A stretch of 64,000 nt of DNA. It comes from an uncultured Gammaproteobacteria bacterium (GTDB taxonomy: Bacteria > Pseudomonadota > Gammaproteobacteria > GCA-001735895). The stretch spans positions 72,714 to 136,713 of the forward strand of contig CAMYLU010000005.1 of NCBI GenBank assembly GCA_947259485.1, read 5' to 3'. Within the stretch, counting starts at the first letter, position 1. Each line of letters starts with the position of its first letter. Shown here in pieces: positions 1 through 64,000 of the stretch. The translations under genes were made by a program, and so were the position numbers. The notes beneath the pieces were generated by a model. It was not told the origin of the DNA, ran no database searches, and saw nothing but the letters and a program-made list of their open reading frames with translations.

Positions 1-253
1 GCCTGCTGGTTATTGTCGGTGCCTTCGCCCAGCTCTACATCATCATCGTCGGTGGGCAGGCGTATCCGCTCAACATTTTCCCGGGTTATATCGTGGAAAG
101 CAGCTTCTTCGATGGTGTGATCAACGAATATACTCCGAGCCTGTGGGAATTTCTGCTCGGGTTCGGCGGGGTTACCGGCGCGCTGTTGATCGCACTGCTC
201 GGCATTCGGGTACTGCCCATCATGCCGGAAAGCCTGCCAGCCGAGGTACAATA
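1..253 (+). CDS. dsrP: DsrP C-terminal fragment (NrfD/PsrC-family membrane subunit of the DsrMKJOP complex); 5'-truncated by the window edge
   Basis: Frame starting at nt 2 translates to a hydrophobic C-terminus (LLVIVGAFAQLYIIIVGGQAYPLNIFPGY...GIRVLPIMPESLPAEVQ*) typical of NrfD-like proteins. It lies immediately upstream of a DsrN homologue, matching dsrP-dsrN-dsrR order. Confidence 0.6.
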
Positions 254-257
254 GGTT

Positions 258-1664
258 ATGGCTTCGCTATTTCTCTCCGCGGCACACAAATCATCGGGTA
301 AAACCACGCTCAGCATCGGCCTGTGTGCGGCCCTGGTCAAACGCGGCTTTGATGTGCAGCCTTTTAAAAAGGGTCCCGACTATATTGACCCGATCTGGCT
401 AGGGATGGCCGCCGGGAAACCCTGTTACAACCTCGATTTTTTCGTCGCCGGCCGACAGGAAACGATTGACGACTATTGTTACCGAGGGCAGGCAGCTGAT
501 ATTCGCCTGATCGAGGGCAACAAGGGACTGCATGACGGACTTGACCTGGATGGTAGCAATAGCAATGCAGCGTTGGCAAAAGCACTGAAGGCCCCGGTCA
601 TCATGGTCGTCGATGCCCGCGGCACCATGCGTGGCATCGCACCCCTGTTAATCGGCTACCAGGTGTTCGACAAAGAAGTCAACATCGCCGGTGTCATCGC
701 TAACATGACCGGCGGCCGGCGGCACGAATCCAAGCTGCGTGCGGCAGTCGAAGAATATACCGACATCCCGTTCCTGGGAGCAGTTGAAAACGACGCATCC
801 ATCGGCCTCGATGAACGTCATCTCGGGTTAATTCCCAGTTACGAGGACCCTGATTCCAGGCACAAGATCAATACTATTGCCGGCGTGATCGGCGATAACG
901 TCGACCTGGATAAACTGGTCGAAATAGCGCAACAGGCAAAATCGGTTAAGCCGGCAACATCGCCATTGCTGCGCAAGCCCGAATTTACCGGTTTGCGTAT
1001 CGGCATTGCACAGGACAGCGCCTTCGGCTTTTATTACCCCGGAGACCTCGAAGCATTCCGCCAGGCAGGCGCGCAGCTGGTTTCGATCGACACCACCCGG
1101 GATCAGTCCCTGCCCGCAATCGATGGGCTTTTTATCGGTGGTGGATTTCCCGAGCGCCATGCGGCAATGCTCGCCGCCAATGGCACAATGCGCAATTCGA
1201 TAAAAAACGCGATCGAAGCCGGCCTCCCAACCTACGCGGAATGCGGTGGCTTAATGTACCTGTCACGAAGCCTGACCTGGAATGAAGCCAGCTATGACAT
1301 GGTCGGCGTGCTCGACGCGAAGTCTGTCATGCACGAAAAATCCCAGGGTCGTGGCTACGTTAAACTCGGCGAAATCGAAGGTCAGCATCCCTGGACTTTT
1401 CAACGTCAGCCCGGCAATGATTTACATGCGCATGAATTTCATTATTCAGCGCTACAGGGATTACCCGATGATGCCGTATATGCCTACCAGGTCCTGCGAG
1501 GCAAGGGGATCCGGCAGCAGCATGACGGATTCGTTTACAAGAATTTACTCGCCTCTTATAGCCACCTGCGCGACACCGCGGCGAATCCCTGGGTGAAACG
1601 CTTTTTACACTTTGTGCAACTCAACAAGGCTTCGCCTGTAACCGAGGTCGCTAATGCCCTGTAA
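258..1664 (+). CDS. dsrN: DsrN, cobyrinic acid a,c-diamide synthase homologue (siroheme amidase of the dsr locus)
   Basis: 468 aa with a CobB/CbiA-family ATPase N-terminus (AAHKSSGKTT P-loop-like) and a glutamine amidotransferase C-terminus (ECGGLMYL). It is followed by a DsrR-like gene. Confidence 0.75.
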   Translation: MASLFLSAAHKSSGKTTLSIGLCAALVKRGFDVQPFKKGPDYIDPIWLGMAAGKPCYNLDFFVAGRQETIDDYCYRGQAADIRLIEGNKGLHDGLDLDGSNSNAALAKALKAPVIMVVDARGTMRGIAPLLIGYQVFDKEVNIAGVIANMTGGRRHESKLRAAVEEYTDIPFLGAVENDASIGLDERHLGLIPSYEDPDSRHKINTIAGVIGDNVDLDKLVEIAQQAKSVKPATSPLLRKPEFTGLRIGIAQDSAFGFYYPGDLEAFRQAGAQLVSIDTTRDQSLPAIDGLFIGGGFPERHAAMLAANGTMRNSIKNAIEAGLPTYAECGGLMYLSRSLTWNEASYDMVGVLDAKSVMHEKSQGRGYVKLGEIEGQHPWTFQRQPGNDLHAHEFHYSALQGLPDDAVYAYQVLRGKGIRQQHDGFVYKNLLASYSHLRDTAANPWVKRFLHFVQLNKASPVTEVANAL

Positions 1665-1672
1665 TCCCCGCC

Positions 1673-1987
1673 ATGATTAGTCTCTCTGCCACGGCCCTGG
1701 AACAGATTAAGCTTTCCACGAACCAGGATGAAAATCACTCGCTGCCAATACGTATCGCCATCAAGGAACAGGACGACGGCAGTTTTCACTACGCCATGGG
1801 ATTCGATGAACAACGGCTGCCGGGTGACAATTTTCTGAATTTTGACGGTGTCAACCTGGTTGTCTCCGAGGGCAGCAAGGACCTCGCGGAGGGTATGACC
1901 ATCGACTTCGTCGAGCTGGAACCCGGTAAACCCGAGTTTATATTCCTCAATCCCAACGACCCCACCTATGTCCCACCCCGGAAGTAA
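1673..1987 (+). CDS. dsrR: DsrR, IscA/HesB-like protein lacking cysteines
   Basis: 104 aa with an IscA/HesB-like fold signature (ISLSATALEQIK...). It contains no Cys at all, as described for DsrR. Its position directly after dsrN supports the call. Confidence 0.65.
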   Translation: MISLSATALEQIKLSTNQDENHSLPIRIAIKEQDDGSFHYAMGFDEQRLPGDNFLNFDGVNLVVSEGSKDLAEGMTIDFVELEPGKPEFIFLNPNDPTYVPPRK

Positions 1988-2050
1988 CAGTTCCACCAGG
2001 CAGGTTCGCTCGATCGTTTAAATCGGTATACTTGCGAGAATAAGGAAGCA

Positions 2051-3709
2051 ATGAAACCGTCTTATTCGACCGACTTTCTCGCTATGTCCGGACACGATCC
2101 ACATTTACTGCGCAAGACCAACCTGTTTAATGCATGGTTTGTCAGGCTCGATAAAGAAAAACGTAACCTGCTGAAAAGCGGCAGGTTTCGACTGTTATTC
2201 CTGTCCTTTTCAATTCTGATCCTGTTGTTGTTGAACCTGATTGGCGTGGTAAAGCCCGACAGCGCTCTTGCCATCAGCTTACAAGATTACGTCGTCTGGA
2301 TGCACACTTTGGAAATCGTGCTACTGCTGTTGCTGTTCTGGGAGATCTGGCGTGAACTATTGCAACCGTTGTTACGACTGTGCGACTGGGCGGACTTGAT
2401 GCGCGGCGTCAATCTCGATGCGCAGGTCGAACTAAGCAGCGACAGCGATTTCTCCGAGCTGGCTCGCGACATCAACATGCTCGGCAACATGATTAATCAA
2501 CTCTCGCGCGATACCGAGACCCAGCTGCAAAAACATACCGACTACATCACGCGCGAGTCGAGGTCACTGGCGATACTTTACGATGTCGCCTCAAGCATAA
2601 ACGCGTCGCGTGACCTTAACGAGCTGTTCGAAAAATCGCTCGAATCCCTGTGCAAAAACTTAAACGCCAGCGCCGGAATTATTCGCCAGTTTATAGGCAA
2701 AAATAAAAAAGATATCGTCGCTTCTCTCGGCGACATAAATCATACCTTCCTCTCGAGCGCCGATCACTTTCTGTCGATTGACTATCCATCTGGTGATATC
2801 AAGCTCGATAGCATTTACCGCATTGACAGCCTTGACCATAAAACCGTGTTTGGTCCCGGTAGCACGCATCGGCAGGAAAAGGTACGGGTGCTGTCGATAT
2901 TGCTGCAGTACCGCGAAGGCATACTCGGTGCGATTCATTTGTTTTTTGAAGATGATGGCTCGGTCGATCTTGAAGACTACAGCGAGCTGCTGCTGAGCAT
3001 CGGCCAACACCTCGGCAGCGCGGTGGAGAAATTTCGCCTGCTCGAGGAAGAAAGTGAATTGCTGGTAATGCAGGAACGAACCCGGTTATCGCACGAACTG
3101 CATGATTCGCTGGCACAAACCATCGCCAGTTTACGCATCCAGATTCGCGTCATCGACGAGACTTTTCATTCGAATGATGAAAAGGCCATCTGGCACCAGA
3201 TGGAACGCATCGAGTACACCATCGACCAGGCTAATCACCAGTTGCGTGAGTTGATCGCCCATTTCCGGGTACCCATTCATGAGCAGGGCCTGATCCCTTC
3301 GATCGAGGATAACGTTCGCCGCACCCAGCAAGAAATGGGCATCCCCGTCTATTTTCAGAACGAATGGCCGGAGCAGGAATTTAGCGCGGAAGTCGAACTC
3401 AACGTGCTGCGCATTGTTCAGGAATGCCTGGTTAATATCCGCAAGCACAGCCAGGCCGAGGTCGTTCGGGTATTACTCAGTTACCGTGAGGGCGACAATA
3501 TCGTGTTAATCGAGGATGACGGTATCGGGTTTGACGAATCGTCGATCATATCCGAAGGGGGACGTCACCTGGGCCTGAATATTCTGCGCGACCGGGCAAG
3601 AGAAATTAATGCCAGCATCGATATCGAAAGTGAGCCCGGTGACGGGACCCGGATACACTTGCAGTTCAAAGCCGAGCCGGTAAAGGCGCTACTCGAATCC
3701 ACTGGCTGA
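2051..3709 (+). CDS. Sensor histidine kinase (2 TM - HAMP - GAF-like - HisKA_3 - HATPase_c; NarX/NarQ-like but without a periplasmic domain)
   Basis: Two closely spaced TM helices are followed by an H-box typical of HisKA_3 (RLSHELHDSLAQTIASL). The C-terminal ATPase has N/G-box-like motifs (IEDDGIGFD, GGRHLGLNILRDRA). An AAGGAAG RBS precedes the ATG. Confidence 0.8.
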   Translation: MKPSYSTDFLAMSGHDPHLLRKTNLFNAWFVRLDKEKRNLLKSGRFRLLFLSFSILILLLLNLIGVVKPDSALAISLQDYVVWMHTLEIVLLLLLFWEIWRELLQPLLRLCDWADLMRGVNLDAQVELSSDSDFSELARDINMLGNMINQLSRDTETQLQKHTDYITRESRSLAILYDVASSINASRDLNELFEKSLESLCKNLNASAGIIRQFIGKNKKDIVASLGDINHTFLSSADHFLSIDYPSGDIKLDSIYRIDSLDHKTVFGPGSTHRQEKVRVLSILLQYREGILGAIHLFFEDDGSVDLEDYSELLLSIGQHLGSAVEKFRLLEEESELLVMQERTRLSHELHDSLAQTIASLRIQIRVIDETFHSNDEKAIWHQMERIEYTIDQANHQLRELIAHFRVPIHEQGLIPSIEDNVRRTQQEMGIPVYFQNEWPEQEFSAEVELNVLRIVQECLVNIRKHSQAEVVRVLLSYREGDNIVLIEDDGIGFDESSIISEGGRHLGLNILRDRAREINASIDIESEPGDGTRIHLQFKAEPVKALLESTG

Positions 3710-3713
3710 GGCG

Positions 3714-5168
3714 ATGGCGAAAAGAATTTCACTTTCACGTGCGGCCCGCCTCGTCGGGGTAAAACGGGGAGTCCTGCAACAACAAATCAGGTCGGGAGAG
3801 TTGCAAACCTTCGAAGGTGAAATTGTATTGTCAGACCTGCTGCATGCTTATCCGGACGCCCAGATCGAGGATTCAAGCATGCTCGAACGGGTTGAGCAAA
3901 TCATCGAGCAGGCCACTTTCATCAATCCCGATAGCATCGCGCGCAAGCCTGACAATGTCGCCCTGACCGCGCGCATCATGTCGTTGAGCGAGAACCTGTC
4001 ACGACAAAAACGACTACTTGATCGCTACCAGCGCTTTACCGATGAACTGCGCGCTGAAATCAACAGGCTCGAGGCACAGCCCGATGCGATGCAACAACTG
4101 GGTTCCTGGGTTGATCAAGCCACGGCCAGAATTCCGACAGACGATGATACAATAGATCAACCATTCGTTAACGAAACGTTTTTACGTGTTATGTCGGCAC
4201 AGGCAACAGTCATTCCCAGCGGTCACGAGTTCTTCGTTGAAGGTGCAGAATCTATTCTGGAAGCGGGCCTGCGCGGGGGACTGGCGCTCAATTACGGATG
4301 CAGTAACGGCAACTGCGGCCTGTGCAAGATCCGTGTAGTGTCGGGAGAAACCCGCAAAATAAAACATCACGATTATGCACTTACCGAGGCTGAAAAAGGC
4401 ATTGGCTATGTGCTGGGTTGCTGCAACACTGCGATATCCGATGTCGTGCTCGAAGCCGACGAGGCACAGAGCACCAAAGACATCCCGACGCAGAACATTC
4501 CAATCAGGATAAAAAAAATCGATCATCCCGACGCCGATGTTTTAATCGTCAGCACGCGAACGCCACGCACCAGTCGGCTACGATTTCTTGCGGGCCAGCG
4601 CGCAACGCTTTCGATTGACCAGGTGGGTTCGGGATTTTATCCGATTGCAAGCTGCCCCTGCGACGATATGAATTTACAGTTCCATATCGGGCTCGATAAA
4701 CGGGACCCTGTCGCGAACTACCTGGATGAATCTGCAAAAGCAAACGACCTGTTAACACTGGAAGGTCCGGTCGGCTCATTCGTTCTCAATGAGAACTCTT
4801 CCAATCCCCTGGTATTCATCGCCGAGGGCATTGGATTCGCGTCCATCAAGGGCCTGATCGAGCACGCCATGGCGCTCGATGTAGCGGAAAAGATTTTCCT
4901 GTTCTGGATAGCCGACAGCGAAGATTCTCACTATCTCAACAATCTTTGCCGTGCCTGGAATGATGCGCTGGACAACTTCGAATACATCCCGCTCGACGCT
5001 GAAGCCGGCGAGCATCCAGGAGACAGCATCCTCGAACAGCTGCAACAGGATGATCCCACTGGTTTCGATTATTACCTCTGTAGTGGTGATAAAATTCGGG
5101 CCGGGGTAGAGCAATTTTTTGACAGGCAGGCAATTCCGAAACAACAGGTTATGTTCGAGACCTTATAG
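3714..5168 (+). CDS. Fusion protein: N-terminal HTH_17/MerR-like DNA-binding domain, coiled-coil linker, plant-type [2Fe-2S] ferredoxin domain and FNR-like FAD/NAD(P)-binding oxidoreductase domain
   Basis: N-terminus is LSRAARLVGVKRGVLQQQIRSGEL, an HTH pattern. Ferredoxin Cys motif is GCSNGNCGLC...LGCC. FNR-like motifs are RFLAGQRATLS and an EGIGFAS NAD-binding glycine-rich loop. The gene is packed between the HK (5 nt gap) and the RR (17 nt gap). Confidence 0.65.
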   Translation: MAKRISLSRAARLVGVKRGVLQQQIRSGELQTFEGEIVLSDLLHAYPDAQIEDSSMLERVEQIIEQATFINPDSIARKPDNVALTARIMSLSENLSRQKRLLDRYQRFTDELRAEINRLEAQPDAMQQLGSWVDQATARIPTDDDTIDQPFVNETFLRVMSAQATVIPSGHEFFVEGAESILEAGLRGGLALNYGCSNGNCGLCKIRVVSGETRKIKHHDYALTEAEKGIGYVLGCCNTAISDVVLEADEAQSTKDIPTQNIPIRIKKIDHPDADVLIVSTRTPRTSRLRFLAGQRATLSIDQVGSGFYPIASCPCDDMNLQFHIGLDKRDPVANYLDESAKANDLLTLEGPVGSFVLNENSSNPLVFIAEGIGFASIKGLIEHAMALDVAEKIFLFWIADSEDSHYLNNLCRAWNDALDNFEYIPLDAEAGEHPGDSILEQLQQDDPTGFDYYLCSGDKIRAGVEQFFDRQAIPKQQVMFETL

Positions 5169-5185
5169 ATGAAAGGACACCTATC

Positions 5186-5848
5186 GTGAGTTTAAAAGTT
5201 TTACTAATCGACGATCACATGCTGTTTCGTGAAGGCCTGATCAGCCTGCTGCAACGGCGTAACATCGAGGTTCTTGCTGCGGTCGGTGATGGCAACGAGG
5301 GTATCAAGCAGGCGCAGGAATTAGAACCCGACATTGTCTTGCTCGATAAGCGCATGCCGGTTATCGATGGTATCAGCGTGTTGAAGCATTTGAAAAAGCT
5401 CGGTTTGACCATGCCAATCGTTATGTTGACAACCAGTTCGAACGAGCAGGATTTGCTCGACGCACTCAAGGCAGGCGCAAGCGGTTACCTGCTCAAGGAC
5501 ATGGAACCCGATGGCCTGGTATCGGCGTTACGCGATATTCACGTCGGCAAAACGGTGGTGGCACCGCCGCTAACCTCGGTGCTGGTGCGTTTTGTCAAGG
5601 GTGATATGACGGTTTCACAATCGAAGGGACCGTTCAGTGAGTTAACCCCGCGGGAAAGCGAGATCCTCGAACTGATGGCCGAGGGCCAGGGTAACAAGCT
5701 GATTGCCCGCAACCTCGGCATATCGGATGGAACCGTAAAGCTACATGTCAAGGCAGTACTCAGGAAGCTCAATGTGCATTCACGCGTCGAAGCCGCGGTC
5801 ATGTACATCGAGCACAAGCACCGGGTCGAGGACCCGGTCGAGGAATAA
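5186..5848 (+). CDS. Response regulator, NarL/FixJ family (REC + LuxR-type HTH)
   Basis: GTG start with an AAAGGA RBS. REC motifs are present (LLIDDHMLFREGL, DIVLLDKRMP). The C-terminus has a LuxR HTH (LTPRESEILELMAEGQGNKLIARNLGISDGTVKLH). Confidence 0.85.
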   Translation: MSLKVLLIDDHMLFREGLISLLQRRNIEVLAAVGDGNEGIKQAQELEPDIVLLDKRMPVIDGISVLKHLKKLGLTMPIVMLTTSSNEQDLLDALKAGASGYLLKDMEPDGLVSALRDIHVGKTVVAPPLTSVLVRFVKGDMTVSQSKGPFSELTPRESEILELMAEGQGNKLIARNLGISDGTVKLHVKAVLRKLNVHSRVEAAVMYIEHKHRVEDPVEE

Positions 5849-5944
5849 CCGTCTGTAAAACCATTTGCGGCAATTTGACCCAGGACAAAATCCGGGAATT
5901 CGGCGGAGAGTAAGCTGAATCTAAATTCCTGAGGAGGAAAGGAT

Positions 5945-6292
5945 ATGATGCCGATTACCGTCGAATTTATCGTCAAAAATGGTGATAAATCACTTAAAGA
6001 AGATAGCGTAACTTTCCGTAATCCCGAGGAATTGTTCGCTTACATAGCACCCGGCGGGGGTTGCGAGCATATGCCTTCCGACCTGGGGGAGATCCAGATG
6101 GTCTTCCTGCCCCCGGAGCATCCAAATATCACCAGTCCCATCGCGGACAAGCGCGTCACCCTGCAACTCGGAATCGTGTTAATCACCGGTCCCCTGTCGA
6201 CGATCGTTCAGGTTTCCCAGGAAATTATCGACAAGGTCGGGCGCGCGGAAGTATCCGAGGCCTTCCTGGCGGTGATTGGTGCCAATTACTGA
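5945..6292 (+). CDS. Hypothetical protein (115 aa)
   Basis: Strong RBS GAGGAGGAAAGGAT precedes the ATG. No recognisable domain. Confidence 0.45.
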   Translation: MMPITVEFIVKNGDKSLKEDSVTFRNPEELFAYIAPGGGCEHMPSDLGEIQMVFLPPEHPNITSPIADKRVTLQLGIVLITGPLSTIVQVSQEIIDKVGRAEVSEAFLAVIGANY

Positions 6293-6396
6293 CTAGTGGA
6301 ATCATCATTACCTGTTGCATACTGCGCTTCTATTAACAGGGATGTAAGCCGCAGCTTTAGCAGGTAATATGGCGCGAAATTGGGCGTATCGACAGT

Positions 6397-8166
6397 ATGG
6401 CAATACGATCTCACTGTAACCGACGGCGAGGCAACTCCTTGAATAGAAATATCATTCCACGGCTAATAGCAGTTTTTGTTGCTACCCTGCTGAGCCTGTC
6501 TGTGGCCACGGCACAGACGGACCAGGCGGAGGCAACAGCGGCGACGCAGCAAGCTGCCGAGACCCAACAGGCCCAGTCGGTCCGCAAGCTACTCGCGATC
6601 AGGGAAGCATTGCAGGAAAAACGCGAACGGATCAGGGATTTACTCGAACAACTGGAAACCGCTGACGAGACTGACAAGGAAACGCTCAACCAACAGATCG
6701 ACACACTCCGGGAAACCATTGGTGAACTGACCAGATCCTTCGAAAATATCGCCGTTGGTGGTGCAAATTTACGTAACCTGACCGATGCCGAGGATAGCAA
6801 ACTGGACTGGCGCGACGAGCTGCTCCAGATCGCCCAGCCATTGTTAAACAGCCTCAAAGAAGCGACCGAGAAACCTCGCCGAATCGAAGAACTGCGCAGC
6901 ACGATTAACCTGTACGAGCAGCAACTGGAGGTTACCAGGAAGGCAACCGAGTCCATCGCACTGTTCGACCAGTACGAAATGCCGCCGCTGGTTGCCGAGG
7001 GATTGGCTAGCGTCGCAGTTTCATGGCAGGAGCGCAGCGAGGACATCGAACGTTCACTTGAAATCTCGCGCGTCGAGCTACGCAACCTCGAACAGGAGAA
7101 AATTAAACTATTCGAAACAATAAGCCGCGTCTTGAACGATTTTTTCTGGGGGCGAGGACTGACCTTGCTGCTCGCGCTAGTTACCGGCTTCGTCCTCTGG
7201 TTTGCGATGCGGACGCTGCGCCGGCTGGTAAAATCCTGGCGTCATCCTGCACAGCATCCAGACCACGCCGCAAAAATTCGCCTGCTGCTTTACGGATATC
7301 ACCTACTGACAATACTACTGGTATCGATGGCTGTGCTTTCGGTATTCTATATACGCGGTGACCTGTTATTGCTGACACTGGCAATTATCGCGCTGGTGAT
7401 GCTCGCTCTCGGCGCCTGGCGTTTCCTGCCGCGTTACGTTCAGGAAGCTCGCCTGTTGCTCAACATTGCCGCCGCCCGCGAGGGAGAACGGGTGATCTAC
7501 AACGGACTGCCGTTTCGCATCGCCTCACTTAACCTTTATTCGGAATTACGCAATCCCGAGCTTGAAGGCGCAATCCGTCTGCCCTTGTCGGCGCTAACCC
7601 AACTGACTTCGCGCCCTCGCACCAACGAAGCCTGGTTTCCCTGCAGTGCCGGCGATTACGTACTGCTGCCGGACGGAAGTTTCGGCCAGGTCCTCGAGCA
7701 AACCGTGGAACTGGTTCGGCTCAAGGTGATTGGCAGCATAGTACAGTTTGGCACTGCCGAGTTTTTACAACTTAATGTGCGCAATCTATCGCGTGAGGGC
7801 TTCGGCGTTATCGTGGTCTTCGGAATCGATTACCAGCACCAGCAGATATCGCTGACTGGGGTTCCCGAACGCTTCATGAGCGGCCTAAAAACCGCGTTCG
7901 AGCAGGCCGACTACGGCGACGATCTGAAAAACCTGCTGGTAGAGTTTAAAGAGGCTGGCACCAATTCCCTGGACTACCTGATATACGCGACCATGGAGGG
8001 TAGTGTCGCAGCCTCGTACTTCACGATAGCACGCCTGATACAACAGACCTGCGTGGACATATGCAATCACGAGGGCTGGGTTATTCCGTTCACGCAGGTC
8101 ACCATACACCAGGCAGACGATGAGGAACCGGCCGATATCCGCGGAAGTTTAGCGCAACCGGTCTGA
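6397..8166 (+). CDS. Mechanosensitive ion channel, MscS/MscK-like, with an N-terminal periplasmic coiled-coil domain
   Basis: A signal-like hydrophobic stretch and an extended coiled coil are followed by 3 TM helices and an MscS-type beta/C-terminal domain. The true start may be the in-frame TTG at 6439. Confidence 0.75.
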   Translation: MAIRSHCNRRRGNSLNRNIIPRLIAVFVATLLSLSVATAQTDQAEATAATQQAAETQQAQSVRKLLAIREALQEKRERIRDLLEQLETADETDKETLNQQIDTLRETIGELTRSFENIAVGGANLRNLTDAEDSKLDWRDELLQIAQPLLNSLKEATEKPRRIEELRSTINLYEQQLEVTRKATESIALFDQYEMPPLVAEGLASVAVSWQERSEDIERSLEISRVELRNLEQEKIKLFETISRVLNDFFWGRGLTLLLALVTGFVLWFAMRTLRRLVKSWRHPAQHPDHAAKIRLLLYGYHLLTILLVSMAVLSVFYIRGDLLLLTLAIIALVMLALGAWRFLPRYVQEARLLLNIAAAREGERVIYNGLPFRIASLNLYSELRNPELEGAIRLPLSALTQLTSRPRTNEAWFPCSAGDYVLLPDGSFGQVLEQTVELVRLKVIGSIVQFGTAEFLQLNVRNLSREGFGVIVVFGIDYQHQQISLTGVPERFMSGLKTAFEQADYGDDLKNLLVEFKEAGTNSLDYLIYATMEGSVAASYFTIARLIQQTCVDICNHEGWVIPFTQVTIHQADDEEPADIRGSLAQPV

Positions 8167-8210
8167 CAGGCCCTGCCGGGGTAAACCCGGGTGATTGATT
8201 GCAGATGGAT

Positions 8211-8534
8211 TTACAACAGCAGTATCAGGACGATGACTATCAACAGGAGATTGGTTGTGCTGACACCTGCACCCGCGGGTAATTCGGCAATTTGGCCCTG
8301 CAGGCTGGATATTTGCTGATCGGTCATCTGTTTAACGCGGTCGCTGGCTTCGATGGGGTCGATTCCAAGCTCAATTAATTGCTGTTCAACATGTTGACGT
8401 TCGGCGATGTTTCTAACCAATTGGGCGCGTTCTGGCTCGGCAATCAAATGAGGTGTTGATACCATCGCTGCGAAGGCGGTTGAGGTCGATAACCACAACA
8501 CGGCCATCAAGATTATTTTTACCGGGTATTTCAT
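8211..8534 (-). CDS. Small secreted/anchored hypothetical protein (signal peptide plus C-terminal hydrophobic tail)
   Basis: N-terminal signal peptide MKYPVKIILMAVLWLSTSTAFA and a C-terminal LLLIVIVLILLL anchor. Confidence 0.5.
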   Translation of the reverse strand: MKYPVKIILMAVLWLSTSTAFAAMVSTPHLIAEPERAQLVRNIAERQHVEQQLIELGIDPIEASDRVKQMTDQQISSLQGQIAELPAGAGVSTTNLLLIVIVLILLL

Positions 8535-8807
8535 TAATTTCTTCTCCTTATCCTATTTATTCAATCGCAGATTGAAAACTGTGAGAACCATGACCAAGCA
8601 TAGTTCATCGATCGAGGTCTGCACGCCCCAACCGGCGCACGAATCCCGGTTCTGTTGGCATCGATAACAACCAGGCTATTAAAATTGGAATAGGACAGGC
8701 TTTTTTATGCTGGCGTTGCTAGTTCAGGCAACCTAAAGATAGCCAAGCCGATATTTCAGACTAGGAACCTCAGAGCCGGGGTATTACGGTATAACGGCCA
8801 GGTAAAA

Positions 8808-8883
<76 letters not shown>

Positions 8884-9100
8884 GGCACGGTCATTGTAAC
8901 GCCAAGGCAGACTCTCGCAAGTTCCCGGCCAGGGTCGTCGATCGGCAGTGCTTCGCGTGCGATGTATTCAGGATGCAACGGTTGCGTTATGTTTCGCAAT
9001 CAGTTGCCTGTTAAAATAGGTGATTCCGAATTATCGGCCCGTGACTTTTTCCGTCCCCGCGAAGTCAAGGCTGAACTCTAACGATAAATGAGAGACCGCA

Positions 9101-10513
9101 ATGTCAGCCGGAAAATTTAAACGCGTTCTGAATGGAAAGGAGGTGCTAGCACTCGCGTTTGGTGCGATGATTGGCTGGGGTTGGGTCGTGTTAACTGGCG
9201 GCTGGATCGAGTCAGCGGGCGCCGCCGGCGCAATGATCGCCTTCCTGATTGGCGGGATCGCGGTAGTCCTGATCGGCCTTACCTATGCCGAGCTAGCCTC
9301 GGCAATGCCCTTGACCGGCGGCGAGCATGTCTACAGCCACAGGGCGCTCGGAATGGGGGGTTCTTTCTTTTGCACCTGGGCCATTATCCTTGGCTATATT
9401 TCCGTGGTGGCATTCGAAGCGGTTGCCCTACCCACAGTCATCGAACACCTCTTTCCTAATTACAAGATTGGCCTGCTATGGAACGTGGCCGGTTGGGATG
9501 TCTATTTTACCTGGGCGCTGGTCGGAGTCGCGGGGGCTATCGCCATGACCTGGATTAACATTCGTGGCATACAGGCGTCAGCCTTTCTGCAAAAAGTGGT
9601 GACCCTGATGATTATGGTTGTCGGCATCATGCTGGTCACAGGATCATTGTTCAATGGCGAAACGAGTAACATGGAGCCGCTTTTCGTCAATGGTGCCAAA
9701 GGCATTCTGACGGTCCTGATCATGACCCCGTTCATGTTTGTCGGCTTCGATGTCATCCCGCAGGCTGCCGAAGAGATCGACCTGCCATACAGGCAAATTG
9801 GTCGGATACTGGTTCTCTCCGTGTTCATGGCCGTCGCCTGGTATGTTCTCATGATCCTGGGGGTATCCCTGTTAATGCCACCTGCCCAAACAGCGTCATC
9901 CAGCCTGGCAACAGCGGATGCGATGACGCTGGCCTTTGGTGGGGGCTGGGCCGGGAAGCTCCTGGTGGTAGCCGGAATCGGTGGCATTCTCACCAGCTGG
10001 AATGCTTTCCTCGTCGGCGGCAGTCGCGCCGTTTATGCAATGGCACACGCCAGGATGCTGCCATCATTTCTGGGTAAGATGCATCCGCAATACAATACCC
10101 CGGTGAACGCCATTCTCCTGATTGGCGCACTATCGATCATTGCCCCTTTGTTTGGCCGAAAAACACTGGTCTGGCTGGTGGATGCAGGCGGTCTCGGTAT
10201 CGTCATTGCCTATGCCACCGTTACCTTGTCATTTCTGGTATTGCGCGTGAAGGAACCGGAAATGCCGCGTCCGTTCAAAGTGGCCAATGGCAAATTGGTC
10301 GGTTATTGCGCACTGATACTATCGCTAGGTATTACCGCTCTCTACCTGCCTGGTAGCCCGTCAGCGCTGATCTGGCCTTACGAGTGGGCCATCGTTCTAA
10401 TATGGACAGTTCTCGGATTGATATTCTATCTTTGGGCCCGGTCAACCCATGGTTCGGAATACAGGCATATCATGCGACAGGAGCTGAAAAGCGGTCACTC
10501 GGATATGCCCTGA
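9101..10513 (+). CDS. APC-family amino acid permease
   Basis: 470 aa with about 12 TM helices and an APC-type glycine-rich N-terminus. Confidence 0.8.
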   Translation: MSAGKFKRVLNGKEVLALAFGAMIGWGWVVLTGGWIESAGAAGAMIAFLIGGIAVVLIGLTYAELASAMPLTGGEHVYSHRALGMGGSFFCTWAIILGYISVVAFEAVALPTVIEHLFPNYKIGLLWNVAGWDVYFTWALVGVAGAIAMTWINIRGIQASAFLQKVVTLMIMVVGIMLVTGSLFNGETSNMEPLFVNGAKGILTVLIMTPFMFVGFDVIPQAAEEIDLPYRQIGRILVLSVFMAVAWYVLMILGVSLLMPPAQTASSSLATADAMTLAFGGGWAGKLLVVAGIGGILTSWNAFLVGGSRAVYAMAHARMLPSFLGKMHPQYNTPVNAILLIGALSIIAPLFGRKTLVWLVDAGGLGIVIAYATVTLSFLVLRVKEPEMPRPFKVANGKLVGYCALILSLGITALYLPGSPSALIWPYEWAIVLIWTVLGLIFYLWARSTHGSEYRHIMRQELKSGHSDMP

Positions 10514-10904
10514 ACCTTGCCGCAGCGTGCATGCCAGGCATCGGTTGACCAGCCAGTCCCCGGGCTGAAGCCGCCCGATGCAGTGAGTAGCACCAAAGAG
10601 ACCGGTTGCCCCTGGGACGAACCTCAGGAATTAAGAATGGACTCGGCCTGCAGGTCGGCATGATTGGACGAACGCACCATCGGGTCGCTGGCGACCTGGT
10701 CGAAGCTAGCCGCCCAAGCCCGGGGAAGGTGACACAGACTCCCCCAATCCCGACATTCCCCTGAAAAATCCAGTCGGGCAACAGGAGATCAAGACGCGGC
10801 AGGACTTCCTTGTGGCGCACCGGGGACTCATCGGGAGATTGAGCACTGCGAAATTGGGGGTCTTACTGGTGGCCCACTGGGGATCCGAAGCGGCGTGTGG
10901 AAAT

Positions 10905-10978
10905 TGGAGCGGTCCGAGGGAATCAAGCCCTCGTCATCTGGTTGGGAACCAGAAGCTTTACCATTGAGCTATCACCGC
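10905..10978 (-). pseudogene. Degenerate tRNA-Gly(CCC)-like sequence (probable tRNA pseudogene)
   Basis: Reverse complement GCGGTGATAGCTCAATGGTAAAGCTTCTGGTTCCCAACCAGATGACGAGGGCTTGATTCCCTCGGACCGCTCCA follows the tRNA-Gly(CCC) architecture. The T-loop is CTTGATT (the conserved TTC is lost). The acceptor stem has two mismatches and the D-stem is weakened. Confidence 0.5.
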
Positions 10979-11031
10979 TGTACGATATTCCCGACCTGTC
11001 GTTTCTCGCTGGGTCGGACCTCTACTGGTGT

Positions 11032-11071
11032 CTTGGGAAGCTGACGCTCTGCCAACCGAGCTAACCCCGCG
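11032..11071 (-). repeat. 40-nt duplicate of the 5' half (positions 1-40) of the tRNA-Gly(CCC) gene at 8808..8883
   Basis: 38 of 40 nt are identical to 8844..8883. Similarity ends exactly after the anticodon loop. Confidence 0.8.
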
Positions 11072-11123
11072 TTAATTCTTCTAATTATACAACATCAGCG
11101 ATAATTGCGATCTCGACTGCTTG

Positions 11124-12221
11124 TCAACCAGAAATGTCCACGTGCACGTTCCAGTCATGGCGGTCATCCAGTTTGCCGTACTGGATACCGGTCAGTTCAT
11201 CGTAAAGCCGCTGCGTCAACTCGCCCGGGGGCGCCGTAGCCACCTGGAATATTTCCCCCTTGAACCCGATACTCGCAACGGGGCATATTACGGCCGCCGT
11301 GCCAGCTCCGAACACTTCCACCAGTGTCCCGGAACGAAAGGCTGCCACCACTTCATCAATGGTGATGCGGCGCTCTTCCACCGGAATACCCCAGTCTGCG
11401 AGCAGGGTAAGCGCGCTATCGCGCACAACGCCTGGCAGAATAGAGCCACCCAGGGGCGGAGTAATCACCCTGTCGTCAATTTTGAAGAAAATATTCATCG
11501 CGCCAACCTCTTCCACGTAACGGTGCTCATTGCCGTCCAGCCACAATACCTGGTCAAATCCCTGTTTTTGACTTTCTGAGCCCGGTAGCAGACTCGCGGC
11601 ATAGTTGGCAGCCGTCTTGGCAGCCCCCAACCCGCCGATGCTGGCAGCGCGAGTAAACTGATCTTCAACCCGCAACGACACGCCTTTTTGCAGGTTGGTA
11701 AAATAGCTGCCAACCGGCGCGGTCATGATCATGAAGCGGTAACTGCTGGCAGCACGTACCTCGAGGGTAGCCTCGGTGCCAATAATCAGGGGCCGAATAT
11801 AAAGCGAATGACCCCATTGCGAGGGAAGCCAACCATGATCCAGCTCTATCAATTGCTGCGTGGCATGAATCATGATCTCGCTTAACTCGTCGAGGGCCAT
11901 GATGGGAATACAAAGCCGCTGACAGGAATCGTGCAGTCGTCTGGCATTCATATCGGGACGGAACATCCGGACTCCACCATCCGGTCCGCGAAAAGCCTTG
12001 AAACCGTCGAACACGGTCTGCCCGTAATGCAACATCGCAGTCCCGGGCTCCAGCGACAGTGGCTGGTAGGGATGAATCTCCGGGTTCTTCCAGGCACCGT
12101 CTTCATAAACCATGCTGAACATATGGTCGGAAAAAACGCCGCCGAAGCTGAGTTCGTCAAAATTGACCTGGGATAGCCGGCTTTGCTCGACCGGCGTGAC
12201 CGGGAAATCTGATAATTGCAT
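11124..12221 (-). CDS. ilvE: Branched-chain amino acid aminotransferase (class IV, about 365-aa type)
   Basis: Full-length similarity pattern of BCAT type. Fold-type IV PLP motifs are present (the EVGAMNIFF region and GTAAVICPV). Confidence 0.85.
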   Translation of the reverse strand: MQLSDFPVTPVEQSRLSQVNFDELSFGGVFSDHMFSMVYEDGAWKNPEIHPYQPLSLEPGTAMLHYGQTVFDGFKAFRGPDGGVRMFRPDMNARRLHDSCQRLCIPIMALDELSEIMIHATQQLIELDHGWLPSQWGHSLYIRPLIIGTEATLEVRAASSYRFMIMTAPVGSYFTNLQKGVSLRVEDQFTRAASIGGLGAAKTAANYAASLLPGSESQKQGFDQVLWLDGNEHRYVEEVGAMNIFFKIDDRVITPPLGGSILPGVVRDSALTLLADWGIPVEERRITIDEVVAAFRSGTLVEVFGAGTAAVICPVASIGFKGEIFQVATAPPGELTQRLYDELTGIQYGKLDDRHDWNVHVDISG

Positions 12222-12518
12222 CTTCTTCGACCCTTAAATTGTGACCCTTAAAACAACAGCCGGGACTACCGGAAACGCGGGATGGTAACAGACATACTCT
12301 CTTCCCGCACCGCCGGCTGTGCCCCTGTGCTGCCTCGCAACAATGCCCGATAAAATGACACAACTGTCTTCAATACCGTCAAAACCAGGCTTGATCTAAA
12401 TCAATAATTCGGTTTTTACAGGCTTTAGCCTTATTATGTAGGCTTAATTGCATTGGGGGCACGTCCATATCATGGATCGCACCGCAATTGAAAAACTCAC
12501 CGCTATGAGTATTTAGCC

Positions 12519-15044
12519 ATGCCGGCTTCAGAGATCGTCTTTGTATTGGTGGTACTGCTGGGCATAGCCATGCTGGTTACCGGAACCTGTCGGAACCTGC
12601 CGATTCCGTTCACGGTAATCCTGGTGCTGATTGGCATGCTGCTGGGCTACCTGTCCCATGTGCTGCATTTCATGGAACCACTTCAGGGATTCACCCTGGG
12701 CCCTGAAATCATGTTATTCGTTTTTCTACCCGCGCTCATATTTGAATCCGGCTTTGCACTGGATGCGCGCCAGATGATCAAAGATCTGCCACCGATACTG
12801 ATTCTCGCCATACCCGCGATGCTCATGTCCACCTTCGTAGTCGGCCTGGGGGTCTGGTGGGCCCTCGATATCAAACTCATTGTCGCGCTGGTATTCGGGG
12901 CATTAATCTCCGCCACCGACCCGGTCGCGGTGGTCGCACTGTTTAAGGAACTGGGTGCGCCGAACCGCCTGAATGTCCTGGTCGAGGGCGAATCCCTGCT
13001 CAACGACGCTACCGCCATCGTGGCTTTCTCGATTTTACTCGGTATAGCCGTCGAGGGCGGCGGCATCAGCTGGTCCGATGCCGATAATATATTCCTGGAT
13101 TTTCTCAGGGTGTTTATCGGGGGCGCCTTGTTCGGTGCTTTCCTGGGATTCGTGGTCTGCGAATTATTATATCGAATGCAAAGCGGAATCAGCGTTATTC
13201 TGACGTCATCAATCATCATCGCCTATGCCAGCTTCGTCATTGCCGAGCACGCATTCCACGTGTCGGGTGTCATGGCCGTGGTCGGATCGGCAATTGCCCT
13301 GAGGCGATTCGGCGTAACGCGGTTTCGCCAGGATACCACCCATTCCATCCACGAGGTCTGGGAGGTTATCGCCCTGTCCTGTAATTCGCTGCTGTTTTTA
13401 CTGGTCGGCTTATCGATCAGCATTGTCACGCTTTTTAGCCAGCTCGGGCCTATAGCCATTGCGATTGCTTTAGTATTGAGCGCACGGGCACTGTCGATTT
13501 ATAGCATTGTTCCGCTGGCGGTAAAGTGGTTTAAGCTGCCACACATCAGCATGGGCGAGCGCCACATCATGTGGTGGGGCGGCCTCAAGGGCGGCCTCGC
13601 TATTGCCGTGGTGCTTTCAATCCCCAGCGACCTGCCGGAGCGCCAGTTCCTGTTCGAGGTGACGCTCGGAGTGGTGTTGTTTACGCTGTTGATCAGCGCA
13701 CCCACGATACGCCCGCTGATGCATTTTCTCGGCTTAAACGAGTTTTCCAGGGGGGAAGAACTGGAGTACCGAAACTCGCTGCAGGGAGCCGAAGAAACTT
13801 CCCAGAAATATTTGGCAAACCTGGCCGCGAGCAAGATTGTTCCGAGGGGCACGGTTACTCCCTTGCAGGACCAGATTCATCAAACCTTTTCCAGTGGTAG
13901 CGATGAAGACGAAACAAAAGCGCACGAAAACGACGAATATTTTGCCGAATTCAGGGCCTATCGAGTGGAACGAGAATCATTGAAATCACTCTACGAGACT
14001 GGCGTTATCAGCCAGTACATTTATCTCGATATGAACAACAGGTTGCATGCCGTGCAGGAATCTCTGCGCCTGGGTGAAGCGGGGATTGGAGAAGTCGACG
14101 AATCGGAAGAGCTCACCCTGTTTCAAAGACTCGAGATTTTTGTGCTGGGTAAAATTCGTGAAAAAACCTGGCTTGCCGGGTGGCTTTCAAAATACCAGGA
14201 ACAAAGGACAGTACACCGGGTGCAACGCAACCTGGCGCATATCCTGGTATGCACTGAAGTGATAGCAATGCTTGGCCGGCAGAATGATTTGCTTGAAGAC
14301 GCCAGCAACAGCGTGATATCTGCCTACGAGTATCGAAAAAAATACTACCGTAAACAGCTGAAACAAATCAGGAAATATTATCCAACATACTACATGCAAT
14401 TTCTCGAACGACTCACGACCCGGTCGATGATCAACAGTGGCTGGAACCGGGTAAAGTCCGAGTTCGCCCATGGTGATCTCTCTGCCAAGGGTTTCAACCT
14501 GGTGCAGTCCAAAGTACAAGCGGTTTTGGCGGAGGTCGACGAGTCACCGCTGATTTTCTCGAAAACGGTCAACACCATATCCGAATACCTGGAGGATATT
14601 GACCTGTTTCACGATTTAACCGACAAGGATTTTGCCTTCCTCGAGGAAAATTCTTCGATAGTCACGTTTCTAGCCGGTGATACCATCATGGGCCGCTTTG
14701 AAGCGGGCATAGATTTCTATGTGCTGGTCGACGGCAAGGCGACTGTCTGGATCAAGGATGCATTCAGTCGCGAGCAGTTCATGGCCGAGCTTCTGAAGGG
14801 AGACTTTATGGGTGAATCCGGCCTGCTGGCCAAGCAGAAAAATCGTAAACATCACCGCAGCGCCACGATAAAAGCTGAAACACCCTGCACACTGATCCGG
14901 ATCTCACCCGATACCATGTCGCGAATACTCTGGAAGTACCCAAAAATTCTGCAGGAGATACGCGAGATCAATGAGGCCCGTTTAAGCGTACGTCCGAAGA
15001 GCACCGATGAACTGCGTGTCTACAAGCCCCATAAAAAGCATTAA
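12519..15044 (+). CDS. CPA1/NhaP-type Na+(K+)/H+ antiporter fused to a C-terminal cyclic-nucleotide-binding domain
   Basis: The N-terminal roughly 400 aa is polytopic, with the NhaP signature region (ATDPVAV). The C-terminus has a cNMP-binding beta-roll (FLAGDTIMGRFEAGIDFYVLVDGKATVWIKD...GESGLL). Confidence 0.8.
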   Translation: MPASEIVFVLVVLLGIAMLVTGTCRNLPIPFTVILVLIGMLLGYLSHVLHFMEPLQGFTLGPEIMLFVFLPALIFESGFALDARQMIKDLPPILILAIPAMLMSTFVVGLGVWWALDIKLIVALVFGALISATDPVAVVALFKELGAPNRLNVLVEGESLLNDATAIVAFSILLGIAVEGGGISWSDADNIFLDFLRVFIGGALFGAFLGFVVCELLYRMQSGISVILTSSIIIAYASFVIAEHAFHVSGVMAVVGSAIALRRFGVTRFRQDTTHSIHEVWEVIALSCNSLLFLLVGLSISIVTLFSQLGPIAIAIALVLSARALSIYSIVPLAVKWFKLPHISMGERHIMWWGGLKGGLAIAVVLSIPSDLPERQFLFEVTLGVVLFTLLISAPTIRPLMHFLGLNEFSRGEELEYRNSLQGAEETSQKYLANLAASKIVPRGTVTPLQDQIHQTFSSGSDEDETKAHENDEYFAEFRAYRVERESLKSLYETGVISQYIYLDMNNRLHAVQESLRLGEAGIGEVDESEELTLFQRLEIFVLGKIREKTWLAGWLSKYQEQRTVHRVQRNLAHILVCTEVIAMLGRQNDLLEDASNSVISAYEYRKKYYRKQLKQIRKYYPTYYMQFLERLTTRSMINSGWNRVKSEFAHGDLSAKGFNLVQSKVQAVLAEVDESPLIFSKTVNTISEYLEDIDLFHDLTDKDFAFLEENSSIVTFLAGDTIMGRFEAGIDFYVLVDGKATVWIKDAFSREQFMAELLKGDFMGESGLLAKQKNRKHHRSATIKAETPCTLIRISPDTMSRILWKYPKILQEIREINEARLSVRPKSTDELRVYKPHKKH

Positions 15045-15094
15045 CAAGGCACAAGGTCTGTTGACCCGCGTAAAAAAAGATCGCGCTTTAATTA

Positions 15095-16858
15095 TCAGGC
15101 GATACCCGGGTTGCCGGCCACGTTTTTAATTTTCGGGGTGTTCAACTTCTTGATGCGCGCGGTATCCTCGCGGCGCAGGTAGTCTGCAACCACGTCCCAG
15201 ATCGGCGCACCCGGTGACTCCGAACCCACGGTTGCCCAGCCGGCCACCTTGTAATTCTTCGCCGCTTCAATGGGAGTACCATCGTCGAGCTGCATGTCAG
15301 TAATTCTTTCTCCGGCACCGGCACCCGGATCGATACTGTAATCGAGGCCACCCAGGCGCACCATGTCACCACCCTGCTGGTAGTAAGGATCCTTGTTGAA
15401 CAGGTTGTCGGCAACGTCTTCGAGAATCAGTTTGATGTTTTCACCGGTCATTTCACGCACATAGGTTTCAGGGTAGGTAATGCAGGTTTGGTCCATGACG
15501 TGTTCCATCGTGATTGTTTGTCCCGACAACACGGTAGTGCCCCAGCGGAATCCCGGGGACAGCGATATCTGTGCATCGCCCTCGACACGCAGCGCATCGC
15601 AGATCACCTGGTCAAAGGTACCGTTAAAATTCCCGCGTCGGAACAGCAGGTTTTCGGCAACCGCCAGTTCTTCCTGCAACTTTGGCAGGTAGGGCTTACG
15701 AACCTTTTCTACATAAGCGGCCATCTCTGCATCCGCATCGAGCAGATTTGAGAAAACCGGCAGCAAGCGATAGCGGAAATCGCGTAGCTTCTTGTTCTTG
15801 TAGTCCAGATCCATAACACCCAGGAACTTGCCGTTGGAGCCCGCGTTGGTAACCAGTGTTTTACCACCGGGATTGGTTACGGGTATCGCTTTCGGCACAC
15901 CATCATGCGTGTGACCACCAAATATCGCGTCGATGCCGCTGACTCGAGACGCCATCTTGAGGTCAACGTCCATGCCGTTGTGCGACAGCACGATCAACCC
16001 GTCGGGACTCTCCTCGTCGCGTGCCTGCTCGACGATTTCCTGCATATCGCCTTCGTTGATGCCAAAGGTCCAGTCCGGGATAAATCGTTGCGGATTTGCG
16101 ATCGGCGTATACGGGAATGACTGGCCGACCACGGCAATGCGCAAATCCCCCATTTCCCGAATCGTGTAAGGCTTGAAGACATGCCCGCTGTCTTCATTGA
16201 AGTCACCCAGGTCGGCAAGCTCATAGTCAAACAGTGCATCTTCCTTGACCTTGCAATTCTGGCTGACGAATTCACCATCGAAAATCTCGGCATTATCGAG
16301 GATTTCGGCCGCCAGGTAGGTAAATTCCCAGTGGCCGGTCATGACATCAACCCCGAGTAAATTGCAGGCCTCAACCATATCCCGTCCCCGGGTCCAGAAT
16401 GCCGTACCCGAACCCTGCCAGGTGTCACCGCCATCGAGCAGTAGCGAGCGCCCCTGCGTATATTCCGCACGTAACTTCTTGACCAGGGTTGTGAGGTGAG
16501 CAAAGCCACCAATCTTGCCAAAGGTGCGCGCGGCTTCTTCAAAATTGATGTAGGTATAAGCATGTTCCTCGATACCACCATGCGCAATGCCAAACTGTTT
16601 AACCAGGTTTTTTCCAACCAGGTGCGGCGCCTTACCGAAGGCGTCACCGATGCCGAGATTGACACTGGGTTCACGGAAATAAATCGGGTTAAGCTGTGCA
16701 TGGCAGTCGGTAAAGTGCAGGATGCGTGCATTGCCAAAGGCCGGCATGTCATAGAGTCTGGAACCCTCGCTGCTTGCCGAATATCCGGCTCCTGGAAACA
16801 GTCCTGCAGCACCGGCGAGCCCGAGCAGCCTGATAAATTCTCTACGGTTCAAGTTCAT
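15095..16858 (-). CDS. soxB: SoxB, thiosulfohydrolase (5'-nucleotidase/metallophosphatase family) with a Tat signal peptide
   Basis: Tat motif RREFIRLLGLAGAAG and metallophosphoesterase motifs (HFTDCHAQL, GGDTWQG, GHWEF). The 587 aa length and a 5'-nucleotidase-like C-terminal domain fit. RBS GAGGGGG precedes the ATG. Confidence 0.8.
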   Translation of the reverse strand: MNLNRREFIRLLGLAGAAGLFPGAGYSASSEGSRLYDMPAFGNARILHFTDCHAQLNPIYFREPSVNLGIGDAFGKAPHLVGKNLVKQFGIAHGGIEEHAYTYINFEEAARTFGKIGGFAHLTTLVKKLRAEYTQGRSLLLDGGDTWQGSGTAFWTRGRDMVEACNLLGVDVMTGHWEFTYLAAEILDNAEIFDGEFVSQNCKVKEDALFDYELADLGDFNEDSGHVFKPYTIREMGDLRIAVVGQSFPYTPIANPQRFIPDWTFGINEGDMQEIVEQARDEESPDGLIVLSHNGMDVDLKMASRVSGIDAIFGGHTHDGVPKAIPVTNPGGKTLVTNAGSNGKFLGVMDLDYKNKKLRDFRYRLLPVFSNLLDADAEMAAYVEKVRKPYLPKLQEELAVAENLLFRRGNFNGTFDQVICDALRVEGDAQISLSPGFRWGTTVLSGQTITMEHVMDQTCITYPETYVREMTGENIKLILEDVADNLFNKDPYYQQGGDMVRLGGLDYSIDPGAGAGERITDMQLDDGTPIEAAKNYKVAGWATVGSESPGAPIWDVVADYLRREDTARIKKLNTPKIKNVAGNPGIA

Positions 16859-16867
16859 AACGCCCCC

Positions 16868-17593
16868 TCAGGCAAATATTTCATTTAGTTCGGCCAGGTT
16901 TTCGACCACCAGGTCCGGGTTGGAATCGCTGATATTTTTGCCGTGATTATATCCATACGGTACGCAGATGACGCCGAATCCAGCCGCGCGCGCCGCCAGC
17001 ACATCATTGCTCGAGTCACCAACCATCAGGCAGGTATCATATTCGAGGCCGAAGTAATCCGCGGCGTAATGCAGTGGCATCGGATCAGGTTTTTTCCTGG
17101 CGGTTGTATTACCGGCGACAACTAGCTCAAAAAAGGAATCCATTCCCATCGCCGCGATCAGCTTCGAGGTAAAAGGTTCCGGCTTGTTGGTAACACAGGC
17201 GAGATGCAATTCGAGCTTACTAAGACGTTCCAGGGTTTCGATAACTCCCGGGTAGACTTCACTATGATCGCTGGCATGCTCACCATACAGCTTGCTGAAA
17301 ATTTCCAGGCCGGCCTGGAAAAGGCTCTCCTCCGGCTCGGCGTTCATATCGTTGGTCAGAACACGCTTGACGAAGCGCTCGAGGCCGTTACCGACCCAGT
17401 TTCGTGCGGCCTGCGGATCCTGCAACGGCATTTCCAGCGCACGCAACATTTCGTTGCCACACCATGCCAGGTCACCCACGCTATCAACGAGGGTGCCATC
17501 GAGATCGAACAGTACCAGTTTGAACCGGCCGAAAGTGCGATTATGTTTCCCTCTGCGGCTATCGGTCCGGCTTGTGGCTGCTTGCATATCCAT
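16868..17593 (-). CDS. gph: Phosphoglycolate phosphatase (HAD family; CbbZ/Gph)
   Basis: HAD motif I is LVLFDLDGTLVDS. It sits at the 3' end of the cbb operon, the typical cbbZ position. The true start may be internal. Confidence 0.75.
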   Translation of the reverse strand: MDMQAATSRTDSRRGKHNRTFGRFKLVLFDLDGTLVDSVGDLAWCGNEMLRALEMPLQDPQAARNWVGNGLERFVKRVLTNDMNAEPEESLFQAGLEIFSKLYGEHASDHSEVYPGVIETLERLSKLELHLACVTNKPEPFTSKLIAAMGMDSFFELVVAGNTTARKKPDPMPLHYAADYFGLEYDTCLMVGDSSNDVLAARAAGFGVICVPYGYNHGKNISDSNPDLVVENLAELNEIFA

Positions 17594-17701
17594 TGTTAAA
17601 TGCTTGTTACGACAGGTTAAAAGTCAGCTAGTGTACAAAACTATCAAAATCGGGCATCCAATGTAATAACCCGATAGCAATAGGCGCTATTACTTTCTTA
17701 C

Positions 17702-20077
17702 CTATCCTGTCAGTGCTGAAAAAACGCGTGGCAGGCGTTCCGGCAGGCGCTCGATGTTATCGACGATCGAGTAGTTGTTGGCGCCGAAAATACGCGCTAC
17801 GTAACTATCGGCATTCGGATCCAGCGTCAGGCAGTAGCTATGGATGCCCCTGGCGGCGAGTTCCTCTACCGCATGACGAGTATCCTGGCGCAGGTATTGC
17901 GGGTCGCGCTCGTCGATGTCGGCGGGTTCGCCGTCGGTAAGCAGCAGAATCAGGCGCTTGCGGCTGCTTTGCTGATCGAGATGATGACCTGCATGACGCA
18001 GGGCGGCACCCATGCGCGTCGACAGACCGCCCGTCATCCCGGCAAGCCTGGCCTTGCTGTCGTCGTGATAGGATTCATCGAAATCCTTGAAACGATAATA
18101 CTGCACGTCGTGACGTCCATCCGAGGCAAAACCGTGGACCGCGTAATTGTCGCCAATCGCATCCACCGCCCAGGACAGCAACCCGGTCGCCTCGCGCGTC
18201 AGGTCTAGAATTCTGGGTTGCTCCTCATAGCCTTCGTCGCCTTCATTCAGTACGCCGATGCGATCGTTGGTCGAAGCGGACAGGTCCATCAGCAGCACCA
18301 TCGATAAATCGCGCAGGTGCCGCGTAATACGAATGTTGACCCTGGGATCGGGCATGATGCCGCGACGAATATCGATCATCGCGCGCACCGCGGCATCGAT
18401 GTCGAGCTCGTCGCCATCCTCGTAACCGCGTTTGCGCACGATTCCCTGCGGCTGCAGCGCATCGATCAAATGCTTGATGCGACTCGCGATCGGCTTGTGT
18501 TTTTCGAGAATTTTGTCCATAACTTCAGGATCGTCGCGACGCTGGCGGCGTTCGATGACGGTAGTCCACTCGGGGCGCGCGAGTTGCACCTGGTAGTCCC
18601 ACTCGTCGTAGTGGTAGGGCTCGGACATTGGCTCCACGCCTTCCGACTGGTTATAACTGACGCCGTTATCCTCGTAGGGAAACAGTTCGGTCGGCAATAC
18701 CCAGACTTCCTGCGGACTACCATCCTCCAGCTCGGAATCGATCTCGTTGACCATTTCCATGACGTTTACGTACTTGCGACGGGTAGGTTGGCGCCACGGT
18801 AAGGTCTCGTAATCGCCGGCGCCGGGACTGTTTTCATCAAACTCCCACAGGTAACGGTTATCGTCACGATAGGGTACTGGCGAATCCTGCAGCAACCGCA
18901 GCGCCGGCATTCTTTCGCACCTGCCGAGAATTGAGTAAAACTCGAGGCCGAATTCGCGTACCAGCGATGGATCGACAGCCTCCGCCTCGAGCAGCTTGCG
19001 ATAACGGCTGGCGATATCGACAATCCAGTCATCATCGTCGCGGTAATCCGCATCCAGCAGTGCACGATTCAGGCGTAACATCCAATCGGCAACCGGGTGG
19101 CGATCGGGCGCCTCGATTTCGAGCGCATGTTCGAAAAACCTGAGCCACAGACGCCGTAATCCGGGGAACCGACTGTAAGCGAGGAATTCTACCCTGGCAT
19201 CCTCGAAGATTTCGATCATGCAGCGTTGCGCCGGGCTCAGGTCGTCAGCGTTAATCGAGTCTGTCGTATGAACGAGATGTGCTGCCGCATGCGCGGCGGC
19301 CGCGCGATAGACATCGATGCCGTCGATGCCATCGAAACGATCGAATGCGTCGGGCAGATGCACCAGGTAGTTTTCGATATAGGGCCTGCTGCCCTGGCGG
19401 TTTTCGAAATCGTCCGCGGTCGGGCGCATGAAGAATGTACGCGCCCACAGCGCGCGCAGGTAAAAATTGAGTTTGCGATGGTTATCGACAAACAGCGTGC
19501 CACGCCGCTCCCGCTGCAGTACTGATTTCGAGGTCTCGGTTAGCAGGCCAAAATAGGCGTGCTGCCCATCGAAGTCTCGCTGATATGCCTGCGCGCCCCA
19601 CATCGCCCAGCGTCTTAAGCCGCCCAGCGTCAATTTCAACAGCAGCTCACCTAAAGATTCCATCATCGGTCGTAACCCGCGCGGAGCCTTGCCGGCAAGC
19701 TGGTGTAATAGCTTGAAGTAACCGCGCAATAGCTCGGCATCACCGAGGCGGGTTGCCGCCATCGGCAGGTTGGCGAGAACCAGCGTAATTACAGCACCCG
19801 AGGTCAGCGATGACAGTTTCATGATCGACTCGATCGTGTCAGGCACGATATCCTCGCCGACTTCCTTCGCCACCACCGGCATTTCCTGCACGTAAGTCAG
19901 CACGAGGTCCTGGCCCTTGCCCAGCGTGCACATGGCCTTGATGCCGACCAGGTAATTTTCGAGACCCTGCGGCGACATGATGCGTTGTGCCTCGAGCCAG
20001 GAGGCCTCGACCGCCTCCAGGTTTCCGAGATCATCGGGATCGATGCATTGCAGGTATTCGGCAAGCTCGGGATGCAT
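17702..20077 (-). CDS. cbbO: CbbO, RuBisCO activase adaptor (VWA domain)
   Basis: 791 aa with a C-terminal von Willebrand A domain carrying a MIDAS motif (LLMDLSASTND). It directly follows cbbQ, as in form IAq clusters. Confidence 0.8.
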   Translation of the reverse strand: MHPELAEYLQCIDPDDLGNLEAVEASWLEAQRIMSPQGLENYLVGIKAMCTLGKGQDLVLTYVQEMPVVAKEVGEDIVPDTIESIMKLSSLTSGAVITLVLANLPMAATRLGDAELLRGYFKLLHQLAGKAPRGLRPMMESLGELLLKLTLGGLRRWAMWGAQAYQRDFDGQHAYFGLLTETSKSVLQRERRGTLFVDNHRKLNFYLRALWARTFFMRPTADDFENRQGSRPYIENYLVHLPDAFDRFDGIDGIDVYRAAAAHAAAHLVHTTDSINADDLSPAQRCMIEIFEDARVEFLAYSRFPGLRRLWLRFFEHALEIEAPDRHPVADWMLRLNRALLDADYRDDDDWIVDIASRYRKLLEAEAVDPSLVREFGLEFYSILGRCERMPALRLLQDSPVPYRDDNRYLWEFDENSPGAGDYETLPWRQPTRRKYVNVMEMVNEIDSELEDGSPQEVWVLPTELFPYEDNGVSYNQSEGVEPMSEPYHYDEWDYQVQLARPEWTTVIERRQRRDDPEVMDKILEKHKPIASRIKHLIDALQPQGIVRKRGYEDGDELDIDAAVRAMIDIRRGIMPDPRVNIRITRHLRDLSMVLLMDLSASTNDRIGVLNEGDEGYEEQPRILDLTREATGLLSWAVDAIGDNYAVHGFASDGRHDVQYYRFKDFDESYHDDSKARLAGMTGGLSTRMGAALRHAGHHLDQQSSRKRLILLLTDGEPADIDERDPQYLRQDTRHAVEELAARGIHSYCLTLDPNADSYVARIFGANNYSIVDNIERLPERLPRVFSALTG

Positions 20078-20093
20078 TTTAGTTTATCGGTTG

Positions 20094-20179
20094 CTGTCAT
20101 CCCGCGGCTTGACCGCGGGAACCAGCGCGAAGGTAAACTGCCAGCACTTCTGGATACCGCGGTCGAGCCGCGGTATGAC
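20094..20179. other. Compound palindrome (two GC-rich hairpins nested in an outer TGTCAT/ATGACA inverted repeat) in the cbbQ-cbbO spacer
   Basis: tgtcat-CCCGCGGcttgaCCGCGGG-...-TACCGCGGtcgagCCGCGGTA-tgaca is read directly. Confidence 0.6.
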
Positions 20180-20208
20180 AGTGGGTGAGCGTCCCCGCAG
20201 CATAAGGC

Positions 20209-21042
20209 TTAGAAGTAGGTATCGACAGCGGCGTAGAGCGTATCGCGCATATCGGGATCGTCGGTGAGCGGGGTAACCAGCGCCATACGGCAAGCGGCGG
20301 CGGGCGCGACTCCCTCGGCCATCAGTTGCGCCGCGTAGATCAGCAACCGCGTCGACATGCCCTCGTCGAGACCATGTCCTTTCAAATTTCGCGAGCTGGT
20401 ACCAACCTGCACCAGCTTGCCGGCGATTTCGGCATCGACACCGGCTTCGTGGGCAACGATTTCAGCCTCGATATCGGCCTCAGGATAGTCGAAATCGAGT
20501 CCGCCAAATCGCTGCTTGGTAGATTGTTTGAGATCTTTCATCAACGACTGGTAGCCCGGGTTATAGGAAATGACGATCTGAAAATCCTCGTGTGCTCTGA
20601 CCAGCTCGCCTTTCTTTTCCAGCGGCAACTCGCGCCGATGATCGGTCAGCGGGTGAATAACCACCGTCGTATCCTGGCGCGCCTCGACAATTTCATCGAG
20701 GTAGCAAATGGCACCGATACGCGCAGCCACCGTCAGCGGACCATCCTGCCAGCGGGTCCCGTTGATATCGAGCAAGTAACGTCCGACCAGGTCCGAGGCA
20801 GTCATATCCTCGGTACAGGCGACGCTGATCAACGGTTTCTGCAGTTTCCAGGCCATGTATTCGACGAAGCGCGACTTGCCACAACCTGTCGGCCCCTTGA
20901 GCATAACCGGCATGCGTACCTGGTAGGCCGCCTGGTAGTTTTCGACCTCGTCAACCACCGGCCGGTAATAAGGCTCCTGCTGCACCAGGTATTGCTCCCG
21001 ATCCGAGCCTGACACAGCTAACTGTTCCGCCGCATCCGACAT
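20209..21042 (-). CDS. cbbQ: CbbQ, MoxR-type AAA+ RuBisCO activase
   Basis: Walker A is GPTGCGKS. The size fits the MoxR/CbbQ family and it lies immediately downstream of cbbS. Confidence 0.85.
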   Translation of the reverse strand: MSDAAEQLAVSGSDREQYLVQQEPYYRPVVDEVENYQAAYQVRMPVMLKGPTGCGKSRFVEYMAWKLQKPLISVACTEDMTASDLVGRYLLDINGTRWQDGPLTVAARIGAICYLDEIVEARQDTTVVIHPLTDHRRELPLEKKGELVRAHEDFQIVISYNPGYQSLMKDLKQSTKQRFGGLDFDYPEADIEAEIVAHEAGVDAEIAGKLVQVGTSSRNLKGHGLDEGMSTRLLIYAAQLMAEGVAPAAACRMALVTPLTDDPDMRDTLYAAVDTYF

Positions 21043-21044
21043 GA

Positions 21045-21401
21045 TTAAGCACTATTGGCCCGGTAAATAACCATCGAGGTGCCCTGCGACTGCGCGTAAT
21101 TGTCGTACCCGACCAGGCGAACGTGATTGCCGGGATGGGCCACGTGACAAGCATCTACTTCGCCCAGAATAGTATCCACTTCGGTTTCACCAAACATGGG
21201 CAATTTCCACATGTACCAGTAGTGCGCGAAGGCATTTTCGGGCTCGGTGTGCTCAACCGCCGGATTCCAGCCCTTGCTGACGATATACTCGACCTGCTTG
21301 ACCAGTCCCTCGCGGCTCATTTCGGGCAGGTAAGAAAAGGTTTCGAACTTGCGGCTGGCTTCGTCCGTCAGGCTCGATTGATAGTCTTGCATTTCACTCA
21401 T
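21045..21401 (-). CDS. cbbS: RuBisCO small subunit (form I)
   Basis: 118 aa with a typical RbcS motif (the [11 protein letters not shown] region). It is 24 nt downstream of cbbL. Confidence 0.9.
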
Positions 21402-21425
21402 GATTAATTCCTCTCAAATTTCGTA

Positions 21426-22850
21426 TCAACGGTGGGCAACGTCAAGTTTGTCGACCGTGTCGAATTCAAACTTGATTTCCTTCCAGGTTTCCATCGCGGC
21501 CCTCAGTTCCGGGCTGTGCTCGGCGGCGCCGGTGAGAATATCCTTGCCTTCTTTTTCCAGCTCGCGGCCCTGGTTGCGTGCTTCGACGCAGGCTTCGACC
21601 GCAACCCGGTTAGCGGCCGCGCCCGCCGCATTACCCCAGGGGTGACCCAGGGTGCCGCCGCCGAACTGCAGTACCGAATCGTCGCCGAAAATGTTCACCA
21701 GTGCCGGCATATGCCAAACGTGGATTCCGCCCGACGCTACCGGGAATATACCCGGCATCGAGCCCCAGTCCTGATCGAAAAAGATACCGCGACTGCGATC
21801 TTCCTTGATAAAGGAATCGCGCATGATGTCGATCCAGCCCAGGGTGGCATCACGGTCGCCTTCAAGCTTGCCCACCACGGTTCCGGAATGGAGATGGTCT
21901 CCGCCGGACAGCCGTAAAGCCTTGGCCAGCACCCGGAAATGAATGCCGTGATGCGGATCGCGGTCGATAACCGCGTGCATCGCCCGGTGGATATGCAGCA
22001 ACATGCCGTTGTCACGGCACCATTGCGCCAGCCCGGTGTTGGCACAGAAACCACCGGTAATGTAATCATGCATGATGATCGGTGCGCCCAGTTCCTTGGC
22101 ATATTCGGCGCGCTTGTACATTTCTTCCGGGGTGGGCGCGGTAACGTTCAGATAGTGACCCTTGCGCTCGCCAGTTTCCGCCTCGGCCTTGTGGATCGCT
22201 TCCATAACGAAGTCGAAACGCCGATTCCAGCGCATGAACGGCTGGCTGTTGACATTTTCGTCGTCCTTGGTGAAGTCGAGTCCACCACGCAGGCCTTCGT
22301 AACAGGCACGGCCGTAGTTTTTCGCCGACAGGCCGAGTTTTGGCTTGATTGTGCAACCCAGCAGGGGTCGGCCATATTTATTCATGACGTCGCGTTCTAC
22401 CTGGATGCCGTTGGGCGGTCCATTACAGGTGAGCACATAGGCGATTGGGAAACGTACATCCTCCAGACGCAGCGCACGCAGGGCTTTAAAGCCGAAAACG
22501 TTACCAACCAGCGAGGTAAAAACGTTGACCACCGAACCTTCTTCGAACAAATCGATCGGGTAAGCGACAAAGGCGTAAAAACAGCTGTCGTCACCGGGAA
22601 CGTCTTCGATGCGGTAAGCCCGGCCCTTGTAGTGGTCGAGGTCGGTCAACAGGTCGGTCCAGACCGTGGTCCAGGTCCCGGTCGAGGATTCGGCCGCGAC
22701 CGCGGCGGCCACTTCTTCGCGCGGTACCCCGGGCTGCGGGGTTATCTTGAAACAAGCCAGGATATCGGTGGCGGCAGGCTCGTATTCGGGCATCCAGTAA
22801 GTCTCCCGATACTCTTTGACCCCGGCGTCGTATGTTCTGTTGGTAGTCAT
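21426..22850 (-). CDS. cbbL: RuBisCO large subunit, form IA
   Basis: 474 aa with [11 protein letters not shown], the active-site region [20 protein letters not shown], and a catalytic Lys context. Paired with cbbS, cbbQ and cbbO, this indicates form IAq. RBS TGGAGA precedes the ATG. Confidence 0.95.
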
Positions 22851-22871
22851 GAAAAAATCTCCAATTTAAAA

Positions 22872-23954
22872 TTAGGCAGCCGTCTTGCTGCTGGCAACTT
22901 TAGGATCGAGCATGCCGCTGGCGTAAGACTTCGCCATGTCGGCGACGCTGATCGGCTTGATCTTCGAGGCATTGCCGGCGGTTTCGAACTGTTCGAAACG
23001 ATCGCGGCACAGGTTTTCCATCGCCTTCAACGCCGGCGTCAGGAACTTGCGCGGGTCGAACTGGCTCTTGTCCTGCTCGGCGATGCGGCGGAACTCGCCG
23101 GTCATCGCCAGGCGGCAATCGGTGTCGATATTGACCTTGCGCACACCATGCTTGATACCACGCACGATTTCCTCGACCGGAACACCGTAAGTTTGTGGCA
23201 TTTCACCACCAAACTGGTTGAAGATGTCCTGCAATTCCTGCGGCACCGATGACGAGCCGTGCATGACGAGGTGCACCTCGGGCAACTTCTCGTTAATCTC
23301 TTTAACCACGTTCATCGCCAGGATTTCGCCATCAGGTTTGCGGCTGAACTTGTAGGCGCCGTGCGAGGTACCCATCGCGATGGCGAGTGCATCGACCTTG
23401 GTGTGCGTCACGAAATCGACCGCCTGCTCGGGATCGGTCAGCAATTGATCCATACTCAGGCTACCCTCGAAACCGTGACCGTCCTCCTTTTCACCCTCGC
23501 CGGTTTCGAGTGAACCCAGGCAACCGAGCTCTCCTTCAACCGAAACGCCGATGTCGTGCGCGATACGGGTAACCTCGGCGGTAATATCGAGGTTATATTC
23601 GTAGCTTGCCGGGGTGCTGGCATCGGCTTCGAGTGATCCGTCCATCATCACCGAGGTGAAACTGGCCTGCATCGCCGACACACAGGTAGCGCGGTCGTTA
23701 CCGTGATCCTGGTGCAGGCAGATTGGAATCTGCGGGTACATTTCCTCGGCGGCCTCGACCATCTTGCGAATCATGATATCGCCGGCATAACCGCGCGCAC
23801 CGCGGCTGGCCTGCAAAATCACCGGTGCGTCGACCGCTTTGGCTGCATTCATGATGGCGAGCACCTGTTCCATGTTATTGATATTGAACGCGGGCACGCC
23901 GTAACCCTTTTCGGCTGCGTGATCGAGTAACTGTCTGAGCGTGATTCGTGCCAT
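22872..23954 (-). CDS. cbbA: Fructose-bisphosphate aldolase, class II (Calvin-cycle CbbA type)
   Basis: N-terminus is [30 protein letters not shown], followed by Zn-binding His motifs. Size is 360 aa. Confidence 0.9.
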
Positions 23955-23969
23955 GTCAAAACCTCTCCA

Positions 23970-25979
23970 CTAAATCTGTAATAAACGACGCACTTCGTCA
24001 TGTACCGCCTGCGCGGTAATGCCGAAATGCTGGTATAAATCTTGCGCGGGTGCCGAGGCGCCAAACCCGGTCATACCGATGATCGAGCTGCGCCTGCCGA
24101 GCCAGCGATCCCAGCCCATGGGTGATGCGGCCTCGATCGCGACGCGACATTCTCCACCGAGCACGATTTGCTGGTACTCGGGTGATTGCTGTTCGAACAA
24201 TTCCCAGCAAGGCATGGACGCGACCGCGACCTCGACGCCGAAGCGCGCCAGCATGTCCGCGGCCTCGAGCGCGATCTGAACCTCGGAACCGGTTGCCAGC
24301 AAAGTAGCCTTGCGTTTGCCCTGCGGTTCGCGCAGCAGGTAAGCGCCGCGCGCGCAAAGGTTTTCGTGACGGTGTTTGCCACGTAAGGTTGGTACGCCCT
24401 GGCGAGTCAGACACAGCACCGAAGGACTATTGGTCGCCGCCAACGCACAGGCCCAGGATTCCGCGACCTCGACCGCATCGGCCGGACGAAATACCATCAA
24501 GTTCGGCATAGCGCGCAGCGAGGCTATCTGCTCTACCGGTTGATGCGTGGGACCATCCTCACCGAGTCCAATGGAGTCGTGGGTCATGACGTGAACCACG
24601 CGCTGTTTCATCAACGCACCGAGGCGAATCGCCGGGCGACTGTAATCTGCAAAGGCGAGGAAGGTACCGGATAAAGGGATGTAACCGCCATGCAGTGCGA
24701 TACCGTTCATGGCCGCTGCCATGCCGTGCTCGCGCACGCCGTAATGGACATAGTTACCGCCGAAATCGTCGCGCGTCAGTGACACCGCATTGCCCGGCCT
24801 GGTGCCGTTAGAACCGCTTAAATCGGCCGAGCCGGAAAGCAACCAGGGTACCGTATCCATCAGTGACTCAAGCACCTGTTGCGACGACTGGCGCGTGGCC
24901 AGTTTCGGTTGTTCTTTACTGAAACGCCGTTTCAGCGCTTCGATACAGCTTTGAAATTCCTGCCCCAGCGAGCCGCTGTGCATGGCCTCGAAACGTGTAC
25001 GTTTATCCGCCGGCATGACATCTATGCGCGCCTGCCATCGCTGCCGCGCATCAAATCCACGTTGGCCGCAGGCGCGCCAGCTCGACAACAGCTCCTCGGG
25101 CACTTCAAACGGCGCGCTGCTCCAATCCAGGGCTGCCCGGGTCAGTGCAATTTCTTCTTCGCCCAACGGTGCGCCATGGGTTGCCGCACTACCCTGCTTG
25201 TTCGGCGCGCCGAAACCAATCACGGTTTTGCAGGCAATCAGCGAAGGTTTATCCGACTGCCTAGCCTTTGTTATGGCATCAGCGATCGCGACCGGATCGT
25301 GGCCATCGACGTAGCTGACATCCCAATCCGCGGCCTCGAACCTGGCCAGTTGATTGGTCGACGTGGTCAGGCTGGTGGCACCATCGATGGAAATACCATT
25401 ATCGTCAAACAGCACAATGAGTTTCGACAGTTGCAGGTGCCCGGCAAAATCGATCGCTTCATGGCTGATACCTTCCATCAGGCAACCGTCACCGGCGAGC
25501 ACGTAGGTATAGTGATCGACAGTATCGTCACCAAATTCGGCGGCAAGTTTCTTCTCGGCCAGCGCCATGCCGACCGCGGTGGCGATTCCCTGCCCCAGCG
25601 GCCCGGTGGTCATTTCGATACCCTGGGCATAACCATACTCGGGATGACCCGCGGTCCTGGCGCCAAGCTGGCGAAAATTCCTGATCTGCTCGATGGTCAT
25701 ATCCTCGTACCCGCACAGGTACAGCAGGCTGTAGAGCAGCATCGAACCGTGCCCGGCGGAGAGAATGAAACGATCACGATCGGGCCAGTCCGGATCTGCG
25801 CTATCGAATTTCAGGAAATCGGCAAACAGCACGCTGGCAACATCGGCCATACCCATGGGTAAGCCCGGATGCCCGGAGTTGGCCTTTTGCACCGCATCCA
25901 TCGATAGCGCGCGAATCGCGTTAGCCATTTCGCGGCGGGTTTTGCTTTTGGCCTGCTCTTGTTGAACCTTGGTATCCAT
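23970..25979 (-). CDS. cbbT: Transketolase
   Basis: TPP-binding motifs are present (GHPG, GDGCLMEGIS). The start is set at the internal ATG (MDTKVQQ...), which has a GGAGAAG RBS. The longer track ORF would overlap the prk 3' end. Confidence 0.9.
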   Translation of the reverse strand: MDTKVQQEQAKSKTRREMANAIRALSMDAVQKANSGHPGLPMGMADVASVLFADFLKFDSADPDWPDRDRFILSAGHGSMLLYSLLYLCGYEDMTIEQIRNFRQLGARTAGHPEYGYAQGIEMTTGPLGQGIATAVGMALAEKKLAAEFGDDTVDHYTYVLAGDGCLMEGISHEAIDFAGHLQLSKLIVLFDDNGISIDGATSLTTSTNQLARFEAADWDVSYVDGHDPVAIADAITKARQSDKPSLIACKTVIGFGAPNKQGSAATHGAPLGEEEIALTRAALDWSSAPFEVPEELLSSWRACGQRGFDARQRWQARIDVMPADKRTRFEAMHSGSLGQEFQSCIEALKRRFSKEQPKLATRQSSQQVLESLMDTVPWLLSGSADLSGSNGTRPGNAVSLTRDDFGGNYVHYGVREHGMAAAMNGIALHGGYIPLSGTFLAFADYSRPAIRLGALMKQRVVHVMTHDSIGLGEDGPTHQPVEQIASLRAMPNLMVFRPADAVEVAESWACALAATNSPSVLCLTRQGVPTLRGKHRHENLCARGAYLLREPQGKRKATLLATGSEVQIALEAADMLARFGVEVAVASMPCWELFEQQSPEYQQIVLGGECRVAIEAASPMGWDRWLGRRSSIIGMTGFGASAPAQDLYQHFGITAQAVHDEVRRLLQI

Positions 25980-25992
25980 AATTTCTTCTCCG

Positions 25993-26868
25993 TTAGGCCG
26001 CGCGGCGCTTGCGTTCAACCATTTGCAAAACCAGCGGTGTAAAAATGAGCTGCATCGCCAGGTCGATCTTGCCACCCGGGATTACGATGACATTCGGGCG
26101 TGACATGAAACTGTTGTGAATCATCGTCAACAGGTACTGAAAATCGATACCACGCGGGTTGGCGAAACGAATTACGACCATCGACTCGTCCGCGGTTGGA
26201 ATCCAGCGTGCGATAAACGGGTTCGAGGTATCGACGATGGGCACGCGCTGGAAGTTGATATCGGTGTTAGTGAACTGCGGGCAGATATACTCGATGTAAT
26301 CCGGCATGCGGCGCAGGATGGTGTCGGCAATCGCCTCGGCCGAGTAACCGCGCGCGGCCTTGTCGCGGTGAATTTTCTGAATCCACTCGAGGTTGGTAAC
26401 CGGCACCACGCCGACTTTCAGATCAGCGTACTGGGCGACATCGGCCTGGTCGGTTTTAACCGCCCCATGCAGGCCCTCGTAAAACAGCAGATCGGTATCT
26501 TCGGCGAAAGATTCCCACTCGGTAAACTCTCCCGGCGACACACCGTAGAGTTCGCTCTCTTCGTCATCATGCACGTAGTGGCGGGTTTTTCCGCTGCCGG
26601 TTTCGCTGTATTGACGAAACACGTCTTCGAGCTCCGATAACAGGTTTGCATCCGGGCCGAAGTGGCTGAAGTTCTTGTTACCCGCCTCCTCGGCATGCGC
26701 CATGGCGGCTTTCATTTCCTGGCGATTGTAGCGATGAAAAGCATCACCCTCGATAAAACAGGCGCTGATATTTTCACGAAAGAAAATATGCTCGAAGGTT
26801 TCCTTGACAGTCGAGGTGCCGGCCCCTGAAGAACCGGTGATCGAAAGAATGGGATGTTTTCTGGACAT
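25993..26868 (-). CDS. cbbP: Phosphoribulokinase
   Basis: N-terminal P-loop SITGSSGAGTST. The 291 aa length fits the bacterial PRK family. Confidence 0.9.
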   Translation of the reverse strand: MSRKHPILSITGSSGAGTSTVKETFEHIFFRENISACFIEGDAFHRYNRQEMKAAMAHAEEAGNKNFSHFGPDANLLSELEDVFRQYSETGSGKTRHYVHDDEESELYGVSPGEFTEWESFAEDTDLLFYEGLHGAVKTDQADVAQYADLKVGVVPVTNLEWIQKIHRDKAARGYSAEAIADTILRRMPDYIEYICPQFTNTDINFQRVPIVDTSNPFIARWIPTADESMVVIRFANPRGIDFQYLLTMIHNSFMSRPNVIVIPGGKIDLAMQLIFTPLVLQMVERKRRAA

Positions 26869-26877
26869 GGGCAGAGC

Positions 26878-27909
26878 CTAGTTTCTGAATAAACTACGAT
26901 TTTCGAACAGTGGGAAACGCGTGTTCTCGACCGCATCCCCGGTGATGTAGTCGATCACTTCCTGGACCCGATCACTGGACCCAAAGATAAGCGGCACGCG
27001 TTTGTGCAACGAAACCAGTTTCATGTCCAGGATCCGCTCTATACCATCACTGGCCAGGCCACCGGATTGTTCGATGATAAATGCGAATGGCAAGGCTTCG
27101 TATAGCAGGCGCAAGCGACCGCTCTCGTAACCGGGACGCGAATCCCCGGGATACAGGAAAACGCCGCCACGAACCAGGATGCGGTAGGCCTCCGCGACCA
27201 GTGAAGCGTTCCAGCGCATGTTGAAATCCTCGCCCAGGGGGCCACTCTCGCCGGCAATACAGTCGTCGATGAAATAGCGCACGTTGTCGTCCCAAAAACG
27301 ATAGTTCGACGTATTGATGGCAAATTCGTGCTGCCCCGCTGGAATCCTCAGGGCATCGCTAACCTGGTAAAACTTGTCGTCTTCGGGATCGAGCACGAAG
27401 CTATGAGTGCCGTCACCGCAGGTCAGGATCAACCGGGTCTGGGGGCCATAGAACAGAAAGCCCGCCGCTTCCTGAATAGCGCCGAGATTCCTGTCGAAGA
27501 TACTCCCGGTATCGGCTGATAATGCTGAAAACACGGTACCGATCGAGGTATTGGTCTCGATATTCGAGGAACCGTCGAGCGGGTCGATTGCCACTGCCAG
27601 GGTGGCATCGGCATCAATTTCAATTAATTCGTCGCATTCTTCAGATGCGATAAAGGTAATTGGTAATTTACCTAGCGCCTCGACAAACAGGTTGTGAGAG
27701 AGGATATCGAGGGGCTTTTGAATATCGCCGTCCGCGTTGGTGCTATTGCTATCCAACGATTGTGCAGACAGGCCAAGCCGGGAAACTACTTTCGCGAGTT
27801 TTGCACCTGTGCTAGCGATCACCTGCAGTATCGAGGCAAGGTCCTCGTGCATAGCGGATCGTTTCGCCGTTGACGCCAGGTACTGTTCCAGACTGATTTC
27901 GGATGTCAT
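26878..27909 (-). CDS. cbbF: Fructose-1,6-/sedoheptulose-1,7-bisphosphatase, class I
   Basis: FBPase metal-binding motifs are present (the DPLDGSSN region). It is the first gene of the cbb operon, divergent from cbbR. Confidence 0.85.
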   Translation of the reverse strand: MTSEISLEQYLASTAKRSAMHEDLASILQVIASTGAKLAKVVSRLGLSAQSLDSNSTNADGDIQKPLDILSHNLFVEALGKLPITFIASEECDELIEIDADATLAVAIDPLDGSSNIETNTSIGTVFSALSADTGSIFDRNLGAIQEAAGFLFYGPQTRLILTCGDGTHSFVLDPEDDKFYQVSDALRIPAGQHEFAINTSNYRFWDDNVRYFIDDCIAGESGPLGEDFNMRWNASLVAEAYRILVRGGVFLYPGDSRPGYESGRLRLLYEALPFAFIIEQSGGLASDGIERILDMKLVSLHKRVPLIFGSSDRVQEVIDYITGDAVENTRFPLFENRSLFRN

Positions 27910-27972
27910 ATTTTACCGTTTCACATCTTATCTGTATGTGCCGGGATTCTGGAGAGACTTGATTATTTAGTA

Positions 27973-27989
27973 AAGTTTAATAAACTTTC
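27973..27989. promoter_or_regulatory. Perfect 17-bp palindrome AAAGTTTA-a-TAAACTTT in the cbbR-cbbF divergent intergenic region; putative CbbR (LysR T-N11-A type) operator
   Basis: The half-sites are exact reverse complements. It lies 6 nt upstream of the cbbR ATG, inside the 85-nt divergent spacer. Confidence 0.5.
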
Positions 27990-27994
27990 AATTT

Positions 27995-28927
27995 ATGAAA
28001 GAAAAACTTTACCCCTGGTTGCGCCAGCTGACCCTGAAACAGATGCGGGGTTTCACAGCAGTGGTTGAAGCAGGCAGTGTATCGGGTGCCGCCAAGCGTC
28101 TGCACCTGACGCCACCCGCAGTCTCGCTGCAGTTGCGCGATCTTGACGCGACTATTGGCTTACCCCTACTGGAACGCAGCGGCCATGGATTGATCCCGAC
28201 GCTGGCGGGTCGCGAATTACTATCCCTGGCGCTGGAAATACAGGAATCGCTGGATCGATTCGGCGAAACCGCGACTGAATTAAAGGGGGTAGATCATGGC
28301 ATTGTCTCGGTCGGCGTGGTCAGTACCGCACGCTATTTTGCTCCAACGATATTGGCTGAATTCATGAAAATCTACCAGGACATTAAAATTCAGCTACTGG
28401 TAGGGAACCGCGAAACCACTATGAAAAAACTGGAAAGCATGGAGCTCGACTTTGCCATCACCGGTTTGCCACCAGAACATTTTGCGGTAAAGAAAGAATT
28501 TATTGCAAAGCACCCACAGATTATCATTGCCGCCCCGGATCACCCGCTGGCGGATAAGAAAAGAATCTCTTTGTCGGAATTAAAAGATGAGACATTCCTG
28601 TTACGAGAAGCCGGATCCGGCACTCGCTCGGTGACCGACAAACTGTTTGCACGCAACAAGAGCCTACCCAGGTCAGGGCTGGAATTCGGCAGCAACGAAA
28701 CCATCAAACAGGCGGTGATGGCGGGTATGGGAATCGCGGTAATTTCGTCGCACACGGTTGATGCCGAACTCAATGAAAGGCGCCTGGTTTCGCTTGACGT
28801 CAAGGGTTTACCCATCAACCGTAAATGGTTCGTGGTCAAGCACGGCAATAAGCGCTTCCTGCCGTCTGCCCAGGCATTGTGGAATTTTGTCGCACGCAAT
28901 GGCAAATACTACCTACCCCAACCCTGA
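27995..28927 (+). CDS. cbbR: LysR-family transcriptional regulator CbbR
   Basis: N-terminal LysR HTH (FTAVVEAGSVSGAAKRLHLTPPAVSLQLRDLD) and a C-terminal substrate-binding domain. It is divergent from the cbb operon. Confidence 0.85.
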   Translation: MKEKLYPWLRQLTLKQMRGFTAVVEAGSVSGAAKRLHLTPPAVSLQLRDLDATIGLPLLERSGHGLIPTLAGRELLSLALEIQESLDRFGETATELKGVDHGIVSVGVVSTARYFAPTILAEFMKIYQDIKIQLLVGNRETTMKKLESMELDFAITGLPPEHFAVKKEFIAKHPQIIIAAPDHPLADKKRISLSELKDETFLLREAGSGTRSVTDKLFARNKSLPRSGLEFGSNETIKQAVMAGMGIAVISSHTVDAELNERRLVSLDVKGLPINRKWFVVKHGNKRFLPSAQALWNFVARNGKYYLPQP

Positions 28928-28997
28928 ACCCTCTCGCGCTAAACACTGGCTGCTCGAAGTGACTCCAGGATAACTGGATAAATTTAGCTTGAGGTAT

Positions 28998-29044
28998 AAC
29001 TTGCAATTGTTAGTTGCAACTTGCAACTTGCAACTTGCAAACTT
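28998..29044. repeat. Heptanucleotide tandem repeat (TTGCAAC)n, 3 perfect units plus 2-3 degenerate units
   Basis: The sequence ...aacttgcaattgttagttgcaacttgcaacttgcaacttgcaaactt is read directly. Location is intergenic. Confidence 0.8.
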
Positions 29045-29110
29045 AATATAATCATTCGGACGGCGATGTCGATCGAACCTTGATCGGGACCCGGTATAGA
29101 GGACTTAAGT

Positions 29111-29809
29111 TTGGATCAACGACGCACACTCGTGTTAATGCCCGGGCTCGACGGCACGGGCAAGTTGTTTGAGCCGATCATTCCATTTCTCCAAACACAC
29201 TTCGATTTAACCATCGTAACCTACCCTGATCTCGATTCGCTTACGGATTATGTCAACTGCGCGCAAAACCAACTGCCGGAGACGCCAGGATTCTCGCTGC
29301 TAGCCGAGTCCTTCTCCGGCCCCGTCGCAATGGCTTTAATGGCACATCTACCCGACCAGATCGGCCCTTCGGTGCTAGCTGCAACTTTCGCACGCTCCCC
29401 ACTGGCAACGTTGACACGCATGTTAGGTTATGTTCCGGAGCACATGTTTTCCATTGGCGCATTAAACGATTTCTGCCTGGACGTATATGCGACCGATAAC
29501 GAAGACTTATCGGACACGCAACCGTTGCCGCTGAACGTGACCGAGCAGATTGACGGAGCACTGTTAAGACACCGGATCTCGGTTTTGAGCCGGGTTGACG
29601 TTTCAGCCCTGTTACCGAGCATCCAGGTGCCCATTCTTTATCTGCACGGGGTGCGAGATCGAATCGTTACCAAGCACGACGCGCGAATGATTGAGGATTA
29701 CCTGCCTAATGTCAGCCGGGTCGATATCGACGCCCCCCACTTGCTGCTGCAAACCCAGCCGTCCCAATGTGCCGAGCTGATCTGTAACCACGTTCAACCA
29801 GCCCAGTAA
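29111..29809 (+). CDS. Alpha/beta-fold hydrolase
   Basis: The GLDGTGK loop and the overall pattern fit an alpha/beta hydrolase. Size is 232 aa. Confidence 0.55.
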   Translation: MDQRRTLVLMPGLDGTGKLFEPIIPFLQTHFDLTIVTYPDLDSLTDYVNCAQNQLPETPGFSLLAESFSGPVAMALMAHLPDQIGPSVLAATFARSPLATLTRMLGYVPEHMFSIGALNDFCLDVYATDNEDLSDTQPLPLNVTEQIDGALLRHRISVLSRVDVSALLPSIQVPILYLHGVRDRIVTKHDARMIEDYLPNVSRVDIDAPHLLLQTQPSQCAELICNHVQPAQ

Positions 29810-29974
29810 GCCATTACCCTGTATTTGATCGCTAAAAGTTTGACGAGGATTCATCGATAATCTCGAGAGTATCGCTCGAGCTCGCTTACAGCCGCCCTCA
29901 AGATCCACTGCTTCCCGGACCTTTATGATTTACAAGAACGCTTTTGATATCCCGAAAACAGACACTGAAAATCC

Positions 29975-30015
29975 ATTTCGCAGTGACGGCTAACGACCCA
30001 ACTCAGACGCTCATA
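29975..30015 (+). repeat. Partial copy of the intergenic repeat family (GCTAACGACCCAAyTCAGAC module)
   Basis: Shares GGCTAACGACCCAACTCAGACGCTCA with the copy at 34489..34628. Confidence 0.5.
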
Positions 30016-30060
30016 ATAGTAAGCCGATAAACGCTATTGGAGGATCTGTTATTGGGACGG

Positions 30061-31839
30061 TTACTCCGTCAGGCCCGCCATATGCAAGCCGTCGAGTAAA
30101 TGTCGCCAGTCCGCCTCGGTACGGAAATTGTCTTTGATGTTGCCGAGTAGTTCAGCAGTGGTGTTAGCTGACACTCCCGAAGATTTAAGCACCTTTTGGC
30201 GTTTTGCGATGAATTTGTTCAATGTATCTCGGGCCTGTTCGAGCTCACCCACCCGCGCAAAGGAAGCAGCCAGGTAAGCGTAATCCCAAGCATCCACAAG
30301 GGCCGCACGCAGAGTATTGATTGCTTCCTGATAGCGACCGGCGTAGTAGTAGCCTTGACCCAGCCATCTTTGGTATAAATCAGGAAAAAGCGGATTGAGG
30401 CGAATCGCCTCTTCCAGCTGAGCAATCCCCACATCAAGACGCCCAGCATGTAATAAGGCATGACCCAGTTCGGCCAAAACATCCGCGTCACCCGGCTTCA
30501 ACGCCAACACCCGGTCAAGTTCCAGTTCGGCTTCCTCCCATTGGCCATAACCGATAAGCGCCCACGCCAGGATACATCGGGCCAGGGCGTCATTGCTATC
30601 AAACTCTAATGATTTCCGAGCGTTTTCAAGACTATGCTGCAATGCATTCTCCGTACGCAACCAGCCCAGGAAGTAATCCACGGCATAAGTATTGGCGAGT
30701 CCCGCATAGGCTCTCGAGAACTGCGGGTCACGCTCAATTGCCTGCTGGTATAGCCGTGCTGCTGCGATATTGTCATCTGGATTGAAGCGATTGAATTTAC
30801 GATTGGCCTGCAACAGGTATTCGTATGATTTGATACTGGTCGTAGCTTTCCTGGATGCATTCTCTGCTATGGTCTTACCTAATTGCGCGGCAATGGTAGC
30901 GACAATGGCCCGCGTTACCTCGTCCTGAACCGCGAAGATGTCGTCCAGTTCCCTGTCATAGCGTTCAGCCCAGATATGTTTTCCGGTTTCAGCGTCGATC
31001 AGCTGTGCAGTAATTCGGACCCGGTTCCCAACCCGGCGAACACTACCTTCGACAACGTATTGCGCGCTGAGTTTTTCAGCCACCTCCTTGATATCTATCT
31101 TTTCGCCCTTGAAGGCAAACGAAGAATGCCGGGCAATAACATACAGTATGGGAAAGCGGGAAAGTTCGGTGATGATGTCCTCGGTTATTCCGTCGCTAAA
31201 ATACTCCTGCTCCGGGTCACCACTCATGTTACTAAGGGGTAGCACTGCAATAGAAGGTTTTTCCGTGACGTCCGTAGTCGAAACTTTCTGTTGGTTTTGG
31301 CCGTGAGGTTGGAGTTGCTGTTTTACCGCGTAAGCCCGGACCGGTTCATCGAAACCCTTCAGTTCCTGTTCTCCCAGATTTTCGTATTCAAATGGTAGCC
31401 GCTTGGGTATTGTTTCGTATGCGGCCCCTTGGATGCAGATGCCTCCAGCCTCGGCTAGCTGCTCCAAACGCTGTGCCAGCACTATGCCTTCGCCTGTTAC
31501 GGTATTGTCGGCCACAACCACCTCGCCCATGGCAATACCAACTCGAACTATGGGGCGGATTTCGTCCTGTAACGATTCAATATGCAGGGCATTCGCAGAC
31601 TGAAAATCGACTGAAGCACTGACAGCATCCGATGCCCGGGAAAATTCGGCAACTAGCGCGTCACCCCGAATCTCATGTGCGACGCCATTATGGTTGCTTA
31701 TGGTTTCGGAGAAACGCCGAAAGGCATCCCGGAAGCGCTCGTGAGCCAGGATCTCGTCCTGTCGCACAAGCCCGGTTGAATCCACCACATCGGCATGGAG
31801 GATAACTGCGAGTTTTCGCGATAGTTGATCCTTATCCAT
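30061..31839 (-). CDS. Class III adenylate/guanylate cyclase (CHD) fused to a conserved ILPF...DGxTEDxIT domain and C-terminal TPR repeats (paralogue 1)
   Basis: N-terminal cyclase homology domain (LAVILHADVVDSTGL...IRVGIAMGEVV). Middle domain reads IAVLPLSNMSGDPEQEYFSDGITEDIITELSR...RVRITAQLIDAETGKHIWAERYDR. TPR-like repeats follow at the C-terminus. Confidence 0.75.
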   Translation of the reverse strand: MDKDQLSRKLAVILHADVVDSTGLVRQDEILAHERFRDAFRRFSETISNHNGVAHEIRGDALVAEFSRASDAVSASVDFQSANALHIESLQDEIRPIVRVGIAMGEVVVADNTVTGEGIVLAQRLEQLAEAGGICIQGAAYETIPKRLPFEYENLGEQELKGFDEPVRAYAVKQQLQPHGQNQQKVSTTDVTEKPSIAVLPLSNMSGDPEQEYFSDGITEDIITELSRFPILYVIARHSSFAFKGEKIDIKEVAEKLSAQYVVEGSVRRVGNRVRITAQLIDAETGKHIWAERYDRELDDIFAVQDEVTRAIVATIAAQLGKTIAENASRKATTSIKSYEYLLQANRKFNRFNPDDNIAAARLYQQAIERDPQFSRAYAGLANTYAVDYFLGWLRTENALQHSLENARKSLEFDSNDALARCILAWALIGYGQWEEAELELDRVLALKPGDADVLAELGHALLHAGRLDVGIAQLEEAIRLNPLFPDLYQRWLGQGYYYAGRYQEAINTLRAALVDAWDYAYLAASFARVGELEQARDTLNKFIAKRQKVLKSSGVSANTTAELLGNIKDNFRTEADWRHLLDGLHMAGLTE

Positions 31840-31914
31840 GGATGGCCTTATTAGGAATTATTCGAGAAATACTATCACAAGCAGTTAATTTATGGGCTTG
31901 AGTGAGCTGTTGGC

Positions 31915-32000
31915 GAGCGTCCGCTTTTGGCCGTTCTCGGAAGCCCAGATTGTGATTTTTAGCGTCCGCTATTGAGGAAGCTGACTCTCCTGTGTCTAAT
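31915..32000 (+). repeat. Intergenic repeat family copy (two GAGCGTCCGCT sub-repeats)
   Basis: Contains GAGCGTCCGCTTTTGGCCGTTCTCGGAAGC ... AGCGTCCGCTATTGAGGAAG. Confidence 0.7.
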
Positions 32001-32009
32001 TACTAATTT

Positions 32010-32699
32010 TTATTTTTTCGAAAACTCGAACCTTATCCGCAACTCCCCCTCAAACCAGCTATCAATACTCAGAATACCCTTTTTTTCCGCTATATAAAAT
32101 CCATCCTGTGCTTCGGGCTCCACACGCTTGAACTGCATTTCATTATTCGAATAATGCACCGTAAGGCTTACATGGTAAGGATAATAGCCATCAAGGAATT
32201 TGCGATGGTAGGGTCCGTGTTGCATAGAATAGGTTTTATCGGATAGGTGCTGTAATACTTTCACATCCGCCTGCACACACAACACTGCGCCTTTCTCTAC
32301 GTCTTCCAGTTCGACTCCATTCTGTCCAACACGAATTTGTGCAATTTGTTCTACGCGAGTCACTTGTAGATTTTTCATTTTACGATAGGCATACACCACA
32401 TCGGTCCTGCCCACCGCATCCAGATGCCGGTAACATTGTTGCATTTTTACCCAGCCGGTTTGCAGACTCTCGTTGGTTACCCATAGGTGGGTATCGGAAT
32501 GCAAAATCAATTGGTCATGTATGGGAGCAATGAACTCCAGCTGGCCTTCATTGACTTGCTGGGCGCGCCATTCACTGTCGTCGTCCGGCCAGCTTTCATC
32601 AACGGGCGATTCTGCTGCAGTAAGCATTACAGGAAATAGCAAAACCCAAATCGCTTTAATTGAAATGCGTTTACCAGTGATAAACATCATGCTTGACAC
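32010..32699 (-). CDS. Secreted hypothetical protein (229 aa)
   Basis: Signal peptide KAIWVLLFPVMLTAAESP. No recognisable domain. Confidence 0.5.
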   Translation of the reverse strand: MSSMMFITGKRISIKAIWVLLFPVMLTAAESPVDESWPDDDSEWRAQQVNEGQLEFIAPIHDQLILHSDTHLWVTNESLQTGWVKMQQCYRHLDAVGRTDVVYAYRKMKNLQVTRVEQIAQIRVGQNGVELEDVEKGAVLCVQADVKVLQHLSDKTYSMQHGPYHRKFLDGYYPYHVSLTVHYSNNEMQFKRVEPEAQDGFYIAEKKGILSIDSWFEGELRIRFEFSKK

Positions 32700-32762
32700 C
32701 CATTAACGGGTAGTTTGCCGATATTATCAATATTTTACTTTTTACCGTCGAGATAAGGTATC

Positions 32763-32853
32763 AAGCGTCCGCTTCTGGCCGAAAATCGAAGCTCAGTTGG
32801 CACGCCCCAGCGTCTGCTTACAAGAAAACAGATCCCCGCCATGTGAAAATAGG
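32763..32853 (+). repeat. Intergenic repeat family copy
   Basis: Contains AAGCGTCCGCTTCTGGCCGAAAATCG...CAGCGTCTGCTTACAAGAAAACAG...ATGTGAAAATAGG. Confidence 0.7.
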
Positions 32854-33043
32854 CTTCCGAGATCAACCCAAATACGACGCTTACTCGAATTAACACCTGT
32901 CAAATGCAAGGTCTGACAATTTGTACGATCGAATCGCAAAGGTGGGAAACGACAATAGCTAAATATCCGGGGGTGCACGAGGAACTATTTCAGCTTCGCG
33001 GCCTGGATGACTGATACAATTCGCGACCGAGAAGTGGCGGCCA

Positions 33044-34417
33044 TTGCCGCCGGGCAAAAGCATGCAAGAAACCGAAGACCATCAGCAGAGTTTCAAGTGG
33101 TTTGCGTTAGCATTATCCCTGGGTGGCTATCTGATCACTTTTTGGGCCTGGCCTTCGCCTGACTCCAACCAGGCCGTGGTGGCGGCCACACTGGTTGCAG
33201 TTATCGTCCTGTGGGTGACAGAAGTTATACCGCTGTACGTCTCCGCGCTGACCGGTTCCTTCCTGCTCCTTGCGCTCGGCGATTTCTCCGCCGGTGAAAT
33301 TTTCCAGCCCTATTTTGATCCGGTGATCGTCTTGTTTCTGGGTGGGTTCGTGCTTGCCCGGGCATTGCAGAAGTATGAAATCGACCGTCGCGTCGCGCAC
33401 GAGGTTCTCAAGCGTCTCGGTGATAGTCCGCTGATTTTCGTACTCGGGCTGATGCTGGTGACCGCCTTCCTGTCGATGTGGATGTCGAACACGGCATCGG
33501 CGGCCATCATGATCCCGATCTCCATTATCGTGCTCCGCGAAAATAATCTGTTCCACAAGCATTCCCGATTCGCCCGGGGCGCCGTGCTAGCTGTCGCGTA
33601 TGCGGCCACTATCGGTGGAATCGGTTCTCTGGTTGGAAGTCCGCCCAATGCTATTGCAGCCAGGTACCTCGGCGAGAACGGTATCTCGCTGGATTTCCTC
33701 GAATGGATGCTCAAGGCATTGCCCTTTGTCTTATTGGCGCTGCTGTTTACCTGGTTATTATTATTTCTGTTCAACAAACCCGAGATAGAGAAAATAGAGT
33801 TCAAGTACGAGGCGATGCCGATCAACCGGCCGCAAAAGCTCATATTCCTCGTTTTTCTAATCACCGTCGTGGGCTGGCTCAGCACCAAATATACCGGCCT
33901 TTCGGCTTCCACGGTTGCACTGATTCCAGTAATCAGCCTGTTCGCGCTGGGTCTGCTGGACGAAAACGACCTGGGCAGGATTTCCTGGCCGACGCTGTTG
34001 CTTTTCGGCGGGGGGCTGAGCCTGGGGTCAGCGGTCAGCCAGGTCGGCATCGATATCTGGCTGGCGTCTATGGTGAAGGTCTGGATTGCCAATATTCCGC
34101 TGTTTCTGGCGCTAACGGCACTCGTGTTTTTCGGTATCCTAGTGACCATGGTGGCTAGTAACACCGCCTCCGCAGCGATACTGATTCCGCTGATGCTACC
34201 CCTGTCCAGCAGCCTCGGAATCGATATGAAGTCGATTGCGCTGTTGATCGCTATCGGCGTATCTTTGGACTTCATGATGCCGGTGGGCACGCCACCGAGC
34301 GCGATTGCCTACTCCACCGGCGTTGTCAGCGTGCGCGATATGATCAGGAATGGATTCATGGTTAATATCGGCACCGGACTGATTCTGGTGACGCTGTACT
34401 ACTTCTTTTACCTTTAG
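33044..34417 (+). CDS. DASS/SLC13-family (ArsB/NhaD-superfamily) anion:Na+ symporter
   Basis: 457 aa, polytopic. Conserved SNTASAA motifs occur twice, with hairpin-loop signatures typical of DASS transporters. Confidence 0.7.
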   Translation: MPPGKSMQETEDHQQSFKWFALALSLGGYLITFWAWPSPDSNQAVVAATLVAVIVLWVTEVIPLYVSALTGSFLLLALGDFSAGEIFQPYFDPVIVLFLGGFVLARALQKYEIDRRVAHEVLKRLGDSPLIFVLGLMLVTAFLSMWMSNTASAAIMIPISIIVLRENNLFHKHSRFARGAVLAVAYAATIGGIGSLVGSPPNAIAARYLGENGISLDFLEWMLKALPFVLLALLFTWLLLFLFNKPEIEKIEFKYEAMPINRPQKLIFLVFLITVVGWLSTKYTGLSASTVALIPVISLFALGLLDENDLGRISWPTLLLFGGGLSLGSAVSQVGIDIWLASMVKVWIANIPLFLALTALVFFGILVTMVASNTASAAILIPLMLPLSSSLGIDMKSIALLIAIGVSLDFMMPVGTPPSAIAYSTGVVSVRDMIRNGFMVNIGTGLILVTLYYFFYL

Positions 34418-34488
34418 GCCCATGCCTGATCGAGCGTGGCTCACATCAAGGGGTGCGGTCATGGTCCGAAGCAGATAGCAAACTTTTT

Positions 34489-34628
34489 TAGCGTCCGTTC
34501 CTGGCCGAAGTACGACCCTGATGTTTCAAGTTTGAGTGTCCGCTATCGAGAAAGCAGACGCTTAAAACTCAAAATTCAGCTTCCGCTAACGACCCAATTC
34601 AGACTCTCACTTGTTATGTGAAAATAGG
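34489..34628 (+). repeat. Intergenic repeat family copy (long form)
   Basis: Contains TAGCGTCCGTTCCTGGCCGAAG...GAGTGTCCGCTATCGAGAAAGCAGACGC...CTTGTTATGTGAAAATAGG. Confidence 0.7.
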
Positions 34629-34662
34629 AAAAAAGCGTTCGTTTATCTTAGGAAATGGGGCT

Positions 34663-36435
34663 TCAAGCTGCAGTTGTGTCAGGTAACCCTGCTTTCTTGA
34701 GGTCTATGGCAATCTGCCGGGGAACGACTTCATCTTTATAGAATTCTGTCTCGAGGAAGTTTCCGATAGAAAAACTCGGATTGCTAATCAATAATTCCTC
34801 GACGGCCTTTCTCAGAGCCATTTCGTCATCCAAATGACTTAATGCGGCTACTAGATATGCATGGGAGCGCTGCGATTTGTGTAAGAGCTGTGATACGACG
34901 TTGACGGTTTCACGATAATTTCCAAGGACGTAATGTGCGGCCGCCTCAAGTTCACGACAGTAGGTTGGCAACAGGGGGTCCAGTGTTTTTGCACGATTCT
35001 GATATTCCAGAGCCTTTTCCCCGTCCCCAAGAAAATTGTATATTTCGCCCATACGGCCGACTAGGTAGGCATGGTTGGGATTGAGGTCGAGTGCACGTTG
35101 GAAATGGTATTCAGCCTTGTCAAAGTCTCGGTCGTACAGACTAAGAGACCCCATTATCCGATGACATTCTGGCTCATTTTCATCAAGTTCTAAACCTCGT
35201 CGTCCCGAAGCTACGGCTTCATCCTTGTAATCGTCTCCTGTCCATTCGCCTAAGGTGGTAATTGCACAAGCATGCCAAGCGTATGCGCGACCATATTCTG
35301 GGTCCTTTTCGATTGCCATATTGAACCAGTGAAGTGCCTGCTCCGCTGATTCCTGTGTTACACCTCCCAGTCGGTGGTTCTCCAGACCACGAAGCAGGCA
35401 TTCGTATGCATACATATCTGCCGGTTTCTTCTTCTTTGCCGAAACCAGCGTTTCGTGCTCCATCCGTCCTGCAACCATTGAAACAATCGACTTGGCCAGC
35501 TCGTCCTGAACCTCAAACAATTCGGTCAAGTCACAGTCATATTTTTCAGCCCAAACATGATCCCCAGTTTGGGTACTGATAAGCTGGCACGTAATCCGAA
35601 TGCGGTCACCCATTTTTCGCACACTGCCTTCCAGGCAATAGGCGACACCCAATTGTTTACCCACTTCCCGTAAATCGAGGTTCTGGCCCTTGAAGGCAAA
35701 ACTAGCATTTCGCGACGTAACAAATAATCCAGTAAAGCGGGCGAGTTCAGTTATCAGGTCATCGGTAAAACCATCTACAAAATACTCTTGTTCTGAATCG
35801 TCACCAAAAACTGCAAACGGCAAGACTGCTAACGAATTTGGATTAACAATTTCTTGTTGATTAATAGATATAACCTCTGGATCGCCGGACATGCAACTAT
35901 GGTTTCCAAGTTCTCCAACTACGCGATAGGCTTGAACAGGCTCTGAGATATTTTTCAGGACCTGTTCGCCTTGGTTTTCAAATGTAAGTTGGGCTACTCG
36001 TTTCACATTATCAAATACAGCTCGCGAAATAAGAATTGAACCTGGATCGGCTAACCCTTCAAGCCGTGCTGCGATATTGACATCATCCCCGTAGATGTCT
36101 TCGTCATCCCAAAATATATCACCGAGATTAACGCCCATACGAAACCACATGCGTTTTTCTTCGGGTATGTCTTTTACCCGGGGTTCGATACTTTTCTGAA
36201 TGGCGTAGGCAGCTAATACGGCATTGGTCGCCGAGATGAATTCTGCCAAAAACCCATCGCCGGTCAGCTTTACAATCCGACCTGAGAACTCCTTTATTAT
36301 CGGATCGACAATTTCATGTCGATATGACCACCAAGTATTGATGGTTCCCTCTTCATCCATACGCATTAGACGCGTGTAGCCTGCCACATCAGCGGCCAAG
36401 ACCGCAGCTAATCGCCGTTGCGCCTGTTGTTCCAT
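34663..36435 (-). CDS. Class III adenylate/guanylate cyclase fused to the ILPF...DGxTDDLIT domain and TPR repeats (paralogue 2)
   Basis: CHD N-terminus (LAAVLAADVAGYTRLM...FRMGVNLGDI). Middle domain reads LAVLPFAVFGDDSEQEYFVDGFTDDLITELARF...RIRITCQLISTQTGDHVWAEKYD. C-terminal TPRs follow. Architecture matches 30061..31839. Confidence 0.75.
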   Translation of the reverse strand: MEQQAQRRLAAVLAADVAGYTRLMRMDEEGTINTWWSYRHEIVDPIIKEFSGRIVKLTGDGFLAEFISATNAVLAAYAIQKSIEPRVKDIPEEKRMWFRMGVNLGDIFWDDEDIYGDDVNIAARLEGLADPGSILISRAVFDNVKRVAQLTFENQGEQVLKNISEPVQAYRVVGELGNHSCMSGDPEVISINQQEIVNPNSLAVLPFAVFGDDSEQEYFVDGFTDDLITELARFTGLFVTSRNASFAFKGQNLDLREVGKQLGVAYCLEGSVRKMGDRIRITCQLISTQTGDHVWAEKYDCDLTELFEVQDELAKSIVSMVAGRMEHETLVSAKKKKPADMYAYECLLRGLENHRLGGVTQESAEQALHWFNMAIEKDPEYGRAYAWHACAITTLGEWTGDDYKDEAVASGRRGLELDENEPECHRIMGSLSLYDRDFDKAEYHFQRALDLNPNHAYLVGRMGEIYNFLGDGEKALEYQNRAKTLDPLLPTYCRELEAAAHYVLGNYRETVNVVSQLLHKSQRSHAYLVAALSHLDDEMALRKAVEELLISNPSFSIGNFLETEFYKDEVVPRQIAIDLKKAGLPDTTAA

Positions 36436-36543
36436 TAGATAGCTCTATAGCGAATAATAAAACGATTAATCAGTATGCTAGTTAGCCCAAGATAAGGCAA
36501 ATGAGAGACCGACTTCGGCGAAATCTCCCCATGTTCACGAAAC

Positions 36544-36659
36544 AGTCCTTCTCCAGTGTCCGAAACTGGCCGATTCGAGAAGCCTGGGAAGCGTATTTCA
36601 GGGTCTGCTATTGAGAAATCGTAAGCGCAACGAGTGGTTTTGCCGGATTACATGCGCTT
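36544..36659 (+). repeat. Intergenic repeat family copy (long form ending TTGTTGTGTGGC)
   Basis: Contains CAGTGTCCGAAACTGGCCGA...GGTCTGCTATTGAGAAATCG...GAGTGGTTTTGCCGGATTACATGCGCTTGTTGTGTGGC. Confidence 0.7.
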
Positions 36660-36695
36660 GTTGTGTGGCTACTCCATCATAAAGAAGCTACGCAG

Positions 36696-37088
36696 CTATT
36701 CCGAAGATGGATTATCGCTGGTAAGTACATTGACATGAAACTTCCAGCTACCATCAGTTTGTCGCTTAAAGACGTTTACTGATTTACCCGTTTCGGTGAA
36801 GACCGTCCCATCATCATTATCATAGTCTTCGGAGTAGGCAACTATCGAATATGCCAAATCGTTGTCGATAGACAACTCCAAGTCAGTAACTTTCTTGTTC
36901 TTTGCGCCGCCCTCGATCCAACCTTGCATGGCTATTTCGACTGCATCTCGACCATGGGCATTATCACCATAGGAAGAGAGAACCCACGCGTCTACTGTGT
37001 AACATGCTGCACAAGCCTTTGCGTCTCTTTGTTCAAACGAATTAATCCAAGTTTGGTGGAGTTTTTCTAATTCAGCCTCGGCGCTCAT
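36696..37088 (-). CDS. SnoaL-like/NTF2-fold protein (DUF4440-like)
   Basis: Start is set at the internal ATG (MSAEAELEKLHQTWINSF...), which has a perfect AGGAGG RBS. The longer track ORF (to 37202) would leave only 19 nt to the divergent gene and overlaps a repeat copy. Confidence 0.6.
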   Translation of the reverse strand: MSAEAELEKLHQTWINSFEQRDAKACAACYTVDAWVLSSYGDNAHGRDAVEIAMQGWIEGGAKNKKVTDLELSIDNDLAYSIVAYSEDYDNDDGTVFTETGKSVNVFKRQTDGSWKFHVNVLTSDNPSSE

Positions 37089-37117
37089 AGCACTTCCTCC
37101 TGATAAAGAGAATTGAC

Positions 37118-37210
37118 CCGATAACATATTATCACTGTTAATGGGCGTCTGCTGTTGGCCGTTACCCCACAGCCGGATTCTAGAAGTTGAGTGGCTGCTC
37201 ACTATAGAGT
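37118..37210 (+). repeat. Intergenic repeat family copy (GATAACATATTATC-containing variant)
   Basis: Contains CCGATAACATATTATCAC...GGGCGTCTGCTGTTGGCCGTT...GAGTGGCTGCTCACTATAG. Confidence 0.6.
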
Positions 37211-37221
37211 AACTTCTCGCT

Positions 37222-37845
37222 ATGTATGTACTTCACTGGTCAAGAGGATGTGGGTCGTTCGCACCACACGCTGCTCTTAGCGAGGTCAGTGCGTCATACG
37301 AACTGATTGAAGTCGATTTGGACTCCAATCAGGAATACACAGAAGAGTTTCTGGCGATAAATCCACGGGCCCAGGTACCGGTGTTGACGTTGCCGGACGG
37401 GACCATAATGACCGAGTCTGTGGCCATGATGATTCACATCGCCGACTGTCATCCTGCGTCAGGCCTCATGCCTGAGGTCGGACAGACCGAGCGTGCTATT
37501 GCCTATCGATGGCTCGTGTTCAGTGCTGTTAATCTTTATGAGACGGGATGCCGTATCGAGGATACACATCACTACTCGGCGAAGAAGTCGGACTATGAAG
37601 GCATCCGTGCGAAAGCGCGCCATGATCTCGATCAGCATTGGGAAATGGTGGCCGACGCCATAGGTGAAGGACCTTACCTATTGGGACAGCGTTACTCGGT
37701 GGTCGACATCTGTCTGCTCATGATTGCGCAATGGCATCCTGAACCTGGCTCTCTCGTCGGGAGATATCCAAATCTCGGCAAGCTGTGCGATGCGGTAAAG
37801 AACCGACCTGCGATTGAGGCAATTTGGAATCTGAACTTTCCTTAG
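37222..37845 (+). CDS. Glutathione S-transferase family protein
   Basis: N-terminal thioredoxin-like GST motif (VLHWSRGCGSFAPHAAL...VPVLTLPDG) and a C-terminal helical domain. Confidence 0.7.
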   Translation: MYVLHWSRGCGSFAPHAALSEVSASYELIEVDLDSNQEYTEEFLAINPRAQVPVLTLPDGTIMTESVAMMIHIADCHPASGLMPEVGQTERAIAYRWLVFSAVNLYETGCRIEDTHHYSAKKSDYEGIRAKARHDLDQHWEMVADAIGEGPYLLGQRYSVVDICLLMIAQWHPEPGSLVGRYPNLGKLCDAVKNRPAIEAIWNLNFP

Positions 37846-37857
37846 AATGACTCCATT

Positions 37858-37980
37858 GAGCGTCCGAAAGTGGCCGAAGATTGCCGCCTGGATAGGACTT
37901 CTCAGCAGCGTCTGCTATTGAGAAATCGTCGGCGTAGTGAGTGGTTGCTCGACTGCATGCGTTTGTTATGTGGCAATTGG
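37858..37980 (+). repeat. Intergenic repeat family copy (long form ending TTGTTATGTGGCAAT)
   Basis: Contains GAGCGTCCGAAAGTGGCCGAAGATTGCC...CAGCGTCTGCTATTGAGAAATCG...GAGTGGTTGCTCGACTGCATGCGTTTGTTATGTGGCAATTGG. Confidence 0.75.
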
Positions 37981-38003
37981 TCTCTATGGGCATTCTGAAG
38001 TAA

Positions 38004-38453
38004 CTACAGTGTCGCGAGCATAAAAGCGCGATCAAGTTTTTCAAATCCTGATTTTTCGTACAAAGCTGCAGCTTCTGGATTATCGTTTTTTACTTCGAGC
38101 TGTATTGTTGTTATGTCAAGTTCTCGACAAGTGTTTTTAAGAAATTCCATTGCCTGGCGTCCAATACCCATCCCTCGATTTTCTTCACGTAAAAATAATT
38201 CATCCATGCTTGCACTTAATCCCCGTGACTCTAATCGGTAGTGTAGGGTTAGGACAATGTATCCAATATTTGCTTCGTTATGTTTAATTAACCAAACTCG
38301 CCCGACTGACTCGTTTGCCACTACGGTTTCCATTGCAGTTTGAGCGGGCCCAATATCGAATGGTGTCGTATGATCAAACTCATGAAAGTCTTGCATGAAC
38401 TTCATTAATATTGGTAAGTCTGAGGTTTCAGCCCTTTCGAAAGACACGCTCAT
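38004..38453 (-). CDS. GNAT-family N-acetyltransferase
   Basis: Acetyl-CoA binding motif RGMGIGRQAM. Size is 149 aa. Confidence 0.8.
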   Translation of the reverse strand: MSVSFERAETSDLPILMKFMQDFHEFDHTTPFDIGPAQTAMETVVANESVGRVWLIKHNEANIGYIVLTLHYRLESRGLSASMDELFLREENRGMGIGRQAMEFLKNTCRELDITTIQLEVKNDNPEAAALYEKSGFEKLDRAFMLATL

Positions 38454-38477
38454 GTTCCTTCTCCGTTAGTTAATGTT

Positions 38478-38605
38478 TGATTGCCACATAACAGCTGGAT
38501 TATAAGGTTTTTGCCTCGATAACATATTATCGCGGAAATGGTGAGCGTCCGCTAATGGCCGAAATACGAAGCTCGTCATTTGGCAATGAGTGTCTGCTTC
38601 CAGGA
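38478..38605 (+). repeat. Intergenic repeat family copy (begins with the inverted ATTGCCACATAACA module)
   Basis: Contains GATTGCCACATAACAG...CTCGATAACATATTATCGC...GTGAGCGTCCGCTAATGGCCGAAATACG...GAGTGTCTGCTTCCAGG. Confidence 0.75.
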
Positions 38606-38625
38606 TTCAGGTAGCCGGAGGTGGC

Positions 38626-38847
38626 CTAATCTAGTTGCTTGACATTAGGATGGCGTTCTGTGGCCCATTCGTGGCATATATCGTCAAGATATTGGCCGAT
38701 CTCCGACTCCGGGAGGTCAGGTGGTACTGCTATATCTGGTGCAGAGCGTCTTTTCCCATCATCACCCAAATAAAACGTAACCCATCCGTTGTTTGACGCG
38801 GCAATAAGAACTCGACGTCCAAAAACATCAAACCTTAGAGCCGTCAT
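38626..38847 (-). CDS. Small hypothetical protein (73 aa)
   Basis: An ORF between two repeat copies with no domain call. Coding status is uncertain. Confidence 0.35.
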   Translation of the reverse strand: MTALRFDVFGRRVLIAASNNGWVTFYLGDDGKRRSAPDIAVPPDLPESEIGQYLDDICHEWATERHPNVKQLD

Positions 38848-38914
38848 AGTCGTTTCTCACTGCCTAATGCACAAGTTACAGGTCAGTATATATCAGTCGG
38901 GTTTAGGCTTGAGG

Positions 38915-38985
38915 GTTGATGTCCGCTTCTGGCCGTAATCAGAAACACAACATGTGCGTTTGAGTTTCTCCTTTGGGTGCGTATT
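38915..38985 (+). repeat. Intergenic repeat family copy (degenerate)
   Basis: Contains GAGGGTTGATGTCCGCTTCTGGCCGTAATC...GTGCGTTTGAGTTTCTCC. Confidence 0.5.
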
Positions 38986-39027
38986 CCTAGCTAGTTCGGT
39001 TCCACCCTTAGGACTAGAACCGCGAGT

Positions 39028-40332
39028 TTAGGCAAAGGCGTGTAACATGGCATTGCGCACCTGCCACGCCTGTGTGCCGGTATCGGCGTCGATGTCTTTG
39101 AGCGTGATCACTTGGCCCTGCTTTATCGGCGCGGTTAATATGACTTCGCTTGCAAGACCTATCGGCAATGCCTGCGCACTGATACTGGCATTCGCTGGCA
39201 TAATCCTTCCCCAGACGGTGTAGCCGCCTTCGCCATCAAGGGTTTCGTCCACTTCGAGATCGCGCTTGGCCACCGCGACAACATCGGCGTTGAAACCCAC
39301 CGGTGCCCCTGTGGGTTGGCCGCGTAACGCGGCACTCAGAATCGAAATATTGAGTTCCAGGCCAATTAAATGAAAAGGTTTGAACATTGCCGAGTAACGG
39401 CCGCTGTCGTCGGTGTTCATCCCGTATTGCCGGAAACAGGCCGCGCTATAGTCGTTGGACGCTTCGAACACACAGTACACGCCCCAGCGCAGATCGCGGT
39501 TAACGGGTTTGCCATCACGCTCGAGGCTCGACACCACTTCCACTTGGCCGGAAAACTCGAGCTGACCTCCGACGCTTCGAGGTCGCAGCACCTGCGCGAG
39601 GTCATCCGCGCTGCAGGGTGGGAAGGCGAGGCCATTGCCGGGCACCTGTAATCCCGACGCATTGGCGATCGCAGCCATTTCGATGCTGGACTTGGTGCCG
39701 TCGAGGAAGGAATTGAACATCTGGCTGCGCATGCCGGCGGCGGCGGCTTCCGCCGCGCTCAGACCGTAATGCGACCAGACCGTGTCCGGGGTCGATTCGT
39801 GGTAGCTCGACAAATATTTGGTACCTTTGCCGGCCGCGACCACGTTAAAGCCGCAGCTGCGTGCCCAGTCGATCATTTCCATGGTCAACGCTGGTTGATC
39901 GCCGTAGGCCATCGAGTAAACAACGCCGGCTTGTTGTGCTTGTTGCGCGAGGTAAGGACCAGCTAGTACATCAGCCTCGACATTGACCATAATGATGTGC
40001 TTGCCGTGGGCGGCGCATAGCAGCGCGTGTTTGATGCCAGCCGCTGGATAACCGGTGGCTTCGACCACGACATCGACTTTGTCCCCGCGAATCATGACCT
40101 CAGCGTCATCAACAAACTCGGTATTGACCACCCGGCTATCGTCCCAGCCGACCTCGCGGCAACGCGCGATGGCCTGGGCGGGGTCGAGATCGGCGATGGT
40201 GGTGACCACCAGTCCCGGAGTGGTGGGCACCTGGGCGAGGAACATAGAGCCGAATTTGCCAGCGCCGATCAGACCGACCCGTACCGGCTTGCCGTCGTTA
40301 GCGCGCTGAATCAGCGATGAATAGAGATACAT
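39028..40332 (-). CDS. NAD(P)-binding oxidoreductase with a C-terminal SAF domain (COG4091 'predicted homoserine dehydrogenase'-like)
   Basis: Rossmann motif VGLIGAGKFGSMF at the N-terminus of the trimmed ORF. Start is set at the ATG at 40330..40332 (MYLYSSL...). The longer track ORF (to 40725) overlaps the upstream PhyH gene in another frame. Confidence 0.6.
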   Translation of the reverse strand: MYLYSSLIQRANDGKPVRVGLIGAGKFGSMFLAQVPTTPGLVVTTIADLDPAQAIARCREVGWDDSRVVNTEFVDDAEVMIRGDKVDVVVEATGYPAAGIKHALLCAAHGKHIIMVNVEADVLAGPYLAQQAQQAGVVYSMAYGDQPALTMEMIDWARSCGFNVVAAGKGTKYLSSYHESTPDTVWSHYGLSAAEAAAAGMRSQMFNSFLDGTKSSIEMAAIANASGLQVPGNGLAFPPCSADDLAQVLRPRSVGGQLEFSGQVEVVSSLERDGKPVNRDLRWGVYCVFEASNDYSAACFRQYGMNTDDSGRYSAMFKPFHLIGLELNISILSAALRGQPTGAPVGFNADVVAVAKRDLEVDETLDGEGGYTVWGRIMPANASISAQALPIGLASEVILTAPIKQGQVITLKDIDADTGTQAWQVRNAMLHAFA

Positions 40333-40345
40333 GGAAGTGGCAGGT

Positions 40346-41125
40346 TTACGCGACCAGCTCGAGCAGCGTATCGTCAGCCAGCGGCTCAATCGGGTTGAAA
40401 TCACGATGCGCGACCCATTCCGGTCGCTTGAACTGGCGGATATGGTTATCCACGTGGCACAGGGATAGGTACACGATGGTACGGTCCATCGGACTGATGT
40501 TAGGGGGGCTGGCATGTACAAGCAGGCTCGAAAACATAAGCATCGAACCGGCATCGCCGGTAGGTGCCACGCATCCGCCCTGGTCATAAAGCCTGGTAAC
40601 GGTTTCCCGGTCCAGGGTCCACAGCGGATAGCTGGTAGTTTCGAGGTCATGGTCCGCTTCGACCACTCCCTGCCTGTGACTGCCTGGGATAAACAGCAAC
40701 GGGCCGTTGGCAGCGGTGACATCATCCAGAAACACGGCGATATTCATCGCGCGCGGTTCGGGCATTAAATCATCGCGTGCCCAGGTACCGTAATCCTGGT
40801 GCCATTGCCAGACATCGCCATCGAATGCAGCCTTGGCGTTAACCTTGTACTGGTGCATGTAAACCGGGCCGTCGAGCAACCGCATCACTGGTTCGATCAG
40901 GCGTGGGTGTGCGCCGAGTCGGCGGAAGGCATCGTTATAGGTATGTGCCGCGAAGGCAGTGCGTGCGACACCCGTTTTCTCGCGCCAGACTTCCTCGCGT
41001 TGTAACGCGTAAACATCGAGCGCGGCCTGCTTTAGAATCCCTGTTTCCTCGGAGGTGAAAGCGTTTGGAAAAAACAGGTAGCCATCCTGTTCAAATTTTT
41101 CGATTTGCTGATCAGTTAGATGCAT
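40346..41125 (-). CDS. Phytanoyl-CoA dioxygenase (PhyH) family Fe(II)/2-oxoglutarate-dependent oxygenase
   Basis: The HxD...H facial triad context (WHQDYGTW ... HASPPN) and the 259 aa length fit PhyH-family hydroxylases. Confidence 0.7.
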   Translation of the reverse strand: MHLTDQQIEKFEQDGYLFFPNAFTSEETGILKQAALDVYALQREEVWREKTGVARTAFAAHTYNDAFRRLGAHPRLIEPVMRLLDGPVYMHQYKVNAKAAFDGDVWQWHQDYGTWARDDLMPEPRAMNIAVFLDDVTAANGPLLFIPGSHRQGVVEADHDLETTSYPLWTLDRETVTRLYDQGGCVAPTGDAGSMLMFSSLLVHASPPNISPMDRTIVYLSLCHVDNHIRQFKRPEWVAHRDFNPIEPLADDTLLELVA

Positions 41126-41293
41126 GGGCTCGAAAGCTTGTTCTCAAGCCTGATATATTACTTGAAAATTACACTTCATTCCTGTTATTGACGCCAAACC
41201 CGGTTTTTTCGCGTCGCGAGACTCCTCACGCACTAATTGTTTTTTTCAGGACATCTCCAAAGAACTACTTCTGACTGATTTGATTTTCCAACT

Positions 41294-41363
41294 GAGCATC
41301 TGCTTATGGCCGAAGATTGCCCCACGCAGGGGCTTTATGAGCGTCTGCTTTGAGGGAAACAGG
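41294..41363 (+). repeat. Intergenic repeat family copy (short form)
   Basis: Contains GAGCATCTGCTTATGGCCGAAGATTGCCCC...GAGCGTCTGCTTTGAGGGAAACAGG. Confidence 0.7.
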
Positions 41364-41387
41364 TTCTCAGGAAAAAATAATAAACTC

Positions 41388-41798
41388 TTAGGACTGATCA
41401 ATCTCGGCGACAGCCATACCACCAATTTCGATCAAAAGGCCATCCGTGGAAAGCGATGTTACTCCAACAAGCGTATTTGTCGGCAAACATTCCGATTGGA
41501 AAAATTCAGCAATCGTTCCAGTAACATCATTCAGTTGTGAAGGGTCGTAATTGACCACGTGAGTTGTGATTTGAACGATATCAGAAATTTGACCACCTCC
41601 AGTTTCGACGGCGGCTTTTAGATTTCTCATGGTTTGACGGGTTTGAGCAACGATATCATTTTTGCCGACTATCTTGCGGTCGCTATCAAATGACACCTGG
41701 CCAGATAAAAAGATTATACGCCCCCCTTCCGTGGCTACGACGTGGTGATAACTCTTTGGCGCTGGAGAGCCTGGAGGATTGAGGTACGATTTTTTCAT
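41388..41798 (-). CDS. RidA/YjgF-family reactive-intermediate deaminase
   Basis: 136 aa. The pattern (GGRIIFLSGQV ... the GVTSL region) is typical of YjgF/RidA. Confidence 0.75.
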   Translation of the reverse strand: MKKSYLNPPGSPAPKSYHHVVATEGGRIIFLSGQVSFDSDRKIVGKNDIVAQTRQTMRNLKAAVETGGGQISDIVQITTHVVNYDPSQLNDVTGTIAEFFQSECLPTNTLVGVTSLSTDGLLIEIGGMAVAEIDQS

Positions 41799-41876
41799 AA
41801 TTCCATGTCGCTTTCTTAAAGGGGGGATAGAAAGAATATGCGCTAATTGTCAAACGGTCTAGGCACGATTTCTGTG

Positions 41877-41946
41877 AGCGTCCGCTCCTGGCCGAAGATT
41901 GCCACTGGTGAGTAGTTATTCAGTGTCTGCTTTGGAGAAAACAGGC
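41877..41946 (+). repeat. Intergenic repeat family copy (short form)
   Basis: Contains GAGCGTCCGCTCCTGGCCGAAGATTGCCAC...CAGTGTCTGCTTTGGAGAAAACAGG. Confidence 0.75.
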
Positions 41947-42136
41947 GATCCGTGGAAGAACCAGCCTAACGGTTTCATAGCCTAACAAATGCCTGGGGAT
42001 CAGATACTAGAACCGATAATGGGTGCCTTCGTTTACCGGCAAATTAACCTTGTTCGCCAAATTTGCAATCGAACGGTATTTTTTCGACTATCTTTGTTCA
42101 TAACAAGCGTCGAAAAACATCTGAAAATCGGTCACT

Positions 42137-42673
42137 ATGAAAAGATTATTTGCCACCAGGCTTTGTTTAGGGCTTTTGCTGATATCCCTGCTCGTGAGCT
42201 GTGACCAGGTCGAGCAGCTGATTAAACAGGAAGCCAAACCGGTCAATTTTTTAAACGGGACTTTTTCGGTATTGAAACCTGGAAGCTGGTCGACCATGGA
42301 CAATCTGAACGATGAGGCTAATTTGCAAATGGGCAATCTTTTTAAGGAAGCCTATGTTGTTATTTTGACCGAGAACAAACAGGACTTCGACAATATCGGC
42401 CTGCAGGGCCATAGCGATTTGACGAGGTCTTTCATGAGGGAAGCGCTGAAGAATTACCAGGAGTCGCAACGGGTAAAACTCGATATCGGCGGTCATTCGG
42501 CGTTGCGCTACCGCCTGAGCGGAAGCGTGGATAGTATCAAGATTGTCTACTGGCACGTGACCATCGAAACCGCCGATCATTTCCACCAGATGTTGCTGTG
42601 GAGCCTGCCGTCAAAATTTGGCGGAAACGAGGCCGATTTCAATTCCGTGATTCGATCATTCAAGGTACTCTAG
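42137..42673 (+). CDS. Hypothetical lipoprotein
   Basis: Signal peptide plus lipobox LLVSC. No domain call. Confidence 0.5.
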   Translation: MKRLFATRLCLGLLLISLLVSCDQVEQLIKQEAKPVNFLNGTFSVLKPGSWSTMDNLNDEANLQMGNLFKEAYVVILTENKQDFDNIGLQGHSDLTRSFMREALKNYQESQRVKLDIGGHSALRYRLSGSVDSIKIVYWHVTIETADHFHQMLLWSLPSKFGGNEADFNSVIRSFKVL

Positions 42674-42920
42674 CCTCGAACCCGCGCAACGTAGGCTCGG
42701 AATCAGACTTACGCGTTAGATTTTTCTTTTAAGATTCTGGGGACACAATTAACGACAGGTCTCCTCGTGCTCCCCAACTGTCGGAAAATTAAATAAAGAT
42801 CGCACCATAGATTGTTGTCTGGATTGACTTTTACCTAGAACCTCATAAAATACTTTATGATTCAAATATAACTTGCTAAATTTAAACAACTTAATTATTT
42901 CAATTTTAATTAAATAGTTA

Positions 42921-43250
42921 GTGAGGTTCTGGGAATTGTCTTATATCAAAAAAATGGTCGAACGACGTGCTTCCAGGCGCGATCGGCGTTTCTTAGGAAA
43001 TCGACGCTCCAACTACATGCGATATATCCATGCCACCAACGAAGAAAACAAGCGTTTGGGGTTATTCTGGCAGCGATTGATTACTCAAGAATTTATCACT
43101 GAAGAAGACGCATTATTACTGGCCGAGAATTTCTTCCAGGAGTTAGGCGGGTATAGTGACGAGATGGCGAAAGACATGGTCCGAAAAATCTTGAGCGAAG
43201 TCGCTGATCAGTACAGGACTAAAACAACCTTGACCCCGGCAGCCGGTTAG
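42921..43250 (+). CDS. Hypothetical protein (109 aa) in an AT-rich segment
   Basis: ORF only. The upstream 250 nt is strongly AT-rich. Confidence 0.35.
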   Translation: MRFWELSYIKKMVERRASRRDRRFLGNRRSNYMRYIHATNEENKRLGLFWQRLITQEFITEEDALLLAENFFQELGGYSDEMAKDMVRKILSEVADQYRTKTTLTPAAG

Positions 43251-43387
43251 CGGGTAATCAATCCTGTAATATAGCCCTGCCACCGTGCTGGGATTTTTGT
43301 GTTTACTCAGCGTCTGCGACGGCCCGGATAAAGGGTATTGCCAATTGCAGCAAATATATATCGCGAATGGGTTAACGAAAGATTCGA

Positions 43388-43756
43388 CTACTTTCTTTTT
43401 TTAAGCATTGACGCCAGATCCGCAAACGGGTTGTAGGTTTCCTCTTTATTTTGCGTTTCGGTTGTGGAATCGCCATAAGCTGAGTCAACAAGGCGGGAAT
43501 GCTCGTTATCATGACAATAGACACATAACAGCTCCCAGTTGCTGCCGTCACCCGGGTTATTGTCATGATCGTGATCGCGGTGATGAACTGTCAGCTCCTG
43601 CAGGTTTTTCTGGTTGAACTCACGGGCGCATCGTCCGCATACCCACGGATACATTTTCAACGCCCTGCTGCGGTAACTTTGCTCTCTTTCTTCACGGGCT
43701 ACGCGCGCCTGCGAAACAACGCGATCAAGTTTGTCAGTGGAATTTTTCGATGACAT
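43388..43756 (-). CDS. yajD: YajD-family HNH endonuclease-like protein
   Basis: Motifs CGRCAREF...HHRDHDHDNN...CVYCHDNEH (CxxC...HH...N...CxxCH). Confidence 0.7.
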   Translation of the reverse strand: MSSKNSTDKLDRVVSQARVAREEREQSYRSRALKMYPWVCGRCAREFNQKNLQELTVHHRDHDHDNNPGDGSNWELLCVYCHDNEHSRLVDSAYGDSTTETQNKEETYNPFADLASMLKKRK

Positions 43757-43971
43757 TGTGGCTACGTAATATAGTATGTATTCGGCTCACTTGTCTGTAT
43801 CCCTCAGACCATTGTACTGATGACTGGAAGCTTGAACTGTCAAGCCTACATGATATACCCGATCGTTCCAATGAGACCGACCCTGGTTTCTCTGCGTTTA
43901 TAACCTGCCCTCCTTGACTATAAATAACCGAAAAGGTACCGTTTTTTCGATTACCAAAAAGACAAAGGACT

Positions 43972-44478
43972 ATGCAGCATACATCCCTGGTACGCTTCCC
44001 GATTGTCATGGCTATTGTTTTAACCTTGTCGATCGGCAGGCTGATGGCCGCCCCACCCGCGGGTTACCAGTTCCTGTCGCTGACCGAGGCGGCGCAACTG
44101 GCGAGCAGTGAAAACAAACCCATGCTGCTGTACTTTGGTCGCTACGGCTGCACATCCTGCCGCAAAATGCATGCGGAAGTTTTCAGCGATGCGTCTCTCA
44201 GCGCAAAATATAACAGCGCCTTTGTGCTTGCCTATGTCGATACCGAGAGTGGGAATCGCATCAGGCTCGCTAACGGAGAAAGAACCACCGAAATGCAATT
44301 TGCAACACGCAGCCGCATTCTCGGCACGCCCACCTTTATTTTCTTCTCACCCGAGCAAAAGCCCCTGTTCAAAAAAGCGGGATTTCAAACCATAGCCCAG
44401 ATGAACCTGTACGGTGATTACATTCTCGAGAAGCATTACAAGTCGATGCCGTTACAAGAGTTTATGGCTCAGCAATGA
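43972..44478 (+). CDS. Periplasmic thioredoxin-fold protein (CxxC = C-T-S-C)
   Basis: Signal peptide followed by LLYFGRYGCTSCRKM, a thioredoxin-like active site. Confidence 0.65.
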   Translation: MQHTSLVRFPIVMAIVLTLSIGRLMAAPPAGYQFLSLTEAAQLASSENKPMLLYFGRYGCTSCRKMHAEVFSDASLSAKYNSAFVLAYVDTESGNRIRLANGERTTEMQFATRSRILGTPTFIFFSPEQKPLFKKAGFQTIAQMNLYGDYILEKHYKSMPLQEFMAQQ

Positions 44479-45689
44479 GATTCAGGTTTGCTGGATTATG
44501 CCTCGCTCTGGCCATATTCCAGGTACAGGCTTCAGAGCGCTGGATTTTCGATAGCAGAATCAGCGTAACCGGTCCGCCAGTTGACGCTGTTTACCATCAT
44601 CTTGAGGGTTCGGGTCGTAAACATATCGCCGTAACCGGGGAATCGGTTGCTGTAGTCTGGGAAGACAATCGCAGTCGAGACCCACAAATCTACGCCACGC
44701 TTAAATCGCTAACCCGGGAAACCTTCCCCACGGCCCTGTTGGTGAGTAGTGGTAGCGAAGCATACGAACCGGCCATCGATGCCATAAGCGGTAATCGATT
44801 CGTGTTAGCCTTTGAACAGGATGCATCCGTTTTCGCCAGGATACTGACCGCGAAAGGCCTGGCCGAGCCAGCCAGGCTCAGTCGAGCAGCGGCCAGCCAC
44901 GTCAGTATCGCAGGTTTTGACGATCGGGTTTTTGCCAGCTGGCGCGAACAGAATAATAGCGGTTGGTTTATCAAAATCGCGGCATTACGGATCACCAAAG
45001 CTAACCGGATTGTCGTCGAATCTCTACAGTCCGTCGAAGCCGGTGGCCTGGAAACGCCGGTACTGTTTCCTGCCATCGCGGTCAACAATGCAGGAATTTG
45101 TGTCGCCTGGGAAGACCGGCGAGCCGGGCATACGCGCTTACTCGTCAGTCATGCCAGGGATGCCGGGAAGTCCTTCACTGAACCACAATTTCTCAATGAA
45201 TTTTTTTCCAACCGAAATCAATATGACCGGGGTAGTGGTGTCACCAGGGTTTCCCTGGCCTCATTTGCGCAAGATGAAATCCTGGCAGCCTGGATGGACA
45301 AGCGCAGAGGCGGTAAGGGTTACGGTATTTTCGCCGCGCTCGGAGCCGACGCCGGTGAGAATTTCGGTCCGAACGAAAAGGTGCACGGCGAGGAAGGCGA
45401 TACGCAACCACACTATAATCCGGCAACTGCTGGCAACCAGGCCGGTGATTTCGTCATAGCCTGGGACGATTTCAGGCGCGGCGACTCTGACATATGGATT
45501 AGTGCCCATAACCCGGATTTGGAATGGAGCCTGGATTATGCGCCACCCGTCGCCAGCGGAGATGGCGAACAATCCCACCCATCGATTGCCCTCGATGAAC
45601 AGGGTAACCTGCACCTGGTATGGATAGAACGTGCCCAACCGGACGGACCGAGCAGGCTCTGGTACAGCCCTGGGCGAACGCGGCAATAG
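44475..45689 (+). CDS. Secreted BNR/sialidase-like beta-propeller repeat protein
   Basis: Signal peptide. Repeated (S/A)xDxGxxF/W-like blades (ARDAGKSFT, GADAGENFG, AWED/AWDD repeats). The ATG overlaps the upstream stop by 4 nt (ATGA). Confidence 0.55.
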   Translation: MRFRFAGLCLALAIFQVQASERWIFDSRISVTGPPVDAVYHHLEGSGRKHIAVTGESVAVVWEDNRSRDPQIYATLKSLTRETFPTALLVSSGSEAYEPAIDAISGNRFVLAFEQDASVFARILTAKGLAEPARLSRAAASHVSIAGFDDRVFASWREQNNSGWFIKIAALRITKANRIVVESLQSVEAGGLETPVLFPAIAVNNAGICVAWEDRRAGHTRLLVSHARDAGKSFTEPQFLNEFFSNRNQYDRGSGVTRVSLASFAQDEILAAWMDKRRGGKGYGIFAALGADAGENFGPNEKVHGEEGDTQPHYNPATAGNQAGDFVIAWDDFRRGDSDIWISAHNPDLEWSLDYAPPVASGDGEQSHPSIALDEQGNLHLVWIERAQPDGPSRLWYSPGRTRQ

Positions 45690-45899
45690 CAATGAATCTT
45701 GATGGAAGTGAACTGAAACTAAATACTCCTCGTATAGATTTTGTTACCCTTGATCGCGGGACACTCAGACCGATCCCGGGGCACCCAAGTCAATAACCAG
45801 ATAGTTTCGAACATCGCGATGATCACACACTTAGAATTAAACAATGCCATACCGATTCCACTGCGAGCCAGGCTGCGGATTGGCACAGCACGACGACCG

Positions 45900-46583
45900 A
45901 TGAATAGCGTCTTGCTCATGGTCGGGTTGCTGATAACGCTTCTCGCCCTGGGTCAATCGGTTCAGGCAACGGAGGAAATACCAACCTTTCAGCGGGTTCC
46001 GACCCAATTCATCGCCGCGCTGGGTAATGCTGACGCCACTTCCGGGACTGGTGCCGAGTCCTGGGGTCTTTGGCGCAGAGATCCAGGCCCCAGGGGAGTC
46101 TGGCTGACCAACTACGAGGTGCAACTCAAAGCCACCGGCGGTGTCGCACCCGCGCAATGGAAGTTCGATATCAAAGACTGGTGGCTGGATGAAAACGGTC
46201 TGATCATGGAGAAACCGGTGTTTCCGGTACCTGCTGGTAAATATATCGTCACCGGCGACCGGGAGAAAATCGCTATGCTAACCGTTTATCCAAAGGACGA
46301 GAACGGTGCCCAGCGTTGGGAACTTGGCAACGATGCAAAGCTCTACGACGTGACGCATCTACCCTGCCGTACCGCGCGCTATACACCAACAGCAGGCGTA
46401 ACTTCATGTTCACCTGCCAATGCACCGAAGGCCGCATTTAAAGTTACGCCAGGGGCCCCGATGCCACTCGTGGAAGGCTGCATCAAGCAAGACTACGCGG
46501 TCCTCTTTATCATAGCCGAGGCTGTAGACAATCCAGCACCTGTGGAACCCGGGAAAATTGCGCAAACAGATCCCGAATCCTGA
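45900..46583 (+). CDS. Secreted hypothetical protein
   Basis: Start chosen at the internal Met that begins a signal peptide (MNSVLLMVGLLITLLALGQSVQA). The track ORF begins at 45741. Confidence 0.5.
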   Translation: MNSVLLMVGLLITLLALGQSVQATEEIPTFQRVPTQFIAALGNADATSGTGAESWGLWRRDPGPRGVWLTNYEVQLKATGGVAPAQWKFDIKDWWLDENGLIMEKPVFPVPAGKYIVTGDREKIAMLTVYPKDENGAQRWELGNDAKLYDVTHLPCRTARYTPTAGVTSCSPANAPKAAFKVTPGAPMPLVEGCIKQDYAVLFIIAEAVDNPAPVEPGKIAQTDPES

Positions 46584-46689
46584 ATCTCAACAGGCCTAGC
46601 CGTTTCAGTACAGCTGCGCCGTAAGCAATGCAAAATTAGCCGCTCTGCACCATCAGTCGTAGGCAGTTTCCAGGGGATCTGTAGAAGAT

Positions 46690-47616
46690 TCATTGCACCG
46701 TATCATCGGGGCTCATGCCCGGAGGCTCCGTGTGCACGCGACCACCTTTGACGGTTTCACGGTAGATGATGTAGAGCCCGCTCGAGATTACGATGACGGC
46801 GCCAACGAGGGTAAAGGCATCGGGTAGTTCTCCCCACACCAGGTACCCGATCAGGGTTGCCCAGATCAATGCGGAATATTCAAACGGTGAGATAACTGCC
46901 GCCGGCCCCAGGCGAAAGGCATGGGTCAAACACATCACCCCGACGCTGCCGAACATTCCCGCCAGCGCAAACAGTCCAAGATCACCCAGGCTCGGTGTCA
47001 CCCAGAAAAACGGTACAAGTATAAATCCGGTCAGCGACATACCCAACTGCGGATAAAGCATCAGGGCGGCGGTTTGCTCAGTCGTCTTGTAAGCGCGGGT
47101 GGTAATCATCAGCAGCGAATAAAACACGACACTGCCTATCACCACCAGGCCTGCCCACTGGAAAACGCCGAAACCGGGGCGCAACATGATTAACACACCG
47201 CAAAACCCAATACTAATTGCCACCCAGCGATGCAAGCCTACCGATTCCTTCAACAGCGGTACCGAAAGCGCGGTGATGAAGATTGGCGCGGCGAAGGTAA
47301 TTGCTATCGCATCCACCAGTTTCATTTGCGAAAGCGCCCAGAAAAAACTGAAGCTGAGTCCGAATACCAGCAGGTAGCGTCCGACATGGACGAGCGGGCG
47401 TCTTGTTTTGAGCATCTTCGGCCCTCCCCCGCGCAGTGCAAATATGCACAGCAGCGGCAGACCAAACCAGCTGCGCAAGGCGACTATCTGCGCCACCGGG
47501 TAATCGGCAGTCAGCCACTTGATGGTCGCATCCATCAGCGCAAATCCGGCGATGCCCGTGAGCATCAGAACGATACCCAGCGCGGGTCTGTCGACGCTAT
47601 CGGTTATAACAGTCAT
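46690..47616 (-). CDS. DMT-superfamily (EamA-like) transporter
   Basis: 10 TM helices with two EamA repeats. Confidence 0.75.
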   Translation of the reverse strand: MTVITDSVDRPALGIVLMLTGIAGFALMDATIKWLTADYPVAQIVALRSWFGLPLLCIFALRGGGPKMLKTRRPLVHVGRYLLVFGLSFSFFWALSQMKLVDAIAITFAAPIFITALSVPLLKESVGLHRWVAISIGFCGVLIMLRPGFGVFQWAGLVVIGSVVFYSLLMITTRAYKTTEQTAALMLYPQLGMSLTGFILVPFFWVTPSLGDLGLFALAGMFGSVGVMCLTHAFRLGPAAVISPFEYSALIWATLIGYLVWGELPDAFTLVGAVIVISSGLYIIYRETVKGGRVHTEPPGMSPDDTVQ

Positions 47617-47751
47617 CGGGGGTTATGAACTCAACGGGGGATAAAGTTATCTGCTCGAAGTTTCAAATGCACCTATACCATGAAACAAACCCCAAGGTGT
47701 ATATTTTTTGGCTAATCGGCAGACCCTGCAATTCGACCGGGAAAATCCCGG

Positions 47752-50700
47752 TTAGAGGTAATGCTTGTAACGCAGCGTGTAGTAAAGCATCGGAATGACG
47801 ACCAGTGTCAACAGGGTCGATATCAGGATGCCGAAGATCAACGCTATCGCCAGTCCATTGAAGATCGGATCATCAAGAATGAAAACTGCGCCCAGTATCG
47901 CCGCCAGCGCGGTCAATGCAATCGGCCGCGCCCGGACGGCGGCAGCCTGAATGACTGCTTCCTTGAAATCCATACCTTTACCCGATTGTTCGTTGATAAA
48001 ATCCACCAGCAGAATCGAGTTACGCACGATAATACCCGCGAGCGCTATCATGCCGATCATCGAGGTAGCGGTAAACTGTGCGCCGAGCAACGCGTTACCG
48101 GGCAATACCCCGATCACGGTGAGTGGAATCGGTGCCATGATCACCAGGGGCACGGAGTAGGATTTGAACTGCGCGACTACGAGCAGGTAAATCATCAACA
48201 AACCGACCGAGTAAGCGATGCCCATATCGCGAAAGGTTTCATAGGTCACCTGCCACTCTCCATCCCATTTCAGGCTGTATTGATATGGATTATCGGGTTG
48301 GTTGATCATGTACTGCTCGATTGGCGCGTCCAGCAATGGTGACACAATTTCCTGCTTCAACTCCGTTAATACGTCAAACATACCGTATAGCGGACTATCG
48401 AGTTCGCCGGCCATATCGGCGGTGACAAATACCACCGGCAGCAGGTCTTTATGATAAATACTGTTCTCGTTGCGGGTTTCCAGCAGGGTTACTACTTCGG
48501 ATAGCGGGACCAGGTCCCGGTTCGCCGAGCGCAGCTTGAGTGACAGGATACTGGTGATGTCCGCCTTGTCACCTTCCGCCAGTTCGAGCCGCAGCGGAAC
48601 CGGGTATTTCTGGTTATCACGATGCAGGTAACCCACGTCCTCGCCATCGACCAGGGTAGCAACGGCATTCGCGATAACCGCCTGGTTCAGACCGAGGCGC
48701 GTCGCCTTGGCACGATCGATTGCCAGCACCAAGCGTTCGGATTCCGATTCGCTGCTATCGTCAATATCGACGATACCGGGGGTGCGCTTCAGCACCTTGC
48801 CGATATCTCTTGCAACCTGTATCTGCCCCGCATAGTCGATACCATAGACCTCCGCGACCAATGGCGCCTGCACTGGCGGGCCGGGCGGGACCTCGACAAT
48901 CTTGACATTCGCACCATGGGCATTGCCGATGCGCTGTAACGGTTCGCGTAACGCCAGGGCAATATCGTGGCTCTTGCGATCACGCTCCGACTTGTGCTGC
49001 AGGTTAACCTGGATATCAGACAGGTTTGAAGCTGCACGCAGGTAATACTGGCGTACCAGGCCGTTGAAATTAATCGGCGCAGCGGTACCGACATAACCCT
49101 GGTAATCGGTGACCTCGGGTACGGTCGCAATCCAGTTGCCCAGTTCGGTGATCACCCGCGCATTCTGCTCCAGGCTGCTGCCCTCGGGCATATCGACAAT
49201 GATCTGGACCTCCGATTTGTTATCAAACGGCAACATCTTCAACACCACCAGTTTGAATCCGGCGAGGCTTAGCGAGCCCAGGATCAATAAAATGATTACC
49301 AGTAACAGTAACCAGCGATTACGCCTTCCGCGGACATCGTCCAGTAACGGGTCGAACAAGCGTTTGAATAGCGGGTATAGAGGCTGACCGGCAGCAGGTT
49401 CCGCCGCGGTGGTATGGGGTTTCCGTCCCAGCAATTTCAAACTGAGCCAGGGCGTTACCACGAAGGCCACGGCCAGCGAGATCAGCATACCAATACTGGC
49501 ATTGATCGGGATCGGGCTCATGTACGGCCCCATTAAGCCGGTTACGAAGGCCATCGGCAGCAGCGCCGCAACCACGGCGAAGGTCGCCAGTATGGTGGGC
49601 CCGCCAACCTCATCGACGGCGAGTGGGATCGCTTCGACCAGGCTGTTTTTACCCAGTTGCATGTGCCGGTGGATGTTCTCGACCACGACAATGGCGTCGT
49701 CGACAAGGATCCCGATCGAAAAGATCAGTGCGAACAATGAAACACGGTTCAGGGTAAAACCCCAGGCCCAGGACGCAAACAGTGTCATCGCCAGCGTGAC
49801 CACGATCGCCACTCCGACGATAACGGCCTCTCGCAAGCCGAGCGTAACCACAACCAGCAACACCACGACTGCGGTTGCTAACACCAGCTTTTGAATCAGG
49901 GTCAGGGCTTTTTCGTTGGCGGTCGCTCCGTAATTACGCGTCACCGTGACTTCGACCCCTTCGGGGATCACGATCCCGCGCAGTTGATCGATACGACCAA
50001 TCACTTCATCGGCCACCTCGATCGCATTACTGCCCGGTTTCTTCGCAATCGCAAGCGTCACCGCGGGGAATTGACCTTGCACACTAATACCCTTGTCAGT
50101 AGCCGCCGGGCCGGTACCGAACCAGACATATTGGTCGGCCTGCGATGGCGTGATTTCGATGGTAGCGATATCGCCAAGCGCAATTGGAACGCCATCGGAT
50201 AGTCCAATGATGAGATCCTGGATTTCCGCAGCCTCGCTCAGGAAGGTGCCGGACTGCAGGTTGATTTCAAGATTGTCCCGCACCAGTTTACCGGCATCGC
50301 GTGACTGGTTCGCGGCAAAAATTCCAGCCTTGACCTGTTCCAGGTCAATATTGAATCCAGCCAGCTTTACCGGATCGAGCAGTATTCTGATCGCCTGGCG
50401 GGTGCCGCCGATCGAGTAAATATCACGTGTGCCGGGTACGCGTTTGAGCTCGGCCTCGAGTGAATGTGCAACCTGCAGCAACTCGATGCCGCCGCGCTGC
50501 GGATCCTGGCTCCACAACGTCAATGCCACGATCGGTACATCGTCGATACCTCTTGGCTTTATGATTGGCTGCCCGACACCCATGTTGGCGGGCAACCAGT
50601 CGGCATTGGAAAACACCTTATTGTAAAGCCGCACGATGGCCTGCGAGCGTTCTTCACCCACCTCGAACTGGACTGTCAGGATAGCAATACCGGGTTTCGA

Positions 50701-50970
50701 TACCGAGTAGACATGTTCGATACCGGCAATTTCGGAGAGCACCTGCTCGGCGGGCGTGCTAACCACCTGTTCCACTTCGTATGCGGTCGCTCCGGGAAAC
50801 GGCACGAATACATTGGCGAAGGTAACATTGATTTGCGGTTCTTCCTCGCGCGGCGTCACCATTACCGCAAAAACACCCATTAACAGTCCGATCAGCGCCA
50901 ACAGCGGAGTGATCTCGGACTGTAGAAAGGTTTTCGCCACCCAACCGGATGGCCCCAGCGACTGGCTCAT
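47752..50970 (-). CDS. RND efflux transporter permease (AcrB/CzcA superfamily)
   Basis: 1072 aa with 12 TM helices and two large periplasmic loops. The start overlaps the MFP stop by 4 nt. Confidence 0.9.
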   Translation of the reverse strand: MSQSLGPSGWVAKTFLQSEITPLLALIGLLMGVFAVMVTPREEEPQINVTFANVFVPFPGATAYEVEQVVSTPAEQVLSEIAGIEHVYSVSKPGIAILTVQFEVGEERSQAIVRLYNKVFSNADWLPANMGVGQPIIKPRGIDDVPIVALTLWSQDPQRGGIELLQVAHSLEAELKRVPGTRDIYSIGGTRQAIRILLDPVKLAGFNIDLEQVKAGIFAANQSRDAGKLVRDNLEINLQSGTFLSEAAEIQDLIIGLSDGVPIALGDIATIEITPSQADQYVWFGTGPAATDKGISVQGQFPAVTLAIAKKPGSNAIEVADEVIGRIDQLRGIVIPEGVEVTVTRNYGATANEKALTLIQKLVLATAVVVLLVVVTLGLREAVIVGVAIVVTLAMTLFASWAWGFTLNRVSLFALIFSIGILVDDAIVVVENIHRHMQLGKNSLVEAIPLAVDEVGGPTILATFAVVAALLPMAFVTGLMGPYMSPIPINASIGMLISLAVAFVVTPWLSLKLLGRKPHTTAAEPAAGQPLYPLFKRLFDPLLDDVRGRRNRWLLLLVIILLILGSLSLAGFKLVVLKMLPFDNKSEVQIIVDMPEGSSLEQNARVITELGNWIATVPEVTDYQGYVGTAAPINFNGLVRQYYLRAASNLSDIQVNLQHKSERDRKSHDIALALREPLQRIGNAHGANVKIVEVPPGPPVQAPLVAEVYGIDYAGQIQVARDIGKVLKRTPGIVDIDDSSESESERLVLAIDRAKATRLGLNQAVIANAVATLVDGEDVGYLHRDNQKYPVPLRLELAEGDKADITSILSLKLRSANRDLVPLSEVVTLLETRNENSIYHKDLLPVVFVTADMAGELDSPLYGMFDVLTELKQEIVSPLLDAPIEQYMINQPDNPYQYSLKWDGEWQVTYETFRDMGIAYSVGLLMIYLLVVAQFKSYSVPLVIMAPIPLTVIGVLPGNALLGAQFTATSMIGMIALAGIIVRNSILLVDFINEQSGKGMDFKEAVIQAAAVRARPIALTALAAILGAVFILDDPIFNGLAIALIFGILISTLLTLVVIPMLYYTLRYKHYL

Positions 50971-52007
50971 TGGGCAGTATCCAACTGGCGCTTGTGTTCG
51001 ATTCCGGCGCGCACCGGGTCGAGCGCAATAGTTTCACCTTCACCGAGCCCGGCAAGAATCTCAACCTGGTCGCCAATTCGATTGCCGGGACGCACCTGTC
51101 GAAAAGAGAGTCTCCCCGCCGCATCAAGCACATAAACCGCGTTGACTTCCGACCGCGAAACCAGCGCACGTTGTGGCAATAACAGGCGCTCGGTGGCACC
51201 GATTTTCAGCGCCACCTTGACCAGCATACCCGGAAACAGTCCCTGTTTCATTTCAGGCAAGTCCAGTCGTACGGGAAAACTATGGTTCTGCGGATTCGCG
51301 AATGGATGAATGGTAATCCTGGTGACTTCGACCGAGCGACCATCCTCGAGCAGAACCACACGGGCGAGGCCATGAGTTCGCAGCCCACCGATAATCGACT
51401 GCGGCACGTTGGCGCTGACACGCAACTGCCCTAGCGCATAGCCGGTCATGATTGGCTGGCCCGGGGCAACGCTTTCTCCCGGTTCGACATGACGTTCAAC
51501 CACTACCCCGCTATAGGGTGCGCGCACCACGGTGTAGCCTAACTGCTCTTCAGCCTGGGCAAGATTAGCTTGCGCCGAAGCCGCGCGAGCCTTTGCCGCC
51601 TTCAGGTTAGCGCTGGCCTTGTCGAGTACTGCCTGTGATATCAGTTTTTGCTTGTGTAAATCCTGGTTACGTCTGAATTCAAGCTGCGTATCCTGCAGAT
51701 TGGCCTTTGCCTCGTCGAGTGCAGCGATCGCTTTTTGCTGCTGTGCGCGGTATTCCCGGTCCCTTATGGTCAACACCACCTGGCCCTGCTCGACGAAATC
51801 ATCGACGTCAAAGTTGACGCTTTCTATTTTGCCGACAACCTCGGCGGATAGCGTCGCCTGTTGACGTGCCTCGACAACACCATCAACCCAATACTCGAGC
51901 GGCATTGCCATCCGTTTCGAGGTTATGGTCTGCAATTGTTCTGCCGTATGTCCCGGACCTGCAAACAATCCCAGGCACAAGACGATAATCATAGGCACGA
52001 GCCGCAT
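50967..52007 (-). CDS. RND efflux periplasmic adaptor (membrane fusion protein, HlyD/AcrA family)
   Basis: Signal peptide, a coiled-coil hairpin (the LDKASANLKAAKARAASAQANLAQAEEQL region) and beta-barrel domains. Confidence 0.85.
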   Translation of the reverse strand: MRLVPMIIVLCLGLFAGPGHTAEQLQTITSKRMAMPLEYWVDGVVEARQQATLSAEVVGKIESVNFDVDDFVEQGQVVLTIRDREYRAQQQKAIAALDEAKANLQDTQLEFRRNQDLHKQKLISQAVLDKASANLKAAKARAASAQANLAQAEEQLGYTVVRAPYSGVVVERHVEPGESVAPGQPIMTGYALGQLRVSANVPQSIIGGLRTHGLARVVLLEDGRSVEVTRITIHPFANPQNHSFPVRLDLPEMKQGLFPGMLVKVALKIGATERLLLPQRALVSRSEVNAVYVLDAAGRLSFRQVRPGNRIGDQVEILAGLGEGETIALDPVRAGIEHKRQLDTAQ

Positions 52008-52135
52008 TTGGAACTCCCGGTTACTTAGTGAACCACATTTGGTCTAGTATATTAGAAATTTCTAATATAGATTCAATACCACCTTAGAGGTAGTATTCCC
52101 GGATACAACCAAGACTTGTTGATGCCGGACAATTT

Positions 52136-53932
52136 ATGCAAATATTCAGAATCCTGATAACAACATCCCTGGCACTGATCATCAACCTCGGGGCGACTGG
52201 TGCCTGGGCATCCAACCAGCTCGCCGGTCATCCCTCGCCTTACCTGGCGTTACATGCCGGGGATCCGGTCAACTGGCGGCCATGGCAGGCCGAGGTTTTT
52301 AAAGATGCCAGGCAGGACAAGCGCCTGGTATACGTTTCGGTCGGTTATTTTTCCTGCCACTGGTGCCACGTGATGCAACAGGAAAGTTACCAGGATGAGG
52401 GTATCGCGAAGCTTCTTAACCAGAGCTACATCGCGGTTAAGGTCGATCGTGAACTCGACCCGGACCTGGATCGGCGCCTGATCGAATTTGTCGAGAAGAC
52501 ACGCGGTTCGGCTGGCTGGCCGTTGAACGTATTTCTGACCCCAGATGGTTACCCGGTGGCTGGTTTCACCTACTTGCCGAGCGATGTTTTCGCCAACGTA
52601 CTGCAGGAGCTCGATGATGCCTGGCAAAAAGACCAGGATCAGCTTGCCGACGCCGCACGTAACTTTTTTGAAACCCAGATGCAGGACAAGGAAAACCAGG
52701 CTTTCCTGGCACCACAAATTCCGTCCCAGGAGATGATTGGCGCATTTGTCTCGCAAACCATGCTGCTAGCAGACGAATTGCAAGGAGGCATCGGAAATGC
52801 CAGCAAGTTCCCTAACGTACCGCAGCTCGATACGCTGCTCACAATCATCCAGCAGAATCCGGAGCTCGATAAGGATGTTGTCGATTTCGTGCAACTAACC
52901 TTGCACATGATGGCGTCGAAAAACCTGCAAGATCACGTCAACAGCGGCTTTTTTCGCTACACCACCGATCCAGACTGGTATACGCCCCACTTCGAGAAAA
53001 TGCTCTACGACAATGCTCAGCTTGCAATGCTTTATTTGCGAGCACATGAACTCTGGCCCGACCAGGGCCATGCTGACATCGCCAGGCGCACACTCGATTT
53101 TGTCGAGGCCAGTTTAAAACATCCCGATGGTGGATATATGTCGAGCCTGTCCGCGGTAGACGTCGACAACAAGGAAGGCGGCGCCTATTTCTGGAGCCGC
53201 GAGCAGCTTTTTGCAGTGCTTGAAGACCAGGAAGTAGAATACCTGTTAAAACTATGGCCTGTCGAAACCAAAAACGGCGAGTTCCTGATTAAACCACTGA
53301 CCGGCCAGGGCGCTTCCGGCGAATCGGCAAAAAATCTGACCATCCTCGAGAAACTGCGATCTCGAGGCAGCAAAAGCATGCCAATTGATGACAAACGCCT
53401 GGCCAGCTGGAACGCGATGATGCTGGATGCGCTGACCACGGCATCAGAAATCGATTCGCGCTATGCCGAACGCGCCCGCACCCTGTTTCGATTCATGCGC
53501 AAAAATTTCTATCGCGCCGACTCGCTGATTCGATTTGCCGGCAATGCCGAGACTGCCGACGCGGTACTCGAAGACTATGCCCAGGTAGCTAAGTCCTTTC
53601 TCAATTTCGGCAAACGTTTTGAAAGCGAAGATGCTACCCGGCTTGCGATGCAACTGACTGAAAGTGCTTATGCTCTGTTTCTGAAAGATGGCCGCTGGCA
53701 ACAGAAAGCCCAGTCTTTAATCCCTATTTCGCCGGGAAAATGGATCATTCCCGACCAGGTATTTTTTTCACCGATGACCCTCTGGATAGAGGTGGCACTT
53801 GAGGCTCCAGGACTGAATCCGGCGGTGCGTGCCGGCGCTATTGAAATGCTGCAACGGGCAACTCGTGAAATGCTCGACTCCCCTTACCTTTACGGCAGTT
53901 TCATCATGCTGCGCGCAAATAACCAGGGTTAA
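52136..53932 (+). CDS. Thioredoxin-domain protein of the DUF255/YyaL (SPATA20-like) family with an N-terminal signal peptide
   Basis: The YVSVGYFSCHWCHVM thioredoxin-like motif is followed by a six-hairpin glycosidase-like domain. An N-terminal cleavable signal (AWA) is present. Confidence 0.7.
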   Translation: MQIFRILITTSLALIINLGATGAWASNQLAGHPSPYLALHAGDPVNWRPWQAEVFKDARQDKRLVYVSVGYFSCHWCHVMQQESYQDEGIAKLLNQSYIAVKVDRELDPDLDRRLIEFVEKTRGSAGWPLNVFLTPDGYPVAGFTYLPSDVFANVLQELDDAWQKDQDQLADAARNFFETQMQDKENQAFLAPQIPSQEMIGAFVSQTMLLADELQGGIGNASKFPNVPQLDTLLTIIQQNPELDKDVVDFVQLTLHMMASKNLQDHVNSGFFRYTTDPDWYTPHFEKMLYDNAQLAMLYLRAHELWPDQGHADIARRTLDFVEASLKHPDGGYMSSLSAVDVDNKEGGAYFWSREQLFAVLEDQEVEYLLKLWPVETKNGEFLIKPLTGQGASGESAKNLTILEKLRSRGSKSMPIDDKRLASWNAMMLDALTTASEIDSRYAERARTLFRFMRKNFYRADSLIRFAGNAETADAVLEDYAQVAKSFLNFGKRFESEDATRLAMQLTESAYALFLKDGRWQQKAQSLIPISPGKWIIPDQVFFSPMTLWIEVALEAPGLNPAVRAGAIEMLQRATREMLDSPYLYGSFIMLRANNQG

Positions 53933-54185
53933 AGTGTTTTGACCAATTGCCCGGGCGTTTGATATTGGACATCTTCAATGTCGCAACGTTAAAGGCATTT
54001 TTTTTTTCTTTATTACCAACTCAATGAAATTTAGTGAATTTGTCTCAACTCAAAACTACTAATAGAAAAAGCCTTATGATAAATTGTACTTTATTAATTC
54101 GGTACCTCGCTATTTCTGTCGTTTCAAGGACAATGCTAGCATCCCCAATTCACAAGGTATAAAGACAACACAGGGCAATTCAGGC

Positions 54186-55589
54186 ATGAAAAAATTTCAA
54201 TTAATTCTTTGTTATGGTCTCGCACTGACGCTTTCAGGTTGCGCTAGCACGGAAAAGGCCGAGCCTGTACCGATCGCTGAATTGAAAGCAGCGGTCGCAG
54301 AGGTTGCCGGATTAATGAAAGAAGCCGATATAGTTCAGGCCGACCTGCTATCCCACGATGAATATGTGAAAGGTTCGAATTACCTGGCGAAAGCCCGCCG
54401 AAGCATGTCGGGCTACCAGCAAGCGGATTACATCCTTGAAAAATCCGCCCTCGGCAAAGCACAATTTCAGCAAGCGTTGAAAAATTCCAAGACCCGAACT
54501 CCCAACGCTTTTCGCATACTCGAGGCCAGGCATTCTGCACTCGACGCCGGTTTGAAAAACAGTGAAGATTTGGCAGATGCACTGGCAGATGTTGATGACG
54601 ATTTAAGGGATGAAACAGACGACTTTGCTCGAGCCCTTGAACCGAAAGAGTTCTCTGAATTTCAAAAAAAATACTTCGCGCTAGAGATTGAAGCGATCCA
54701 GTTCAGGGAGCTCGATGCTGTTAAAGATGCCATACAGAAAGCAGTCAGACAGGATGCAGAGGACCTCGCTCCGGAATCGTTGAGGGCAGCTCTACTGGAC
54801 GTTAGCGAAGCTGAGAATTTGATTGCTCAAAGTCCTCGAAACCCCAGGATTCACGAGGACAGTGTAACCTGGGCGACGGAAAGTTCGGTTTTGCTGACCG
54901 ATGTGATGGACGTAATTCTAGACGCCCCGGGAACGCCTGAGGATATTGCGTTAAAAATAGTTAAACAAAATCGGGAGTTAGCCAAACTTTCTGAAGACGT
55001 CGGTAGCCTGGAACAAAACCTGAAGTCGACCCAGTCGAGCTTGATGGAAAAGGAAGGCGTACTTAAACAGCAAAACCAGGAACTGGAGTCAACCCGCTCA
55101 AATTTGCAGGAAACAGAAAGTGCACTGCTTTTACAAAACCAGGAGCTGGAGAGGTCCTCCACGCAGGTCAGGTTCCAGAAAGCGATGGACCAGGCGGTGC
55201 AAGAATTTCCTGATGATGAAGCCGCGGTCTATCAGCAAGGCAGTAAACTGATCTTCAGGCTCAAGAAAATGAATTTCGCAACAGGGTCTGCAACCATTCC
55301 AGCAGCTTCAAAGTCAATGTTAAAAAAGGTCAATGACATCATAAGATTTATCGGCGCTGAAATAGTTGCAGTGGAAGGACATACCGACTCAGTCGGCGCG
55401 GACAAATTAAATAAAGATCTTTCAACCAAGAGAGCAATCTCGGTAGCAGACTACCTGGCGTCACTTGCGGGTGGTTACAAAATTGGCTATATCGGTTATG
55501 GCGAGTCCAGGCCCATTGCCTCCAACGAAACAAACGAAGGACGCGCGATAAATCGCCGCGTAGACCTGGTGGTAACCGCCAAGAAATAG
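54186..55589 (+). CDS. OmpA-family peptidoglycan-binding lipoprotein with a long coiled-coil
   Basis: Lipobox LTLSGC. A long central coiled-coil is followed by a C-terminal OmpA-like domain (VEGHTDSVGADKLNKDLSTKRAISVADYL...RRVDLVV). Confidence 0.75.
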   Translation: MKKFQLILCYGLALTLSGCASTEKAEPVPIAELKAAVAEVAGLMKEADIVQADLLSHDEYVKGSNYLAKARRSMSGYQQADYILEKSALGKAQFQQALKNSKTRTPNAFRILEARHSALDAGLKNSEDLADALADVDDDLRDETDDFARALEPKEFSEFQKKYFALEIEAIQFRELDAVKDAIQKAVRQDAEDLAPESLRAALLDVSEAENLIAQSPRNPRIHEDSVTWATESSVLLTDVMDVILDAPGTPEDIALKIVKQNRELAKLSEDVGSLEQNLKSTQSSLMEKEGVLKQQNQELESTRSNLQETESALLLQNQELERSSTQVRFQKAMDQAVQEFPDDEAAVYQQGSKLIFRLKKMNFATGSATIPAASKSMLKKVNDIIRFIGAEIVAVEGHTDSVGADKLNKDLSTKRAISVADYLASLAGGYKIGYIGYGESRPIASNETNEGRAINRRVDLVVTAKK

Positions 55590-55599
55590 TTGCCGGATT

Positions 55600-56097
55600 T
55601 CAACCACCCTCCTGGTCCGCGCTCGATTTGTTTGACTTGATATCGCGCTGTATGGATTCGAATTCGATTTCGGTCTTGTTAGCCGAACCACCGACTCTCG
55701 GCTTGCCCACAAACCGCTCTCCCTGTTGCTGTCGCCGCATCGTATCGTCAACCTGTTGGTGCAGTAGCTTTTTATAAGGCAATCGAAATGAGCGCGGCAC
55801 GAGTTGATTCCCGTCGAGATCCCTGACCCAGAGGTAAATAGTGCCGGATTCATCGCTTTTCAGATTCGGTTCAACCACGATACTGCTAATCAACTCAAAG
55901 TTCCGCGGTATTCCGTTTGCGGCCGGCCAACCAAGATAGTCCTGTAATGCATTGTAATGCCAGAGATAGAATCCAAAACACAGGAATGCCAGCACCAGCT
56001 TGAGTCCGGGACCAATATCACTTCTGAATAGTGCGAGTAGTACCAGGAACAGCAAAAATACGTAAGCCAGGGCCAATGCAAGTAATGAAGCGATCAC
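55600..56097 (-). CDS. Membrane protein (2 TM plus soluble tail), third gene of the ExbB-like module
   Basis: Hydrophobic N-terminus. Its 4-nt overlap with the upstream gene suggests translational coupling. Confidence 0.5.
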   Translation of the reverse strand: MIASLLALALAYVFLLFLVLLALFRSDIGPGLKLVLAFLCFGFYLWHYNALQDYLGWPAANGIPRNFELISSIVVEPNLKSDESGTIYLWVRDLDGNQLVPRSFRLPYKKLLHQQVDDTMRRQQQGERFVGKPRVGGSANKTEIEFESIQRDIKSNKSSADQEGG

Positions 56098-56735
56098 AGT
56101 GATTGCTCCGATTCCGGTGCAAGCTGTTCGGGATCAAGCCGATACGGAGTCAGTATCTTGGATAACTGGTTCATGGCTACGATTTCACCGTTGCCATCGA
56201 GCTCGAAGCGCAACACCGTCTTTTCATCATCCACCTTGTCCAGTACGAGTTGATCGATATACACCAACCGCAGCACCGGGTTAACCTTTTCGATCTTGAC
56301 CACCGTTTTAACCGGTTGCTTGCTCACCGACTGGTAGTAATGCAGGTTGACTATGTATTCTCCCGAAATAATGCCGCGAATCGTAACCACTTCCTGGTTG
56401 ATCGGATGCACCACTTTCTTGCCGTTGATCATGACCGTGTCATTCAGATCGCCGCGGTCGTCGCGATCCAGGTTCAGCCAACCGGCTTCTTTACGCAAGT
56501 AGGAAACCGTTTCCCGGTAAGGGTCCTGAACCCACAGGTCGACATCATCGGGCTGATCCTCGGGCCAGCTCACGGTGATGATGTACTCCGCCTTGTAATT
56601 AATATTGCCAAGTTTGGCGATCGGATTCATGAACAGTATCGCAATGAAAAATAACAGGGTAAAACCAAGCAGGGTATTGAAAAGCAGATCGGTAAACGGA
56701 TCTGCCAACTGGTGATGGCGACGGCTTATTCTCAC
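56094..56735 (-). CDS. Single-pass membrane protein with an ExbD/TolR-like N-terminal TM segment and an unrelated 170-aa periplasmic domain
   Basis: DPFTDLLFNTLLGFTLLFFIAILFM resembles the ExbD/TolR TM region. 4-nt overlaps on both sides. Confidence 0.5.
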   Translation of the reverse strand: MRISRRHHQLADPFTDLLFNTLLGFTLLFFIAILFMNPIAKLGNINYKAEYIITVSWPEDQPDDVDLWVQDPYRETVSYLRKEAGWLNLDRDDRGDLNDTVMINGKKVVHPINQEVVTIRGIISGEYIVNLHYYQSVSKQPVKTVVKIEKVNPVLRLVYIDQLVLDKVDDEKTVLRFELDGNGEIVAMNQLSKILTPYRLDPEQLAPESEQSL

Positions 56736-57385
56736 CGGGACGTGACCTGGTAGGTTTGTTCGCGCACGTCATCGAGCAGGTTGTCTACACTCCAGTCGAG
56801 CAGCTGGTACTTGATGTTTAGCAGCACCCCGCAGCTCATACCGGTCAGGGTTGTAAATAATGCGACCTTCATCCCCCCGCTCATCTGCGTCAGCAGTTTC
56901 TGCATCACGTTGATATCGATACTGTTAAGGTCTACCAGCGAACCCAGCATGAAAATAAAACCGATCACGGTTCCGAGCAGGCCCAGCTTGAGCATCAAAT
57001 CGGCAACCACGTAACCAAACCTGAATTGCCCACGGCAGCGACCGTCAAGCACCTCGATCAGCATCTCGCTGGAGTCGTCGCTTTCGCTGCTCGGCCGCCG
57101 CAGTAGCGAAAAGTAGCGCTGTACGTTACTGCGGAGTTTGCCCGTGGAGGTATCTGCGTTCAGGTCATTGCTTTCGATCGACAGGGTGTATGACACCAGC
57201 ATCACGTGTAAACTGGCGACGAGGTAAATCCCCAGGATGGCTCGCGAAATGAAGCTGTAGTCCTCGGCCAACAGAACCTGCAATAATCCCGCGTCGGTCA
57301 GCAGGTAAATAATAAAGAGCTCAATACCGAGCAGGCCGCTGGATATCAGTAACAGGCCGAAAGGTTTGTCGATAATCAATTTCAT
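56732..57385 (-). CDS. MotA/TolQ/ExbB-family proton-channel protein
   Basis: C-terminal LGLLGTVIGFIFMLGSL...MSGGMKVALFTTLTGMSCGVLLNIKY matches the TolQ/ExbB TM2-TM3 signature. Size is 217 aa. Confidence 0.7.
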   Translation of the reverse strand: MKLIIDKPFGLLLISSGLLGIELFIIYLLTDAGLLQVLLAEDYSFISRAILGIYLVASLHVMLVSYTLSIESNDLNADTSTGKLRSNVQRYFSLLRRPSSESDDSSEMLIEVLDGRCRGQFRFGYVVADLMLKLGLLGTVIGFIFMLGSLVDLNSIDINVMQKLLTQMSGGMKVALFTTLTGMSCGVLLNIKYQLLDWSVDNLLDDVREQTYQVTSR

Positions 57386-57571
57386 CGCAATTGTGTCTCC
57401 CCTCTTGCATGCATATTAAACCCAGAAAAGAGCGCTGCAACCGTAAACTCTCAAAAATTCGATCGCCGCGCGGATATATACCCAATAACCCCACGGTCTA
57501 TCCCAGAATAGCTATTCGTATATAAGGATCTACTAATATAATGGTGCTTCAACTTTAAGGGGGATCTAAAC

Positions 57572-58192
57572 ATGATCAAGCAATATATCGTTACATTAAT
57601 ACTTTTTTTAGGCCTGACCAGCGGCAGCGCGTTCGCAGCCGATACACCGGCCACTAACCCGGCTCAATCAGCCGAAATGACCAACCCGTTTGCCTGGATG
57701 GGCATGATGAATGCCGGGGTTCCGAACGTTCAACACCTGAACCTGGCACGTCCTGAAGGCTACCAGGTCTTCATGAACCCGATGAACTACGGACAATTCA
57801 TGAACCCGGCTACTTACGGCCAGTTCATGACACCACAGTTCTACATGCAGTTTGCCGATCCAAATAACATGATGGCCTGGATGAATCCCGCGGCTTATAG
57901 CGCATACATGAATCCGGCTTCTTACATGCAGATGATGAATCCAATGGCATATATGCAATTCATGAATCCCGGCACCTACATGCAGGGTATGAACCCGGCT
58001 AACTACCAGGTATTCATGGATCCCAATACATACATGTCCTGGATGAACCCGAATGCCTACATTCCGGGTGGGACTGCCAGTGCGGGTTATGCCAACCCGG
58101 CTGCAGGCTTTAACTGGTTCGATCCAAGTGCGTGGACCGGCATGATGACGCCACAAGCGCAATTACAGCCGCAGCAGCAACCACAGCAGTAA
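57572..58192 (+). CDS. Secreted Met/Asn/Pro/Tyr-rich tandem-repeat protein (about 12 copies of (F/M)MNPxxY(M/G)Q) with a Gln-rich tail
   Basis: Signal peptide MIKQYIVTLILFLGLTSGSAFA. Repeats FMNPMNYGQFMNPATYGQFM...YMNPASYMQMMNPMAYMQFMNPGTYMQGMNPANYQVFMDPNTYMSWMNP are read directly. The C-terminus is QLQPQQQPQQ. Confidence 0.7.
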   Translation: MIKQYIVTLILFLGLTSGSAFAADTPATNPAQSAEMTNPFAWMGMMNAGVPNVQHLNLARPEGYQVFMNPMNYGQFMNPATYGQFMTPQFYMQFADPNNMMAWMNPAAYSAYMNPASYMQMMNPMAYMQFMNPGTYMQGMNPANYQVFMDPNTYMSWMNPNAYIPGGTASAGYANPAAGFNWFDPSAWTGMMTPQAQLQPQQQPQQ

Positions 58193-58561
58193 TGAAGCAA
58201 TTGAAATGCGAATGCAAAAATGGGAAGCTCGGCACCTGAATTAGGCTCAATTTAACGACGGTAAAAAAGCTTCCCGCATTCGCGCTTCTTCTCCAGCTGG
58301 TGCCGGCACTGTTGCAGGCATCCACTTCGCGGGATCAGCAACCAGGCTACGACGGGTACCAACAATTACCCGGCAACATCGGTACTGATTAAAATCAATA
58401 GCAACGTTGGCCTACCTGCAGGTTACCGCTAAAACCATGTATCGATGACAATTAGCAGTGAATTGATATGAATCAATGTATAGACTGCCGGTAGGCATCA
58501 CAGTTAGTATTCAGTTTTTACCGCAGATTTCGCTAACCGTTGCAGACGAGGCATAGCTAAC

Positions 58562-58972
58562 ATGTACAACACAATTCTAGTACCCATCGATATGGGCCAC
58601 GTGGTCGAAGGCAAGTCAACTATCGATCTAGCCGCACAACACTCTGCCGAGGGCGCGAAGATAATATTGCTCAATGTTGTTGAAGAAATCCCAACCTGGG
58701 CGGCCGCTCAGCTACCCGCCAATATTATAAAGGAATCATTTGAAACCGTGCGCACCGAGATGAAGGCTATCGCCAAGGCAAGCGGCATGAAAATGGACGT
58801 GGAAGTCCGAGCCGGTCATTCTTACAACACTATTCTTGATGTAGCCAAGGAAAACGATGTCGATCTGATCATCATCGCATCGCATAGCCCCGGTTTGCAG
58901 GATTATTTCCTGGGTTCAACCGCGGCCAAGGTGGTACGCCACGCTAGCTGCTCAGTGCTGGTAGTTCGTTAA
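58562..58972 (+). CDS. Universal stress protein (UspA family)
   Basis: 136 aa. The IIASHSPGLQDYFLGSTAAKVVRHASCSVLVV C-terminus is the typical Usp ATP-binding region. Confidence 0.8.
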   Translation: MYNTILVPIDMGHVVEGKSTIDLAAQHSAEGAKIILLNVVEEIPTWAAAQLPANIIKESFETVRTEMKAIAKASGMKMDVEVRAGHSYNTILDVAKENDVDLIIIASHSPGLQDYFLGSTAAKVVRHASCSVLVVR

Positions 58973-59132
58973 ACGCAGAATTCAACACCACCCCGGCGTT
59001 CCTTGAACAAGCCTTCGGCGCCTTCCTATTCCAACGACGCCTCCCGCCGGGGCTCAATGCTGATCCCGATTACGGTCGGCAAATCAATAATAAATTTTCT
59101 GCAGACCACACATTTTGAACGAGTAATCAAAC

Positions 59133-60440
59133 ATGGCTGACAATAATTACGACGTCGTTATCGTTGGCGCGGGTATCATCGGTGCGGCCATAGGTTATGA
59201 ATTGACCAAAAAAGGACGTCGCACATTAAATGTCGAGATGCTTCCAGCGGCCGGGTACGGGTCGACGTCGAATTCCTGCGCCATTATCCGGCTCTACTAC
59301 TCGACTCTCGATGGCTGTGCGATGGCCTATGACGGCTACCACTACTGGAAGGAGTGGGCGCAATACCTGCAGGCACCCGAAGACGAGCCTTTAGCAAGTT
59401 TCATCGACTGCGGCACGCTGATCATGAAGACCGAGCAAAACGAAGGATTACGAAAACAACTTGTGCACCTGGATGCGCTCGGTATCACTTACCAGCACTG
59501 GTCCAACCAACAAATCCTTGAGCGCTTCCCTTTTTATGATCTTTCCAATTTTGCACCCGCCAAGCCACTCGATGACCCCGATTTTGGTGAGCCCACCAGC
59601 GGTGAGGTAAACGGCGCCATAATGTTTCCAAATGGCGGCTATATTACGGACCCGCAATTCGCTACCCGCAATATCCAGCTGGCTTCCGAGCGGGTGGGTG
59701 GTTCATTTCTTTTTAACAGCCGGGTGACCGAGATCCCGACAAAAGATGGGAAAGTCCAGGGAGTGGTGCTCGACGACGGAACACGTATCGATGCACCGGT
59801 GGTCATAAACGTTGCCGGCCCTCATTCCTCGCAAATTAACGCGCTTGCGGGAACCGATAAAGACATGAATATTTCGACCAGGGCGCTGCGACAGGAAGTT
59901 GTGCACCTACCCGCACCCGAGGGTGTGGATTACTTGTCCACCGGCTGCGTGACATCGGATAGCGACTCGGCCGTTTACACACGTCCTGAAGTCGGCAACA
60001 ACATTCTTATCGGCAGTGAAGATCCACCCTGCGACCAGCACGTCTATGTCGATCCGGATGATTACGATAAAGCTTTCTCTGACCAGTGGACCCTGCAGGC
60101 GCAGCGCCTGGCTCAACGTTTTCCGAGCCTGGGGATACCAAACACAATGAAAGGATGTGTCGACCTTTACGATGTCACCGAAGACTGGATTCCAATTTAT
60201 GATCGCTCCTGCATCGATGGCTTTTACCTGGCTTGCGGTACCAGCGGAAACCAGTTCAAAAATGCACCCGTCGCGGGAAAGGCGATGGCGGAATTAATAG
60301 AATACTGTGAGGCCGGTCATGACCACGATCGTGAACCGATGCAATACCACCTCAAGTATGTCGATCGCGAGATAAGTCTCGGAACCTTTTCGCGACTGCG
60401 TGAAATAAACCAGGACAGCAGCTTCTCGGTACTGGGGTAG
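59133..60440 (+). CDS. FAD-dependent oxidoreductase (DAO family; sarcosine/glycine oxidase-like)
   Basis: N-terminal dinucleotide-binding motif DVVIVGAGIIGAAIGYEL. Size is 435 aa. Confidence 0.75.
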   Translation: MADNNYDVVIVGAGIIGAAIGYELTKKGRRTLNVEMLPAAGYGSTSNSCAIIRLYYSTLDGCAMAYDGYHYWKEWAQYLQAPEDEPLASFIDCGTLIMKTEQNEGLRKQLVHLDALGITYQHWSNQQILERFPFYDLSNFAPAKPLDDPDFGEPTSGEVNGAIMFPNGGYITDPQFATRNIQLASERVGGSFLFNSRVTEIPTKDGKVQGVVLDDGTRIDAPVVINVAGPHSSQINALAGTDKDMNISTRALRQEVVHLPAPEGVDYLSTGCVTSDSDSAVYTRPEVGNNILIGSEDPPCDQHVYVDPDDYDKAFSDQWTLQAQRLAQRFPSLGIPNTMKGCVDLYDVTEDWIPIYDRSCIDGFYLACGTSGNQFKNAPVAGKAMAELIEYCEAGHDHDREPMQYHLKYVDREISLGTFSRLREINQDSSFSVLG

Positions 60441-60507
60441 TCACAATGTCGAAACACTATTTCACCGAGTAAGAGTTCGAAACTCGGAGTATCCGGGACG
60501 AGAACCG

Positions 60508-61755
60508 CTAAACGCCGGCGGACTTGGTAGCCGTGCCGTGCCAGCGTTCGACGACATCACGCATTGTAAAGCAGCGTTCGAGCTGGGCTAAATCGGGTGC
60601 TTCGAGGCCAGCGTCAGTCATGTAATCGCGCCAGGTTGCCGTCACCTCGAGTACCGCAGCGCCGATTTCGTGGGCGAGTTCGTCGGCCACACCCATGCGC
60701 TGCGCTGCTGCCTGGATATTGTCGGCGGTTGGGGTGCTCCCGAAAGGACCTATCGCGATGGCATGCGACCCCTGCAGGCTGAGCTGAGGCACGATATCGT
60801 AGCCGGGAGAGAACGAGTAATCCGAAACCGACGATTGCTTCATGAAAGCGTGGTTGCGCAGGTGGTCGTCGGTGTTACCGATCGCGACGTTGAACAGCAT
60901 GCGGCGAAACACGACCGCGCCAAGGTCGCTGGTCAGGTGCCCGATGCGCTTGCCGAGTTGGGTAAGACCGGGATACGACATCGTCGATTCGTCGATCTCG
61001 GTGATGTCGAATTTGTTGATCAGACTCGCTACCGAAACCAGGTGATGCTGTTCGTCGGGGGACTGGTCGAAGCGTTCCACCAGTAGCACCGGCCCGCGAC
61101 CGGTTTCCGTGAGGTCTACATCCGGCACCTCGATGCCGGCTTCGCGCGCCATACGCATCGATGCAAGCTCGACACGGCACATATCGACCAGGTCCGAATC
61201 GCGGTTGAATTTCGCGATCCATTCGCGGCCGTCGTGTTCGATCAGTGACTTGGGCCGCGCGCCGCCGATGCCGCTACCGTGGAAAAAGAAAGGCTCCAAT
61301 GCGCGGTCGACTTCGTTGCCGGCCTCGATATCATCGGCAATATGTTGCAAATGTACCAGGTTCTCGAACGGTCGTTCTGGCGGTGGCCGCACCGGGTCGT
61401 CGATATTCGGCGTGAAGTGCAATGCGCCCACGCCTTCACCCGAGGCGGCGAGCAGGAATTCCACTTGTGTGACCGGCGGTGGTTGGCGGGTTTTGGTGAG
61501 CCAACGCCTACCCCACTCGTCGGGCCCTGCGTCGATCAGAACGCCGAACATTGCCGGCGTGTCGCGGGTGCGGTGTTTAACATGGATGTCTCCGTTCAAG
61601 GGCAGGTTGATCGGGTCGAGGGCAAATGATTGCGGATGATTGATATAGGCTTTCGCGTACTTGAAGCGGCCGGCCTTGTCGTCAACAATCAATTGACCGG
61701 CGAGCAAGATCGTGCCGTCGCCGAGGTCCGCATGGATGAAGAGCTTCTCCAGCAT
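60508..61755 (-). CDS. hipA: HipA-family serine/threonine kinase toxin
   Basis: HipA N-terminal coupling domain. P-loop-like GSGIGGARPKSL. A catalytic region NTDDHLRNHAF matches the HipA D-x-H-x-x-N motif. Confidence 0.8.
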   Translation of the reverse strand: MLEKLFIHADLGDGTILLAGQLIVDDKAGRFKYAKAYINHPQSFALDPINLPLNGDIHVKHRTRDTPAMFGVLIDAGPDEWGRRWLTKTRQPPPVTQVEFLLAASGEGVGALHFTPNIDDPVRPPPERPFENLVHLQHIADDIEAGNEVDRALEPFFFHGSGIGGARPKSLIEHDGREWIAKFNRDSDLVDMCRVELASMRMAREAGIEVPDVDLTETGRGPVLLVERFDQSPDEQHHLVSVASLINKFDITEIDESTMSYPGLTQLGKRIGHLTSDLGAVVFRRMLFNVAIGNTDDHLRNHAFMKQSSVSDYSFSPGYDIVPQLSLQGSHAIAIGPFGSTPTADNIQAAAQRMGVADELAHEIGAAVLEVTATWRDYMTDAGLEAPDLAQLERCFTMRDVVERWHGTATKSAGV

Positions 61756-62105
61756 CAGATATCGAACTCGTCGGCATCCGACGCGAGTGGTGCGCGGGCG
61801 CGTTTACGCATGGCATTACGACCGAGAGCCTCACCCAGGGTATCGTCGCCACGGGCGATGACTCGATCGAACGCCGTCGGCAGTCCGAGCACGTCGAGCA
61901 GCGCAAGGTAAGCACCGACCGTGATGTGCGGTGAGCCGGCCTCGACTTTTCTGATCGAGCTCTCGGACAACCCGGCCTTGGTCGCGGCATCCGCCTGGGT
62001 CCAGTTTCTGAGCAAGCGGGCTTCTTTCAAGCGCGCACCGAGAGCGGCCAATGAACCCAGGGCTGCATCGCTGATCAAGGCATAGGAAAGTGAGCTTCTC
62101 GGCAT
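61755..62105 (-). CDS. hipB: XRE-family HTH antitoxin (HipB-like)
   Basis: HTH region LKEARLLRNWTQADAATKAGLSESSIRKVEAG. The stop overlaps the hipA start. Confidence 0.7.
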   Translation of the reverse strand: MPRSSLSYALISDAALGSLAALGARLKEARLLRNWTQADAATKAGLSESSIRKVEAGSPHITVGAYLALLDVLGLPTAFDRVIARGDDTLGEALGRNAMRKRARAPLASDADEFDI

Positions 62106-62125
62106 GGTGCGAATCGTATTTAAAA

Positions 62126-62350
62126 CAATTTATATAGTACGTCAATGCGAATTTATCAATTTATATAGACTAATTTCTATGAGCCGGCGCACATTGTTCA
62201 GTACATTAAATAGATATACGCTAGCATATCAGTTTATATAAACGTTTATTAGCGTTTAATCATGCTATATAACATTTTTATTTCCTGGGCCAGTGTATGT
62301 TTTTTAAATCACAATAATCGACGTGCAAATTTTTCAGTTTATATAGATCT
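62126..62350. promoter_or_regulatory. Four direct repeats CA(A/G)TTTATATA(G/A) in the AT-rich region upstream of hipBA
   Basis: Copies lie at 62126, 62155, 62228 and 62335, all upstream of the hipB start at 62105. Confidence 0.4.
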
Positions 62351-62477
62351 ATATTAACTATTAAACAGGTTTTATAACATGTTTTATTGGTTTTCGAGGC
62401 ACTTGTCGTCGCCTTCGTGCTGGTGATCGATATAGATTGATCTCGGATGCTGATATAGAGAGTTTCAAGGTCTTCTT

Positions 62478-62545
62478 GCCCGTTAGCGGACACTCAAAAC
62501 TAAGCGTTCAGGGGCGACCTTCGGCCATAAGCGGACGCCCGTGCT
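62478..62545 (-). repeat. Intergenic repeat family copy in inverted orientation
   Basis: Reverse complement reads GGCGTCCGCTTATGGCCGAAGGTCGCC...GTTTTGAGTGTCCGCTAACGG, nearly identical to the 34489 copy. Confidence 0.7.
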
Positions 62546-62546
62546 A

Positions 62547-63980
62547 TCAGGGGATGCCGGCCTTTGCGGCGGATTGCACGATCAATTCGATATCATTCGG
62601 CCGCCTGTAATAGTCGAAAATTGTCGAATAAGATTCCCGGTTTTCCCAGGGTCGCTCCTTCAACCGCAAGTCTATCGCTGCCTGCGCCTGTTCCCGGTTG
62701 TCTAAGGCGCCATGAATAAATACGGTGAAGTTTCTGATGTCCTCAACGTTGCCCTCGTGCTCGGCGTCCACGAGCGCTTTATTGTATTGTCCCAGAAAGA
62801 AATAGATGCGTGCCCGACCGCCGTAATATGCCGTCGGTGGCGTGGTATGCCGACCGATAGCGCGGTTGATAGATTCGAGCGCCGCGGCATGATTGCCGGC
62901 ATAGGATAAAACTGTAGCCAGGTCCGCGTGCAGCTGCGGATTGGCCGGATTGATGTTGACTGCGTTTTTGACCGAGGCAATGCCAATGTCGTGCGACCCG
63001 GTCAGCGCCTGCAGCAGGCCGAGGATGGCCAGTGCTTCGTCGTTGGCGGGGTCCAGTTCCAGCGCCTTGCCGGCGTTTTGATACACCATTTTTCTCCACG
63101 CAAGCGTTGTTTCGTCGGCGCGATCGCGCAGCTGCCAGTTGCCTAGGGCTTCGCGCGCGAGGCCGGTGTAGGCGGCGATGAACTGGGGGTCGAGTTCGAT
63201 TGCAACGTTATAAAACTCAACGATTCGGGCGCTACCTTTAGTACCGCGGCGATTGAGTCGCCGGTGTTCGGCGCGCAGAAAATAATCATAGGCTTCGAGG
63301 TTGGTGGTTTTGCGCTTGCTAACCGACTTGCCTTGTGTCGCCACCCCAAGGTTCTTCAAGATGTCGCCAATGATCTGGTCCTGCAGTGCAAAAATATTGT
63401 CGACCTTGTCGTCGAAGCGATTGACCCAGACCTCGCGGTTGCTTTGTGCATCGACCAGCTGCACGTTGACGCGGATTTCGTCCAGGTTCTGGCGCACGCT
63501 GCCCTGCACCAGGTAACCCACATTCAGCTGCCGGGCTATGTCTTGCGGGGCAATCTTCTTGTCCTTGAACTGGAAACTCGAATGCCGCGGGATCACTTGC
63601 AATTCCTTGACCTTTGATAAATCGGTGATCAGATCGTCGGTCAGGCCATCGGCAAAAACACCCTGCCCCGGGTCGTTGCTGCGGTTCTTGAACGGCAGGA
63701 TCGCGAGCGACGAAGCATTCGGGGTATAACTTTGCGGCAGGCTATTGGATTGCGCGACCGGTGGTGGGCTCGTGCTAAAAAACAGCATGAACCCGCCAAT
63801 CGTCAGGCCCACCGCGACAACCACGATGGCAAACATGACTAGCGGGCCGAATTTCAGTTCGGCGCCGGGAGACCTGATCTCGGGTTCGGTTGCTGGTGTG
63901 GGTTCGGGTTCGGCCTCCGCTACCGCGTCCGGCACCGGGATCGATGCGCCTGATTTGAGCGCGACGGAATAGGCGCGCAC
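62547..63980 (-). CDS. Membrane-anchored ILPF...DGLTDDLIT-domain plus TPR protein (paralogue 3; lacks the cyclase domain)
   Basis: A TM helix, then LAILPFKNRSNDPGQGVFADGLTDDLITDLSK...VRVNVQLVDAQSNREVWVNRFD, then TPR repeats. Same middle/TPR architecture as the two cyclase fusions. Confidence 0.65.
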   Translation of the reverse strand: MRAYSVALKSGASIPVPDAVAEAEPEPTPATEPEIRSPGAELKFGPLVMFAIVVVAVGLTIGGFMLFFSTSPPPVAQSNSLPQSYTPNASSLAILPFKNRSNDPGQGVFADGLTDDLITDLSKVKELQVIPRHSSFQFKDKKIAPQDIARQLNVGYLVQGSVRQNLDEIRVNVQLVDAQSNREVWVNRFDDKVDNIFALQDQIIGDILKNLGVATQGKSVSKRKTTNLEAYDYFLRAEHRRLNRRGTKGSARIVEFYNVAIELDPQFIAAYTGLAREALGNWQLRDRADETTLAWRKMVYQNAGKALELDPANDEALAILGLLQALTGSHDIGIASVKNAVNINPANPQLHADLATVLSYAGNHAAALESINRAIGRHTTPPTAYYGGRARIYFFLGQYNKALVDAEHEGNVEDIRNFTVFIHGALDNREQAQAAIDLRLKERPWENRESYSTIFDYYRRPNDIELIVQSAAKAGIP

Positions 63981-64000
63981 CGGACGCTGGATGTTCTTGA

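Follow-up and report, generated by a model that had tools for sequence, protein, structure and literature searches.

The 64,000-nucleotide stretch of DNA analysed here (the window), from an uncultured gammaproteobacterium, carries three consecutive genes on the + strand (2051-3709, 3714-5168 and 5186-5848) for a sensor histidine kinase, a fusion protein with a winged helix-turn-helix (HTH) and a [2Fe-2S] domain, and a response regulator. They start right behind dsrP-N-R, at the 3' end of the dsr cluster, and would form a regulatory operon with its own promoter that closes a reverse-dsr sulfur-oxidation cluster (2051-5848). The order and domain content of the genes, their patterns of conservation and a coincidence of gene gain with cysteine loss suggest, tentatively and with slightly less than even probability, that iron-sulfur sensing has shifted from the kinase to the separate fusion protein in this dsr-linked operon.

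A three-gene set behind dsrR

The window opens within a dsrP-like gene of the NrfD family, clipped by the window edge to its 3' end (1-254, + strand; frame 3 open to a stop at 252-254); in a 98%-identical locus (L005), which carries DsrK, L, J, O and P-type domains in that order, a 399-aa NrfD-family gene stops 3 nt ahead of dsrN. The dsrN-like gene (258-1664, +) encodes a CobB-type a,c-diamide synthase (Pfam GATase_3 and CbiA; 413 bits against a cutoff of 261 for the NCBIfam cobB subfamily), and its synteny with DsrO-, DsrP- and DsrR-type genes is kept. It is followed by a dsrR-like, IscA-like gene (1673-1987, +; Pfam Fe-S_biosyn 26.4 bits, weak NCBIfam IscA/ErpA matches) whose product has no cysteine; DsrR is characterized as IscA-like without cysteine in the account of Grimm et al. 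2010 relayed by PMC11406059. These upstream genes confirm the position directly behind dsrR given in the initial annotation. That the three genes replace dsrS is not established, because earlier work describes dsr clusters that stop at dsrR while dsrS lies at another place in the genome (PMC5328954). The dsr order of Allochromatium vinosum is dsrABEFHCMKLJOPNRS (PMC4136832), and its 3'-end genes for DsrR and DsrS are likewise implicated in regulation, as relayed from Grimm et al. 2010 by PMC11406059; a kinase, a regulator or an iron-sulfur HTH protein is not described there, whereas in the window a full two-component system follows dsrR.

The three genes are closely packed, as annotated, with 17 nt between the fusion and regulator genes, although the gap between the kinase and fusion genes is 4 nt rather than the 5 nt first given. 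Across the 18 loci of the window clade (fusion proteins of at least 58% identity), the 4-nt gap recurs in 16, and the second gap measures -4 to +18 nt in 17. A promoter-like element with a ribosome-binding site, conserved in aligned loci, precedes the kinase gene (2005-2048, +) and consists of TTCGCT (2005-2010), a 16-nt spacer with TTTAAA, TATACT (2027-2032) and AAGGAAG (2042-2048). TATACT is unchanged across 11 aligned loci, and the TTYGC box and TTAAA upstream are also conserved, a pattern suggesting that this element may act as the promoter of the three-gene operon. It was not flagged by a consensus promoter scanner, no terminator was found by scanner between dsrR and the kinase gene, and the promoter box shows no significant recurrence within the window.

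The kinase and response regulator

The kinase (552 aa; 2051-3709, +), delineated from Pfam, NCBIfam and hydrophobic segments, has transmembrane helices at about residues 46-67 and 80-100, a HisKA_3 domain (342-408, with H351) and a HATPase_c domain (449-542). It has no periplasmic domain, since the two hydrophobic segments are only about 12 residues apart, in line with its annotation as a NarX-like HisKA_3 kinase without a periplasmic sensor. Residues ~101-330 form an input region that is diverged HAMP-like and GAF-like; in the kinase orthologue of locus L047, HAMP and GAF_2 are both significant. The response regulator (220 aa, GTG start; 5186-5848, +) is of the annotated NarL/LuxR type (Response_reg E 5.5e-28, GerE 1e-22), contains D9, D10, D54, T82 and K104, and is 80-99% identical across the window clade; catalytic residues are retained in both proteins. 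The pair resembles NarX-NarL and NarQ-NarP in its kinase core, cytoplasmic HAMP/GAF-like region and regulator domains, but scores below the equivalog cutoffs (for the kinase, best NCBIfam matches to NarQ/NarX at 189, far under 553; for the regulator, 217 bits against 250 for NarL), lacks the periplasmic P-box sensor and is linked to dsr, not nar.

In a survey of kinase relatives covering 80 metagenome loci, DsrR lies immediately upstream in 39 of 54 loci and DsrN in 34 of 41, the regulator gene is immediately 3' of the kinase gene in 69 of 69, and a fusion relative occurs in only one of the 80. Many dsr clusters of uncultured sulfur oxidisers thus end in this kinase/regulator pair, mostly without the fusion protein, and the pair would most likely control sulfur-oxidation or siroheme-related genes.

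Architecture of the fusion protein

The fusion protein (484 aa) combines a winged HTH, long helices, a plant-type [2Fe-2S] domain and an FNR-like fold. The winged HTH, of MerR-superfamily/excisionase type (residues 1-50; 3714-3863, +), is backed by structure prediction, with MerR-family structures dominating the fold matches; neither Pfam MerR nor HTH_17 matched significantly, and the annotated MerR-like reading of the N-terminus holds on its fold. The N-terminus probably binds DNA. The helical region that follows (residues 55-160; 3876-4193, +), defined by secondary structure and a pLDDT of 85-97 for residues 81-139, is poorly conserved in sequence. It contains a long helix (39 residues, 81-119), a candidate dimerisation coiled coil in line with the annotated one.

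The ferredoxin domain (residues 161-250; 4194-4463, +) is recognised by Pfam Fer2 (E 3e-11), is poorly rendered in the structure model (pLDDT <50), and keeps its cysteines C196-x4-C201-x2-C204...C236 in 255 of 256 relatives, bearing out both the domain and its conservation in orthologues. The winged HTH and Fer2 tie as the most conserved domains, and the NAD-like domain ranks last.

Residues 263-484 (4500-5168, +) adopt an FNR-like beta-barrel plus a Rossmann-like domain, with Foldseek E values of 4.5e-16 to 9e-15 against T4moF, GcoB, CarAd reductase, NqrF and BenC. None of the 256 family sequences examined has R-x-Y-S, the motif by which FNR-superfamily proteins contact flavin, and GGxGxxP is degraded to xxxGFA(P/S), with stronger degeneracy in the window clade. 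Just past the site of the lost flavin motif lies an invariant C314-P315-C316 (4653-4661, +), kept in ~253 of 256 family members, HTH-less relatives included. Pfam finds no FAD_binding_6 match in the window protein and NAD_binding_1 at 17.3 bits, under the cutoff of 22; of the four Pfam domains that had been proposed, only Fer2 was recovered, and the FNR-like module is not the complete ferredoxin reductase first described. Of 30 diverse relatives, 15 pass FAD_binding_6 and nine NAD_binding_1, and some flavin binding is possible because about half of the stand-alone relatives pass the former. The earlier suggestion of a flavoprotein reporting NAD(P)H state is doubtful, as the usual flavin motif is missing from the module, which is also the part that conservation favours least.

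Residues 161-484 share domain order (Fer2-FAD-NAD), fold and plant-type [2Fe-2S] cysteines with reductases of the BenC/AntC/MmoC/T4moF type, but the fusion protein adds the N-terminal winged HTH and helices as well as C-P-C, differs in both nucleotide-related motifs, scores far under all NCBIfam cutoffs (111 against 430 for BenC) and has no oxygenase partner gene. SoxR and the MerR family offer the same succession of winged HTH, long helix and sensor module, and the redox switch of SoxR is a [2Fe-2S] cluster; here, however, the HTH is nearer the minimal excisionase/BldC type, the cluster would sit in a full ferredoxin domain instead of a short C-terminal cysteine loop, and an FNR-like domain is added. 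PutA and Rex likewise allow transcription to follow redox state by joining a DNA-binding domain to a dehydrogenase-like module, but their folds and cofactors are unrelated and the analogy is one of logic only.

Distribution of the fusion family

Relatives of the fusion protein occur in at least 586 species, mostly as stand-alone genes. Neither a kinase nor a regulator gene is nearby in 66 of 84 family loci, while the gene lies between kinase and regulator in 18 of 18 window-clade loci, and in this clade only; the proposed linkage of orthologues to a kinase/regulator pair and dsr holds throughout the clade but not for most of the family. Near dsrNR-kinase-regulator, the gene is found in three layouts: embedded in the window clade, adjacent and convergent in L075 and L077, and 5.6 kb away in L047. 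Stand-alone members are convergent with petABC-sspAB or stand beside guaB/xseA, helicases or cysG, with no shared operator found upstream of them, and HTH-less relatives of ~325 aa are genuine stand-alone genes. Some loci have cysG, DsrC-like and FCSD-like genes as neighbours. The fusion protein functions autonomously, and the operon acquired it by an insertion specific to this lineage; on sequence grounds, it would represent an undescribed, separate and widespread family of DNA-binding iron-sulfur proteins.

The protein might instead be a working NAD(P)H-dependent oxidoreductase for sulfur or siroheme metabolism, reducing for example disulfides or persulfides by means of its [2Fe-2S] cluster and C-P-C, with an HTH that is only autoregulatory, as in PutA. 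C-x-C motifs can be redox-active, and the highly significant FNR-like fold, the HTH-less genes, the relatives that pass the Pfam flavin and NAD models and the sulfur- and siroheme-related neighbours just named would all suit such an enzyme. It is nonetheless rather improbable, given the universal lack of R-x-Y-S, a nucleotide-binding motif that is degenerate, above all in the window clade, an NAD-like domain that is the least conserved globular part, and the lack of a consistent enzymatic partner gene across loci.

Gain of the fusion gene and loss of the kinase cysteine motif

In related lineages the kinase and regulator genes overlap, and in the window clade the fusion gene is inserted exactly between them. 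Kinases of non-embedded loci carry GAF_2 in 39 of 42 cases and HAMP in 29 of 42, with cysteine at three GAF positions in 37-38 of 42 and the spacing C-x-C-x17-C in 32 of 42, as opposed to 1/13, 0/13 and 0/13 for GAF_2, HAMP and the three cysteines in the triad clade. In AirS of Staphylococcus aureus, the HisKA_3-type kinase of AirSR (YhcSR) that senses redox by a [2Fe-2S] cluster and acts with a NarL-family regulator (PMC4601167, PMC8774646), the ligands are Cys-X7-Cys-X-Cys-X17-Cys (PMC4601167). The dsr-linked motif corresponds, by cysteine spacing alone, to three of these four, with Glu at the remaining, first position, and by this analogy is predicted to be an AirS-like iron-sulfur site sensing redox or sulfide. 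Unlike AirS, the dsr-linked kinases are membrane-anchored and lie at the end of a dsr cluster, the window kinase has none of the three cysteines, and AirSR has no separate iron-sulfur protein. NreB/NreC is a further pair of a HisKA_3 iron-sulfur kinase and a NarL-type regulator: in Bacillus licheniformis, NreB detects sulfide with a three-cysteine [2Fe-2S] cluster and controls genes for sulfide oxidation, including sqr (PMC13478379), but the cluster lies in a PAS domain with other cysteine spacing.

It is exactly the kinases beside the fusion gene that have lost C-x-C-x17-C, which lends unexpected support to the initial idea of a redox-sensing third component. In the favoured reading, the window clade would have lost the kinase iron-sulfur site together with recognisable GAF/HAMP signatures, a gene of a separate, widespread family would have entered precisely between kinase and regulator, and its product would now do the iron-sulfur sensing for the unit. 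Its activity would depend on the state of its cluster and perhaps of the C-P-C thiols; it would use its own HTH to act on DNA, as its stand-alone relatives must, and would probably also gate the kinase via the diverged input domains. An accessory sensor modulating a kinase is known in NreA of NreABC (PMC8774646), although NreA binds nitrate through a GAF domain and has neither an iron-sulfur cluster nor a DNA-binding domain.

The coincidence of gain and loss amounts to one evolutionary event and may therefore reflect chance or lineage drift. A neutral insertion of no functional consequence, with cysteine loss as unrelated drift, would agree with that single event and with stand-alone copies at many unrelated sites, but is very improbable when three intact genes keep order and spacing in 18 of 18 loci down to 58% identity and functional residues are strongly conserved in all three proteins.

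A possible but still unlikely alternative is an independent one-component redox regulator, with MerR-like logic and SoxR-like chemistry, merely co-transcribed and without contact to the kinase or regulator, the kinase sensing another signal with its membrane domains or with its diverged cytoplasmic ones. Most family members do stand alone in unrelated contexts, and the winged HTH tops conservation even within the triad clade, which would suit a protein that acts on DNA alone and need not touch the kinase. Moreover, the kinase may have a new signal of its own, because its input region has stayed conserved among clade members (0.78-0.86) and carries three clade-specific invariant cysteines. Mere co-transcription sits less easily with an insertion exactly between genes that overlap in related lineages, with 4-nt spacing kept across 58-98% identity, with coincident loss of the kinase cysteine motif, and with three layouts that place the gene beside this two-component system. 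Under the favoured shift of iron-sulfur sensing from kinase to fusion protein, as for the kinase/regulator pair itself, the dsr-linked operon is a concrete candidate for the control of sulfur oxidation in these bacteria.

A three-gene operon at the end of a reverse-dsr cluster

Three co-directional genes on the forward strand encode a kinase (2051-3709, 552 aa), a fusion protein joining a predicted winged helix-turn-helix (wHTH), a ferredoxin domain and an FNR-like module (3714-5168, 484 aa), and a response regulator (5186-5848, 220 aa, GTG start). They are separated by 4 and 17 nt; the initial annotation had given the second gap correctly and the first as 5 nt, off by one. 5' of the kinase gene lie genes for a DsrN-like CobB-type amidase (NCBIfam cobB, 413 bits, cutoff 261) and for a 104-aa DsrR-like protein of the IscA kind with zero cysteines, and the window starts within a dsrP-like gene. 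In a 98% identical locus (L005), proteins with domains of the DsrK, L, J, O and P types are encoded in the expected order 5' of dsrN. The arrangement is that of a reverse-dsr cluster, i.e., dsr...KLJOPNR with the DsrN amidase and a cysteine-free IscA-like DsrR in terminal position, dsrAB lying outside the window. Genes for a SoxB-like member of the 5'-nucleotidase family, a HAD hydrolase, CbbO, CbbQ and the RuBisCO large subunit (15095-22850, reverse strand) are also present; the SoxB-like gene together with CbbO, CbbQ and RuBisCO indicates that the window derives from a sulfur-oxidising autotroph, and the source organism is an uncultured gammaproteobacterial chemolithoautotroph.

Downstream of the regulator gene, two ORFs (5945-6292, 115 aa, and 6397-8166, 589 aa, the latter combining membrane segments with an extended helical N-terminus) have no Pfam or NCBIfam family match and are found only in the closest relatives, L005 and L006. 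They are followed by a DUF6627 gene (8211-8534, reverse strand), a tRNA gene (8811-8883, reverse strand), which is the sole Rfam match within positions 1-9000, and a gene for an 841-aa Na+/H+ exchanger fused to a C-terminal cyclic-nucleotide-binding domain (12519-15044). The window holds no second paralogue of the fusion gene and no pet-ssp locus.

That the operon replaces dsrS, as the initial annotation had it, is only one possible reading. In A. vinosum and strain Hiromi 1, dsrS is the next gene after dsrR (PMC4136832), and in Thioalkalivibrio the dsr cluster stops at dsrR, with dsrS elsewhere in the genome (PMC5328954). In one comparison locus (L001), a DUF6765 gene (4981-6078, reverse strand, 365 aa) separates dsrR from the kinase gene; it was considered as a candidate DsrS and rejected, being present only there and on the opposite strand.

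The 63-nt spacer between dsrR and the kinase gene contains a promoter-like element and a ribosome-binding site (2005-2048), in the order TTCGCT, a 16-nt spacer with TTTAAA, TATACT (2027-2032) and the ribosome-binding site AAGGAAG. The box was detected solely through alignment of dsrR-kinase spacers, in which TATACT is unchanged in 11 loci; a consensus scanner missed it and reported no promoter and no terminator-like site in this spacer. Transcription of the operon probably starts at a promoter of its own, and read-through out of the dsr operon may add to it. Palindromes in the spacer are limited to trivial 6-nt ones. Upstream of 62 stand-alone fusion genes, i.e., family members without adjacent kinase or regulator genes, no shared operator was found, the common k-mers reflecting relatedness or upstream coding sequence. 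The GGTATACTKRCG box occurs three times in the window where 0.6 occurrences are expected, a count of 3 that was reached by 6 of 100 shuffles.

Domains of the fusion protein

The central part of the fusion protein is recognised by sequence as a plant-type [2Fe-2S] ferredoxin domain (Pfam Fer2, 43.5 bits, cutoff 21, E-value 3e-11) with the pattern C-x4-C-x2-C...C, and the ligands of the predicted cluster, C196, C201, C204 and C236, are kept in 255 of 256 relatives. Neither Pfam nor NCBIfam gave anything significant in the N-terminal 160 residues (HTH_17 is matched with an E-value of 0.074, and with 6.1e-5 in one distant member among 30 diverse relatives), and a profile search of PDB sequences with the N-terminus gave nothing significant, the sole alignment covering 14 residues of a designed HTH peptide. 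The fold was therefore approached through structure prediction. A model built from a diverse alignment has pLDDT values of 90-97 over residues 1-50, and its closest structures are CvkR, NmlR, RdfS, TnrA, AlpA and SoxR; nearly all entries of the Foldseek list are MerR-family or excisionase proteins, none at an E-value of 0.001 or below for so small a domain. The confident model, these structural matches and the HTH_17 match of the distant relative together indicate that residues 1-47 are a beta-alpha-alpha-beta-beta-alpha wHTH of the MerR-superfamily/excisionase kind, as modelled. Predicted helices follow, one of them 39 residues long (81-119). The full-length model is mediocre because the alignment is shallow (pLDDT 68.9, below 50 in the ferredoxin part).

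The C-terminal part has the two-domain FNR fold, a beta-barrel followed by a Rossmann-like domain, with Foldseek matches to T4moF, GcoB, the CarAd reductase, NqrF and BenC at E-values of 4.5e-16 to 9e-15 and a pLDDT of 75-95. It had been described as a complete ferredoxin-reductase module, which does not hold: the flavin motif R-x-Y-S is absent, the nucleotide motif GGxGxxP is degenerate, and in the window protein FAD_binding_6 has no Pfam match and NAD_binding_1 scores 17.3, below its cutoff of 22. In PDB alignments G-F-Y-P of the window protein faces R-x-Y-S of GcoB, BenC and T4moF, and across 256 relatives Arg and Ser of these columns are unconserved, Tyr being retained only in the window's clade, i.e., among the loci with the fusion gene embedded between kinase and regulator genes. 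The GGxGxxP position reads xxxGFA(P/S) in the family (E-G-I-G-F-A-S in the window), with the third Gly alone conserved family-wide. At an E-value of 0.001, FAD_binding_6 is matched by 9 of 78 members of the window's clade as opposed to 15 of 30 diverse relatives, and NAD_binding_1 by 13 of 78 as opposed to 9 of 30.

The wHTH and Fer2 are the best conserved domains (0.91 each inside the clade; family-wide 0.63 and 0.64), and the NAD-like domain is the least conserved (0.69 inside the clade, 0.48 family-wide). That the protein is a true reductase carrying an autoregulatory HTH, the second likeliest of three rival explanations, would agree with the preserved FNR fold; the loss of motifs and the distribution of conservation among domains suggest that a sensor or regulator fits better than an enzyme. 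On sequence grounds, the protein may still bind flavin.

Just past the lost R-x-Y-S position lies C314-P315-C316 (4653-4661), kept in ~253 of 256 relatives, HTH-less ones included. Candidate roles for this C-P-C motif are a metal site, a redox-active dithiol or a persulfide acceptor.

The fusion gene is embedded in a single clade

The family is large, with 5315 matches in the protein collection. At 50% identity, its full-length members form ~80 clusters, beside which there are HTH-less relatives of ~325 aa, and it is present in at least 586 species genomes, mostly of sulfur- or iron-oxidising Gamma- and Betaproteobacteria. The single short HTH-less relative inspected is a genuine stand-alone gene.

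Of 84 loci surveyed, all 18 whose fusion protein is at least 58% identical to that of the window have the order dsrN-dsrR-kinase-fusion-regulator with conserved spacing. In the other 66 the fusion gene has no adjacent kinase or regulator gene, with the exceptions given below, and its surroundings vary, petABC-sspAB being a frequent convergent neighbour; the neighbours (TrpD-like, Sel1, FadL-like, PilZ, acyltransferase, DEAD helicase, pet-ssp) include no consistent functional partner. Among the exceptions, the betaproteobacterial L075 and L077 have the fusion gene convergent with and adjacent to dsrN-dsrR-kinase-regulator, and the gammaproteobacterial L047 has it 5.6 kb from such a module, amid DsrC-like, Rieske, FCSD-like and cysG genes. 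In L077 the fusion gene (3613-5076) is broken by an in-frame stop (3952-3954) into an HTH part of 113 aa and a Fer2-FNR-like part of 360 aa; a pseudogene, an error in the assembly and a naturally split gene are all conceivable.

These distributions bear on two further rivals. The likeliest of the three holds that the fusion protein is an independent one-component regulator, merely co-transcribed with the two-component system, a reading that the many stand-alone genes would suit and beside which stand the uniform arrangement of the 18 closest loci and the changes in the kinase described below. A neutral insertion of the fusion gene, to be weighed against the same uniform arrangement and spacing, is the least likely.

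A two-component system without a periplasmic sensor

The window kinase is of the HisKA_3 type (Pfam HisKA_3, 48.4 bits, cutoff 24; HATPase_c, 50 bits, cutoff 26.4), with the H-box (HELHD), N-box and G-box (DDGIGF) all intact and DesK as its best match in the PDB and best solved relative. Its best NCBIfam matches, NarQ (189, cutoff 553) and NarX (138, cutoff 578), are far below threshold. Since the hydrophobic segments at ~46-67 and ~80-100 leave only ~12 residues between them, the kinase has no periplasmic sensor; it lacks both the four-helix periplasmic domain with a P-box and the score that define the NarX/NarQ equivalogs. Between membrane and H-box there is only a weak GAF_2 match (E-value 0.0046), and this input region, though diverged, is conserved inside the window's clade (0.78-0.86).

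Three kinase cysteines, C111, C201 and C459 (nt 2381-2383, 2651-2653 and 3425-3427), are invariant in 13 of 13 kinases of this clade and missing from nearly all related dsr-linked kinases, of which 2 of 42 have Cys where C459 stands. The N-box (QECLxN) contains one of these three cysteines.

The regulator is of the NarL/FixJ (LuxR) type (Response_reg, 97.8 bits; GerE, 80 bits), with D9, D10, D54, T82 and K104, and scores 217 bits against the NarL equivalog model, below its cutoff of 250.

A metagenome scan seeded with dsr-linked kinases yielded 80 loci (L086-L165) at 41-58% identity to the L047 kinase. DsrR is encoded directly 5' of the kinase in 39 of the 54 loci with enough sequence to judge, DsrN upstream in 34 of 41 that can be judged, and a regulator directly 3' in 69 of 69, indicating that dsr clusters commonly terminate in a two-component system of the NarL type; a relative of the fusion gene lies within 10 kb of the kinase in 1 of the 80. 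The two-component system at the dsr end is therefore an older and wider feature than the embedded fusion gene, which is specific to the window's clade. In the literature searched, no paper describes a two-component system linked to the dsr genes, and only DsrR, DsrS and DsrC are named as possible regulatory players.

The siroheme synthase gene cysG lies no more than 4.5 kb downstream of dsrNR-kinase-regulator, often convergent, in 10 of 38 loci that can be judged, and this recurrent neighbourhood hints that the dsr-terminal kinase/regulator and the fusion family are tied to siroheme supply. Linkage to cysG was recorded in L087, L102, L108, L118, L131, L133, L136, L140, L146, L148, L151, L153, L154 and L158, and further, including cysG beside stand-alone fusion-family genes, in L047, L052, L063, L075 and L079.

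Loss of a putative Fe-S site in the kinase

In contrast with the kinases of the window's clade (GAF_2 in 1 of 13, HAMP in 0 of 13), the dsr-linked relatives without a fusion gene between kinase and regulator have clear input domains (GAF_2 in 39, GAF in 30 and HAMP in 29 of 42). When both groups are aligned together, Cys occupies three columns of the GAF domains of these relatives, in 37, 37 and 38 of the 42 and also in L047, L075 and L077, and all three cysteines are missing in the window kinase and in 13 of 13 kinases of its clade. The spacing is C-x-C-x17-C in 32 of 42, and in 29 a Glu lies eight residues before the first Cys. A review describes the [2Fe-2S] cluster of S. aureus AirS as bound via Cys-X7-Cys-X-Cys-X17-Cys (PMC4601167); AirS is a HisKA_3 kinase with a NarL-type partner (PMC8774646), and in B. 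licheniformis NreB a three-cysteine [2Fe-2S] cluster senses sulfide and controls sqr (PMC13478379). Most dsr-linked kinases outside the window's clade share C-X-C-X17-C with AirS, and the Glu stands in place of its first, Cys-X7 ligand; the window kinase has no C-X7-C-X-C-X17-C in its N-terminal sensor domain. The GAF spacing and these precedents lead us to infer an Fe-S sensor function, with a predicted cluster, for the dsr-linked kinases. In the window's clade, this site would have been lost when the gene of a separate [2Fe-2S] protein entered between kinase and regulator, a correlation of gain and loss that is suggestive only, because it represents a single evolutionary event.

Discussion

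The initial annotation, which placed a redox-sensing accessory within a two-component system, was largely right in what it observed; its interpretation stands in part, and the locus is more interesting in a different way than it proposed. From sequence, structure prediction and synteny, we infer the functions suggested here for all three proteins. The three genes would form one regulatory unit for sulfur-oxidation genes, with the fusion protein as its Fe-S sensing element. This protein would work on DNA via its wHTH, as its stand-alone relatives must, and would probably also gate the kinase, through input domains that are diverged and yet conserved within the clade. In its most specific form, which we consider rather improbable, the proposal is a split Fe-S sensor kinase system, in which the ancestral AirS/NreB-like GAF site has been replaced by a separate protein docking on both kinase and DNA. 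This protein would represent a widespread and hitherto unrecognised class of sensor-regulators that combine a MerR-like HTH, a [2Fe-2S] ferredoxin domain and a flavin-less FNR scaffold with a reactive C-P-C, and the three proteins would be the long-sought master switch by which sulfide, sulfane sulfur or the cellular redox state turns on sulfur oxidation through reverse Dsr.

Three things are new: a wHTH-[2Fe-2S]-pseudo-FNR protein embedded in a two-component system at the dsr terminus, an undescribed and unannotated protein family joining DNA-binding, [2Fe-2S] and flavin-motif-less FNR parts with an invariant C-P-C, and an apparent handover of Fe-S sensing by the kinase to another protein. 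Little is understood of how bacteria turn on the reverse-Dsr pathway. The kinase/regulator pair found at the end of dsr clusters in many uncultured sulfur oxidisers, with its AirS-like GAF cysteines, offers a testable object, as do the fusion family and the window's clade. This clade is a natural experiment, suggesting that sensing can be relocated out of a kinase into another protein. If true, Fe-S-based signalling of the AirS, NreB and SoxR kind would extend to environmental sulfur cycling, and a pseudo-reductase scaffold would have been employed for sensing.

Follow-up and report, generated by a model that had tools for sequence, protein, structure and literature searches.

What kind of element separates the small, unrelated genes that lie between 29.9 and 42.1 kb of the window, the 64-kb (64,000-nucleotide) stretch of DNA analysed here? 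The first-pass annotation recognized a cassette-like array in this region, and read its repeats either as integron attC sites or as a MITE/REP family. We consider that the region is probably a CALIN-like satellite cassette array of a sedentary chromosomal integron, with hybrid junctions and an integrase encoded elsewhere; a CALIN is a cluster of attC sites lacking integron-integrase (Cury et al., 2016; PMC4889954). The junctions are mosaics of up to three parts, here called T, core and P. As the annotation had stated, there is no intI in the 64-kb window, by Pfam or by tblastn with the IntI proteins of the clade.

The core is the most frequent of the parts. With <=2 mismatches, AGYGTCYGNNNNTGGCCG has 16 matches in the window compared to 2.09 expected, and 0/100 shuffles reach 16; AGYGTCTGCTWT has 11 compared to 0.82 expected. 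All of the modules quoted in the annotation are present. A core profile made from 36 copies (nhmmer, cut-off E<1e-4) recovers 13 copies in the window. Of these, 12 belong to the array (29.9 to 42.0 kb), and one more is found at 62.5 kb. At least 11 copies had been thought to share one orientation. The number is 10; of the other two in the array one is inverted, and one forms a head-to-head palindrome with a plus-strand copy.

The array (29940-42136, -; ORFs, Pfam and junction map) is described here along its cassette (minus) strand, with genes assigned by Pfam and cores by nhmmer unless noted. At its first junction a core (41876-41949, +; 62.2 bits and motif matches) lies upstream of RidA (41388-41798, -), and another (41294-41368, +; 41.1 bits) separates RidA from PhyH (40346-41125, -), which is followed by a DRL/SAF oxidoreductase (39028-~40342, -). 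A degenerate core (38921-38976, +; 29.7 bits) lies between the oxidoreductase and DUF7661 (73 aa; 38626-38847, -). The core downstream of DUF7661 (38543-38611, +; 51.6 bits) is joined directly to a P module, and the GNAT ORF comes next (38004-38453, -; Acetyltransf_1). A core joined to a T module (37858-37928, +; 46.5 bits) abuts the stop of the convergent GST gene (37222-37845, +), and a weak one (37143-37206, +; 18.3 bits) marks the junction of GST with SnoaL/DUF4440 (36696-~37088, -). A second core joined to a T module (36555-36626, +; 46.1 bits) is found upstream of a cyclase-TPR gene (34663-36435, -). A full palindromic, head-to-head core follows (34490-34609; + 34490-34563, 65.6 bits, - 34534-34594, 21.5 bits, and arm pairing), beside which is an R'' remnant, CACATAACAAG (34610-34628, -; from the sequence). 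Beyond the Na/sulfate symporter (33044-34417, +) a core with second-arm remnants, GGCTTCCGAGATCAACCC...GACGCTTAC, occupies 32763-32880 (+; match 32763-32834, 55.1 bits, and alignment row). The 229-aa orphan ORF (32010-32699, -; ORF list) is separated by a core (31915-31988, +; 60.4 bits) from another cyclase-TPR gene (30061-31839, -), so that the array contains two 590-aa paralogues of this type, and the far end is marked by the inverted and divergent core (29940-30012, -; 18.1 bits, repeat D5). The solitary core outside the array (62467-62540, -; 56.0 bits) lies directly past the stop of ORF 62547-63980, a third cyclase/TPR-type ORF (Pfam TPR). Pfam agrees with the mixture of GNAT, GST, SnoaL, RidA, PhyH, 73-aa ORF and SAF oxidoreductase that had been read from the translations.

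The core is a clade-specific repeat. Its 75-125 nt form an imperfect palindrome with a central hairpin and two AGCGKCYGCT boxes: box1, AGCGTCCGCTnnTGGCCG, is followed 45 nt on by box2, AGYGTCYGCT, and this spacing of box starts is exact in all copies measured, save one at 48 nt. Watson-Crick pairing of the arms is 58%, compared to 19-29% with slid partners. The outer stem of 7 bp (GAGYGTC/GACRCTC) leads through an internal loop of 5-6 nt to an inner stem of 6 bp (TGGCCG/CGACCCA) and a variable region beyond; the bulged base of the inner stem and its C.A mismatch (G.T on the other strand) are invariant in 16/16 copies. In the left arm there is a 10-12 nt L'-like box, CGCCGCTGATGC, in attC orientation (z = 3-4). 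Covariation of the arms is slight, most pairs being invariant, and RNAalifold recovers the central hairpin alone. Positions in the core are invariant across MAGs, and this conservation argues for function or recent spread over simple decay. Full, half and inverted forms all exist. Cores sit 20-80 nt past stop codons, and in related MAGs they likewise form same-orientation arrays, with a spacing of 0.5-1.5 kb. The core is not an attC, since it lacks AAC/GTT boxes, is unmatched by the attC covariance model of the clade and is missing from the canonical integron arrays of relatives. The model did not score cores; its best match in the window was 12.2 bits (E 0.33), and no complete attC was found in the window.

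Canonical integrons are present in related uncultured Gammaproteobacteria. In L061 the IntI (TIGR02249, 432 bits vs. cutoff 265) is followed by >25 co-oriented small ORFs with attCs of 75-80 nt between them. In L065 and L068-L072, intI and attI occupy a conserved argH-hydrolase locus, at which the first cassette varies between samples. In the attC family of the clade 85.4% of cells pair, compared to 24-46% with slid partners, 0/500 shuffles reach the observed covariation, and complete sites have extrahelical bases and a covarying variable stem. These figures validate the attC family. The core-bearing arrays of related MAGs also contain 9-10 complete attCs in the same orientation; the core-bearing arrays L051-60 and the intI loci (L068-72) are linked by a common sample series, not by one proven genome.

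The T module, the long-form tail GCCACATAACAAACGCATGCAGTCG..., is the 5' half (R''-L'' and the start of the variable stem) of the attC family serving these related integrons, and its profile matches 8 attCs of L061. The copy at 37921-37977 (-; T2 profile, 38 bits), joined to a core, is the 5' half of the attC of the GNAT cassette, with R'' ACATAAC, the spacer AAACG, L'' CATGCAGTCG and the start of the variable stem. The attC profile matches it at 37924-37970 with 21.5 bits, over model positions 2-49 only, and the covariance model gives 11.3 bits, not significant for a whole attC. A second copy, CACACAACAAGCGCATGTAATCCGGC..., follows SnoaL (36614-36670, -; T2 profile, 45.3 bits). The attC half and the core meet at or just beyond the attC apex or L', and an attC 3' arm downstream of the core was never seen. 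The attC reading of the repeats was correct for the tail, whose minus-strand sequence starts with GCCACA(T/C)AACAA(A/G)CGCATG, and incorrect for the box1/box2 repeat, which has no AAC/GTT.

The P module, found upstream of GNAT and SnoaL, is homologous to the attI adjoining intI in related integrons, of which it is a compacted copy. The module directly upstream of GNAT, ...GATAATATGTTATCGAGGCAAAAACCTTATAATCCAGCT-GTTATGT (38485-38541, -; P2 profile, 60 bits), has its R' box GTTATGT at 38492->38486 and aligns with the intI-adjacent attI of L065 and with the start of the L062 array. A partial module lies at the GST/SnoaL junction (37106-37137, -; nhmmer 25.0 bits), and the repeat TTGxCxCGATAACATATTATC is common to the 37106-37206 region and 38511-38531. 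With these attI-like modules present, the earlier statement that the window has no attI is wrong. When run on canonical integrons, the P profile matches the attI position only. At their end, shortly before the following ORF, P modules have the R' box GTTATGT/GTTAGGC, and they are fused to a core within about 10 nt in roughly 17/19 cases; on folding, the ends of a T-core-P hybrid pair over ~12 bp. Altogether, attC- or attI-derived sequence is held by 3-4 of the 11 window junctions (38.5, 37.9, 37.1 and 36.6 kb), and the others consist of core alone.

The GNAT gene is a genuine integron cassette (37965-38492, -; Pfam and an own-cassette inverted repeat of 13 nt). Its edges, GTTATGTGGCAAT (37965-37977) and ATTGCCACATAAC (38480-38492), are inverted repeats of each other without a mismatch in 13 bp. 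The same cassette ends are present in L065, L066, L067 and L061, and the GNAT cassettes of L065, L066 and L067 agree with it in every base of the 16-nt 5' end, GTTATGTGGCAATCAA. Related GNAT cassettes are found after attI (L065), after different attCs (L061, L062, L066, L067) and after core-P (the window, L047, L051). In L061, the R'-distal sequence matches the R'' of its own cassette over 9-12 nt in 8/9 junctions, compared to only 3-7 nt with the same-site R''; for all loci the mean cassette-end match is 8.9 nt compared to 5.45 nt in controls (p = 1e-6), and 13 nt for GNAT in the window. This cassette-specific inverted repeat, with ends as in real integrons, indicates that the region descends from integron cassettes. 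For RidA, PhyH-DRL, the 229-aa ORF, the symporter and cyclase-TPR, only context and homologues in canonical arrays (L062) suggest a cassette origin.

The array is dynamic. The proposed comparison with related genomes showed that in close relatives (90-94% DNA identity) single gene modules persist beside different neighbours, and that the homology of these relatives to the window stops in or at cores: at 38935, the end of TGGCCG, in L001 (94%), at 36573, within box1, in L031 (91%, 1993 nt), and at 31989 in L044 (90%).

To judge from the cassette ends, at least some genes would have entered the satellite array as cassettes, by IntI-type recombination at G|TT of the R' box. The core may have spread among satellite-array junctions, either taking the place of the attC 3' arm or lying as an insert between L' and R'. 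No junction in the window retains the attC 3' half (L'-R'), so that none can fold into a canonical attC, and the array is presumably largely unable to move by attC x attC excision. An IntI acting in trans could still use the two P modules as attI-type double-strand targets.

Among other explanations, it is possible, if rather unlikely, that the core is a selfish, non-autonomous MITE/REP-like palindrome inserting preferentially in folded attCs or hairpins at cassette 3' ends. Its array distribution and fixed polarity would then mirror its targets, and the attC halves would be leftovers after insertion and deletion. Consistent with this are the pairing of the arms of the ~125 nt imperfect palindrome, its half, full and inverted forms, the copy at 62.5 kb after a non-array gene, the position of the attC-half join, and the ISs that occupy attC positions in relatives (in L047 an IS110-like one; in L052 one of the rve family, after an attC half). 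There are precedents, since IS1111-attC elements and group IIC-attC introns target attC sites. However, insertion should keep the attC 3' arm downstream, the close association with P is unlike that of a random inserter, and copies are clustered rather than dispersed. No target-site duplications were seen by eye in the flanks of a small number of palindromic copies; a search for a parent transposase found none, nor does any transposase or RAYT recur near cores. The earlier MITE/REP reading is half right: the palindrome and the copy outside the array favour it, and the lack of dispersal speaks against it.

It is improbable that core and P are retained for expression, the hairpin insulating or stabilising the upstream transcript and P bringing a Pc-type promoter and an operator-like palindrome, GATAATATGTTATC, to the next cassette, so that each unit of an otherwise silent array would be expressed separately. 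P is always 25-40 nt upstream of an ORF with its own ribosome-binding site and contains a conserved TATAAT, the place of cores past stop codons suits this role, and integrons have their cassette promoter within the intI-attI region (PMC4889954). But consensus scans for sigma-70 promoters at P and for intrinsic terminators at cores were both negative, with counts not above shuffles; the hairpin has no U-run behind it, most window junctions have a core and no P, and core polarity does not follow the direction of the upstream gene, as the inversion of two copies (30.0 and 62.5 kb) relative to the others shows. It is very doubtful that the core is a working folded-DNA recombination site for IntI or another recombinase, with attC architecture and another core sequence, through which arrays are built and shuffled by core x core or core x attI/attC exchange: its attC-like plan (outer stem, internal loop, inner stem, bulged base, variable region), L'-like box, constant polarity within arrays and coincidence with synteny breaks favour this, but it lacks the AAC/GTT triplets required by IntI to cleave attC, the covariance model gives no score, the arms covary little and RNAalifold finds one hairpin, paralogous alignment through the conserved box may have produced the apparent breaks at the end of TGGCCG as an artefact, and no candidate recombinase was found.

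Like canonical attCs of the Vibrio VCR type, the T module combines an R'' (ACATAAC / GCCTAAC) with L'' CATGCAGTCGG across a spacer of 5 nt, and it contains ATAACAAACGC, which we take to be common to the 5' end of VCR; unlike them, the window junctions have no L'-spacer-R' in place, and the core has no AAC/GTT. With REP/BIME, ERIC and MITE palindromes the core shares its size and imperfect symmetry, its intergenic position near gene 3' ends and its full, half and sometimes inverted forms. It differs from them in strong clustering in cassette arrays with constant polarity, in being joined to fragments of integron recombination sites, and in that target-site duplications were not seen by eye and RAYT and a parent IS not found. 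As with the IS1111-attC group and group IIC-attC introns, foreign sequence lies within attC sites in a single orientation, but the core is non-coding and about 100 nt long, and the attC lacks its downstream part instead of having it displaced.

The array resembles a CALIN or satellite array (Cury et al., 2016; PMC4889954) in its co-oriented, mostly small and unrelated accessory genes, in the absence of intI from the window while clade integrases lie at another, conserved locus, and in cassettes in common with complete integrons of related genomes, with cassette-specific R'/R'' inverted repeats. It departs from a CALIN in having attC 5' halves and, by the clade covariance model, no complete attC, in the different repeat at most window junctions, and in its internal attI-like modules. 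A 2026 report (PMC12901181) describes in-array ORFs followed by an attI fragment that ends in a GTTRRRY crossover box and replaces the normal attC 3' end, with recombination by IntI1 shown. Here too an attI-like fragment follows an ORF in an array and ends in a crossover box. Unlike those sites, the present fragment belongs to a chromosomal array of uncultured environmental Gammaproteobacteria; it is long (about 45-60 nt, with a direct-repeat-like part), occurs many times per array in relatives, and always stands behind a palindromic core and sometimes also an attC 5' half.

The conserved repeat reported in the first-pass annotation is real and occurs far above chance. In a motif scan of the window the box1 pattern AGYGTCYGNNNNTGGCCG gave 16 matches with up to two mismatches, against 2.09 expected, and the box2 pattern gave 11 against 0.82. 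From the start of box1 (AGCGTCCGCTnnTGGCCG) to the start of box2 (AGYGTCYGCT) is exactly 45 nt, once 48, and the intervening sequence is variable. Both boxes belong to a palindromic core, and a profile built from 36 copies of it detected 13 copies in the window. The claim of at least 11 repeats in a single orientation stands for 10 plus-strand copies, spread over 31.9-41.9 kb, but not beyond them: two array copies are inverted (29940-30012 and 34534-34594), the second forming a head-to-head core palindrome with 34490-34563, and one copy lies outside the array, at 62467-62540. An Rfam scan of the window revealed nothing beyond tRNAs. A tRNA-Gly(CCC) at 8808-8883 was called by both Rfam and ARAGORN; a second Rfam tRNA match (10908-10978, 48.5 bits) had no ARAGORN call. 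Immediately beside the tRNA-Gly is a very weak core-like profile match (8903-8946, 12.6 bits).

The array ORFs were also correctly described there as a mixed set (GNAT, GST, SnoaL-like, RidA, PhyH, a 73-aa ORF and an SAF oxidoreductase), to which can be added a pair of cyclase-TPR paralogues of 590 aa each, along with a Na/sulfate symporter and a 229-aa orphan. A mechanically called 565-aa ORF (39028-40725) overlaps the PhyH gene (40346-41125). Since its DRL-type oxidoreductase domain begins at about residue 148, the real oxidoreductase start would lie at ~40342, and PhyH and the oxidoreductase, 3 nt apart with that start, are probably one two-gene unit. The cyclase-TPR family is the commonest beside cores in relatives (7 members), and one member is found within the canonical cassette array of locus L062. 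A third TPR/cyclase-family paralogue (62547-63980) is cut by the window end, and the solitary core at 62467-62540 lies directly past its stop. This core and a 71-aa orphan adjoin a toxin-antitoxin pair at 60508-62105, consisting of a HipA-like kinase and an upstream HTH (HipB-like) gene, both with homologues in the related locus L021.

The array is flanked by ordinary chromosome: immediately to its left is a Calvin-cycle cluster, and the right side has efflux, OmpA and ExbB-type genes. The Calvin-cycle cluster (17702-28927) encodes VWA/CbbO-like and CbbQ proteins, the small and large RuBisCO subunits (cbbLS), transketolase, FBPase and a class II FBP aldolase, together with a divergently oriented regulator of the LysR family (CbbR-like). 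The host is a chemoautotrophic gammaproteobacterium. Between 42137 and 45689 there is a stretch of low GC (45% at 42-44 kb) that contains none of the repeat modules. It encodes a thioredoxin-like protein and an HNH endonuclease, as well as orphan ORFs of 178, 109 and 91 aa and a 404-aa protein whose sole match, a faint one, is to a beta-propeller repeat.

A scan for the two-box pattern, with one genome per species, found the repeat on many contigs of about 10 MAGs of uncultured Gammaproteobacteria. There too the copies are arrayed 0.5-1.5 kb apart and keep a constant polarity, all being on one strand in L028 (8/8), L035 (7/7) and L029 (5/5). Most ORFs in these loci lie on the strand opposite to the repeat's 'forward' orientation, so the cassette ('top') strand of the window is the minus strand. 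A core variant with a 26-nt rather than a 27-nt gap and its own arm sequences is present in a more distant Woeseiaceae MAG (L027, 2817-4359), and the repeat family may therefore extend beyond the clade studied. The comparison with related genomes proposed in the first-pass annotation revealed single modules retained amid different neighbors in three close relatives (90-94% DNA identity): the cyclase-TPR gene at 34663-36435 with its flanks (L031), the 5' part of that at 30061-31839 (L044), and DUF7661, the 73-aa ORF (L001). Homology ends within or at cores, or 5 nt past a stop codon, these breakpoints being blurred by alignments that continue through the conserved box1 by paralogy. Retention of modules beside new neighbors indicates recent reshuffling of the array, the mechanism being either site-specific recombination or homologous recombination between repeats.

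Homologues of the window GNAT provided a route to genuine integrons. In L061 a GNAT with 64% identity is found inside a textbook integron. Its integrase scores 432 bits with TIGR02249 (cutoff 265) and lies divergent to a series of more than 25 small ORFs that share one orientation, including HicAB, CcdAB, NERD, GNAT, MarR and GFA. These ORFs are separated by sites of 75-80 nt with the form YCTAAC-AAGCG-CATGCAGYCGGAC-[variable hairpin]-GGCCGCTGATGCnGGnC-GTTAGRG. In L065 a 329-aa integrase, with PF13495 and PF00589 domains and 47% identity to the L061 IntI, stands next to the GNAT, which is the first cassette. In L068-L072 intI and attI occupy one conserved locus, in the order hemCDXY, LytTR/histidine kinase, argH, hydrolase, intI. 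The same attI is followed by differing first cassettes according to the sample (L068 vs L069/L071/L072 at ~7770; L070), either tannase directly or a 174-aa ORF first, and a CcdAB+GNAT block is present in some of these samples and missing from others. This variation between samples is direct evidence, at the level of populations, for activity of the clade's main integron.

Seventeen attC sites from these integrons were aligned and a covariance model was built from them. The attC structure was supported, with an R stem, an L stem with two extrahelical bases and a covarying base of the variable stem; 85.4% of the alignment cells were paired, vs 24-46% with slid partners, and the observed covariation was reached by 0 shuffles. 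The core-bearing arrays of related MAGs also hold 9-10 complete canonical attCs in the same orientation, which means that two site types coexist in one array. Insertion sequences also occupy attC positions in relatives. In L047-L050, with a GNAT 88% identical to that of the window, the attC position after the GNAT is the start of an IS110-family-like transposase (MKINRVGVDLAKNVF; L047 ~10450-10694), at which four independent assemblies break. In L052-L054 an rve-family insertion sequence directly follows an attC 5' half cut near the apex of the variable stem (L052 8251-8305), the place where cores join attC halves.

The fullest junctions, read on the top strand, run from a stop codon through a T module (GCCACATAAC-AAGCG-CATGCAGTCGGAC...), the core (...TTTCTCCAAAGCAGACGCTC...GGCAATCTTCGGCCAGnAGCGGACGCTC) and a P module (GATAATATGTTATCAGGTCAAnnACCTTATAATnnnGCT-GTTATGTGG), then 25-40 nt with a ribosome-binding site, to the next ATG. 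The junctions are mosaic: some have the core by itself, some a full palindromic core (~125 nt), and others the combinations T+core, core+P or T+core+P. In the window, the junctions at 41.9, 41.3, 39.0 (degenerate) and 31.9 kb have the core only, and those at 37.9 and 36.6 kb have T and core. At 38.5 kb a degenerate R'' is followed by core and P, and at 37.1 kb a weak core by a partial P. The remaining junctions have an R'' remnant with a palindromic core (34.5 kb), a core with arm remnants (32.8 kb) and an inverted core (30.0 kb). When T-core-P units were folded whole as DNA, their ends paired over ~12 bp and the interior was weak and inconsistent.

The T module is the 5' half (R''-L'') of the clade's attC family. 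The attC profile covers window positions 37924-37970 over model positions 2-49 of 76 only, and the T profile matches eight attCs of L061. The T module does not extend to a full attC (R''-L''-variable stem-L'-R'), the core standing in place of the 3' half. The P module is a homologue of attI: in canonical integrons its profile matches at the attI position only (L065 9925-9971, L062 471-510, L068 7776-7821), and P modules align with the L065 attI through ...AAAGGTCAAAGACCTTTTAAATAGGCTGTTATGTGG. Within the array there are attI homologues at 38485-38541 and, in part, at 37106-37137, neither beside an intI. A delta-attI-type cassette is defined as an array ORF with a downstream attI fragment ending in the crossover box (PMC12901181), and the P module at 38485-38541, 3' of DUF7661, is such a fragment. 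A 16-nt palindrome, CGATAACATATTATCG in the plus-strand reading, is found at 38516-38531 and 37118-37133, upstream of GNAT and SnoaL; it is the P-module part equivalent to the TTATCAGGTCAA repeats of true attI and also resembles a Fur/Zur-type operator. Dif, Fur and Zur boxes were considered by eye for module X (GATAATATGTTATC) and dropped, as a compacted attI direct-repeat part (TTATCAGGTCAA) fits better. The head of the array has, on the minus strand, a direct pair of GTTAGGC boxes with 17 nt between them (GGCATTTGTTAGGCTATGAAACCGTTAGGC, 41964-41992), with a GCTTGTTATGA motif 110 nt upstream (42100-42110), an arrangement attI-like in look; despite the two GTTAGGC boxes, the attI profile gave no match at 41.95-42.13 kb.

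As the first-pass annotation stated, there is no intI in the window. A Pfam search of all 56 window ORFs found no PF00589 and no tyrosine recombinase, and tblastn with two clade IntIs gave nothing at E<=1, hence no intI remnant in the window; all core-bearing loci were negative too. With IntI1, for which an approximate query sequence was used, tblastn returned noise only and nothing in the window at E<=1; a weak IntI1 match beside the first repeat of L020 is a short-chain dehydrogenase. The integrases of L061 (TIGR02249, 432 bits), L065 and L068-L072 served as positive controls. Thus no intI adjoins the array, as it would in a complete integron. The suggestion that the repeats are attC sites proved right for the T module and wrong for the core, which lacks the AAC/GTT ends. 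The clade-specific attC covariance model R1, run on the 64-kb window with filters off, gave a best match of 12.2 bits (E 0.33), the two T modules scoring 11.3 and 8.8 bits, so no window junction can be called as a complete attC. On related loci the same model found 37 sites at E<0.01, many outside the training set. With R1 the window likewise falls short of the two or more covariance-model attCs, with no intI nearby, that identify a CALIN. The window has neither a complete attC nor an intI.

Integron crossover occurs at G|TT of R'; the bases beyond are part of the next cassette, whose R'' they match. The length of this own-cassette match in L061 is 9-12 nt in 8 of 9 junctions, vs 3-7 nt with the R'' of the same site; averaged over all loci it is 8.9 nt, non-cognate pairs giving 5.45 nt (Mann-Whitney p = 1e-6). 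The window GNAT (ORF 38004-38453, minus strand) has a perfect 13-nt own-cassette inverted repeat, GTTATGTGGCAAT at 37965-37977 and ATTGCCACATAAC at 38480-38492. The 16-nt 5' end of this cassette is identical in the window, L065, L066 and L067, in which the proteins are only 69% identical. Related GNAT cassettes follow an attI (L065), five different attCs (including those of L061, L062, L066 and L067) or core-P (window, L047 and L051), and these varied contexts are cassette mobility. On both counts the window GNAT is a true integron cassette. The idea that this 149-aa ORF, flanked by inverted repeats, was a RAYT was abandoned, as it is a GNAT and not a Y1 transposase.

The core in its full form is an imperfect palindrome. 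Over 16 copies its arms are 58% Watson-Crick paired (65-69% with G.T) vs 19-29% when slid, and the central hairpin 69% vs 7-33%. A 7-bp outer stem (GAGYGTC/GACRCTC) is followed by 5-6 unpaired nt, a 6-bp inner stem (TGGCCG/CGACCCA) whose bulged base and C.A mismatch are common to 16/16 copies, and a variable part, a geometry that recalls attC. The arms have little covariation, and RNAalifold on the 16 palindromic cores recovered no more than the central hairpin plus a local stem at box1. The ends, GAGYGTC...GACRCTC, contain no conserved AAC/GTT in the right order for R''/R' on either strand. By local alignment with attCs, a 10-12 nt L'-like box in the left arm, CGCCGCTGATGC, in attC orientation (z = 3-4), is the sole similarity, and is too little to claim descent from attC. 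The core profile had no match in L061, L062, L065-L068 or L070, and a single 15-bit match in L069. The core is a distinct clade-specific palindrome tied to these junctions.

How the core spread, and what it does, can be explained in more than one way. It may be a parasite that targets attC: T modules join cores at or just past the attC apex or L' region. Against an insertion, the attC 3' arm was never found downstream of the join. By eye the join is not at G|TT, where an IntI crossover would have placed it. Clustering of all ORFs near cores revealed no recurring transposase or recombinase, the clusters being cargo families only (cyclase-TPR, LysR, SDR, FHA, PPK2 and methyltransferase). Alternatively the core could be an expression module; scans for consensus promoters and terminators found nothing at the repeats and no enrichment, and the core is not an intrinsic terminator, nor P a consensus sigma-70 promoter in a simple scan. 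It is improbable, in our estimate, that the core represents a new class of folded-DNA recombination site, with GAGYGTC/GACRCTC replacing RYYYAAC/GTTRRRY in an attC-like geometry, which together with the multiplied attI-like landing sites would form a second cassette-shuffling layer, driven in trans by an integrase or another recombinase encoded elsewhere, in this uncultured chemoautotrophic clade of Gammaproteobacteria. The MITE alternative of the first-pass annotation agrees with the inverted arms but not with the clustering of copies, ~1 per kb in arrays, the lack of a recurring transposase, or the flanks of a few palindromic copies, in which no target-site duplications were seen by eye. Inspection by eye also disposed of a CRISPR, since the two boxes have only 10 nt in common, and of the core as an inverted attC, its GTT-like and AAC-like bases being in the wrong order.

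We conclude that the array region descends from integron cassettes. An integrase encoded at the conserved argH-side locus would act, or would have acted, on it in trans; the core-bearing arrays L051-L060 are tied to the intI loci L068-L072 by a common sample series, not by one proven genome. Most junctions would no longer be attC substrates, which implies that the array is largely frozen. By analogy with delta-attI sites, the P modules may still serve as attI-type double-strand targets.

Integron biology is built on two site types, each platform having one attI and each cassette one attC. Such arrays break this rule twice, for attI-like sites are multiplied within chromosomal arrays, and a conserved palindrome, which standard attC models would not see, has replaced most attCs or is fused to them. 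Tools of the IntegronFinder type would probably overlook or shorten them, and the cassette reservoirs of environmental Gammaproteobacteria would consequently be undercounted. With the hybrids, nature provides an experiment on how arrays of cassettes lose their mobility, or keep it through attI-type double-strand sites, which to our knowledge has so far been studied mainly in clinical mobile integrons (delta-attI cassettes). If the core were itself a recombination site, it would join the small set of folded single-strand DNA substrates; if it only parasitizes attC hairpins, it would nonetheless exemplify cleanly a family of repeats specialized on integron junctions.

Delta-attI sites are attI-type double-strand targets in integrons of classes 1 and 2 (PMC12901181). 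The closest known kinds of array to that in the window are CALINs (PMC4889954) and delta-attI-type cassettes (PMC12901181). It differs from both in having no recognizable complete attC, in the repeated long attI-like modules inside a chromosomal array, and in the conserved palindrome at nearly every junction.

Follow-up and report, generated by a model that had tools for sequence, protein, structure and literature searches.

A GNAT acetyltransferase gene bracketed by a 14-nt inverted repeat is very probably an integron gene cassette within an integrase-less array

A short gene encoding a GNAT family N-acetyltransferase lies between two 14-nt sequences that are exact reverse complements of each other, in a 64-kb stretch of DNA that we analyzed as a whole (the window). 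What kind of unit do these sequences delimit, and is that unit mobile? The original prediction left two readings side by side. In the first, an R′ remnant (TTATGT), the ORF and an R″ site (ACATAAC) follow one another as in an integron; in the second, the 14-nt sequences are the terminal inverted repeats of a tiny non-autonomous element. We describe evidence that the GNAT ORF is very probably an integron gene cassette and that the inverted repeat is its pair of recombination core sites. The features on which this reading rests are listed in Table 1.

Table 1. Positions, in the window, of the GNAT cassette and of the sites around it
Feature	Position	Strand	Description
GNAT family N-acetyltransferase ORF	38004..38453	-	149 aa; Pfam Acetyltransf_1 and related families
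Cassette leader	38454..38479	-	Ribosome-binding site GGAGAAGG, 5 nt before ATG
Upstream inverted-repeat arm	38480..38493	-	Gene sense 5′-TGTTATGTGGCAAT; exact match
Downstream inverted-repeat arm	37964..37977	-	Gene sense 5′-ATTGCCACATAACA
Remnant of the cassette's own attC	37888..37973	-	5′ arm intact (R″ - AAAC - GCATGCAGTCGAGC...); 3′ arm (L′-R′) absent or degenerate
attI-like segment "ext1"	38489..38541	-	Between upstream core and R′: CCATTTCCGCGATAATATGTTATCGAGGCAAAAACCTTATAATCCAGCT/GTTA
Repeat-family core fused to attC 5′ arm	37857..37939	+	Gene-sense 3′ end ..CGGACGCTCA
Repeat-family core upstream of GNAT cassette	38542..38619	+	Part of the 3′ site of the preceding DUF7661 cassette
Integrase-less array	29939..43340	-	12 repeat-family copies, plus a further remnant at about 43310

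An exact match search of the window placed TGTTATGTGGCAAT once on the plus strand, at 37964-37977, and its exact reverse complement at 38480-38493. The perfect 14-nt inverted repeat is therefore real, although its coordinates had been predicted 2 nt too low. The only long ORF between the arms (38004-38453, minus strand) is the predicted 450-nt GNAT gene, which comprises 149 codons plus a stop and matches Acetyltransf_1. Perfect 14-nt inverted repeats with arms 30-1000 nt apart are rare in the window; there are two independent pairs, compared to a mean of 0.17 in 100 dinucleotide-preserving shuffles. Each arm was expected to be embedded in the adjacent copy of a repeat family, and both do lie at the edges of such copies, whose cores occupy 37857-37939 and 38542-38619. 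A check for target-site duplications directly outside the arms, which the original prediction proposed, came back negative: the flanking bases are GCGTT on one side and GCTGG on the other, and form no direct repeat.

The anatomy of the arms is that of integron core sites. The integron integrase, IntI, cuts between the G and the TT of an R′ site (written G/TT below), so that a cassette begins with bases derived from its own attC, which pair with its own R″. In an integrated cassette, these first bases (TTRRRY...) are the distal half of that attC and are complementary to R″ (RYYYAA-C). Read in gene sense, the upstream arm consists of a T, the heptamer GTTATGT (R′, 38492->38486), which fits the core-site consensus GTTRRRY at six of seven positions, and GGCAAT. 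The crossover would fall between G38492 and T38491, with TTATGTGGCAAT as the first 12 nt of the GNAT cassette; T38493 is part of the preceding attI-like site and lies outside the cassette. The downstream arm reads ATTGCC, then ACATAAC (R″, 37971->37965), then A. Thus an RYYYAAC site lies 3′ of the ORF and pairs with the cassette start through 13 contiguous complementary bases (GTTATGTGGCAAT vs ATTGCCACATAAC), while the fourteenth pair (T/A) is contributed by neighboring sequence.

Not all of this pairing is specific to the GNAT gene. About nine of the 13 paired bases are the consensus of the attC family (CCACATAAC / GTTATGTGG), and the remaining four, the outer ATTG/CAAT, are specific to the GNAT cassette and are kept in homologues of 65-69% identity. 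In several homologues, for example those at loci L007, L041, L044 and L045, the upstream arm drifts without a compensating change in the downstream arm, indicating that the full 13-14 nt pairing is not under visible selection. For this reason, the perfect 13-14 nt are best interpreted as an ancestral state that has been retained, and not as a helix under selection.

The gene itself resembles known cassette genes. Its Pfam match to Acetyltransf_1 has an E value of 1.7e-14; no NCBIfam model reached its cut-off. The best solved relative is PDB 3FYN, deposited as "Integron gene cassette protein HFX_CASS3" (E 2.9e-21, residues 6-144). The ORF is a single, promoterless one of 450 nt in the orientation of the array, with a ribosome-binding site within a 38-nt leader, and a consensus promoter scan detected no sigma-70-like promoter upstream. 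We had considered a TATAAT in the attI-like segment as a promoter, which the scan did not support. Local GC content is 0.44, compared to about 0.55 outside the array. Among the traits of the window gene, those that speak for a cassette are the ribosome-binding site, the lack of a promoter, the low GC content, the retained attC 5′ arm and the 3FYN relative. By exact-sequence look-up, none of the indexed contigs encodes a protein identical to the GNAT, DUF7661 or GST protein of the window.

The strongest indication of what the arms are comes from relatives. GNAT homologues of 62-69% identity are cassettes within complete, canonical integrons, in which the downstream arm forms the last codons of the ORF (ATT GCC ACA TAA) and the stop codon lies inside R″. 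At L056, an integron integrase (TIGR02249, 442 bits; cut-off 265) is divergent from the cassette array, and the GNAT homologue P0028, which is 69% identical, is the first cassette, at attI. At L055, where IntI scores 432 bits, the GNAT cassette lies further down an array that holds HicAB and CcdAB toxin-antitoxin cassettes. Both loci combine intI with an adjacent attI and an array, a combination that the window does not contain.

The identical P0028 cassette occurs in three contexts, at attI (L056) and at two different attCs (L057 and L058). In each, the junction is precisely G/TTATGTGGCAATC, with upstream sequences that differ as far as the G of GTTATGTGGCAATC. At its other end, the cassette finishes with ...GAT ATT GCC ACA TAA-C (ATTGCCACATAAC), which is followed by a canonical 79-nt attC, and downstream the contexts diverge after ...GATGCGAGGCGTTA / ...GCGAGGCGTTA. 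The upstream change falls at G/TT in L056, L057, L058, L042, L043 and L046. In these six loci, as well as at the attI of integrons carrying the integrase P0073, the 5′ junction is an R′ core with its crossover at G/TT. The predicted order of R′ remnant, ORF and R″ is thus what the relatives display: their cassettes begin at G/TTATGTGGCAATC and end in ATTGCCACATAAC plus attC, and their flanks change at G/TT.

P0073 is a second integrase, at the same chromosomal locus. Across samples, P0073 with an identical attI precedes four different first cassettes, which diverge right after GTTA. Natural cassette exchange therefore takes place in the integrons of this lineage, with the crossover at the position expected from integron biology.

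The relatives also possess complete attC sites, with R and L boxes, spacer, bulges and variable stem. Eleven of these attCs fold as expected, with an R box (TAAC/GTTA), an unpaired AAGC spacer, three short L stems split by single bulged bases, and a variable stem that carries compensatory changes. On the coding strand, the 5′ arm has G, T and A as bulged bases, unlike classical attCs, whose bulges are G/T on the bottom strand. A covariance model derived from these 11 canonical attCs (R1) detected 60 sites in relatives, with scores of 21-99 bits. All 60 have the same strand as GNAT, and some of them belong to arrays in which the repeat family is present as well (L018, L027, L030 and L046).

Does the GNAT gene travel with its arms? 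The original prediction recommended a search of other genomes for the gene and its flanks, and we found the unit with both arms in at least 10 different neighborhoods. It recurs in different array positions and genomes, with an identical protein in three of these contexts. GNAT homologues of 72-98% identity lie in arrays of the repeat family, with different neighbors each time. At L001, for example, a Glt_symporter gene is upstream of GNAT and an IS110-type insertion downstream; at L007, a Na/H exchanger gene is upstream and a 121-aa ORF downstream. The closest relative, L036, has a DUF2058-like ORF upstream and is 99.3% identical over window positions 38487->37914. The block that it shares with the window stops 5 nt into R′ and, at its other end, within the repeat core, rather than at G/TT; one of its edges coincides with a 9-nt microhomology (GTGGCAATC) and the other with an IS-like insertion. 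Since these edges lie away from G/TT, the most recent rearrangements were not made by IntI.

Taken together, we found the arms, the position of the junction and a canonical attC, plus IntI and attI in relatives. Judged by sequence comparison, the relatives' IntI and attI, the G/TT junctions, the attC family and the 10 or more neighborhoods make it very probable that the GNAT gene is a cassette. Against this reading stand the lack of an integrase in the window and in the repeat-family loci, the lack of a window site that passes as attC, the uncompensated drift of the upstream arm, and the edges of the block shared with L036.

Other explanations of the inverted repeat account for parts of these data. 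The arms could be the terminal inverted repeats that delimit a GNAT-carrying, MITE-like transposon whose transposase is encoded elsewhere. The unit starts with 5′-TGT and ends with ACA-3′, like many DDE transposon ends, and IS110-family and rve-type IS elements are present in related arrays. However, an element of this type is expected to have inverted repeats, a target-site duplication and many copies, and we found only the repeats; there is no duplication outside the arms and no second copy of the unit in the window. Moreover, the junction is at G/TT, one base inside the arm rather than at its outer end, and the arms of relatives are the R′ and R″ of canonical attC/attI junctions beside IntI. 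As the arms are recombination core sites and no target-site duplication flanks them, the tiny non-autonomous element of the original prediction finds no support, and we consider a transposon very unlikely. A different concern is that the repeat might be a by-product of two flanking repeat copies with mutually inverted ends, in which case it would say nothing about a GNAT unit. The approximately nine of 13 paired bases that match the CCACATAAC / GTTATGTGG consensus are found at both ends of many inter-gene elements, and, read by eye, the two ends of any one such element also agree at 7-8 of the 13 positions. Complementarity across genes is nevertheless higher, at 13/13 for GNAT, 10/13 for the GC-TPR cassette and about 10/11 for an L027 cassette (by eye), and the extra ATTG/CAAT is cassette-specific. 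This explanation is partly true, as it accounts for about nine of the bases. It fails, however, to explain why the arms accompany GNAT into at least 10 contexts while the sequence beyond G/TT changes, and we regard it as improbable.

Two further possibilities appear highly implausible. One is that XerC/XerD-type (dif-like) sites form the arms and delimit a "dif module" of the kind present in Acinetobacter plasmids. Modules with inverted flanking sites are known, the upstream site (CTTATAA-TCCAGCTG-TTATGTGGCAA) loosely resembles two inverted tyrosine-recombinase half-sites, and TTATGT matches the start of the XerD arm of dif. Yet a dif module calls for 28-bp sites on both sides, with 11-nt arms and a 6-nt spacer. 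Here, the spacer is 8 nt, the downstream arm has no second half-site (ACATAA-CAAACG-CATGCAG), and in L056 and L059 an attI simple site next to a real IntI accounts fully for the same architecture. The resemblance to Xer sites arises because IntI is a close relative of XerC/D; Xer models are secondary hits for the IntI proteins of the relatives. The other is that the arms pair in the GNAT mRNA, where the 5′ leader would base-pair with the 3′ trailer to stabilize or regulate the transcript. Both arms are within the probable transcript, and 14 bp would give a stable helix, but the changes in one arm are uncompensated in the four homologues mentioned above, there is no match to an Rfam family, and the downstream arm is coding sequence in the homologues of 62-69% identity.

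If the GNAT gene is an integron cassette, as we favor, its copy in the window looks like a relic. No site in the window passes the R1 attC model. The two best scores are 15.2 bits, for a partial match downstream of DUF4440, and 14.3 bits (E 0.06), for a similarly partial match with several broken pairs at 37888-37973. The motif of the attC 5′ arm occurs once in the window, at 37947-37967, directly after R″ (AACAAACGCATGCAGTCGAGC). A motif search found the 3′-arm motif nowhere in the window, and the attC of the window cassette thus has just its 5′ arm. A scan for hairpins of the form NNNNAAC...GTTNNNN yielded none in the array and chance-like matches elsewhere. Beyond the apex of the former attC hairpin, the sequence is that of the repeat-family core. 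With a repeat-family element in place of the L′-R′ arm, the hairpin required by IntI cannot form. As neither the L′-R′ arm nor an integrase is present, the window cassette is probably no longer excisable and is now fixed. The GNAT gene had been predicted to mark a discrete, probably mobilizable unit. Its discreteness is borne out by the 10 or more neighborhoods and mobility holds for the family, but mobility is doubtful for the window copy, because the attC 3′ arm and R′ have been lost and the window contains no integrase.

The cassette resides in an array of genes separated by copies of the repeat family. The repeat is approximately 80 nt long, with 12 copies between 29.9 and 43.4 kb and one more at 62464-62541. 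Its core reads, on the plus strand, TGAGCGTCCGCTnCTGGCCGAAg - N27 - gAGYGTCTGCTnnnGAGAAAaCAGac. The copies in the array share one orientation, except for that at 29939-30013, where the core profile finds its match on the other strand. Between the copies lie functionally unrelated genes, singly or in pairs, most of them encoded on the minus strand, and GC content varies from 0.44 to 0.60. The genes include two that encode adenylate-cyclase/TPR proteins, and those for a Na/sulfate symporter, DUF4440, GST, GNAT and DUF7661 proteins, a PhyH plus DRL oxidoreductase pair, and RidA. The DUF7661 cassette ORF, which precedes GNAT, is at 38626-38847 on the minus strand. On the other side of GNAT, 11 nt separate the gene-sense 3′ end of the core from the stop codon of a convergent gene, that for GST (37222-37845). 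Directly next to the array is a Calvin-cycle cluster that consists of PRK, class II FBP aldolase, FBPase and a LysR regulator.

We searched for an integrase that could serve this array. Pfam scans of the main ORFs of the window revealed no Phage_integrase or other tyrosine recombinase, and tblastn with IntI1 and with the L056 IntI found no integrase in the window. The same two approaches detected no integrase or integrase pseudogene in any repeat-family locus. The IntI1 query did match L025, spuriously, as the match is antisense to an SDR gene, and L054, an unrelated locus that was picked up through a short peptide motif. In relatives, intI is flanked by an Abhydrolase_2 gene; the hydrolase gene at the distal end of the window array (29111-29809) is not orthologous to it.

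Arrays of this repeat occur elsewhere too. Scanning representative genomes with the core pattern identified 19 loci, nearly all in MAGs of uncultured marine Gammaproteobacteria, where the repeats again form arrays with a spacing of roughly 1 kb. The complete integrons that we examined (L055-L068) contain no copies of the core. The 5′ parts of the composite sites between cassettes are of two kinds, either a canonical attC 5′ arm or an inverted copy of the right arm of the core. The latter kind gives an imperfect palindrome of approximately 125 nt, closely flanked by AAC and GTT (for example, 34487-34625). Folding of individual repeat copies as DNA revealed no convincing common hairpin, except in two long palindromic copies, and Rfam detected no family in the window apart from two tRNAs. 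Pairing of the 26 nt ending in R′ with the 240 nt upstream did not exceed that of shuffles (z -1.3 to 1.1), indicating that the composite sites are not classical attC hairpins. The repeat core may be a second, long class of attC or an element that colonized attC sites.

Many repeat copies run past the end of the core (..GCGGACGCYCA) into a conserved segment of approximately 50 nt. In gene sense, this segment ends in GCT/GTTAGGC, GTTATGT, GTTAGGT, GTTGTGT or GTTAGAT, after which the sequences diverge. The 50 nt upstream of R′ are kept in three GNAT contexts, and we considered whether the end of the core was the boundary of the unit; we rejected this placement, as the conservation is family-wide and attI-like. 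The window segment, ext1, is identical to the true attI of the L056 integron at 33/52 nt (z 3.8). Across ext1 copies, the values are 33-39/52 nt (z 3.5-7.1), whereas attC 3′ arms score negative. A profile made from the ext1 copies alone detects the true attI of the P0073 integrons, together with their distal TTATCAGGTCAA box. In all, there are 13 distinct attI-like copies in integrase-less arrays of related uncultured marine Gammaproteobacteria. Each follows directly after a core, and none of the 13 lies beside intI.

How might a cassette have entered an array of this kind? The window copy may have been inserted at the attI-like site (38489-38541), inside the integrase-less array, by an IntI acting in trans. 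A more general proposal, which we offer tentatively and consider less likely than not to be correct in full, is that integrase-less arrays are not passive debris and that their core-fused attI-like sites are docking points where a distant chromosomal integrase inserts cassettes in trans, the GNAT cassette of the window included. Our literature search returned no description of internal attI-like sites in arrays, which is weak negative evidence. [quoted passage not shown]

The GNAT gene thus belongs to a known kind of element, an integron gene cassette, in an unusual integrase-less variant of an array, with composite, partly attI-like sites that we did not find described. Taken alone, the inverted repeat is what an ordinary integron gene cassette would be expected to show. 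Sequences that resemble attI recur in the integrase-less arrays, fused to the same core and with a different cassette after each. Composite sites, and not attC hairpins, separate the cassettes of the 13-kb array, so that standard detection based on attC would probably overlook it, and the cassette content of uncultured marine sulfur-oxidizer-like Gammaproteobacteria may be under-counted. How integrase-less attC clusters arise is an open question (PMC4889954), and, were the attI-like sites active, one mechanism would become directly testable in a standard recombination assay.

Comparison with known systems places the window cassette among these elements. Among solved structures, HFX_CASS3 (PDB 3FYN) is closest to the GNAT protein, and its own name identifies it as an integron cassette protein, although it is just a distant homologue. 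The sedentary chromosomal integrons of marine Gammaproteobacteria (L055, L056 and L059-L068), which lie beside Abhydrolase_2 - argininosuccinate lyase - hemCD, share with the window the GNAT family, the cassette start G/TTATGTGGCAA, the R″ ATTGCCACATAAC, the attC 5′ arm AAGCGCATGCAGTCGGAC, and a single promoterless ORF in array orientation. In contrast to these integrons, the window lacks IntI, a true attI, the attC 3′ arm and its R′, and the window ORF stops 41 nt before R″ rather than inside it. An attI comprises accessory repeats and a simple site, the latter made up of two inverted boxes to which IntI binds (PMC3146285). The 50 nt upstream of GNAT align with the attI of L056 and P0073, with TATAAT-N7-GTTATGT and an upstream TTATCRAGTCAA box, but the segment is not adjacent to intI, is multicopy in arrays and is always fused to a core.

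Elements that colonize attC sites include IS1111-attC insertion sequences and group IIC-attC introns (PMC11187229, PMC3001079). In these, as in our composite sites, attC is interrupted by a repeated foreign segment that always lies at the same position, the hairpin apex, and IS110-family insertions occur at the sites described here in L001 and L036. The repeat core differs in that it is noncoding, approximately 80-125 nt long and devoid of IS or intron features. CALINs are defined by at least two attC sites, detected with the IntegronFinder covariance model and within 4 kb of each other, and no integron integrase nearby (Cury et al., 2016). Our lineage-specific attC model, which is not that of IntegronFinder, gave just the two weak, partial matches of 15.2 and 14.3 bits in the window. 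The inter-cassette sites of the window differ from those of CALINs in not being recognizable attCs; they consist of an attC 5′ arm or palindromic arm plus a core of approximately 80 nt, some with a 50-nt attI-like segment that ends in R′. In other respects, the array at 29.9-43.4 kb, with no integrase in the 64-kb window, resembles the CALINs of Cury et al. (2016; PMC4889954): its unrelated cassettes share a single orientation, neither an integrase nor a pseudogene of one is nearby, and the lineage has a complete integron elsewhere.

Within integrase-less arrays, we repeatedly found a segment of about 50 nt that is similar to the true attI of related integrons, the site beside intI that receives cassettes. 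The repeat core is fused to every copy, and the cassette that comes next differs from copy to copy. In the integrons with integrase P0073 (L059-L068), integrase and attI are identical across samples, and the integron occupies a conserved chromosomal locus (Abhydrolase_2, argininosuccinate lyase, HK/LytTR, hemCD). Depending on the sample, one of four different cassettes comes first after this attI. These four first cassettes behind an identical attI are natural turnover of cassettes at attI.

Coordinates of features in the window and in related loci
Feature	Location	Details
attI-like segment	window 38489-38541	also L001, L007, L019, L027 (2), L030 (2), L031, L038, L043, L046, L049
Truncated attI-like copy, without R'	window 37111-37139	upstream of DUF4440
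Interrupted GNAT attC	L001, about 10510-10694	IS110-family element at R''
Interrupted repeat core	L036, about 2250-2287	related end sequence
Cyclase/TPR paralogues	window 30061-31839, 34663-36435	about 590 aa each
TolB_N/TPR gene	window 62547-63980	adjoins lone repeat copy 62464-62541
PhyH/DRL unit	window 39028-41125	between repeat copies 38921 and 41293
GCCTAAC / GTTAGGC	window 41955-41990	beside repeat copy 41875-41952
Calvin-cycle cluster	window 22872-28927	class II FBP aldolase, phosphoribulokinase, FBPase, LysR-type regulator
51-nt direct repeats	window 62229-62279, 62334-62384	adjoin hipA-like toxin gene 60508-61755
15-nt inverted repeat	window 19691-19705, 20411-20425	in or near ORFs 17702-20077 and 20209-21042
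Second tRNA	window 10908-10978 (-)	Rfam, 48.5 bits
40-nt stretch	window 11032-11071	95% identical to 8845-8884
tRNA-Gly(CCC)	window 8808-8883 (-)	5' end overlapped by 8845-8884

The ORF of the IS110-family element in L001, an array with a GNAT homologue, starts with MKINRVGVDLAKNVF, and the end sequence in L036, the closest relative of the window GNAT block, contains ..ATGGACTCC... The contigs break at both insertions.

Two adenylate/guanylate-cyclase genes with TPR, large by cassette standards, lie in cassette positions in the window. Homologues in arrays L001 and L035 share a conserved leader (..TGTGATAGTATTTCTCGAATAATTCCTAAYAAGGCC-ATG), and the TolB_N/TPR gene is related to these paralogues.

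The Calvin-cycle cluster directly adjoins the cassette array and suggests a chemoautotrophic host. The 51-nt direct repeats are AT-rich, intergenic and 76% identical. Of perfect inverted repeats with arms of 14 nt or longer and up to 1 kb apart, the window has just two, the pair around the GNAT gene and the 15-nt one. The second tRNA is a call by Rfam and was unreported by ARAGORN; the 40-nt stretch starts 54 nt past it.

In an otherwise low-GC stretch, the two-gene unit of a PhyH dioxygenase and a DRL-type oxidoreductase has a high GC content (0.58-0.60). For the 565-aa ORF listed in it, the first ATG is probably not the start codon, which would lie considerably further downstream. The two GCCTAAC / GTTAGGC motifs, 9 nt apart, match the classical R''/R' consensus.

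What the first reader, a model, noticed from the sequence alone, without database searches (positions are those of the whole stretch)
54186..57571. ExbB/TolQ-like proton-channel protein in a three-gene overlapping module with two novel single-pass proteins, convergent with a coiled-coil OmpA lipoprotein
The module is 56732..57385 (MotA/TolQ/ExbB signature), 56094..56735 (ExbD-like TM helix but an unrelated 170-aa periplasmic domain) and 55600..56097 (2-TM protein). The three genes overlap by 4 nt each, which points to stoichiometric co-expression. It is not a canonical Tol-Pal, TonB-ExbBD or MotAB locus: there is no TonB, TolA or flagellar context. Facing it is a 467-aa lipoprotein with a very long coiled coil and an OmpA peptidoglycan-binding domain, the part a MotB/Pal-like stator would need. 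This could be an uncharacterised pmf-driven envelope machine. Stator-like modules have recently been co-opted for several functions, including defence systems such as Zorya, gliding motors and envelope-stress devices.
Basis: partly seen in the sequence, partly recalled or inferred. Interest (0 to 1): 0.6.

Follow-up and report, generated by a model that had tools for sequence, protein, structure and literature searches.

The report
New three-protein proton motor module
The three overlapping genes are real and form an undescribed, tightly conserved relative of the Tol/Ton/flagellar-stator proton motors, carried as a unit by hundreds of bacterial species and, unexpectedly, by many bacteriophages; the neighbouring OmpA lipoprotein is not part of it.

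The parts
56732..57385 (-). Gene A: 217-aa, 4-TM MotA/TolQ/ExbB-family channel subunit with a short (about 50 aa) cytoplasmic loop. Invariant residues are G135, G138, T139, A175, T179 and G182.
   Evidence: Pfam PF01618, 2.1e-9, above the cut-off. A family profile hits TolQ at 2e-6, Aquifex MotA at 2.5e-6, ZorA at 1e-2 and ExbB at 0.07. T139 and T179 align with the TolQ motifs GLFGTVWG and ALIATAIGL.
56094..56735 (-). Gene B: 213 aa. It has a basic N-terminus, a TM helix 13-36 with invariant Asp16 (like ExbD/TolR/MotB), a 14-residue linker, and a periplasmic beta-sandwich 51-189 with the invariant acidic cluster D64, D66, D90, D92, D93, D99, E115.
55600..56097 (-). Gene C: 165 aa. It has a TM hairpin (2-25, 30-55), a conserved GWP motif after TM2, a beta-beta-beta-alpha-beta-beta domain 67-149 (OB-like topology), and a disordered tail. 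The soluble domain is probably periplasmic.
57386..57571 (-). 186-nt upstream intergenic region of the trio, shared with the divergent gene 57572..58192. The RBS GAGGGGAG lies at 57404..57397.
   Evidence: Sequence read. No sigma-70-like site on the - strand and no Rfam match.
54186..55589 (+). Convergent OmpA-family lipoprotein (467 aa). It is a lineage-specific neighbour, not a conserved component.
   Evidence: Pfam OmpA 1e-16. Adjacent to the trio only in L004-L009; absent in L010-L012 and in every other locus.
52136..53932 (+). Secreted DUF255/Thioredox_DsbH protein (598 aa). It is a recurrent but non-universal neighbour of the trio.
   Evidence: Pfam 1e-53. It lies next to the trio in about 13-14 of 80 genome loci, in two different arrangements.

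Best explanation
A, B and C form a self-contained three-subunit machine of the MotA/TolQ/ExbB (5:2 ion-driven motor) class, and they constitute a new family of it. Shown: A is a bona fide MotA/TolQ/ExbB channel subunit that keeps the two conserved threonines. B carries the conserved helix aspartate that is the proton-accepting residue in MotB/ExbD/TolR (function of that residue from established knowledge). The three genes are translationally coupled and inherited as a unit in bacteria and phages. Inferred: A forms a pentamer around a B dimer. Protons pass from the periplasm via B-Asp16 and the A-Thr139/Thr179 ring and drive relative rotation. The TerD-like, probably Ca2+-binding, domains of B sit close to the periplasmic face because the linker is only about 14 residues. 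The hairpin of C docks on the lipid-facing surface of A, as the TonB/TolA helices do, and presents its small periplasmic domain. The work is therefore done on the periplasmic side near the inner membrane. Consistent with this, the cytoplasmic loop of A is variable and almost absent in phage versions. The target and physiological role are unknown; my guess is an envelope-directed role that phages also exploit during infection. The OmpA lipoprotein is an unrelated neighbour.
Confidence: 0.62

Rival explanations
1. A stator-like motor that uses the facing coiled-coil OmpA lipoprotein as its peptidoglycan anchor.
For: The OmpA gene is convergent, with only 10 nt between the stop codons. It is kept next to the trio in the closest relatives L004-L009. 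Its OmpA domain resembles the C-terminal domains of MotB and ZorB.
Against: The gene is absent from relatives whose B is 85-87% identical (L010-L012), from all more distant bacterial loci and from all viral loci; only 6 hits in 172 loci. It is on the opposite strand. As a lipoprotein it would be anchored in the outer membrane, not to the B helix.
Confidence: 0.04
2. An anti-phage defence or superinfection-exclusion device (Zorya-like sensor-motor, or a phage-borne exclusion system) that detects or blocks envelope penetration.
For: The best NCBIfam and PADLOC matches of A are ZorA models. The trio is common in phages, where early-expressed membrane proteins often mediate exclusion. In Rhizobium phages it lies among replication and early genes. 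TerD-fold proteins belong to ter operons, which established knowledge associates with phage and colicin resistance. A HipAB pair lies nearby.
Against: The ZorA matches score 25-28 bits, against cut-offs of 100-700 for the NCBIfam models (PADLOC gives no cut-offs), and cover only the shared TM3-TM4 core. There is no long ZorA tail. No ZorC/D/E-like or other effector gene is linked. Bacterial copies sit among housekeeping genes such as glnS, birA, tilS, accA and dnaE. B and C have no PADLOC hit.
Confidence: 0.15
3. Not a force-generating motor but a gated proton or cation conductance, or a divalent-cation (Ca2+/metal) stress module related in logic to Ter systems.
For: TerD-like fold with an invariant acidic cluster. 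Linkers are too short to reach distant targets. Some clades add a VWA-FHA protein, and ter operons also carry a VWA gene. The window holds a Met-rich secreted protein, an RND pump and a thioredoxin-like protein nearby.
Against: Every characterised member of the MotA/TolQ/ExbB class transduces force rather than transporting ions for their own sake. The metal theme of the neighbourhood is lineage-specific. There is no significant sequence link to TerD.
Confidence: 0.15
4. An ordinary ExbB-ExbD-TonB or TolQ-TolR-TolA energiser that is merely divergent.
For: Three-gene order of channel, Asp-helix protein and third membrane protein. Weak ExbD hits to the TM region in 2 of 55 family members.
Against: The domains of B and C match no ExbD/TolR, TonB_C or TolA model by sequence or fold. 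C has two TM helices and no Pro-rich or long helical spacer. No TonB-dependent receptor, TolB or Pal is linked. The same trio occurs in phages.
Confidence: 0.03

Closest known systems
TolQ-TolR-TolA (Tol-Pal motor)
   Same: A aligns best with TolQ (E 2e-6), including the GT and AT threonine motifs. B has a TolR-like helix with the conserved Asp. It is a three-gene operon with a third membrane protein.
   Different: A has an extra N-terminal TM helix (4 TM, like MotA). The periplasmic domain of B is TerD-like, not the TolR fold. C is a 2-TM hairpin with a small domain rather than a single-TM, long-spacer TolA. No TolB, Pal or CpoB is linked. The trio also occurs in phages.
ExbB-ExbD-TonB
   Same: Same superfamily for the channel subunit and an Asp-bearing partner helix. 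Weak ExbD TM hits in 2 of 55 members.
   Different: No ExbD periplasmic domain, no TonB C-terminal domain, and no TonB-dependent receptor nearby.
MotAB/PomAB flagellar stators
   Same: 4-TM topology of A. An Aquifex MotA match at 2.5e-6. An Asp in the B helix.
   Different: The cytoplasmic loop is short or absent, so there is no torque-generating interface. B has no plug or OmpA-like peptidoglycan-binding domain. No flagellar genes are nearby.
ZorAB of the Zorya anti-phage system
   Same: The best NCBIfam and PADLOC hits of A are ZorA models, over TM3-TM4 only.
   Different: A is 217 aa and has no long C-terminal tail. B lacks the ZorB peptidoglycan-binding domain. No ZorC/D/E genes are present. 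Scores are far below the NCBIfam family cut-offs.
TolQ-like pentamers paired with transpore-helix vWA proteins (PMC12204202, Mol Biol Evol 2025)
   Same: Same concept: a TolQ-like gene whose partner is not recognisable as TolR/ExbD but carries an Asp-containing transpore helix fused to an unrelated periplasmic domain.
   Different: There the fused domain is vWA and the partners come in heterologous pairs. Here it is a TerD-like beta-sandwich plus a separate 2-TM third subunit. The present family is not mentioned in that paper.
TerD family (tellurite-resistance, Ca2+-binding beta-sandwich; PDB 2kxt, 2qz7)
   Different: No significant sequence similarity. Known TerD proteins are soluble and not fused to a transpore helix. 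No terB, terC or telA genes are nearby.
GldLM/PorLM (type IX secretion and gliding motor)
   Same: A 5:2 motor whose dimeric subunit carries beta-sandwich periplasmic domains rather than a peptidoglycan-binding domain (from the literature, PMC9389320).
   Different: No sequence or fold match was obtained. GldM is long and spans the periplasm, and GldL is not a Pfam MotA_ExbB member.

Membership tests
MotA/TolQ/ExbB proton-channel superfamily (Pfam PF01618) | The channel subunit scores above the Pfam gathering threshold. | tested here: met
   A scores 37.6 bits against 22.9. Phage homologues score 23-34 bits against 22.9.
MotA/TolQ/ExbB proton-channel superfamily (Pfam PF01618) | Conserved pore-lining threonines in the last two TM helices (TolQ T145/T178 equivalents; residue numbers from memory). 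| tested here: met
   T139 and T179 are conserved at 98-100%. They align with TolQ GLFGTVWG and ALIATAIGL.
5:2 ion-driven motors (MotAB, ExbBD, TolQR, ZorAB) | A partner subunit with a single N-in TM helix bearing a conserved acidic residue. | tested here: met
   B has a basic N-terminus and helix 13-36. Asp16 is conserved at 99% and 100%.
5:2 ion-driven motors (MotAB, ExbBD, TolQR, ZorAB) | A5:B2 stoichiometry and pmf-dependent activity. | not testable with these tools
   No multimer prediction and no experiment was available.
ExbD/TolR family (Pfam PF02472) | The ExbD/TolR periplasmic domain. | tested here: not met
MotB/ZorB/Pal-type anchors | An OmpA-like peptidoglycan-binding domain on the B subunit, or a conserved partner carrying one. 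| tested here: not met
   B has none. The neighbouring OmpA lipoprotein occurs in only 6 of 172 loci.
TonB/TolA force transducers | A single TM helix with the SHLS motif, a long Pro-rich or helical spacer, and a TonB/TolA C-terminal domain. | tested here: not met
Zorya anti-phage system | ZorA with a long C-terminal tail, plus ZorB and ZorC/D (or ZorE/F/G) effectors in one operon. | tested here: not met
   A is 217 aa. ZorA models score 25 and 23 bits against NCBIfam cut-offs of 100 and 700. There are no effector genes in the window or in related loci.
TerD family (Pfam PF02342) | A sequence match to the TerD domain, including the Ca2+-binding motif. | tested here: not met
   No TerD model is among the Pfam matches listed at E up to 0.1 (the first 25 of 27 families shown). 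hhalign gives E 0.2-0.47.
TerD family (Pfam PF02342) | The TerD beta-sandwich fold. | tested here: met

The most novel reading that the evidence does not exclude
The trio is a previously unrecognised class of miniature pmf-driven rotary motor. Its dimeric axle carries a Ca2+-binding TerD-like domain, and it has been maintained for a long time in many phage lineages as well as in bacteria. Phages would use it early in infection to remodel or guard the host envelope, for example in superinfection exclusion, control of DNA entry or lysis timing. This would give the first phage-encoded 5:2 motor and possibly a mechanistic handle on the long-unexplained TerD fold.
Probability: 0.3. Interest if true: 0.85.

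Novelty: new variant of a known kind. Interest (0 to 1): 0.7.

Why it matters
Every characterised 5:2 motor (flagellar stators, Ton, Tol, gliding/T9SS, Zorya) has turned out to power a major envelope process. This trio adds a widespread family with two partner proteins that match no described family, a TerD-like axle domain and almost no cytoplasmic part. It is also encoded by many phages, including cultured Rhizobium phages. If the model holds, it defines a minimal motor convenient for structural work. It would also reveal a new way phages manipulate the energised membrane or envelope. Finally, it links the enigmatic TerD fold to a proton-driven machine. Cultured carriers (Azospirillum brasilense; Rhizobium phages RHph_N34 and P10VF) make it directly testable.

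Tried and rejected
- PADLOC, NCBIfam and PHROGs gave nothing for B or C, and only sub-threshold ZorA core matches for A.
- Profile searches of the PDB with the B family gave only marginal PPC/subtilisin jelly-roll hits.
- hhalign of the B family against a 2-sequence and then a 9-sequence TerD alignment was not significant.
- The afdb50 fold library was unavailable. BFVD gave no annotated match.
- The first genome scan, with a 55-sequence alignment, failed for lack of conserved words. A single-protein viral scan with P0356 found nothing.
- T4-type replication genes of phage RHph_N34 were not found in the IMG/VR loci, so those phages are not close relatives of it.
- Exact look-ups of the window's own B protein and of P0389 (100% identical to C) found no contig on record, so the source genome was not identified.
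- There is no Rfam element and no promoter-like site on the coding (-) strand upstream of the trio.
- Seven completed literature searches found no description of the family.
- The OmpA-anchor model and the ordinary Ton/Tol reading were rejected on distribution and domain content.
Full report
**Observation**

I call them A (56732..57385, 217 aa), B (56094..56735, 213 aa) and C (55600..56097, 165 aa). Both junctions read GTGA, so a GTG start overlaps the preceding TGA stop. A GAGGGGAG ribosome-binding site lies 11 nt before the ATG of A.

The facing plus-strand gene, read from the ATG at 54186, encodes a 467-aa protein. It has an LSGC lipobox and a C-terminal OmpA domain (Pfam 1e-16). Its stop codon is 10 nt from the stop of C. 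I did not test the claimed coiled coil directly.

A passes the Pfam MotA_ExbB gathering threshold (37.6 against 22.9 bits). B and C match nothing in Pfam, NCBIfam or PADLOC. The surrounding genes are a DUF255 thioredoxin-like protein, an RND pump with its membrane-fusion protein, a universal stress protein, an FAD oxidoreductase, a HipA/HTH pair and a TPR protein. There is no TonB, TolA, TonB-dependent receptor or flagellar gene.

**The three proteins**

*A.* A profile of 24 family members hits solved TolQ (E 2e-6), Aquifex MotA (2.5e-6), ZorA (1e-2) and ExbB (0.07). The family-invariant T139 and T179 align with the threonines in the TolQ motifs GLFGTVWG and ALIATAIGL. From memory, these are the pore-lining T145 and T178.

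A has four TM helices: a TolQ-like three-helix core plus an N-terminal helix, as in MotA. Its cytoplasmic loop varies in length and is almost absent in phage versions.

*B.* B has a basic N-terminus and a TM helix with Asp16. This residue is conserved in 99% of bacterial and 100% of viral sequences. It corresponds to the proton-accepting Asp of MotB, ExbD and TolR (established knowledge).

The sandwich carries an essentially invariant acidic cluster: D64, D66, D90, D92, D93, D99 and E115. Sequence methods do not link it to TerD. Among the Pfam matches listed for 55 family members there is no TerD model, and hhalign gives E 0.2.

A non-significant collinear alignment does place DDVDLW opposite TerD's DLDASA, and HLDRDDLG opposite its Ca2+-binding loop. 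I therefore call the domain TerD-like in fold. Ca2+ binding is inferred, not shown.

Across the family the N-terminus has no Lys or Arg, and the TM1-TM2 loop has about two. This suggests that the soluble domain faces the periplasm.

**Distribution**

B has 3651 relatives in the 90%-identity database, none named or carrying a Pfam domain. In the exhaustive search it has 1760 clusters at 50% identity with E up to 1e-3.

Most are uncultured Gammaproteobacteria. The closest are sediment MAGs and the Olavius algarvensis Gamma 3 symbiont.

With iterated HMMs, A, B and C were found in that order on one strand in 86 of 90 bacterial loci. The exceptions are mostly truncated contigs. No other gene is universally linked.

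The OmpA lipoprotein is adjacent only where B is at least 89% identical (L004-L009). It is missing at 85-87% identity (L010-L012), where C is followed directly by the DUF255 gene, and it is absent from all other loci.

DUF255 recurs next to the trio in about 13-14 loci, in two arrangements. Another clade has YkuD-DUF302-A-B-C-VWA/FHA. Flanking genes are often housekeeping genes such as glnS, birA, tilS, accA and dnaE.

**Phages**

A relative at 41% identity lay among DNA polymerase, DnaB and RecA genes. A scan of IMG/VR then found 228 viral contigs encoding a B relative. In 79 of the 80 loci kept, the full A-B-C trio is present.

The same loci carry portal, large terminase, ClpP-type head protease and HNH genes. 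A nucleotide-sugar epimerase or dehydratase follows the trio in 24 of 83 loci.

GenBank phage isolates confirm the finding. Twenty-three Rhizobium phage records carry B. In the two inspected, RHph_N34 (Pootjesviridae) and the 68-kb RHph_N3_19, it lies in the middle of a three-gene run among replication and early genes. In RHph_N34 these are gp145-147. All are annotated hypothetical.

The phage A proteins are 113-159 aa and still pass Pfam MotA_ExbB.

Viral B sequences are 41-51% identical to the sampled bacterial ones and fall into several deep clusters. They are therefore not recent captures from these bacteria.

A cultured bacterial carrier also exists. An Azospirillum brasilense chromid has the trio, unannotated in the PLSDB table.

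**Interpretation**

The shown facts fit a pmf-driven 5:2-type motor:
- a true MotA/TolQ/ExbB subunit with the conserved threonines;
- a partner with the transpore-helix aspartate;
- translational coupling of the three genes;
- strict co-inheritance with a third membrane protein.

Several steps are inferred. These are the A5B2 stoichiometry, docking of the C hairpin on the outside of A (by analogy with TonB and TolA), and a periplasmic output close to the inner membrane. The last rests on the short linkers and the dispensable cytoplasmic loop of A.

The physiological role is not established. Housekeeping surroundings and periplasmic neighbours in bacteria, together with repeated retention in phages, point to an envelope-directed function that is also useful during infection.

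I consider four rivals:
- a Zorya-like defence or exclusion device (0.15);
- a gated conductance or cation-stress module with Ter-like logic (0.15);
- a merely divergent Ton or Tol energiser (0.03).

The last two are contradicted by the distribution and the domain content.

**Comparison with what is known**

The nearest described idea is the TolQ-like pentamer paired with transpore-helix vWA proteins (PMC12204202). That paper notes that many 5:2 motors remain to be discovered. The survey of MotAB relatives (PMC12505986) describes 'generic ion transporters' with compact B subunits.

In the parts of these two papers that I read, neither mentions a TerD-like B subunit, the C protein or phage-encoded copies. 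Seven completed literature searches found nothing on this family.

**Verdict**

I rate this a new variant of a known kind. Interest 0.7.

Noticed in passing
window 57572-58192 (+): A secreted 206-aa protein made of Met/Asn/Pro/Tyr-rich repeats (FMNPxxY), divergently transcribed from gene A. It is conserved beside the trio in the nearest relatives (L004-L012, L015) and has no family match. Met-rich periplasmic repeats might bind metal.
   Followed up: partly
window 52136-53932 (+); L001 5509-7353; L062 4514-6310: A secreted DUF255/Thioredox_DsbH protein lies next to the trio in about 13-14 of 80 genome loci. It is either co-directional just upstream of A or convergent downstream of C. This may be a functional link.
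   Followed up: partly
L087 6045-10697: In another gammaproteobacterial clade the trio sits in an apparent operon YkuD (L,D-transpeptidase fold) - DUF302 - A - B - C - VWA/FHA membrane protein. Classical ter operons also carry a VWA gene (L174 8326-9567).
   Followed up: partly
viral loci, e.g. L124 4780-5814; L138 6327-9953: In 24 of 83 viral loci a nucleotide-sugar epimerase or GDP-mannose-dehydratase-like gene directly follows the trio. The large terminase and portal genes lie about 5-7 kb downstream in a subset.
   Followed up: partly
window 60508-62105 (-): A HipA-like kinase (HipA_C plus Couple_hipA) with an overlapping upstream HTH (HipB-like) gene. This looks like a type II toxin-antitoxin pair.
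   Followed up: no
window 47752-52007 (-): An AcrB-family RND pump with a CusB/HlyD-type membrane-fusion protein whose gene overlaps it by 4 nt. No outer-membrane factor gene is adjacent.
   Followed up: no
L012 6346-7004; L010 6762-8467: In the Olavius algarvensis Gamma 3 symbiont, gene A is split into two ORFs. In L010 the DUF255 gene is split. These may be pseudogenes or sequencing errors.
   Followed up: no
window 55589-55600: The convergent OmpA gene and gene C have stop codons only 10 nt apart, and no terminator-like hairpin was found between them.
   Followed up: partly
window 62547-63980 (-): A 477-aa TPR protein with a sub-threshold TolB N-terminal domain match (20.9 against 22.4 bits).
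   Followed up: no
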